From Trichodesmium erythraeum IMS101 (lineage in GTDB: Bacteria > Cyanobacteriota > Cyanobacteriia > Cyanobacteriales > Microcoleaceae), in assembly GCF_000014265.1 (NCBI RefSeq), contig NC_008312.1, forward strand, positions 5,850,001-5,882,000: DNA of 32,000 nucleotides, given 5' to 3'. Below, one piece after another: positions 1 to 32,000 of this stretch. A program made the translations under genes and the position numbers. Every line of letters starts with the position of its first letter. Position 1 is the stretch's first letter. The notes beneath the pieces are model-generated. The model was not told the DNA's origin. It saw only the letters and a list, made by a program, of their open reading frames with translations, and made no database searches.

Positions 1-160
1 AGACGAATACAATCTTTAAACAAACTTCTAGATCCGATTGATATTAACTTTAGTATTTTGTGATATAAATATCTCGCACCCATAATATCTTGAGGTAGCA
101 ACACAGGAATAAATATATTCGCAGATAGTCAAATTTTTCATTCCAAGAGATTTTAAAGAT

Positions 161-1720
161 ATGAATCAAAATAGTGAGTCTGTTAAAAAGGACAGAATAG
201 CAACTGTAGGAGTTGAAAAAATTAAGACCATGATTGAGGGTTTTGACGACATAAGTCATGGAGGTATGCCAGTTGGCAGAACAACATTAGTAAGTGGTAC
301 ATCTGGAACTGGTAAAACATTGTTTGCTATTCAATTTCTTTATAATGGAATTACTTATTTTGATGAACCAGGAGTATTCGTAACTTTTGAAGAATCTCCC
401 CAAGATATCATTAAAAATGCTTATAGTTTTGGTTGGAATTTACAGCAATTAGTTGATCATGGGAAATTATTTATATTGGATGCTTCCCCAGATCCAGAGG
501 GACAAGATATAGTTGGCAATTTTGACTTATCTGCCTTAATAGAAAGAATTCAATATGCTATTCTTAAATACAAAGCTAGAAGAGTTTCTATAGATTCAGT
601 AACTGCTGTATTTCAACAATATGATGCGGCTTCGGTAGTTAGAAGAGAAATATTTCGTTTAGTCGCACGACTCAAACAAGTTGGGGCAACAACTATTATG
701 ACTACAGAAAGAGTAGAAGAATATGGCCCTGTAGCTAGATTTGGAGTAGAAGAATTTGTCTCGGATAATGTTGTTATTGTGCGTAATGCTCTTGAAGGTG
801 AACGTAGACGTAGGACAATAGAAATACTAAAACTTCGGGGTACAACCCACATGAAGGGAGAATATCCATTTACCATTACCAATGATGGTGTAAATATATT
901 TCCACTTGGAGCCATGAGATTAACTCAACGTTCTTCTAATGTTAGGGTTTCCTCTGGGGATGAAATTCTTGATAAAATGTGTGGTGGGGGTTTCTTTAAA
1001 GATTCAATTATATTAGCAACTGGAGCTACAGGTACAGGTAAAACCCTTTTAGTAAGTAAATTTATTGAAGATGGTTGTATGAATAATGAACCTGCTATGC
1101 TTTTTGCTTATGAAGAGTCCCGGGCTCAATTATTTCGTAATGCTTTTTCTTGGGGCATAGATTTTGAAGAACTAGAAAAAAAAGGATTATTAAGAATTCT
1201 GTGTAGCTACCCAGAATCAGCAGGTTTAGAAGATCACCTACAAATTATTAAATCAGAAATTGCCGAATTTAAACCATCAAGAATAGCTATTGACTCTTTA
1301 TCTGCTTTGGCAAGAGGGGTAAGTAATAATGCCTTTAGACAATTTGTAATTGGAGTCACTGGTTTCGCTAAACAAGAAGAAATAACAGGCTTTTTTACTA
1401 ACACCACAGATCAGTTTATGGGATCTAATTCTATTACAGACTCCCATATTTCTACTATTACTGATACTATCCTGATGCTCCAGTATGTAGAGATTCGTGG
1501 TGAAATGTCCCGTGCTATCAATGTCTTCAAAATGCGTGGTTCATGGCATGATAAGGGAATTAGAGAATATACAATTACATCTCAGGGTCCTGATATAAGA
1601 GACTCTTTCCGCAGCTATGAAGGAATTATTAGCGGTTCTCCAACTCGAACTACTGTTAATGAGAAGAGTGAATTATCTAGAATTATTCAAGGAGTCCAAG
1701 AAAAGACAACAGATGACTAG
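161..1720 (+). CDS. kaiC: Circadian clock oscillator ATPase/autokinase KaiC (519 aa, duplicated RecA-like CI+CII halves)
   Basis: Two Walker A loops are present (GTSGTGKT at aa 46-53, GATGTGKT in the second half). KaiC-typical stretches include EESPQDIIKN and TERVEEYGPVARFGVEEFVSDNVV. The CII phosphosite context DSHISTITDTI and the C-terminal VFKMRGSWHDKGIREY are also present. Recognised from recalled KaiC sequences. Confidence 0.97.
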   Translation: MNQNSESVKKDRIATVGVEKIKTMIEGFDDISHGGMPVGRTTLVSGTSGTGKTLFAIQFLYNGITYFDEPGVFVTFEESPQDIIKNAYSFGWNLQQLVDHGKLFILDASPDPEGQDIVGNFDLSALIERIQYAILKYKARRVSIDSVTAVFQQYDAASVVRREIFRLVARLKQVGATTIMTTERVEEYGPVARFGVEEFVSDNVVIVRNALEGERRRRTIEILKLRGTTHMKGEYPFTITNDGVNIFPLGAMRLTQRSSNVRVSSGDEILDKMCGGGFFKDSIILATGATGTGKTLLVSKFIEDGCMNNEPAMLFAYEESRAQLFRNAFSWGIDFEELEKKGLLRILCSYPESAGLEDHLQIIKSEIAEFKPSRIAIDSLSALARGVSNNAFRQFVIGVTGFAKQEEITGFFTNTTDQFMGSNSITDSHISTITDTILMLQYVEIRGEMSRAINVFKMRGSWHDKGIREYTITSQGPDIRDSFRSYEGIISGSPTRTTVNEKSELSRIIQGVQEKTTDD

Positions 1721-2520
1721 ATGTTTGGTTGCAAAAATTAGTAATATGAAATATGATACTATTCTAAACTACCTTTGATTCAAAGCTTTTTGATCGGCTC
1801 AATAAATATATTAATTTATGGAATTATATACATTTGAGGAAAGTTTACCAAATAATTAGTTGGGCTTAAAGCATCACCCAAATTTTCAGTTATTTTTTAA
1901 ATACAATTAAGATTCTCGTTCCTAACTTCCAAATAATATCTAAGTATAATCGAATTAAACATCCCTGATATGCACATCTAAGTCAAGTTTCTCAGAGAGT
2001 AATTTTTCAATACTTATGGAGATTGTGTAAGAATAAATGACAAAAAAGATTACCCAGAGAAGTTTTAAAATGTTGGTAACAGTTTTAGATAAACCGTATA
2101 AAGCTAGTAGAAAAATAGCAAAAGAATTTCAATAAACTATAAGGAGCATATTTTATCAAAACTTACCTTAAAGGAATTAAAAACTTGCTTGAGTACAAAT
2201 ATCTCTAATTTCAGTTATTGTTTAATTTCCTTTTTTAAAGGACATCAAACAGTAAGAAAAGAAATAGAAAAAATTATGATATGGAATGATTCAGTAGTAC
2301 TAGTAATTAAAAACAAAGAAAATTGATGGAAAGGAAAAACAAGTCCATCTATATAATATATTTTATTTATTAAAAATAATCAAAATAATCATATCACTAG
2401 TATCATTTCGCACTTTGTTCATTCTTACAATCAATAATTACTTATTTAGCAAATCAGAACAATTATAAAGTAATACATCTACATATAAATAATATATAGA
2501 TTAGATAGATTAGATAATCA

Positions 2521-2592
<72 letters not shown>

Positions 2593-2603
2593 AACCTTTT
2601 ATT

Positions 2604-2631
2604 ACTATAACACATCTTATTAAATGTGCAA
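2604..2631 (-). promoter_or_regulatory. Candidate sigma70-type promoter for tRNA-Val
   Basis: On the minus strand the sequence reads TTGCAC, a 16-nt spacer, then TATAGT. The -10 element ends about 11 nt upstream of the mature tRNA 5' end. Confidence 0.4.
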
Positions 2632-2705
2632 GTAAAAAAATCACATTTTATCTGGTAAGTTTGATAAATATAAATTATATATTTTTGGCCTAGATTAAAT
2701 CTGTT

Positions 2706-3323
2706 ATGCCTAGTGGTCCTACCCATGACCGAATAACCTTGTGGAGTTTGCCCATTGTAATCATCTTAAGCTATGTGTTAGTTCGTAGTACCCACTTAAC
2801 GTTATTTGTTTCTGGAGGGTTTTTATTTAGTGGCCTAATGTTTGGCCCAGACCTTGATATTAATTCTCGGCAATTCCAACGTTGGGGTTGGTTTAGGTGG
2901 CTTTGGCGACCATACCAAACCAGTCTTAATCATCGCTCCTTTTTATCTCATGGACCAATAATTGGTACTGCATTACGGTTACTATACTTGTTAAACTGGT
3001 CAGCAGTTTTGGCTATGTTAGGTTTAATTGTAGATAAATTATTGGGCTTAGATTTAAGTGTTTTAGGGTTGGTTATAAGTTTGTGGCGATCGCTTTCCCA
3101 GCATTATCAAGAAGTAGTTGCCTTGTTAGTTGGTCTAGAACTTGGTGCCATGAGCCATTCTTTAAGTGACTGGAGTTGTTCTGCTTATAAACGCTTTAAA
3201 ACTAAAGGTTTATCTAGTTTACTCCCCAAAATAAAACTTAAAAAACGAGTGGTTAAGAACTCTCGCAGGTCTACCTGCTCAAAGGTTGGTTCTAATACTA
3301 GTCGTCATCGTACTAAAAAATAA
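2706..3323 (+). CDS. Integral membrane protein, DUF2227-like putative metal-binding protein (205 aa)
   Basis: The N-terminal MPSGPTHDRITLWSLP and the later SFLSHGP motif match my recollection of the cyanobacterial DUF2227 family. The product has several hydrophobic segments and a basic C-terminal tail. The functional label is tentative. Confidence 0.6.
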   Translation: MPSGPTHDRITLWSLPIVIILSYVLVRSTHLTLFVSGGFLFSGLMFGPDLDINSRQFQRWGWFRWLWRPYQTSLNHRSFLSHGPIIGTALRLLYLLNWSAVLAMLGLIVDKLLGLDLSVLGLVISLWRSLSQHYQEVVALLVGLELGAMSHSLSDWSCSAYKRFKTKGLSSLLPKIKLKKRVVKNSRRSTCSKVGSNTSRHRTKK

Positions 3324-4216
3324 AATATCAACACCTTATACATTGTTAATTCAGTAGATCTGAAAAATGACCTCAAGGTATGAATAAGCTCCTATAGAAC
3401 CTATTTTAGCTTTTCTTGCATAAGAATTTACGCTGACAGTTGATTGGTGTCAACTATTATTTTAGTATAAATCGTTGTATAAATAGTTTAAAATCGGCCA
3501 TTATCAGTTCTGAAGTTGGTTGATATAATAAATATTTCAAATTAAACTTATCTATGATAGTGTATTGTGGACAAATTTCGTTATTCTATGAAAAAATAGT
3601 ATTGTTGAATTATTTTACTGGTCTTTCCATGAATAAGAGTTTCGTAAGAACTACACACACACAGAGGAGCTTGTATGATCATTGAAAGTTCTTAGGGATC
3701 ATAATCTTATCATCATTCCCAAATTTTCTCAATGCACTACCAAAACTTTCATCAAACTTAACTGTAGAAAAAGATCGGCAAATTAATGAATTTATAATTC
3801 TGTGAAGTCTCAGATAAAATTGATATAAAGTGTGCAACTTAAGTAGATAGTTAGCGAATAATCTTGATCATCTAAATAATTATAAATTTGATATCTTCCC
3901 CGGCTATTAGGTGGGAGGAAATTCTACCGAGGGTAAACTTTCTCTATGGGTTGATTTTTTTTCTGATACAGCGACTTTTCTTGTGGCGAGAGGGAAACTT
4001 GACCCTAGTCAAACTCTTTGCCTGGTCTGTCTGTTTTTTGTCTGGTAACTGCCCGCCTGCGACCAATTAATTAATATTAATTTAAGTTAACATAATGTTC
4101 AAAAAAACAACTAAAAAGTTACTTAATGGGCGGGGAAAGCTTTAACCCCAATTTTTCGGTAAGTAACATCAAAAAAAAATCAAGTTATTAAGTAGATTTT
4201 AAAGATAACATCAATA

Positions 4217-5305
4217 ATGATAAATCAGTTGAATAGTTCTTTCACCCTCTTTCTCAGCTTATTAGTAGAAGCAATGCCATTTTTGCTGTTAGGGGTTATT
4301 TTTTCTGGAATATTACAGTGGTTCATTGACGAACGAAAATTAATTACATATCTGCCTAAAAATCCACTTTTAGGAGCATTTGTAGGGAGTTTAATTGGTT
4401 TTTTGTTCCCAGTGTGTGAATGTGGCAATGTTCCAGTTGCACGACGTTTATTGATACAAGGTATCCCCATCTCAGTGGCAATTGGATTTTTATTGGCAGC
4501 TCCAACAATTAATCCCATAGTTATCTGGGCAACTTGGACTGCCTTTAGAGACCAACCAGAAATTGTGGTGTTGCGAGTATTATTTTCTCTAACTATCGCA
4601 ACAATTGTTGGTTGGGTATTTAGTTTTCAGAAGGATATACGACCAATTTTACAGCCTACAACTGCTCGTTTATTGCCTAGAGCGAAACCTTTAGTTTCTC
4701 AAAAGTTGGATGCTTCTCCCCTTCTACAGTCAGGAACATTTTTTTTAGGTCGATCTAGTACATCTTTACCCCTAGAGTCTATGGGGCTTTTGCAAGGATC
4801 AATGACGACACCTGTTGAGAGTCAGTTTATAGGAGTTAGTGATCAAATAACTATTAATAAAAATATAAATTTGAAATCTCTTTTCCTTGCCCCTAATAGA
4901 CAAAGACTTTTATCTTTGTTAGATAGTATAGTGCAGGAATTACGAGAGTTGGGAGGAGTATTAGTAGTTGGGAGTGCGATCGCTGCCATCATTCAAGTTG
5001 CTGCTCCTAGAGAGTTAATTCTTAATCTTGGTCAAGGCTCAATTAGTTCAATTATTGCTATGCTAACTTTGGCAGCAGTAGTTTCCATTTGTTCTACTGT
5101 AGATGCTTTTTTTGCTTTGTCATTTGCTGCAACTTTTACTAGTGGTTCGTTGTTAGCTTTTCTGGTTTTTGGACCGATGATTGATATTAAAGCTGTTGGT
5201 TTGTTATTATCATTTTTTCGCTCGCGAGCTGTAGTTTATTTGATAATATTGGCAGCACAGTTAACATTTATTATGGCTGTGGGAGTCAACTTATACTTGA
5301 GTTAA
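4217..5305 (+). CDS. Permease of the COG0701/DUF318 family (362 aa), large subunit of a two-component membrane permease
   Basis: The product is polytopic and hydrophobic. It carries the family-typical FPVCECGNVPVARRL motif and AAPTINPIV. A TIGR03943-type partner gene follows 34 nt downstream. Confidence 0.85.
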   Translation: MINQLNSSFTLFLSLLVEAMPFLLLGVIFSGILQWFIDERKLITYLPKNPLLGAFVGSLIGFLFPVCECGNVPVARRLLIQGIPISVAIGFLLAAPTINPIVIWATWTAFRDQPEIVVLRVLFSLTIATIVGWVFSFQKDIRPILQPTTARLLPRAKPLVSQKLDASPLLQSGTFFLGRSSTSLPLESMGLLQGSMTTPVESQFIGVSDQITINKNINLKSLFLAPNRQRLLSLLDSIVQELRELGGVLVVGSAIAAIIQVAAPRELILNLGQGSISSIIAMLTLAAVVSICSTVDAFFALSFAATFTSGSLLAFLVFGPMIDIKAVGLLLSFFRSRAVVYLIILAAQLTFIMAVGVNLYLS

Positions 5306-5339
5306 ATTAGCTTTTTGTTGATCGAAATAAGTTTTTTAT

Positions 5340-6146
5340 ATGAAAGTAGCAAAATCATTATTTTATATACTCAAAAAATATGAATCTTGGTTGGATGCTG
5401 GAGCAATTTTTACTTGGGGCTTTTTATTAATAAATTATTGGTTGACAGGAAAGTTATATATATTGATTCATCCCCGTTATTTTGGTTTAACTATTGCTGC
5501 TGGCATTGGGTTATTAATATTAGGTGGATGGAAATTATTGCAGTTATGGAATATCAATAAAAACCACCAAATATCTAGGCAATCAAAAGAAAAAGTTAGT
5601 CTAATTAAAAATGAACATATTAACTTTTTTGCTCCTGGTTGGAGTAGTTTTTTACTGTTAGTATCTGCTCTACTAGCTTTAACAATTACCCCTCAAGTCT
5701 TTGGGAGTCAAACTGCTTTGCAAAGAGGGTTAACAGAATCTTTGCCAGTAACTAGAACTCAACCTCAAAAATTTCGTAGTACGATTAAACCAGAAGAGCG
5801 ATCTCTAATTGAATGGATTAGGACTTTAAATGTTTATCCAGAACCAGATGCTTATAATGGTCAAAAAGTTGAAGTAAGTGGTTTTGTAATTTATCCTAGG
5901 GGATTATCTGAGCAATATATGTGGATATCTAGATTTATTCTAACTTGCTGTGCTGCTGATGCTTATCCAGTGGGATTACCAGTTAAATTACCAGCAAGCA
6001 AAAGTCGGAGTGAATATCCTCAAGATGGTTGGTTTAAAGTAGAAGGAATAATGATTACTGATGAGTTTAACGGTAAACGTAAATTAACAATTTTGCCAAC
6101 AGAAATAGAATCAATTCCTAAGCCTAAAAATCCTTATGATTATTAG
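5340..6146 (+). CDS. TIGR03943/DUF1980 family protein (268 aa), small subunit partner of the COG0701 permease
   Basis: The N-terminal part has transmembrane segments. The C-terminal domain carries the characteristic LTCCAADAYPVGLPV motif. The gene is tightly linked to the upstream permease. Confidence 0.8.
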   Translation: MKVAKSLFYILKKYESWLDAGAIFTWGFLLINYWLTGKLYILIHPRYFGLTIAAGIGLLILGGWKLLQLWNINKNHQISRQSKEKVSLIKNEHINFFAPGWSSFLLLVSALLALTITPQVFGSQTALQRGLTESLPVTRTQPQKFRSTIKPEERSLIEWIRTLNVYPEPDAYNGQKVEVSGFVIYPRGLSEQYMWISRFILTCCAADAYPVGLPVKLPASKSRSEYPQDGWFKVEGIMITDEFNGKRKLTILPTEIESIPKPKNPYDY

Positions 6147-6286
6147 ATAAAATAGAATGATAAACTTCATAAGTATGAAAAGTAAATAAATTTTTTTTTC
6201 CTTAAATAAAGATTTTCAGATTGTACAATTGAGGATAAAATTTTAGAAGTTGCCCATACCTACTATAGTCTATAATTTTTATCAAT

Positions 6287-7933
6287 ATGCTCAAAAATAT
6301 AAACCAAAAACTAATAATTTTTATTGGGTTTCTTCTATTATCATTCTTTCTCAGATTTTGGACTTTATTTGTATCTGTGTTAGACAAAGATGAAAGTATT
6401 TATATATTAGGAGCAGATAGTTTATTAAATGGTAATCTCCCCTATACAGAAATTTGGGATAATAAACCTCCTGGTATTTTTATATTGTTTTCCCTAGCAA
6501 TGCTAATTTTTGATAGGTCTATAGTATCAATCAGAATTATATCTATTCTGGCTACAACTTTTACCAGCTATTTTTTATATAGAATTGGGGCAACGATTGA
6601 TCAAAAGCAAGGAGAAAAGATAGGATTATTAGCAGGTGTTTTATATGCTATTTTTTCTTTACATAATGATGGTGCTGCTGCCAATGCAGAAATTTTCTTT
6701 GCTCCTTTTGTTACAGTAGGATTTTTATTGTTATTTCGGAATAGACAATTATCAAATATTAAAGTATTTATGATAGGTCTAATTTTTGGGATAGGGATGC
6801 AAATTAAATATTTGGTGATTATGGATACCTTGGCATTGGTTTTATTAGGGACTTGGTTTAGGAAAGAAAGAAAAATAAAAGAAAAGGAAAAAGAAGGGCT
6901 TATAAAAAAATTGAATTCCACATTAAAGTTTTATCTAATTTTCGGTATAGGCTTAATTTTACCTGCAATTTTTATTGCATTTATTTATCAATTTTATGGG
7001 TATTTTGATGAATATATCTATGCAACTATAAGTGCTAATAGTAAGTATGTAGCGATGTTAGATTTTTCTTTTTCAGACCTTTTAAGTAGACTCAGAAAAC
7101 AGGTATTAGGAAATATTTTGTTATGGTTATGTTTGTTCTGGAGTCCGATTTATTTTTTTGTATTTGCTAGGGGTAAGTTTAAACAAGAGCGCAATTTAAT
7201 CTATTTATTTTTGTGGTTTAGCTGTGCTTTTTTGGCAGTTTTGTTATCTAAGCGATTTTATAATCATTACTTTTTACAATTATTACCTCCATTATGTTTA
7301 ATTAGTGGATATATCATTATTAAATCTGTTTTTTTACCTCAAAATCTGGTAAATGAACATCATTATGGAGAAGCAATAAAAATGAAAAAAAATAGTACTC
7401 AAGCTCAAATAAATGCTTTGATTAATTACCAATTAAATGTAATTATCCGCCCTTATTTAGCTAATATATTTTTGTTCTTTATTTTGATATATCCTTTTGC
7501 TCAAGCTGGTTACAATAAGTTAAGTAAGAATTGGGAATTTATCTATTATCGATACATTCAAAAAATAGATACGTGGGATGACAGAGAAGCTTTGATTGCT
7601 AAATATTTGAGACAAAGAATAAAATCAAATGATTATATATATGTAGTTAATTATGAACCCATAATTTATTATTTAGTGCCCACAAAAGTTCCGACAAAAT
7701 ATGCTTTTCCTAGTCATTTAACAGCTATGCATCAGATTTTGCCTACTAATTATCTACAAGAATTAGATAACATTATGGCGAAAAATCCTAGTTATATTTT
7801 ACTTGCGGAAAAAGATAATATTAGCCCTGAATATAGAAATGCTCTCAATCAATATTTAGAGGCAAGTTTTTTTCTGGAAACTACAATTAAAAATGTAAAA
7901 TTATATCGGATAAATGTAAGTAGCAGTGATTAA
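6287..7933 (+). CDS. Membrane glycosyltransferase, GT39/ArnT (PMT_2)-like (548 aa)
   Basis: About 10 hydrophobic segments are present. The first loop has an Asp/Glu motif (DKDESIYILGADSLLNGNLPY...WDNKPPG) typical of lipid-linked-sugar-dependent GT-C enzymes. The C-terminal domain is soluble. Confidence 0.75.
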   Translation: MLKNINQKLIIFIGFLLLSFFLRFWTLFVSVLDKDESIYILGADSLLNGNLPYTEIWDNKPPGIFILFSLAMLIFDRSIVSIRIISILATTFTSYFLYRIGATIDQKQGEKIGLLAGVLYAIFSLHNDGAAANAEIFFAPFVTVGFLLLFRNRQLSNIKVFMIGLIFGIGMQIKYLVIMDTLALVLLGTWFRKERKIKEKEKEGLIKKLNSTLKFYLIFGIGLILPAIFIAFIYQFYGYFDEYIYATISANSKYVAMLDFSFSDLLSRLRKQVLGNILLWLCLFWSPIYFFVFARGKFKQERNLIYLFLWFSCAFLAVLLSKRFYNHYFLQLLPPLCLISGYIIIKSVFLPQNLVNEHHYGEAIKMKKNSTQAQINALINYQLNVIIRPYLANIFLFFILIYPFAQAGYNKLSKNWEFIYYRYIQKIDTWDDREALIAKYLRQRIKSNDYIYVVNYEPIIYYLVPTKVPTKYAFPSHLTAMHQILPTNYLQELDNIMAKNPSYILLAEKDNISPEYRNALNQYLEASFFLETTIKNVKLYRINVSSSD

Positions 7934-8753
7934 ATAATAGGGAGTATAGTAATAGAAAATAATGGTATTCTCTAAGTACAAAAATCAAGTTAATGTAGCA
8001 ATATTTTTGCAAATGCAACAATCTTAATTGTCAGATTACAGAAGAGTTGGAATAATATACCCCAATTTATAATTTATATTAATAGATAGCAATCTATTAT
8101 GATATTAGAGAAAGTATCATCTGTCGTCAAATTAGGTACTCTAAATAGTAGAATTGTATTTTTCCATAAAACCTCATTTCTATTCAAAATTATTTAGAAT
8201 TAGTCTAGAAATCTGCCTATGGATTGTAATATTTTATCTAAAGTTTTTTGACAAATCATTAACATTGCTATAGTTCTATAATTGCTAAACTTATACGGTT
8301 TTGAAAAAACTTTTATAAACGGGCTACACGGGTTATTTAGCAGGAGTAAGAATTTTGTATTTAATATCCGTACAATACCACCTAAAATTAAGATTAACTT
8401 AGCTGGCTTTGAGAAAAAAAGTTATCCCCTTTGTGTGAAGTAAATAGAAATGAAAAAGCTTAATTATCTTAAGATTTATATAGTAACTCAAAGATATTCC
8501 AAATAGTTGATTTAAGAGTTTATTGGCATTTTATTACACAGGGCAAATACACCAACTTACTCAATTACATAATAACTGAAGTGCTACCTAGATATAGAAT
8601 TAGTGGATGACAATTAATATTATAAGAAAAGAAAGAGGTAAAGCGATCGCTTCAAGCAAATAATAAGAAAAGTTGATTTTTTTGTATTTTCACTAAAAAT
8701 TATGGTAAATAAAAAAACCTAATTGGCTATTACTATTAAAAAAATCATTTCTT

Positions 8754-10268
8754 ATGACCACAAACACAGAAAAATATATTCTTGCTCTTGACCTCGGTAC
8801 CACTGGTAACCGAGCAATATTATTCAATTCTCAAGGTGCTAGTGTCGCTCAAGCATATAAAGAACTCTCCCAATATTATCCACACCCAGGCTGGTTAGAG
8901 CATAATGCCGAAGAAATATGGGAAGACACTTATGCAATGATCAAGGATGTTTTCCGAGATACTGGTGTTTCCAGCTCTAATGTGGAAGCGATCGGTTTAA
9001 CAGTACAACGAGAAACCTGTCTCCTCTGGGATAAAACTACAGGCAAACCCCTTCACAAAGCCATTGTTTGGCAAGACCGTCGCACCGCATCTTTATGTCA
9101 AGAGTTAGCAGCAAAAGGTGAAGCAGAAAAAATCAAAACGCGCACCGGATTAGTTTTAGATGCTTACTTTTCAGCTACTAAACTATCATGGTTGCTAGAC
9201 TGGGTCAAGGAAGAAAAACCTAATCTTGACCTCAAAAATGTTTTAGCAGGTACCATTGATACTTGGGTTTTGTGGAAACTAACTGGTGGAAAAGTTCATG
9301 CTACTGACCACAGTAACGCCAGTCGTACAATGTTAATGAATATCGAATCTCTAAATTGGGACCAGGAATTATTAGACCTGTTTCAAATTCCTAGAGAAAT
9401 GATGCCACAAATTCAACCTAGTTTCAGTATATTTGGCAAGAGTGAACCAGATTTATTAGGTGGATCAATTCCCATTGCTGCAGTCTTAGGAGACCAACAA
9501 GCTGCTTTATTTGCTCATGGTTGCAATTTCCCAGGAATGTCAAAATGCACCTATGGTACAGGTAGCTTCTTAATTGCAAATACTGGAAATCATGTCACCA
9601 AATCGCAAAATCAATTATTATCAACTATAGCTTGGACTCAGTTAGTCAAAGGGAAACTGCAAGCAACTTATGCTTTAGAAGGAGCAATGTTTACTACGGG
9701 AGCTTGTATTCAGTGGTTGCGCGACGGGATAAAATTAATTGACTCTGTGGCAGAAACAGAAAATTTAGCTTTACAAGTGGAAGACACTAATGGTGTTTAT
9801 TTTGTACCTGCTTTAAGTGGTCTTGGCGCGCCCCACTGGGATATGGATGCTCGTGGTGCAATTTTGGGAATTACTGGGGGAGTGCAGCGAGAAAATATTA
9901 TCAGAGCAGTTTTGGAGTCAATTGCTTTTCAAGTAAAAGAGGTTGTGGATGCAGTGAATAAGGATAGCGGAATTCCTATGAGTCATTTGAAAGTTGATGG
10001 TGGAGTTTCGCAGAATAATTTTTTAATGCAATATCAGGCGAATTTGTTGGGTATTCCAGTTGAACGCCCTGCTTTTATTGATGCGACTGCTCAAGGCGCT
10101 GCTTTTGCTGCTGGTCTCACAATAGGTTTATGGAATAATTATCAGAAATTGCTGAGTAATAATAAAGTAGGACAGGTGTTTGAACCTAATAAAAATGCGA
10201 CCAAAGTACAAGAAAGTTTTGTGGTTTGGCAAAAAGCAGTTAGTAGAGCCAAAAATTGGATTAATTAA
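8754..10268 (+). CDS. glpK: Glycerol kinase (504 aa)
   Basis: The FGGY kinase signature is present: YILALDLGTTGNRAILF, WQDRRTA, GDQQAALFAHGC and the C-terminal LKVDGGVSQNNFLMQYQANLLG. Confidence 0.97.
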   Translation: MTTNTEKYILALDLGTTGNRAILFNSQGASVAQAYKELSQYYPHPGWLEHNAEEIWEDTYAMIKDVFRDTGVSSSNVEAIGLTVQRETCLLWDKTTGKPLHKAIVWQDRRTASLCQELAAKGEAEKIKTRTGLVLDAYFSATKLSWLLDWVKEEKPNLDLKNVLAGTIDTWVLWKLTGGKVHATDHSNASRTMLMNIESLNWDQELLDLFQIPREMMPQIQPSFSIFGKSEPDLLGGSIPIAAVLGDQQAALFAHGCNFPGMSKCTYGTGSFLIANTGNHVTKSQNQLLSTIAWTQLVKGKLQATYALEGAMFTTGACIQWLRDGIKLIDSVAETENLALQVEDTNGVYFVPALSGLGAPHWDMDARGAILGITGGVQRENIIRAVLESIAFQVKEVVDAVNKDSGIPMSHLKVDGGVSQNNFLMQYQANLLGIPVERPAFIDATAQGAAFAAGLTIGLWNNYQKLLSNNKVGQVFEPNKNATKVQESFVVWQKAVSRAKNWIN

Positions 10269-10635
10269 AGTCAGTTATCAGTATCAGTTTGCTTTGGAGT
10301 GTGATCAGAAATAGGGTTGACAGGAGGTAGGTGTTAGTATGGTGGGAGATTTATATGCAAATACGTTAAGACAATTTTTAAATGCTGGATCTATTTTGAT
10401 ATCACTGTTTCAAACTCGGAAAATTTTGGTTGCATCTATGTTTTTTATGGCAGCTCACCAATTTTCTATTTTATTTAAATTAGGTGAATAGGGAGGTCAA
10501 TAATATATAGAATATCTCTTTTTAATTAGTCATAATTATATGTCTTAAAAAATTAACCTCATATATAGCAGTGAAAGAAAAGGAGGCAGACATTTATAAA
10601 TTCTCAAACTTGGTCATATATTACTTTTGAATTTT

Positions 10636-10668
10636 AAATTTTGACTTTTAAATTTTGACTTTTGACTT
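10636..10668. repeat. Short tandem repeat, 14-nt unit aaattttgactttt x2 plus a partial copy
   Basis: Read directly from the sequence. It lies in the intergenic region between glpK and clpS. Confidence 0.8.
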
Positions 10669-10766
10669 GGTTCAGGACTGACCCATAACCACCATTATTT
10701 AGTAGGGGAGGAACAGTCTTAAAACCTATATATTGTGTATAAATATGGGTGGATAAGTTCTTTTTG

Positions 10767-10796
10767 TTGACAATTTTCCTAATAATATGATAGTAT
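10767..10796 (+). promoter_or_regulatory. Candidate promoter upstream of clpS
   Basis: The sequence reads TTGACA, an 18-nt spacer, then TAGTAT, about 155 nt upstream of the clpS ATG. This is a motif match only. Confidence 0.3.
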
Positions 10797-10952
10797 ATAG
10801 TTTAAATTAAATCGACCGCAAATGCCTGTGAAAGAGTTGTGGCCGGAAATAAAAGCCATTAGATTGGTGACGTATAAACTTTAGCAGGAAGTAAACATCA
10901 AATTGTCACTTATTGTGACCCTTTGTATTCAGTTTTATGAATCAGCAGTAGC

Positions 10953-11303
10953 ATGAGTCTTGGAATATCTATTATAGGAATTATAGAAAATATAGCAGTT
11001 AGAGGAGGGGCTAGTTCCCCTACAACTCTTGCTCCTAAAAAGGATAGTCAAGTTGTTAACAAGCCATATCCCAACTATAAAGTAATTGTTTTAAATGATG
11101 ATGTAAATACATTTAAGCACGTTGCTGAATGTCTACAAAAATATATTCCCGGCATGACCAGTGATCGTGCTTGGGAACTAACTTATCAAGTGCATAACGA
11201 AGGTCAGGCGATCGTCTGGGTCGGGCCTCTAGAACAGGCAGAATTGTACCATCAACAGTTGAGTCGGGCTGGTTTAACAATGGCCCCCTTAGAAAAAGCG
11301 TGA
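10953..11303 (+). CDS. clpS: ATP-dependent Clp protease adaptor ClpS (cyanobacterial ClpS2-like, 116 aa)
   Basis: The core YPNYKVIVLNDDVNTFKHVAECLQKYIPGMTSDRAWELTYQVHNEGQAIVWVGPLEQAELYHQQL matches recalled ClpS sequences. The exact start codon is uncertain. Confidence 0.9.
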   Translation: MSLGISIIGIIENIAVRGGASSPTTLAPKKDSQVVNKPYPNYKVIVLNDDVNTFKHVAECLQKYIPGMTSDRAWELTYQVHNEGQAIVWVGPLEQAELYHQQLSRAGLTMAPLEKA

Positions 11304-11788
11304 ACGAAGATTGTCGCTTTTAGGTTCAATAATATACATTAACAGGATCATTAGTCTCTATGCTTATCTAATCTATCTAGTAACTTTTTGAGTTACTAAA
11401 GTTGATCAGTTTACATCCCCCATTCGGTTGCTGTATCCCCCTTCCGGAAATAATATTTGTTTAATGGCACTTGAACTTCCGACTCAGGGACAAGCTTCCA
11501 ATAGGTTATGATTTCTTTTAAAATTAGCTTCAAATTTCTCCAAAAGATTTTGATTGGCTAGGTCTACGATAGTTTAGGCTGCTAAATAAAAAAAACTGTA
11601 TCGGCTTTATATTTTTGTATTCAATGATCGCCCTTTCAAAATTGTCTAAATCGTCAATATAGCCATAGACGATATTAATTTTATCCACTTCCCCTTTCTA
11701 ATTAGACTTTTGGCTGATATGATTGCCCATACTTAGTACAGTCAAATTTTAATCTTGATTCTCGATCCGAGATTGTTTGAGCATAGAA

Positions 11789-11805
11789 GGTGGGTTTTTC
11801 CCACC
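11789..11805 (-). terminator. Hairpin just downstream of the chlB stop codon (GGTGGG-TTTTT-CCCACC)
   Basis: A perfect 6-bp GC-rich stem lies 21 nt beyond the chlB stop. No clear U-tract follows on either strand, so terminator function is tentative. Confidence 0.4.
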
Positions 11806-11825
11806 CTAAAACTAACAAAAATTAA

Positions 11826-13352
11826 CTAGGCACCAACAGCTTCTTTTGCCGCATACATAACTTCCAAAGAAATATCCAGAATACCACGTTCTCTAGCAAA
11901 CTTTTCTGTATTTCGCTTCACTTTACCCCTTACAAAACCAGGGACTTTATTCAACTCTGCCTTTGCTTCCTTCATCCAATTCAAATCAGAATCAGCAGAA
12001 ATTCCTTTATGAATAACCTCCTTAGTATCGTGTCCGCCAAATATTTCTAATAGATGATCTTCCATTCCCAAAGTAAAGGAATTATAAACCAAGTCAGCAA
12101 TTTGATTAGTACCTTCATAACCCATAAACGGTTTATAACCAATGGGGAAATTCTGAATATGAATAGGTGCAGCAATAACACCACAAGGAATATCTAAACG
12201 TTTACCAACATGACGCTCCATTTGGGTACCAAAAATTGCCGAAGGTTCCACACGAGCGATCGCATCTCCAATCTCCCCATTATCCTCACTAATGATAACC
12301 TGATCACAATATTCACTCACCTGTTCCCGAAACCAGTCAGCATCATACTTACAATAAGTACCTGCCCAAACTACATGAATACCCATTTCCCGCGCCAAAA
12401 TCTTCGTCATAGCAGCAGCATGAGTATTATCACCAAATACCACCGCTTTTTTACCTGTTAAATTTTGACAGTCAATGGAACGAGAAAACCAAGCTGCTTG
12501 AGAAACATGCAAAGTTTGATTATCAATAAACTCCTCATAGTCAACATTAGCACCTTGAGCATTAACCACCTGCTGAATTTTCCGAATACAACGAGCAGTT
12601 TCCACCACACCCATAGGTGTTATATCAATATAAGGTGTGCCAAACTCAGACTCTAAATATTCAGCTGCCATTAACCCTATTTCTCGATAAGGTATAAGGT
12701 TAAACCAAGCACGAGGCAGATTTTTTAAATTGTGAACCGAAGCACTTTCAGGAATGACTTCATTAACTTCAATACCTAAGTCTGCCATCAATCGTTTTAA
12801 CTCAGTGCAGTCATGTTGGTTATGGAAACCAAGGGTAGAAATACCAATAATATTTACAGAAGGTTTCTCAGTTTTTCCTTCTGGAAGGTCCCCTTTCTTT
12901 TTCGCTTTTTTAATATAAAATTTAACAATTTGCTCCAAAGTACGGTCTGCTGCTTGTAACTCATTGACACGATAATGATTAACATCTGCCAACATTACAT
13001 CACCTTTAGTATCCTGTGAAGCACGTTCAACAAAATTTTCTAAGTCTTCTTGCAAAATGCTAGAAGTGCAGGTGGGAGTAAGAACAACTAAATCTGGAGT
13101 TTCTTCTCTATCTTTGCGGATGATGTTATCTACTACTTTTTCCTGGGAACCCCGCGCCAATACATTCCGGTCAACTACACTGGCAGTCACAGGGGTATAA
13201 TTTCTTTCTCTTTCTAACATGGAACGCATGACATTAAAGTAGTCATCTCCAAGGGGAGCGTGCATAATGGCGTGAACGTTTTTAAAAGAACTGGCAACAC
13301 GCAATGTACCAATGTGAGCCGGGCCTGCATACATCCAGTAAGCTAATTTCAT
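11826..13352 (-). CDS. chlB: Light-independent protochlorophyllide reductase subunit B (508 aa)
   Basis: The N-terminus [39 protein letters not shown] and the overall length are typical of ChlB/BchB. Confidence 0.97.
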
Positions 13353-13867
13353 ATAATTTTCTCCATTTTTTCATTAACAATTATGAATTTGTTTCTTTGA
13401 TTGTCTCAAGTTTTGATATTAATTTAACGGGACTTTTTGAACAATCTTTTTTTAGGTTATTTTATTAACTAGAAACTTAAGTTTCTCAGTAAAATAATAA
13501 AATTTTGTTTTCTTTAAGTATTTTTAACTTTTAAGTTAAATTGTGTTAATTGAGGACAGAAAAGCTTGACATTTTTTAGGTTTAGATATAGAAAATTGAG
13601 TCTTTTTATAAAATATATGTAAAGTTCTGATATTTAATTATAGGGGATAGTTTTTTAACTTAATTATTGTTGATTTTTTTTTAGTTTGGATATATTTAAG
13701 CATTGAGCTATTGAATGTTTACCTAAAACTATTACCTCGCTATTCCCAAATAAGTATTTAGGGAAAAGTCTAATAGGCAAGAGGAGAAATATACTTACTA
13801 AAAGTAAACTATATTTTTGACTTTATTCGGGTAAAATTAAGGATAAAAAATTAGGTTAGGAAATATA

Positions 13868-14548
13868 ATGATTGAACAACAACCAGAAGATATTCAAGAA
13901 AAAGTAAAGAAGTTGGCAACTGAATCACAAAAAACAAATCCCACTGGATGGTTTGATGTTTTATATTCTGAAGCTGAAGGTAATGCTGGAAAAATACCTT
14001 GGGCGCGTTTAACTACACATCCCTATCTACAAAAGTGGTTAGATATTTCTAAACTACAAGGAAAAGGACGCACTGCTTTAGTGATCGGATGTGGTCTGGG
14101 GGATGATGCAGAAGCTTTGGCAAAGTTGGATTTTCAGGTGACGGCTTTTGATATTTCAACTAAGGCGATCGCTTGGTGCCAGGAAAGATTTCCTAATTCT
14201 TCAGTTAACTATTTAGTTGCTGATCTGTTGGCTTTAGATGCTCAATGGCATCGTAAATTTGATCTAGTATTGGAGTCGCGGACTATTCAGGCTTTGCCAA
14301 TAGAAATGCGATCGCAAGTTATTAAATCTATTGTTCCTTTAGTGGCAAGTGGGGGTACACTTTTGGTAATTACTCGCATACGGGAGTATGATGCTATGCT
14401 TGATGGTCCTCCTTGGGCTTTATCAGAGAAAGAACTTGGCGAATTTATTAACTTAGGGTTAAAAGAAGTTCAGCGGGATGTATTCTTATCGGAAGTGGGG
14501 GAAAAGAAGATTAAACAAGTTTGCATTGAATATTGTTTGAAGACTTAA
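13868..14548 (+). CDS. Class I SAM-dependent methyltransferase (226 aa)
   Basis: Motif I is present (ALVIGCGLGDDAEAL), followed by an acidic residue after beta-2 (FDIS) and post-I/II motifs (VADLL, FDLVLES). The substrate is unknown. Confidence 0.8.
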   Translation: MIEQQPEDIQEKVKKLATESQKTNPTGWFDVLYSEAEGNAGKIPWARLTTHPYLQKWLDISKLQGKGRTALVIGCGLGDDAEALAKLDFQVTAFDISTKAIAWCQERFPNSSVNYLVADLLALDAQWHRKFDLVLESRTIQALPIEMRSQVIKSIVPLVASGGTLLVITRIREYDAMLDGPPWALSEKELGEFINLGLKEVQRDVFLSEVGEKKIKQVCIEYCLKT

Positions 14549-14749
14549 AAAAAAATTGACGTTTTTGAGATAGGAGTTAGAAGTTGAGGATACTTTGGTT
14601 TAGCAAAAAGGATTTGATCCCTACACCTGACTCCCTGTTGCCTTTTTTACTATAACTATTTTAAATGTTTGATTATTGGAGATGAACTAGAAGCCATAGA
14701 ATAAAAAGCAAAGAAAAATTTGCTACTCATTTATAGTCTTTTATACTCA

Positions 14750-15617
14750 GGACTTATGCAAAGACAATGTATATAGTTCATGATAATTATTGAATTTATG
14801 GTGACTCTACAATTATTGTCTAGTCTTTCCGGAAAACAAAGCAAAAGTTTTGTAGAGTATAGATTTGACTAGATGGAATTGGATTTACCGGTACCTGGCT
14901 ATGGCACTGTAATATCCGATCGCTTGGCAAAACTGAATGTTCAAGTGCAATTTTACAAAATTAATGAACCCCTTCATTTAGTAGTAAATTATACAAGAGT
15001 GAAAGTTTATGGGGGAAGACCAAGGAAGACAAGAGTTCATGGTGTCAGTAAACGGCGTACATGGCGTAAATTACATCTGGGAGGGTAGGAAACCATGTGG
15101 GAGCGAGGTAGTGGGGTCGTGAATACTAATGATATAAGTGATGACCAAGTATTTTCTGAGCTGTTAGGTGGACTAGATGGATAAATAGCCTAAGTATTAG
15201 GAGACGGTCCATAAGAAAAGTATAAGTGTTAGGAAAAAGCTAGGTGACCAGGAGCAAAAGCAACAGTTCCACCAAATACAAATGAGGTAATAAGTCAACT
15301 AGGTAATTAAAGCCTACCTGATCCCAGAGATGAAAGCCTACCTCAGCAGAATCAGAAAAGTAGGACCCCGGAAATGGAAACGTAAAGCTACCATCGACCT
15401 TCCCTATATGAAACTAATTATGTTTAGGCTCAAAGTGATATTTGGAGAGAAGTTACGAAGACTCAAATTTGATGCTCAGGCAGTGGAGTTATCCATACAA
15501 TGTGCCATGATAAACCTTATGATTCGAATAGGTAAACCTAAAAGCTATATGGGTTGAAATCTAGCTAATTTCGAGTCAAGGGGTTGGCTGAAAACCCAAA
15601 TTTCATGCAACAAGGCC
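14750..15617 (+). mobile_element. Decayed IS5-family insertion sequence (IS903-like group), internally deleted
   Basis: The right end, reverse-complemented, reads GGCCTTGTTGCATGAAAT and resembles the IS903 terminal repeat GGCTTTGTTGAATAAATC. A weaker left-end match, GGACTTATGCAAAG, starts at 14750. The interior encodes broken transposase fragments. I saw no target-site duplication, and the left boundary is uncertain. Confidence 0.6.
14873..15557 (+). pseudogene. IS903-like DDE transposase pseudogene (multiple stops and frameshifts)
   Basis: Fragment 14873-15088 (LVVNYTRVKVYGG...HGVSKRRTWRKLHLGG) parallels IS903 IDSTGLKVFGEGEW..HG..RRR.WRKLHLAVD. Fragment 15330-15557 (WKRKATIDLPYMKLIMFRLKVIFGEKL...AQAVELSIQCAMINLM) parallels its C-terminal WKW..YNRRSIAETAMYRVKQLFGG. 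Several stops and frame changes lie between the two fragments. Confidence 0.75.
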
Positions 15618-15622
15618 TAACA

Positions 15623-15650
15623 AAATCAATGAAATGAAATCAATGAAATG
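15623..15650. repeat. Short tandem repeat, 14-nt unit aaatcaatgaaatg x2
   Basis: Read directly from the sequence. It begins 6 nt after the IS right end. Confidence 0.8.
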
Positions 15651-15667
15651 GACCAGTGATAATACAC

Positions 15668-15696
15668 TTGACATAAGGATTCAAATGCTTTAACAT
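15668..15696 (+). promoter_or_regulatory. Candidate sigma70-type promoter for the 96-aa Lys-rich ORF
   Basis: The sequence reads TTGACA, a 17-nt spacer, then TAACAT, about 125 nt upstream of the ATG at 15822. Confidence 0.4.
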
Positions 15697-15821
15697 CATT
15701 TTATAGTACAGAAAAATTTGTATTGCTTCTAAGTCAATAATTTTTTGTACAAAACATGATCACAAAACAGTAACTTAGTGTATAGTGTAAAATAATTCTG
15801 TATACAAGGAGAATTATAAAT

Positions 15822-16112
15822 ATGGCCAGTGACAAGAAGAAAGCAAAGTCAGTGACTGTCTTGCGTAGTGATAGTGACTTTGGTGGTAGTCCAGATAAAA
15901 TATCTGGTGGAAAGAGCAAGAAGAAAAAGAAAAAACAGTCTCTAGGAATGGTAGAGAAGCCGATCTTTAATCTTGCTAAGCAATTTGATAAAGTAACTAC
16001 TACATACCGGGACTCTCACGAAAATTCTAATTCCAAGAAAAGGGATGGTTGGATTAAAGATTTGCCTAAAAATACTACAAAGGCTCTAGGTAAATTTAAA
16101 ATTCCATTCTAA
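15822..16112 (+). CDS. Small Lys-rich basic protein of unknown function (96 aa)
   Basis: An AAGGAG Shine-Dalgarno sequence lies 8 nt upstream of the ATG, and a candidate promoter lies further upstream. The product has a KSKKKKKKQ tract and a C-terminal motif SKKRDGWIKDLPKN. I cannot confirm any homolog. Confidence 0.55.
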   Translation: MASDKKKAKSVTVLRSDSDFGGSPDKISGGKSKKKKKKQSLGMVEKPIFNLAKQFDKVTTTYRDSHENSNSKKRDGWIKDLPKNTTKALGKFKIPF

Positions 16113-16215
16113 GTTCCATTCTCCTTAATAAGGTTAAAAGAAAACCTACTCTATTATGAGTAAGTATGAGAGAGTAATACTATCAGCCCTAATCTAAAAA
16201 AACAGCACCAGCTAA

Positions 16216-16517
16216 GATAAATAACTATACTGCTCGAGTAGTATTAGTAAAATAAAAACTTGAAATAATAAGAACTGTATATCTTATTTTATTATCTCCT
16301 ATACACTATATTTATGTATGGAGTGCTTGATATAAATAAGATATTTTTACTGAAATCAGTGACTTTGATAAATAACTATGCTGCTCGAGTAGTATTAGTA
16401 AAGTAAAAACTTGAAATAACAAGAACTGTATATCTTATTGTATTAGCTCCTGTACACTATATTTATGTATGGAGTGCTTCATATAAGTAAGATATTTGTA
16501 CTAAAATCAGTGACTTT
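16216..16517. repeat. Tandem direct repeat, 2 x 151 bp, about 93% identical
   Basis: Copy 1 (16216-16366) and copy 2 (16367-16517) align without gaps and differ by 10 substitutions by my count. No long ORF is present. Confidence 0.9.
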
Positions 16518-16842
16518 GCTTAAGTCATGTTATGGTCTTAATCTTAGGTTGGTATAATTTCAAGTGTTTTAAAAGCTTTATTTATAAGTTGCATAAGAAA
16601 TTGTGATTGATATTATCTTGCGTGTTAGTTATTTTATCCCTTGATAATGTTACACTCAGTATAGCAATCAGAGAAGAAAGAAAAAACCTATAAGTCTAAG
16701 TACTACAATTTAAGTAAATTGTTTATTTATCTTGTAGTTAACTGCTAAAGTATTAAGTAAAAAAATACTAAAATCGAAATCAAGAATTTAGTATAAAAAT
16801 TCAACTGCAATCTCTAAAAATATTTTAAAAATATTTTGATAT

Positions 16843-16993
16843 AGGGCAAACGCATCTGATAGGTCTACTGTAGTTAATTATCAATAGACTACTGTTAACT
16901 GTACTAACTGTACTAGTTGACTATATCCCAATATATATGTATATAGTGTTTAGCATTATGTGACAAACACTCTATGTTGGATGCGTTTGCTCT
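16843..16993. repeat. Inverted-repeat-bounded ~150-bp element (MITE-like or long-range RNA stem)
   Basis: Arms AGGGCAAACGCATC (16843-16856) and GATGCGTTTGCTCT (16980-16993) share an 11-bp perfect core. They enclose 123 nt containing internal direct repeats (taactgtac x2) and sub-hairpins. Confidence 0.7.
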
Positions 16994-17043
16994 TTCCTGT
17001 TATGCTACTTCCAGAGTAGATTTTGGAATAGGTAGTATTTAAC

Positions 17044-17358
17044 TAAAAAATTTGATGAGGAGAAATCAAAAATGGTAATGTCAGGAGAAAGAATAGGTAT
17101 GGATCAAAACGCAAATACTATTATTATGACAATGTCAGCAGACAGCGACGATATTAAGGATCTGCGTCGTGGTGAAGGTAAGTTATTCAAGAAAATAAAG
17201 TATCAAATAGAAGAAATCAAAAATGATTCTTCTGAAGTGGATGAAAAAATACAACCTATAATTGTCATTTTCAAACAGAAATAGAGAAGGAGGATTATTA
17301 GGTTAAGAAATTAAGATTCAGAGTAGTTGTTAACCAAGAGTAATTCGGAAAATCTACT
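17044..17358 (+). repeat. Small-protein cassette copy A (conserved 5' leader + 70-aa ORF + conserved 3' block)
   Basis: It shares with copy B the leader TAAAAAATTTGATGAGGAGAAA. It also shares the 3' blocks ATTAGGTT, AGTAGTTGTTAAC and AGTAAnTCGGAAnAnCTACT. Confidence 0.8.
17072..17284 (+). CDS. Small hypothetical protein, paralog A (70 aa)
   Basis: A GAGGAG Shine-Dalgarno sequence lies 9 nt upstream. The product is roughly 40-45% identical to the ORF at 17650 by hand alignment. Shared features are NTII, a GxGK(L/V)F motif and a QPI-hydrophobic-K-rich C-terminus. Confidence 0.6.
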   Translation: MVMSGERIGMDQNANTIIMTMSADSDDIKDLRRGEGKLFKKIKYQIEEIKNDSSEVDEKIQPIIVIFKQK

Positions 17359-17621
17359 AAAAAAAAAAGACTCCTTTTAATCTTGCTTCAAGTTTTGGAG
17401 AGTTCATTCCTTGATTCAGTAACGCCAAAGAATCAACAAAAAGTCAAATCTTCTATAGGTGAGGACTACAAAAAATGTGCCTAGTTACTAAAAAAATTAG
17501 TTGAAAGCATTGCCTAAGAATGGTCGCTTTGAATTAACTATTTTAGTAAATATGTTAGTCCGCGGAGGGCATTCATATCCGAAATTAGAGTTTCGATTGT
17601 GAATCAGTGATAGCATTCAAT

Positions 17622-17927
17622 TAAAAATTTTGATGAGGAGAAAGAAAACATGGTAAAATCTCAAGAAACTGCAGTCCAAGAAGCGAACACCATTATTCTT
17701 GAACTTTCAGGAGATAAGGACGACTATAGTGAATTGATTAAAGGAAAAGGCAAGGTATTTGACAAACTGAGGCGAACAATTACCAAACTTAAAGATCAAG
17801 GTGAAATTTTAGAAGATGCACAACCTATATGTGTGGTAGTTAAAAAGAAAAGATAAAGATGATTAGGTTGATTAATAGATTGAGATTTACAGTAGTTGTT
17901 AACTCATAGTAACTCGGAACAGCTACT
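17622..17927 (+). repeat. Small-protein cassette copy B
   Basis: This is the second copy of the cassette described at 17044, offset by 578 bp. The roughly 260 bp between the two copies is not repeated. Confidence 0.8.
17650..17856 (+). CDS. Small hypothetical protein, paralog B (68 aa)
   Basis: A GAGGAG Shine-Dalgarno sequence lies 9 nt upstream. It is a paralog of 17072-17284 (ANTIILELSGD..GKGKVFDKL...AQPICVVVKKKR). Confidence 0.65.
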   Translation: MVKSQETAVQEANTIILELSGDKDDYSELIKGKGKVFDKLRRTITKLKDQGEILEDAQPICVVVKKKR

Positions 17928-17939
17928 TAGAAAGAAAGA

Positions 17940-17961
17940 ATACCCTTTTTTTTAAGGGTAT
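17940..17961 (+). terminator. Perfect 8-bp hairpin ATACCCTT-TTTTTT-AAGGGTAT after cassette B
   Basis: The palindrome was read directly from the sequence. The T-run sits in the loop rather than after the stem, so terminator function is uncertain. Confidence 0.35.
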
Positions 17962-18026
17962 CTAAAATAACTCAAACAAAAAATAAATCAAGCACCTCAG
18001 ATAAACAAGGAATTGAAATATACCAA

Positions 18027-19220
18027 GTGAAGATACTATTAGTCTGTACAGAAAAATTACCAGTACCTTGTATACGAGGTGGAGCTATTCAAACATATAT
18101 AGATGGTATTTTACCTTACCTAAAACGAGAGCATGAAATTACAGTGTTCTCAGTGGCAGATCCAGAACTACCAGATAGGGAAACTAGAGAAAATATTCGC
18201 TATGAACGTGCCGGTAGAGAAAGTTCTGAGGAATACTATCAAGCTGTAGCAAATTTTGTAGCAAATAGACAATTTGATTGGATAGTAATATATAATCGCC
18301 CTAAATATTTACCTATAGTGGCTAAGGCTGCCCCAAGTAGTCGCTTTCTACTGAGTATGCACAACGAAATGTTCCATGATAAAAAGATTGAACCTGAAGT
18401 TGCAACTGTATGTTTGGAGCGAGTAGAAAAAGTAGTCACAGTGAGTAAATTTATTGCTAATGGTATTTGCGAGTTATTTCCAGAATATAAACATAAGCTA
18501 CAACCTGTATATGCGGGAGTAGACCTGAAACGCTTTCAGCCTAAGTGGACAAAATTAGGAGAAGAAAAACGAAAAGAAATTTTGGCAGCTCATGGTTTAG
18601 AAGGTAAACAAGTAATCCTTTGTGTGGGTAGGTTAACAAATAAAAAAGGACCACATCTGTTAATACCTGCGATCACTAAAGTAATCAAAAAACACCCATC
18701 TGCTGTATTATTGTTAGTAGGTAGTAAATGGTATGGTAACAATAATGAAAATGATTATGTCCGTGAAATTAAAACGGAGGCAGAAAAGTTGGGAGCAGCA
18801 GTTCAGATGACAGGTTTTATTTCACCATCTGAAATTGCGGATTACTTTCTGTTAGGTGATATATTTATATGTGCATCTCAGTGGGAAGAACCTCTAGCTA
18901 GGGTACATTACGAGGCTATGGCAACTGGACTATGTACGATTACTACTGCCAGGGGGGGAAACCCTGAAGTAATTGTTCCAGGTAAAAATGGTATTGTAAT
19001 TACAGACTACGAAAACCCTGATGCCTTTGCTACTCAGATAGACTACTTATTGTCGAGACCAGAGGAGAGTGAAGAGATGGGAAGAACAGGACGCGAGCTA
19101 GCTGAATTACATTACAGTTGGTCAAGGGTAGCTTGGGATATTTTGAGTATTATTAATGACTCAAAATCAACGTCTTTAGAGAAAATGGGGTTAATAGAGC
19201 AAGCTCAGGAAGCTGGATAA
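18027..19220 (+). CDS. GT4-family (group 1) glycosyltransferase (397 aa, GTG start)
   Basis: The C-terminal Glycos_transf_1 signature is present: GRLTNKKGPHLL, and EEPLARVHYEAMATGLCTITTARGGNPEVIVPGKNGIV with the E-x7-E motif. The N-terminal half is GT-B-like. Confidence 0.85.
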   Translation: MKILLVCTEKLPVPCIRGGAIQTYIDGILPYLKREHEITVFSVADPELPDRETRENIRYERAGRESSEEYYQAVANFVANRQFDWIVIYNRPKYLPIVAKAAPSSRFLLSMHNEMFHDKKIEPEVATVCLERVEKVVTVSKFIANGICELFPEYKHKLQPVYAGVDLKRFQPKWTKLGEEKRKEILAAHGLEGKQVILCVGRLTNKKGPHLLIPAITKVIKKHPSAVLLLVGSKWYGNNNENDYVREIKTEAEKLGAAVQMTGFISPSEIADYFLLGDIFICASQWEEPLARVHYEAMATGLCTITTARGGNPEVIVPGKNGIVITDYENPDAFATQIDYLLSRPEESEEMGRTGRELAELHYSWSRVAWDILSIINDSKSTSLEKMGLIEQAQEAG

Positions 19221-19315
19221 ATTGAAGCTGATTTTTTCCAGACTAAGGCTCAGATCAGTAAAGATTATAAATCAAGACCTAAAACGTAGGAAAATGAAAT
19301 ATTTGAGTTGATTCT

Positions 19316-22300
19316 ATGAAACAACAACAAAAGAGGGAATTAGTAGCTATTATTGGCATGGCATGTCGATTTCCAGGAGCAAATGACTATGGTCAGTTCT
19401 GGAAAAATATGGAAGCTGGAGTAAATAGTATAAGTGAAATACCCTCCCAAAGGTGGGAAGCAGAAAAGTATTATGCTCCTATTCCTAATCAACAAAATAA
19501 GACGATAAGTAAATGGGCAGGGTTGATAGAAGGAATAGATGAGTTTGATGCCGAGTTTTTTAGTATCTCTCCTAGAGAAGCAAGAAAGGTAGATCCACAA
19601 CAGAGAGTTATATTGGAATTGAGTTGGTCTTGTATAGAAGACGCGGGTTATTCACCATCTCAGCTTTCAGGAAAAGATGTAGGTGTTTTTATGGGTGCTT
19701 GTAATTATGACTCTATTCTCTTGATGAACCGAAATCAAGAAAATATAGAAGGTCATAGTGGAACAGGAACCTGGACTTGTATGATTCCCAACCGTATCTC
19801 TTCATTTTTTAACTGGCACGGTCCAAGTATTCCTATAGATACAGCTTGTTCAAGCTCACTGGTAGCTATTCATTATGCACTTAAATCTCTCAAAGAATCA
19901 GAGTGTGAAATGGCATTGGTAGGTGGTATAAGTGTGTTATTCACCTCAACAACATACATCCAGATGAGTCAACTAGGGATGTTGTCGCCAACAGGACAAT
20001 GTAGAACATTTAGCAGCGATGCCAATGGTTATGTGAGGGGAGAAGGAGCTGGAGTAGTTTTATTAAAACCTCTAACAAAAGCTATAGTAGATGGCGATCA
20101 TATTTATGGTGTAATTCAAGGGAGTGCAATTAATCACGGAGGAAAAGCTAGAACTATAACATCTCCTAATGTCTACGCCCAAGCTAAAGTAATTCGTTCA
20201 GCCTACATTAACGCTAATATTTCTCCGGATACAGTATCTTATATAGAATCTCATGGAACAGGCACACCATTAGGAGACCCAATAGAAATTAATGCTTTGA
20301 AAAGAGCCTACAAGCAACTTGCTCAGCAGTATGGAGTCGAAAAAACAGAGAAACCCTACTGTGGTATAGGAGCAGTTAAAAGTAATATAGGACATTTAGA
20401 AGGAGCTGCTGGAATTGCTGGATTAATCAAAGTATTATTAGCAATGAAGTATAAAAAGCTCCCCAAAATTCTCAACTTCAAGGAATTGAATCCACGCATT
20501 AAGATTAAAGATACTCCTTTCTATATCATAGAGGAAAATCAAGAGTGGAAACGATTAAAAAATGAGTTAGGAGAAGAGATTCCCAGACGTGCAGGTTTAA
20601 GTTCTTTTGGTATTGGGGGCGTTAATGCTCATATTGTATTGGAAGAACCTCTAGAAGAAGTAAAAATTAATTTAAGTGATACTTTAGAGCGTCCACAAGA
20701 GATTTTAACTCTCTCAGCGAAGACAGAGAAAGCACTGAGAGAATTAGCCACAAAATATCAAACTTATTTACAATTAGACAGTGAAGCATCGCTATCAGAT
20801 ATATGCTTCAGCGCTAATAAAGGTCAGACACATTTTACAAAAAGATTAGCAATAGTAGCAGAGTCAAAGAGGGATTTACAGCAAAAATTAGCAGGTTTTC
20901 TCCAGGATAATGCGACTCAGGGAGTATTTACAGGAAATTCAGACACTCAGACGATAGCTTTTCTCTTTACTGGTCAAGGTTCCCAATATGCTGAAATGGG
21001 AAGGCAGTTATACGATACTCAACCTACTTTTAAGAAAATTATTGACCAGTGCAGTAAAATTCTGGAAAAATATCTAGAAGTTTCTTTACTAGATGTACTT
21101 TATCCTAATCTCACTATAAAAAAGGAAGAGGTTTCATCTTTAATAGACCAAACAGCTTATACCCAACCTGCTATATTTGTAATAGAATACGCTCTAGCTA
21201 AATTATGGGAATCTTGGGGAATTAAACCAGATGTAGTTATGGGTCACAGTGTTGGTGAATATGTAGCAGCAACAGTAGCAGGTATTTTTAGTTTAGAAGA
21301 TGGTCTCAAACTGATTGCAGCAAGGGGACGGTTAATGCAACAGTTACCCGCAGGTGGAGAAATGGTAGCTGTGATGGCATCAGAAGCAAAAGTGAAAAAG
21401 CTCCTCAGACCTTATGCAGAAAAAGTAGCCATCGCAGCAATAAACGGACCAAAAAGTGTAGTTATTTCTGGTGAGGCGACAGCAGTCAGGGAAATTGTCA
21501 GCAGTTTAGAGTCAGAAAAAATTAAAACTAAACAATTACAGGTATCTCACGCCTTCCATTCACCATTGATGGAACCAATGTTGGCGGAATGGGAAGCAGT
21601 AGCTAAGGAACTAACTTATCATCAACCAGAGATTCCAGTGATATCTAACGTCACGGGAACAATAGCAGATAAAAGCATCACAACAGCCAAATATTGGGTA
21701 GATCATGTACGTCTACCAGTCAGGTTTACTGAAGGTATGGATGCTTTACAGAAACAGGGCGTTGAAATTTTCTTAGAAGTCGGACCGAAACCAATATTGT
21801 TGGGTATGGGTCGCCGATGTCTGCCTAAAGATGTAGGTGTTTGGTTACCATCATTGCGTCTGGGAGTAGATGAGTGGCAACAGATGTTATCAAGTTTAGG
21901 GGAGTTGTATGTACAAGGAGCGAAAGTAGATTGGTCAGGGTTTGACTCCGACTATAGTCGTCAGAAAGTAGCATTACCCACATATCCATTCCAACGAGAA
22001 CGTTATTGGGTAGAAGAAAATGGATATGGGAAAAAGTTATTAAGTAAACAGCAAACAGTAAAGGAACTTCATCCATTATTAGGTTACAAAATAAATATTG
22101 CAGGTCAACAGCAGATATTTGAATCATTCTTGGGAGCAGAAAAACCAGAATATCTGAAAGACCACAGGGTATTTGACGAACCTCTATTCCCGACAACAGG
22201 ATACCTAGAAATAGCCCTAGCAGCCGGGCAAAACCAGTATAAAACCTCTTGGATAGAAGTAGAAGACCTGAGGATAGAAAAAGGCTTAGTATTACTAGAG

Positions 22301-25300
22301 GGAGAGGTAGAAACAGTTCAGACTATACTAACTCCCCAAGAAAATCAAACCTATCAATTCCAAATATTTTCTCAAGAGCAACAGGGAGGAACTCAACAAT
22401 GGGTACTCCATGTAGCCGGAAAAATACAGCAGGCAGCACAACAAGTAGAAGAAGAAAAATTAGATATAGAGAAATATTTAGGAGAGTGTGATCGCTCCAT
22501 AGAAATCAAACAACACTATCAACGTTGTCAGTCCATGGGAATTAGCTATGGTTCAAGCTTCCAAGGGATAAAACAACTGTGGAAAGGAGAAAATCAGGCA
22601 TTAGCCAAACTCGCTATCCCAGAAGCACTAGCAGGAGAAATGGGGGAATATAACATACATCCAGTTATATTAGATGCAGCACTGCAAGTAATATTCAATG
22701 CACTGCCAGAAGCAGAAAACGAAAATCAAACCACATATCTGCCAGTAGGTGTAGAAAAATTAACAACCTACAGCAGCCCAGAGGAGTCAATGTATGCTTA
22801 CGGAGTGGTAGATGGAACAGGTGGAGGAAATTGGAAAGCAAACGTCATCCTCAGCACCGAAACAGGAAAGATAGTTGGGAAAATATCAGGGTTACGAGTA
22901 AAAGCAGCAAGTAAAGAAGCCTTACTAGGAAGCAAACAAGAAACAATTAAAGACTTGCTGTATGAAATAGAATGGAGAAGCAAAGGTCGCTTGGGAAGAC
23001 TACTACCACCAGATTATTTGCTGGCACCAACAAAAATAGAACAGCAACTACAACCAACCATAAGAGAATTAATAGCTCAGGCGAATCTAGAAAGCTATCA
23101 AGAAATACCAGGAAAATTAGAAGAGTTAAGCCTGGAGTATGTACTCCAAGCAATTAAGGAACTGGGGTGGTATTACAAAGTAGGAGATAAGTTGAACAGT
23201 GAACAGGAAATAGAACGGCTAAGTATAGTACCAAGTCAAAAACAACTATTCAAGCGAATGCTACAAATGTTAGGAGAAGCAGGAATAATTGAGCCAGTTG
23301 TTGGTACAGATGAGTGGAATGTAGTGCAAACATTAGACAACAGTGAAGAACAAGGGCCGAAAAAAGGTGAAAAATTCCTGAGTGAGTATCCCCAAGCAGC
23401 AGCAGAGCTAACACTATTAAACCGTTGTGGCACGGAACTAAGTGGAGTATTGCAAGGAGCAACAGACCCAGTAGAGTTAGTGTTTCCATCAGGAGATTTG
23501 ACTGCGGCTACCAGGGTATATCAAGACTCCACCCTCGCTAAATTTATGAACTCCTTAGTAGAAAAAACTATTGCTACAGCAATTGAGAAGTTACCAAAGG
23601 ATCAAGGGATAAGGTTATTAGAAATAGGAGCAGGAACAGGAGGAACGACCAGTTATATTTTACCGACTCTACCAGAAACTAATACAGAGTATGTATTTAC
23701 AGACTTGGGAGTCTTATTTACTACAAAAGCCAAAGAAAGATTCCAGGATTATCCTTATGTAGAATATCGGACATTAGATATAGAAGTAGACCCGACAACT
23801 CAAGGCTATAATGCTCATCAATATGATGTGATTATTGCAGCTAACGTCCTTCATGCAACAACTAATATCAAGGAAATACTGTCTAATGTGCGAAAACTCC
23901 TAGCACCAGGTGGGATATTAGTATTATTTGAAATTACAAGCCGTCAACGATGGCTAGATTTAGTATTCGGACTATTGGAAGGATGGTGGAGATTTGAAGA
24001 TCTAGACATACGACCAGACTATCCATTACTGAGTCGCTCTCAGTGGCAAGAGGTATTGATGGGAACAGGGTTTACAGAAGTAGCCACCTTGCCAGAAGTA
24101 GAAGGAATGCCACAGGTATTATCTCAGCAATCTGTTATTATTGCTCAAGCAGACTCAACGGCCTCAGTACCAGATGCAAAGGGTTGGTTGATCCTAGCAG
24201 ATAAACAAGGAATTGGCCAACACTTAGCAAGACAACTGGAGTCTTTTGGAGGTGTTTGTACTGTAGTATTTGCTGGTGAGAAATATCAACAAATCACTCC
24301 AGAAGAGTTTACTATTAATCCTGATCGCCCAGAAGACTACGAGCAACTGATGACAGCAGTGGTAGATAAGTCACCGGCATTGTCTGGAGTTGTGCAATGC
24401 TGGACAACAGAATTTGCAGCCACAAAAGAAATAAAAGATTTATCTCGATGGGGATGCGGAACAACATTATTTTTAGTGCAAGCCTTACTTAAAAGTCGAT
24501 TACAGCGATTGCCACAGTTATGGTTAGTTACTTCAGGATCTCAACCAGTACCGTTAAATAGTCCTTTGATTCCTGGAGTCAGTCATTCTTCCCTATGGGG
24601 AATGGGGAAAGTTATTAACTTAGAACATCCAGAACTCAATTGTGTTCGTATAGATTTAGACCCAGAAGCAACTGTCGAGAGTAATGCCAACCTACTATTT
24701 AATGAAATCTGGTCAGAGGATAAAGAAGACCAAGTAGCATTACGGGAGAATTCACGCTATGTAGCTCGATTAGTAGCCAGTCATCATCAGCGAGTAGCAA
24801 CAGGGGGACTGACAATACCATCACAACCATATAAACTCGGCATATCAGAAAAAAGCAGTTTAGACAAGCTTATTTTAGAGCCGATTAACAGAAATGCTCC
24901 AGCAGCAGGGGAAGTAGAAATTCAAGTCATGGCAACAGGACTGAATTTCCTAGATTTGGTAGCAACATTAGGATTAGTACCAGATGAAGTAGACGGCGTG
25001 TCTCAAAAACACCTGGTAGATATCAATAGATTTGGGGTAGAATGTAGTGGTTATGTAGTTGCAGTGGGAGAAGGAGTCAAAGGATTAGAAGTAGGAGATA
25101 TGGCGATCGCTATGGCTCAGGGTAGCTTCAGCCAATATGTCACAGTCAATGCTAGTTATGTAGTGCCGAAGCCAGAAAATATAACTTTTGAAGAAGCAGC
25201 ATCAATACCAGCTAACTTCTTAACTGCTTATTATGCCTTACATCACATTGCCAAGATTACTAAAGGCCAACGTATCCTGATTCATGCAGCAGCCGGGGGT

Positions 25301-26971
25301 ACAGGTATGGCAGCCGTGCAAATAGCTCAAAAAGCAGGTGCAGAAGTTTTTGCGACAGCAAGTCCTCCTAAATGGGAAACTCTACGGAAAATGGGAGTCA
25401 AATATATTATGAACTCCCGGACTGTGGAGTTTGCCGACCAGGTAATGGAATTTACCGAAGGGCAAGGGGTGGATATAGTGCTGAACTCCCTAACTTCAGG
25501 AGATTTTGTCAGGAAAGGTTTATCAGTAGTCAGTCCTCAAGGTAGGTTTATAGAAATAGCCAAGCGGGGGGTATGGAAATCTAGCCAAGTAGCAGAAGTA
25601 AGGCCAGATATATCCTATTCTATAGTAGATTTGCTGCGAAAGTCTCAGGAAGAACCAGAATTAATCAATTCCATGTTGCAGGAGTTAACAGCAGATTTCT
25701 CCAATAGCTTACTCAAACCAACACCATTAAAAGTATTCCCCATAGAGGAAGTCATCAGTGCCTTCCGTTATATGCAGCAAGCTAAACATATAGGAAAAAT
25801 TGTCGTTACTCAGCCAAAACAACCAGACAAACCAGTAAGTTTCCGTGGTGATGCTGCATACTTAATTACAGGAGGTATGGGCGGTTTAGGCTTACTAATA
25901 TCTCGTTGGATGGTGTCCAAAGGAGCTAAACACTTAGTTTTACTGGGGCGTCGGGCACCGAATGAGGTAGTCAAAGAAAAACTGGTCGAATTGGAAGCAG
26001 CAGGGGCATCAGTGACAGTAGAAACATTAGATGTGTCAGACTGGGAAGGGATGAAAGGAGTGATAGAGAGGATTAATAACTCAGGCACACCATTAGCAGG
26101 GGTAATGCACTCAGTGGGTGTATTATCAGATGGGGTGCTAGAAAATCAAACCTGGTCAAGTTTTGAGCAAGTCATGGCTCCCAAAGTTCAGGGTAGTTGG
26201 TATCTACACCAGTTGACTCAAAATCAATCCTTAGACTTTTTCCTTGTGTTCTCTTCAGTAGCATCTTTATTTGGTTCCTCTGCTCAGGCAAATCATTCAG
26301 CAGCTAACGCTTTTCTGGATGGTTTAGCTCACTATCGTCGCTCTCTAGGATTACCAGGATTAAGTATTCATTGGAGTACTATTTCCCAAGTGGGAGAGGC
26401 AGCAGAAAGAGGTGCTGATGTGAGGTTGCAAAAACAGGGTATAGCTGCTTTGACTCCCACTGAGGTATTAGAATCTCTAGAAGTGTTAATGAGTAGTAAC
26501 GCTAACACTGAGGTAGCAGTAGTAGATATTGATTGGTCAAAGTGGCAAGAAAGAGCATCCCAATGGAGGTTTTTAGCAGATTGGGAGGGAGTTGTTGCGG
26601 GAGTTATAGGCACAGAAACTAGGCTTTTAGAACAACTAAAAGAATCCTCATCAGAGGAGCAAGAAAAAATGTTAGTGGATTACCTCAAAGGTAAAGTAGC
26701 TAATATTTTTGGCACAACAACTGGCAAAATCATGGATATAGAGCAACCATTAACTACTATGGGACTTGACTCTTTGATGGCAGTTGAGCTACGGAATCTC
26801 ATCCAAAGGGAATTGGGATTTGATATACCTATGCAAACAATAATTGAAGGTATTAGTATTTCGGAAATAGTCGATCTAGTATCTGAGCAGCTATTGTTAG
26901 AACAAGTTAGTTACTCAAATACTTCACCAACTGAAGAAATCGATGAAGATATGGAGGAAATTACTCTATGA
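19316..26971 (+). CDS. Type I modular polyketide synthase, one module: KS-AT-DH-cMT-ER-KR-ACP (2551 aa)
   Basis: All domain signature motifs were read in order (see the domain entries). The stop codon overlaps the next start codon (ATGA at 26968-26971). Confidence 0.97.
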   Translation: MKQQQKRELVAIIGMACRFPGANDYGQFWKNMEAGVNSISEIPSQRWEAEKYYAPIPNQQNKTISKWAGLIEGIDEFDAEFFSISPREARKVDPQQRVILELSWSCIEDAGYSPSQLSGKDVGVFMGACNYDSILLMNRNQENIEGHSGTGTWTCMIPNRISSFFNWHGPSIPIDTACSSSLVAIHYALKSLKESECEMALVGGISVLFTSTTYIQMSQLGMLSPTGQCRTFSSDANGYVRGEGAGVVLLKPLTKAIVDGDHIYGVIQGSAINHGGKARTITSPNVYAQAKVIRSAYINANISPDTVSYIESHGTGTPLGDPIEINALKRAYKQLAQQYGVEKTEKPYCGIGAVKSNIGHLEGAAGIAGLIKVLLAMKYKKLPKILNFKELNPRIKIKDTPFYIIEENQEWKRLKNELGEEIPRRAGLSSFGIGGVNAHIVLEEPLEEVKINLSDTLERPQEILTLSAKTEKALRELATKYQTYLQLDSEASLSDICFSANKGQTHFTKRLAIVAESKRDLQQKLAGFLQDNATQGVFTGNSDTQTIAFLFTGQGSQYAEMGRQLYDTQPTFKKIIDQCSKILEKYLEVSLLDVLYPNLTIKKEEVSSLIDQTAYTQPAIFVIEYALAKLWESWGIKPDVVMGHSVGEYVAATVAGIFSLEDGLKLIAARGRLMQQLPAGGEMVAVMASEAKVKKLLRPYAEKVAIAAINGPKSVVISGEATAVREIVSSLESEKIKTKQLQVSHAFHSPLMEPMLAEWEAVAKELTYHQPEIPVISNVTGTIADKSITTAKYWVDHVRLPVRFTEGMDALQKQGVEIFLEVGPKPILLGMGRRCLPKDVGVWLPSLRLGVDEWQQMLSSLGELYVQGAKVDWSGFDSDYSRQKVALPTYPFQRERYWVEENGYGKKLLSKQQTVKELHPLLGYKINIAGQQQIFESFLGAEKPEYLKDHRVFDEPLFPTTGYLEIALAAGQNQYKTSWIEVEDLRIEKGLVLLEGEVETVQTILTPQENQTYQFQIFSQEQQGGTQQWVLHVAGKIQQAAQQVEEEKLDIEKYLGECDRSIEIKQHYQRCQSMGISYGSSFQGIKQLWKGENQALAKLAIPEALAGEMGEYNIHPVILDAALQVIFNALPEAENENQTTYLPVGVEKLTTYSSPEESMYAYGVVDGTGGGNWKANVILSTETGKIVGKISGLRVKAASKEALLGSKQETIKDLLYEIEWRSKGRLGRLLPPDYLLAPTKIEQQLQPTIRELIAQANLESYQEIPGKLEELSLEYVLQAIKELGWYYKVGDKLNSEQEIERLSIVPSQKQLFKRMLQMLGEAGIIEPVVGTDEWNVVQTLDNSEEQGPKKGEKFLSEYPQAAAELTLLNRCGTELSGVLQGATDPVELVFPSGDLTAATRVYQDSTLAKFMNSLVEKTIATAIEKLPKDQGIRLLEIGAGTGGTTSYILPTLPETNTEYVFTDLGVLFTTKAKERFQDYPYVEYRTLDIEVDPTTQGYNAHQYDVIIAANVLHATTNIKEILSNVRKLLAPGGILVLFEITSRQRWLDLVFGLLEGWWRFEDLDIRPDYPLLSRSQWQEVLMGTGFTEVATLPEVEGMPQVLSQQSVIIAQADSTASVPDAKGWLILADKQGIGQHLARQLESFGGVCTVVFAGEKYQQITPEEFTINPDRPEDYEQLMTAVVDKSPALSGVVQCWTTEFAATKEIKDLSRWGCGTTLFLVQALLKSRLQRLPQLWLVTSGSQPVPLNSPLIPGVSHSSLWGMGKVINLEHPELNCVRIDLDPEATVESNANLLFNEIWSEDKEDQVALRENSRYVARLVASHHQRVATGGLTIPSQPYKLGISEKSSLDKLILEPINRNAPAAGEVEIQVMATGLNFLDLVATLGLVPDEVDGVSQKHLVDINRFGVECSGYVVAVGEGVKGLEVGDMAIAMAQGSFSQYVTVNASYVVPKPENITFEEAASIPANFLTAYYALHHIAKITKGQRILIHAAAGGTGMAAVQIAQKAGAEVFATASPPKWETLRKMGVKYIMNSRTVEFADQVMEFTEGQGVDIVLNSLTSGDFVRKGLSVVSPQGRFIEIAKRGVWKSSQVAEVRPDISYSIVDLLRKSQEEPELINSMLQELTADFSNSLLKPTPLKVFPIEEVISAFRYMQQAKHIGKIVVTQPKQPDKPVSFRGDAAYLITGGMGGLGLLISRWMVSKGAKHLVLLGRRAPNEVVKEKLVELEAAGASVTVETLDVSDWEGMKGVIERINNSGTPLAGVMHSVGVLSDGVLENQTWSSFEQVMAPKVQGSWYLHQLTQNQSLDFFLVFSSVASLFGSSAQANHSAANAFLDGLAHYRRSLGLPGLSIHWSTISQVGEAAERGADVRLQKQGIAALTPTEVLESLEVLMSSNANTEVAVVDIDWSKWQERASQWRFLADWEGVVAGVIGTETRLLEQLKESSSEEQEKMLVDYLKGKVANIFGTTTGKIMDIEQPLTTMGLDSLMAVELRNLIQRELGFDIPMQTIIEGISISEIVDLVSEQLLLEQVSYSNTSPTEEIDEDMEEITL
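19337..20650 (+). other. PKS ketosynthase (KS) domain
   Basis: Motifs present are VAIIGMACRFPGA, the active-site DTACSSS (Cys178), HGTGT (His313) and NIGHLEGAAG (His360). Confidence 0.9.
20954..21865 (+). other. PKS acyltransferase (AT) domain, predicted malonyl-specific
   Basis: Motifs present are FLFTGQGSQY, GHSVGE (Ser645) and HAFH (aa 745-748). HAFH is the classical malonyl-CoA signature, as opposed to YASH. Confidence 0.85.
22067..22915 (+). other. PKS dehydratase (DH) domain
   Basis: HPLLG is present, followed by LKDHRVFDEPLFP. This is the HxxxGxxxxP motif with Asp in place of the usual Gly. GISYGSSFQG and LDAALQ are also present. Confidence 0.8.
23468..24115 (+). other. PKS C-methyltransferase (cMT) domain
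   Basis: The SAM motif I LLEIGAGTGGTT is present, along with DVIIAANVLHAT and LLAPGGILVLFE. The domain lies between DH and ER, as in other cMT-containing modules. Confidence 0.8.
24827..25810 (+). other. PKS enoylreductase (ER) domain
   Basis: The domain has MDR-type features: GEVEIQVMATGLNFLDL and the NADPH loop LIHAAAGGTGMAAVQIAQ. Confidence 0.85.
25847..26395 (+). other. PKS ketoreductase (KR) catalytic subdomain, with catalytic Tyr position occupied by His
   Basis: The Rossmann motif YLITGGMGGLGL and Lys (APKVQG) are present. SSVASLFGSSAQANHSAANAFLD occupies the position where the canonical sequence is ...GQANYAAAN.... The His codon CAT is at 26294-26296. Confidence 0.8.
26657..26890 (+). 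other. Acyl carrier protein (ACP) domain followed by an acidic C-terminal docking tail
   Basis: The phosphopantetheine site is in LTTMGLDSLMAVELRN (Ser2486). The tail reads EEIDEDMEEITL. Confidence 0.85.
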
Positions 26972-27123
26972 AACTGACCCAAATTCTGTCTCAAATCTCT
27001 AGCCAAGGCATTAAATTATGGGCTGAAGGTGATGAGTTAAAAATCCGCGCTCCCAAGGGGACACTAACAGCAGAAATTCGTGATTTATTATCCCAAAATA
27101 AACTCGAATTACTCCAGTTACTT
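26968..27123 (+). other. TubC_N-like N-terminal docking domain
   Basis: MKLTQILSQISSQGIKLWAEGDELKIRAPKGTLTAEIRDLLSQNKLELLQLL matches the recalled pattern of NRPS N-terminal docking domains (L..L...G..LW.EG..L....P.G.L). Confidence 0.7.
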
Positions 27124-30100
27124 CAGCAAAAGAGTAGTAATATTAGTGCCACATCTGTGCCTTTAGTTCCTGTTGGTAGGGATAAAGATTTGCCAGTTAC
27201 TTATCAACAGGAGCGTCTCTGGACTATAGATCAGTTAATGGGAAATAAGCTGAATCTCAATGTTTCTACAGCCCTAAGAATTGAAGGTTTAATAGATGTC
27301 CAACTACTACAAAAAAGTTGGAATGAAATGATGAGTCGTCATGAAACTTTGAGGACTACTTTTAGTTTTGCTGAAGGGTCATTAATTCAAGTGGTTCTTC
27401 CTAGTTTAGATTCTGAGATTTCAGTAGTAGATTATCAAGGTTTAAGTAAGACTGAGCAAGCAAGTGTAATTCAAGAGGCTATTGAACAGGAAGCCCAACA
27501 ATATTTTGATTTATCTGAAGGCCCACTGTTAAACGTAAAACTTTTCAGATGTAGCGAGCGAGAAGGAGTATTGCTATTAGTATCTCATCATATTATTAGT
27601 GATGGTTTATCTCACAATTTTTTATTTCGCGAACATATACTTTTGTATGATTCTTATCTGAGTAAAAAACCATCTCCTTTAGAAGAATTAGATATTCAAT
27701 ATGGAGATTATTCTGTTTGGCAGCGACAGTGGCTACAAGGAGAGGTGTTACAAAAGGGAATAGATTTTTGGAAAAAAGAACTGGCAGATATTTCTACTTT
27801 ATATCCAGTACCATCTGATATTTTTCAAGTATCTCCAGGCTTTAAAGCTATTAAGAAGACTTTTTCAATACCCAATAATATATTGTCTTTAGTGCAAAAG
27901 GTAAGTAATCAATATAGTGTTACTCCTGTAGTTATTTTCCTTTCAGTGTTTTATGTATTGATATTTCAATACTCTCTAAAACAGGATATTGTTGTTGGTC
28001 TCCCAGTTTCGGGAAGGTTACATCATAAACTACAATCTGCCGTTGGTTACTTTACTGATACTATCCTATTACGAGCCAAAATATCTGATAATTTTATTAC
28101 ATTTAAAGAATTACTTAACAAAGTTAAAGAAATTACCATTAAAGCTTATGCCAACCAACATATTCCTCTCAACTTTGTAGCAGAATTCCTGAATCAGCAA
28201 AACAATCAACAATATAGAAATTTATTTCAGATTTTCTTTGACTATATTGACTTTGGAGGAGAAGATAAGATCGAATATCCTAATTTGACAGGAACTTCAA
28301 TAGAGGAAAAGTTCCCTTCAGATATAGATTTGTTCTTTCTTTTATTAAAATTTGAACAGGAGCTAAAAGGGTCTTTTAGTTACAATCCTGAATTATTTGA
28401 AGAAGAAACAATTACAGCTTTAATAGATTCCTATTTGTTGCTTCTAGAAAAAGCAATTAATGCTCCAGAGACACAAATAAATGATTTAGAAATATCAGAA
28501 AATCTGGCAAAACGTAAGACTGAGATTCACAGTCAATCAAGAAAAATAAATCTGATAGAAACTGGTTTAAAATCTATTTCTGAAGTTAAAGAGTCTGCTG
28601 TTTTGACTAGGGATAATCAACTGGTTGCTTATGTGGTTATTACCGATGATTATTCTGTAGAGAAAGTACAATCTTTCCTAGAATCTCATCTATCTTCCGA
28701 GTTTCTCACTGATGCTTATATACCTGTTTCTACTCTACCAAAAACAGAATCTGGAGAAATAGATGAAACTGCTTTAACAAGTTTAGAAGTTATTGACTCA
28801 GAATTAATTAATCGTTGGGAAGAAAAACTGCGATCGCATCCCGAAATAGAAGAAGTGGCGGTAGTTGTGCAGCGCAAACAAGCTTACCCAGTTATACCAG
28901 TAATTCAGGAAACAACAGTAGAAAAGAATGGTAAGGATAACACAAAAGACTTAAAAATTGCCGAAGAAAATATTGCAGATACTACCCCTGCTGAGGTAGA
29001 CGAGGTTGCTGCATCTGTAGAATTTGAAACTTGGGCAGATTTATTACCAGGTACAAATGAACCAGCGATATATAGCACTGACGGTCGTAAACCTCTTACT
29101 CATGCACAACTAAAAGATTTTGTACAGTCACCGCCAGACAAGGCCAGTCTCAGCTATTTGGGGATTAAAATAACTGACCGTGTATGTGCTGCTACTCCCA
29201 ATGGACCAGAAGCAGCAATAGCATTTTTGTCCTTAGCACAACAGTGTGTGTTTGCACCTATTAGCACTTCTCTGACGGAAAAGCAAGTTCAGTTTGAGTT
29301 GGAAGACCTGGGTGCAGTAGCTTTGTTATTGCAAAAGGGAGAAGCTAACAGTAGTGATAATGCAAAGTTAAAAGCTTGTGCGGAAAGTTTAGGGGTGCGG
29401 GTTATTGAGCTAATACCTGATGCTTCAGTATGTGGCTTATTTAGCTTGGAAGAAATTACTACAAATAAGGAAGAGCATCAACCAATAACAGAAGGTAATA
29501 ATAAACCTACTCGTGACCATATAGCTTTAGTGCTGCATACTAGCGGTACAACAAGAAAACCCAAGACAGTACCTTTGACTCATGGGAATTTAACAGCAGG
29601 TTCTTTAACTATTAGTCAGACTATACAACTAACTCCAGAAGATACCTGTATCAATATCATGCCTTTGTTCCACATTCACGGTCTTTCTGTTAATATTCTG
29701 GCCTCACTGTTAGCTGGTGCTAGTGTACTTTGCATGCCAGGGTTATACGCAACAGAAAAAGGAGTAAGTGATTTCTTTGAGTGGTTGAAACCGGACGAGG
29801 GAAGCGATAGAAAGAAAGTAACTTGGTATTCTGCTGTACCAACCATGCACCAAGCAATTTTGGAATATGCAGAACAAGCATTAGCGGAAACAGGTAAAGC
29901 TCCTGAACACTCTCTGCGTTTAATTCGTAACTGTTCCGCAGCACTGCTACCAGCTATTGCCGACCGGATGGCAAAAGCATTTAAATGTGAAGTATTGCCT
30001 ACCTATGCAATGACAGAATCTATGCCTATTTGTAGTCCAGAAGTAGGTAAGGGGTTACTCAAGCGTGGCTCTGTAGGTCGCGCTGCTGGTCCGAAAGTAA

Positions 30101-32000: not shown

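Follow-up and report, generated by a model that had tools for sequence, protein, structure and literature searches.

The window, a 32,000-nucleotide stretch of the genome of Trichodesmium erythraeum IMS101 (NC_008312.1, positions 5,850,001 to 5,882,000), carries two tandem small genes, Tery_3816 and Tery_3817 (ORFs A and B), each of which lies between a 5' block and a 3' block that recur in the other (cassettes A and B). The genes and features of the region are collected in Table 1. Both ORFs are present as predicted in an earlier note on this DNA, in which hand alignment had given 40-45% identity between the two ~70-aa products; by BLASTP, 27 of 59 residues were identical (46%, E 3e-16).

Table 1. 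Positions of the genes and sequence features of cassettes A and B and of the neighboring genes within the window.
Feature	Positions	Strand	Remarks
Tery_3815, DUF6312 small Lys-rich protein	15822..16112	+	PF19831, E 2e-30; exact match to ABG52859
5' block, cassette A	16997..17071	+	GAGTAGATTTTGG at 17014-17026; candidate -35/-10; A/U-rich leader 17044-17065; Shine-Dalgarno (SD) sequence GAGGAG 17057-17062
ORF A, Tery_3816	17072..17284	+	DUF6200, 70 aa; ABG52860; Pfam 56.8 bits
Vestigial tail coding sequence of A	17283..17306	+	+1 frame R-E-G-G-L-L-G-stop; contains ATTAGGTT (17297-17304); by frame translation
3' block A	17308..17362	+	Sequence-conserved motif GTAGTTGTTAAC-N4-AGTAAYTCGGAA; 84% identity to L028
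A10 tract and degenerate hairpin	17359..17405	+	GACTCC...GGAGAG; read from the sequence, by comparison with cassette B and L028
5' block, cassette B	17575..17649	+	Leader 17622-17643; SD GAGGAG 17635-17640
ORF B, Tery_3817	17650..17856	+	DUF6200, 68 aa; ABG52861; Pfam 57.9 bits
Vestigial tail coding sequence of B	17857..17871	+	TTAGGTTGA = L-G-stop, separated by a 9-nt insertion carrying TAA
3' block B	17877..17931	+	Motif as in block A plus 10-bp stem; 85% identity to L028
A-rich tract and hairpin	17928..17962	+	ATACCCTT-T6-AAGGGTAT; kept in L028, L001, L006, L007 and L040
Conserved leader of the glycosyltransferase gene	17963..18026	+	Cross-genus alignment; together with the hairpin 87% identical to L028
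Tery_3818, GT4 glycosyltransferase	18027..19220	+	GTG start; Pfam Glycos_transf_1; third constant module member

Both proteins matched the profile of DUF6200 (PF19702), A with an E value of 1.8e-15 and B with 7.9e-16, and their scores lie well above the curated Pfam gathering threshold of 26.9 bits. The invariant columns of the family (N15, D26, D27, L31, G36, Q61, P62, I63, V65, and K68) were found in both ORFs, as was the family layout of an NTIIL strand, an acidic DD patch, an RRGEGK(L/V)F loop, a helix, and a QPI(I/C)V strand. A and B are bona fide DUF6200 members, which agrees with the common protein layout and the widespread uncharacterised ~70-aa family with a GKL motif that the earlier note had proposed. 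DUF6200 is already catalogued in Pfam as an uncharacterised family of ~75 residues, and it is clear that Tery_3816 and Tery_3817 are further members of it, from which they differ in having no in-frame Lys-rich ...GLL(D/G) tail. A literature search for DUF6200, PF19702, DUF6312, and PF19831 found no paper.

The two genes belong to a conserved gene module, which we define here and which is not a published system. It has the order DUF6312 - DUF6200 (one to three copies) - GT4 on a single strand, and this order was found in the window as well as in L001, L006-L008, L010-L013, L026, L028, L036, and L040. DUF6312 is the constant partner gene, located upstream of DUF6200 in 12 or more loci; the two families showed no homology to each other by hhalign (probability 0.3%). 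The glycosyltransferase Tery_3818 shares 80-88% amino acid identity across genera, and a GT4 of this type follows DUF6200 in both T. erythraeum modules. Synteny of DUF6312-DUF6200-GT4(-PKS) extends over Dapis, Okeania, Trichodesmium, and metagenomes. In the window, the module stands at the head of a PKS-NRPS cluster (BGC), and the neighbors among the ORFs scanned were GT4, PKS, and NRPS only. The second T. erythraeum module, however, is accompanied by no PKS at all, and elsewhere DUF6312-DUF6200 pairs adjoin ABC1 kinases. These arrangements weaken a BGC-specific role, and with it the regulatory, immunity, or chaperone function that the position upstream of the BGC had suggested. As for a chaperone, A and B resemble MbtH-like proteins, the ~70-residue partners of NRPS adenylation domains, in their size, in their location beside an NRPS-containing cluster, and in co-expression. 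However, MbtH-like proteins have conserved tryptophans, whereas neither ORF contains Trp, and DUF6200 tracks DUF6312 and GT4 rather than NRPS. A Pfam search excluded this identity, with no match to PF03621 at E <=10.

We compared the cassettes with each other and with L028, a homologous locus of another species. Between A and B, the coding sequences (CDSs) share 57% nucleotide identity, while a repeat search of the window returned a 5' repeat of 58 nt (17033-17090 and 17611-17668) and a 3' repeat of 68 nt (17303-17370 and 17872-17939), each at 79%. No A/B similarity was found outside ~17013-17370 and 17590-17939, which gives the extent of the duplication. Between the window and L028, identity was 83% in 5' block A, 84-85% in the 3' blocks, and 87% in the hairpin plus glycosyltransferase leader, as against 74% in the A CDS, 69% in the B CDS, 77% at third codon positions of the glycosyltransferase gene, and 34-56% in the other spacers. 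The pooled blocks differed from the third positions with p = 6e-4 and from the CDSs with p = 0.001 (Fisher). Flanks better conserved than the coding sequence, the central claim of the earlier note, are thus seen when the paralogs are compared and also when species are compared (83-87% vs 69-74%), and the flanks are kept in homologous loci beyond this one duplication. The 79% identity of flanks between paralogs with a dS of ~1.0 could in principle result from gene conversion acting on the flanks alone. However, the flanks of orthologous cassettes match each other more closely (83-85%) than those of paralogous cassettes do (65-79%). Conversion would predict the reverse, and the pattern argues for constraint instead.

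The 5' blocks contain the near-identical 22-nt leader described before, including the SD sequence, and the two leaders match at 21 of 22 positions. The string TTTGATGAGGAGAAA occurs in exactly two copies in the window, vs 0.23 expected at <=2 mismatches, and the SD sequence of cassette A lies 9 nt upstream of the ATG. The 5' block is kept in nine cassettes at seven loci, with conservation that extends through the first six codons. The block of cassette A shows no differences to L025, and the 35 nt preceding the ATG of cassette B match those of all other module-1 cassettes at 83-89% identity; the SD sequence and the A/U-rich leader are also common to the second-module lineage. No conserved RNA structure was found in the 5' blocks, which fold no better than shuffled sequences, and RNAalifold on the nine blocks gave -0.55 kcal/mol with 7 weak pairs, none of them backed by a compensatory change. 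The 5' block is an unstructured translation-initiation region made up of the A/U-rich tract, GAGGAG, and the first six codons, and its conservation in all cassettes of the lineage is consistent with selection for strong expression. A sigma-70-type promoter probably lies just upstream of this region: a promoter scan flagged TTGATA-17-GAAAAT in the L028 homologue of the 5' block and neither block in the window. The best site in a Fur-box scan (14/19, at 16942) falls in a Trichodesmium-specific insertion and scored no higher than the window background; NtcA and HLR1-type motifs, judged by eye, did not fit.

Part of the conserved sequence downstream of the ORFs is of coding origin. ATTAGGTT, which the earlier note had listed among the conserved 3' blocks, is indeed present in both cassettes (17297-17304 and 17862-17869). 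Members of DUF6200 typically end in ...KKDGGLLG or ...KKGLLD, and a Lys-rich C-terminal stretch with a GLL(D/G), GLFD, or KDW end, outside the Pfam definition, is typical of most of the family. In the window copies the in-frame tail is lost, with A ending in ...FKQK-stop and B in ...KKKR-stop, and the tail codons are out of frame or beyond the stop codons. Four wild alleles of A (P0028, P0002, P0031, and P0036) end in KQKGLLG, with the tail in frame, because the 10 nt TAGAGAAGGA are missing, and the B copy of L025 ends in ...KKKRLG-stop, reading directly through TTAGGTTGA. From this frame comparison, ATTAGGTT represents vestigial or alternative coding sequence for the C-terminal GLLG tail of the family and not a regulatory block. 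The tail has been lost through a stop and a frameshift in A and by the 9-nt insertion in B. A "conserved non-coding block" beside a small ORF may therefore be vestigial coding sequence, which is a caution for this kind of analysis.

Beyond the tail vestige, the 3' blocks share the strings quoted in the earlier note, including the 13/13 identical AGTAGTTGTTAAC at 17322-17334 and 17891-17903, the sole exact copies within the window, and AGTAAnTCGGAAnAnCTACT at 17339-17358 and 17908-17927. Among 37 loci and in a metagenome scan, the 3' motif was found only downstream of module-1 DUF6200 ORFs and always on the + strand; when the metagenomes were scanned for the motif elsewhere, the sole return was one already-known contig. 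Since its L041 copy is degenerate and those of L001, L006, L007, and L040 deviate, the motif may be dispensable. It is a lineage-specific motif that is conserved in sequence and not in structure.

Such blocks could instead act as structured functional RNAs, that is, as a riboswitch, a thermometer, an sRNA, or a 5'-3' pairing element controlling the cassette. Block B does form a 10-bp stem (17891-17900 with 17918-17927) around a conserved 17-nt loop, and the B 3' region of L028 has a folding z of -4.6. However, this stem, which corresponds to the AGTAG/CTACT pairing proposed earlier, occurs in B-type copies only and is absent as a conserved feature in the other cassettes. The A-type 3' regions fold no better than shuffles, z being mostly ~0, and RNAalifold on seven 3' blocks predicted 0 pairs, with no consensus structure and no covariation. 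Pairing between the ends of the cassette finds some favor in A, where the 5' sequence AGTAGATTTT (17017-17026) is the exact complement of the 3' sequence AAAATCTACT (17350-17359), but neither B nor the two L028 cassettes show such complementarity. The local alignment score between 5' and 3' blocks was not above that of shuffles, and the shared AGTAG octamer (RAGTAGWT) was not enriched; mRNA circularisation or a shared 5'-3' motif was rejected on the grounds that the score equals that of shuffles and that the 10-nt complementarity exists in cassette A only. Rfam gave no meaningful match even at E <=10: with Rfam 15, the window contained only a tRNA at the gathering score, and the best sub-threshold hit in 16500-18100 had E >=0.14, a chance level. 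A shared RNA structure in the UTR blocks is largely refuted, and control of the cassette by such an RNA is quite improbable.

The hairpin after A seems, from its alignment with cassette B, to be a decayed counterpart of the one after B, and it folds no better than shuffles. A terminator scan read the minus strand at 17962..17939 as a canonical intrinsic terminator. On the + strand no intrinsic terminator was found after A or B, the 17939-17962 hairpin having its U-rich run on the minus strand only, in contrast to the canonical + strand terminators of the module-2 homologues.

Published RNA-seq data show that both ORFs are transcribed and that Tery_3816-3820 are induced 5-7 fold together under iron limitation (log2FC of -2.31, -2.82, -2.57, -2.69, and -2.83, respectively), with Tery_3816 rising from 150-207 CPM at high Fe to 739-1003 at low Fe and Tery_3817 from 111-177 to 804-1336 (PMC12090762 Table S2). 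When these counts were normalised by length, Tery_3816 and Tery_3817 reached ~3,500-6,500 CPM per kb and Tery_3818-3820 ~350-565, so that the transcript level drops ~10-fold after Tery_3817, at the 17928..17962 hairpin. Judging from the sequence and these per-gene counts, the 3' motif may be a cis element recognised by a protein or an RNase, and the motif and the hairpin together would set the ~10:1 ratio of small-gene mRNAs to the downstream GT-PKS mRNA. The TSS of Tery_3815 belongs to a top-20 primary transcript (PMC4143802 Table 1), and its protein is 2.6x more abundant under -Fe; Tery_3819, 3823, 3825, and 3826 are likewise higher at the protein level under -Fe (PMC4642986 S1). Neither Tery_3816 nor Tery_3817 is among the proteins listed in the part covered of the one proteome dataset searched for peptides.

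Within the species, the two proteins diverge fast, as the earlier note had proposed. The dN/dS was 2.05 for A and 1.62-1.90 for B, as compared with 0.28 for the glycosyltransferase and 0 for ChlB; the values above 1 rest on Sd = 1 per gene (A vs L025, Nd = 9; B vs L025 and L021, Nd = 6-7) and so are not significantly above neutrality by themselves, and relaxed constraint fits equally. The CDSs diverge by 6.1% (A) and 5.8% (B) against a background of 0.55% and 0-1.3% in the 5' flanks, which makes them divergence hot spots (Poisson p = 4e-7 and 2.5e-5), with a nonsynonymous excess (Fisher N:S p = 0.012). In wild Trichodesmium, the DUF6200 genes are the most polymorphic spots of a 12-kb stretch. 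For A there are at least 15 population alleles, in which variation is limited to alignment residues 19-22, 31-38, and 41-54, the N-terminal 18 and the C-terminal 16 residues being invariant, and some sites have three or four residue states. The changes, almost all of which are nonsynonymous, cluster at the end of strand 1, in the RRGEGK loop, and in helix 2 of the predicted fold, and module-2 alleles vary in the same loop.

A pattern of this kind might also be left by decaying genes under relaxed selection, whose flanks seem conserved only since the coding sequence drifts neutrally. A dN/dS of ~1-2 and, in A, equal rates at all three codon positions agree with this, and so does the lack of peptide evidence in the proteome data covered. 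Decay could also be signalled by the lost tail of both copies and by a substitution that some A alleles carry within the conserved RRGEGK motif. The T. erythraeum genome, which is known for its pseudogenes, is 40% non-coding (PMC4143802). However, the ORF is intact in all 15 or more A alleles and in every B allele seen, the variation is confined to the three short patches, and some wild alleles regain the tail through a 10-nt deletion. The CDS divergence of ~6% is several-fold above that of the adjacent non-coding sequence (0-2.4%), which neutral drift cannot explain. The strong, iron-regulated transcription and the constraint on the 5' blocks including the SD sequence also speak against decay, and we regard it as unlikely, although it is a serious alternative. 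We read the variation as the result of selection that is diversifying, or at the least strongly relaxed, on a single exposed face of the modelled domain, whose core is kept. The diversifying selection suggested by the earlier note is thus compatible with the data, and the dN/dS values leave room for the weaker form.

The hot spots might in turn be copied in from elsewhere. Gene conversion from paralogs was rejected as their source: no conversion tracts were found, and no exact tract >14 nt is shared with any paralog. A diversity-generating retroelement (DGR) with 12 or more targets is also present in T. erythraeum (PMC4143802), and its diversified proteins resemble A and B in localised hypervariation among wild alleles and in adenine-site bias, an adenine allele being present at 19 of the 22 variable sites. 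However, the published targets are DUF323 proteins with C-terminal variable repeats, encoded at the 3' end and matching a known template near Tery_1728 (PMC4143802), whereas the variable patch of A and B is mid-gene, has no template-like repeat within the window, and includes three sites without an A allele. Flank-limited conversion or DGR-written coding variation has only the slightest chance of being the right explanation.

Our best explanation as a whole, which we hold with moderate confidence, is that Tery_3816 and Tery_3817 are old tandem paralogs encoding small cytoplasmic proteins, each in its own expression cassette, and that their flanks are conserved for three different causes: the initiation region, the tail vestige, and the 3' motif. 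An AlphaFold2 model of the domain has a beta-alpha-alpha-beta arrangement (pLDDT 76). A PDB fold search with this model gave no match below E = 1.7, a PDB sequence-profile search gave only a marginal match to 4l3u (E 0.048), and NCBIfam, PADLOC, and PHROGs gave none. Since these searches returned no relative whose function is known, the role of the protein is guesswork from context. DUF6200 is also found fused at the extreme C-terminus of class-3 lipases (Lipase_3) and of beta-trefoil proteins, and some DUF6200 proteins carry Sec signal peptides. Given these fusions and the ABC1-kinase and GT4 neighbors, the most probable role of DUF6200 would be that of an abundant small protein serving as adaptor or partner subunit in a system related to lipids or glycolipids, and not that of a PKS-specific regulator or immunity protein.

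The same properties bear on whether the ORFs are precursor peptides of a RiPP or a RiPP-PKS hybrid, over-expressed relative to the biosynthetic genes via an attenuator. Like lanA-type cassettes, which have a leaky terminator before the enzymes, A and B are small tandem ORFs with a strong ribosome binding site and conserved UTRs immediately upstream of a BGC; they have ~10-fold more mRNA than the downstream genes, are co-regulated with the BGC, and contain hypervariable residues. Unlike in those cassettes, however, the variable residues lie in the middle of the protein and conservation is highest at the C-terminus, the product is predicted to be a folded domain that is also fused to enzymes and found with Sec signal peptides, a scan of window ORFs found no RiPP maturation enzyme, and the module occurs without any BGC. 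A precursor function is accordingly very improbable, and an adaptor or partner subunit remains our preferred role.

A wider reading, which is speculative and in our opinion rather doubtful, takes DUF6312-DUF6200-GT4 as an undescribed functional module that belongs to filamentous marine cyanobacteria, has relatives as far as Acidobacteria, and is switched on in Trichodesmium when iron is scarce. DUF6200 would then serve as a homotypic adaptor or targeting domain and bring enzymes such as class-3 lipases to a structure made of lipid or glycolipid. Diversifying selection, exerted for example by phages, grazers, or epibionts, would maintain polymorphism of its exposed loop-helix surface and of the on/off tail in wild populations, and the 3' motif would be bound by a regulator or RNA-processing factor dedicated to it.

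Trichodesmium provides a large share of the new nitrogen of the tropical ocean and is often iron-limited. In RNA and protein data alike, the Tery_3815-3826 cluster is among the clearest iron-stress responses of Trichodesmium (PMC12090762, PMC4642986). The product of the cluster continues to be described as cryptic, and its leading small genes have so far received no discussion. Experiments on this uncharacterised family, and on how the cluster is regulated, could start from the two polymorphic DUF6200 genes. Tery_3815 has been termed "unique" (PMC4143802), and the small genes are part of a widespread conserved module with a highly conserved glycosyltransferase.

The pattern described in the earlier note, two ORFs of about 70 aa with non-coding flanks better conserved than the coding sequence, is real and was correctly described, and both ORFs as well as all four quoted strings were located in the window. 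Four window proteins matched Tery_3815, Tery_3816 (ORF A), Tery_3817 (ORF B), and Tery_3818 of Trichodesmium erythraeum IMS101 exactly, and the same locus was found in assembly GCA_000963755 (strain 21-75). Its upstream neighbors encode ChlB, ClpS, and a methyltransferase, and ORF B is followed by genes for a GT4 glycosyltransferase (GT), a 2551-aa PKS, and a 1453-aa NRPS. The ORF A and ORF B proteins share 46% identity across 59 residues. A repeat search showed that the two cassettes share a 5' repeat of 58 nt and a 3' repeat of 68 nt, each with 79% identity, while nucleotide identity between the coding sequences is only 57% and their synonymous divergence is saturated (dS ~1.0), confirming the observation. 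The parts of the pattern have different explanations: ordinary, strongly constrained expression signals, a vestigial coding tail, one conserved 3' motif without explanation, and two members of an uncharacterised family that evolve unusually fast.

Coordinates of features in the window and, where a locus or protein is named, in homologues
Feature	Coordinates or members
Transposase remnant ORF	14873-15088
Tery_3815	15822-16112
Tandem 151-nt unit	16216-16518
MITE-like segment (candidate)	16841-16995
Its 14-nt inverted repeat	16843-16856 / 16980-16993
Fur-box-like site	16942
Upstream ORF before ORF A	17055-17078
ORF A (Tery_3816)	17072-17284
RefSeq start of Tery_3816	17099 (vs 17072)
A-tract plus hairpin after A	17359-17405
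Upstream ORF before ORF B	17633-17656
ORF B (Tery_3817)	17650-17856
Hairpin after B	17939-17962
GT leader	17963-18026
GT (Tery_3818)	18027-19220
Iron-responsive cluster	18027-31329
DUF6200 fusion proteins (lipase / beta-trefoil)	L002 2687-4300; P0081, P0082, P0131, P0170; P0086, P0087
Second T. erythraeum module	L036 / L037 7374-10746
Tandem DUF6312-motif ORF	L027 4286-4654 (minus strand)

Both ORFs matched Pfam DUF6200 (PF19702), scoring 57-58 bits (cut-off, 26.9), which identifies the ~70-aa family that the earlier note compared them with. An exhaustive profile search gave 388 representatives at E <= 0.001, mostly of 60-120 aa, some of which carry Sec signal peptides (loci L003-L005, proteins P0017 and P0246). 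Cytoplasmic class-3 lipases of at least four lineages carry DUF6200 as their very last domain at the C-terminus, as do beta-trefoil (FRG1/fascin-like) proteins. AlphaFold2 predicted a beta-alpha-alpha-beta unit (pLDDT 76), for which the PDB held no significant match by fold or by sequence. Searches of NCBIfam, PADLOC, and PHROGs with DUF6200 returned nothing, and a literature search found no mention of DUF6200 or DUF6312. DUF6312, considered as a homologue of DUF6200, showed no detectable homology to it.

DUF6200 genes are accompanied by a DUF6312 gene upstream and a GT4 glycosyltransferase gene downstream, and the order DUF6312-DUF6200 (one to three copies)-GT4 recurs in Dapis, Okeania, other Trichodesmium, and several metagenome contigs. 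Across genera, GT is 80-88% and DUF6312 about 50-80% identical, while DUF6200 is only 43-62% identical. The PKS continues behind many, but not all, of these loci; a second T. erythraeum module (DUF6312-DUF6200-DUF6200-GT4, hereafter module 2) has no PKS behind it. Because such loci also exist without a PKS, the small genes belong to a module of their own and are not accessories specific to the biosynthetic gene cluster. In Roseofilum, UBA2566, and Moorena, an ABC1 atypical kinase gene adjoins the DUF6312-DUF6200 pair, in Roseofilum with a lipase-DUF6200 fusion directly upstream, and one acidobacterial contig carries DUF6312, DUF6200, and PKS together. This lipid-related company (GT4, PKS, class-3 lipase fusions, and ABC1 kinases) suggests that the DUF6200 protein may be an adaptor or partner subunit; a cluster-specific regulator, an immunity protein, or an MbtH-type chaperone is not indicated by it. 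Downstream of module 2 lie Trypco1 and trypsin-VMAP genes. The L027 locus has, beside a DUF6200 pair, an ORF with four tandem DUF6312 N-terminal motifs, (V/I)VLKSExDFGG.

The window was compared over 12.3 kb with L025, the locus of a wild relative. Overall divergence was 0.73% (0.1% in the ChlB region, 1.0% in GT, and 0-1.3% in the 5' flanks), against 6.1% in the coding sequence (CDS) of A and 5.8% in that of B, an excess over background with p = 4e-7 and 2.5e-5, respectively (Poisson). Nei-Gojobori counts were Sd = 1 and Nd = 9 for A and Sd = 1 and Nd = 6 for B, compared with Sd = 10 and Nd = 8 for four neighboring genes combined (p = 0.012, Fisher). Against L028, the locus of another species, dN/dS was 1.38 for A, 0.37 for B, 0.14 for GT, and 0.19 for DUF6312, and ORF A diverged equally at all three codon positions. 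Among 15 Tery_3816 protein alleles, differences were confined to alignment positions 19-22, 31-38, and 41-54 plus the tail, with three or four residue states at some sites and mosaic combinations. No conversion tracts from paralogs were seen as a source of this variation, and the known Trichodesmium DGR targets belong to another protein family (PMC4143802). In the AlphaFold2 model, the variable sites fall in the RRGEGK loop, in helix 2, and at the end of strand 1; the loop is also variable among module-2 alleles. Neutral decay of a pseudogene cannot account for divergence several-fold above that of adjacent non-coding DNA, as seen in these coding sequences, and we thus favor diversifying selection on one surface of the DUF6200 protein. 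Because synonymous changes are so few, relaxed constraint retains a formal chance as the alternative.

Siderophore production is not known from Trichodesmium. The conserved DUF6312-DUF6200-GT4 module is iron-stress-induced in this genus. In published RNA-seq, log2 changes at high versus low iron for Tery_3816, 3817, 3818, 3819, and 3820 were -2.31, -2.82, -2.57, -2.69, and -2.83 (all padj < 1e-8), against only -1.03 for Tery_3815 (PMC12090762 Table S2); that study treats the 'cryptic' PKS genes and does not discuss the small genes. These changes show that Tery_3816 and Tery_3817 are transcribed and co-regulated with the cluster. The primary transcript of Tery_3815, termed a 'unique' hypothetical protein, ranks in the top 20 by strength in culture (PMC4143802 Table 1). 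Among the entries listed in a proteome table (PMC4642986 S1), Tery_3815, 3819, 3823, 3825, and 3826 are higher under iron depletion, and Tery_3816 and Tery_3817 do not appear. As a whole, Tery_3815-3826 give one of the clearest responses of T. erythraeum to iron limitation, in RNA as well as in protein. After division by length, low-iron CPM per kb (PMC12090762 Table S2) was ~3,500-6,500 for Tery_3816/3817 versus ~350-565 for Tery_3818-3820, a roughly ten-fold step located within 170 nt after ORF B.

Alignment of nine cassettes from seven loci revealed a near-invariant stretch from GAGTAGATTTT through the sixth codon (...GGTATTTAACTGAAAATTTTGATGAGGAGAAA-N6-ATGGTAATGTCAGGAGAAA), while the proteins in this comparison are only 46-60% identical. 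The 75 nt upstream of ORF A are 83% identical to L028, against 74% for the CDS, and the block has zero differences from L025. It contains an A/U-rich tract and, behind this, GAGGAG 9 nt upstream of the ATG, and the second module lineage has an analogous TAAAAATTAAGGAGAA. Of the functional RNA suggested in the earlier note, a structured form is not supported in this flank: the block lacks a conserved secondary structure, and shuffled sequences fold just as well. We read it as the translation-initiation region, with a probable promoter; a promoter scan found TTGATA-17-GAAAAT in the L028 homologue and flagged nothing in the window copy. RefSeq (WP_155994487.1, 61 aa) places the Tery_3816 start at internal Met10; because the SD and first six codons are conserved, we favor the 70-aa GenBank start. 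A 7-codon upstream ORF (ATG AGG AGA AAT CAA AAA TGG TAA, MRRNQKW) overlaps both the ORF A start codon and its SD, and equivalents are found ahead of ORF B and of most homologues. Since its ATG is lost in locus L006 (GATCAGGAG), this upstream ORF is probably a side effect of SD and MVM-start conservation.

In most DUF6200 members, the C-terminus consists of a Lys-rich stretch plus a terminal GLLD, GLFD, GLLG, or KDW. In the window, the +1 frame after the TAG of ORF A reads AGA GAA GGA GGA TTA TTA GGT TAA (R-E-G-G-L-L-G-stop), the L028 orthologue ends ...KQKKDGGLLG in frame, and wild alleles P0028, P0002, P0031, and P0036 end ...KQKGLLG, their DNA lacking exactly 10 nt, TAGAGAAGGA. ORF B has a 9-nt insertion containing TAA, and its L025 allele reads through TTAGGTTGA to end ...KKKRLG-stop. 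Comparable relics follow premature stops in L028 B and locus L040. The in-frame tails in L028, the wild alleles, and L025 indicate that the 'ATTAGGTT' block, previously taken as conserved non-coding sequence, is vestigial or population-variable coding sequence. The module-2 DUF6200 proteins have intact KKRGLFD tails.

The motif GTAGTTGTTAAC-N4-AGTAAYTCGGAA stands behind A and B alike, in the window as in L028 (84-85% identity). L001, L006, and L040, each with a single DUF6200 gene, have a recognizable variant, GGTAGTAATAAC...GTARTTCKGAG, behind that gene; L007 has the first half only, and in L041 the motif is degenerate. Across the 37 loci compared and a metagenome scan, it is confined to this position and the + strand. 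Orthologous copies are closer to each other than paralogous copies, favoring constraint over gene conversion of the flanks. The 3' blocks have no consensus RNA structure; the proposed AGTAG/CTACT stem extends to 10 bp in two B-type copies and is absent from the others, so a structured functional RNA is not supported here either. Behind each block lies an A-tract and a hairpin, well formed after B and decayed after A, which lacks a U-tract on the + strand and on the minus strand is a textbook terminator. Although no minus-strand gene lies near the hairpins, they could serve to terminate antisense RNAs opposite ORF B and opposite the 5' end of GT. Conservation is unbroken over the 150 nt of block B, the hairpin, and the GT leader (85-87% against L028), and this stretch coincides exactly with the drop in transcript abundance. 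The 3' block may be a sequence-specific cis element, which would be bound by a protein or nuclease and act with the hairpin; this proposal is the least secure part of our account. The GT leader, which precedes a GTG start, is near-invariant across genera (...AAATCAAGCACCTCAG-N-AAACAAGGAATTGAAATA...), suggesting that it may hold a regulatory element of its own.

The Tery_3815-Tery_3816 spacer contains a 151-nt unit twice in tandem (93% identical), followed by a 155-nt segment flanked by a 14-nt inverted repeat. As this segment is wholly missing from the homologous L028 spacer, it looks like a MITE-like insertion. The top Fur-box-like site of the region (14/19) lies inside it and does not rise above the window background. 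Most strains also carry a short ORF weakly similar to DDE_Tnp_1_5, which is a transposase remnant located between the methyltransferase gene and Tery_3815.
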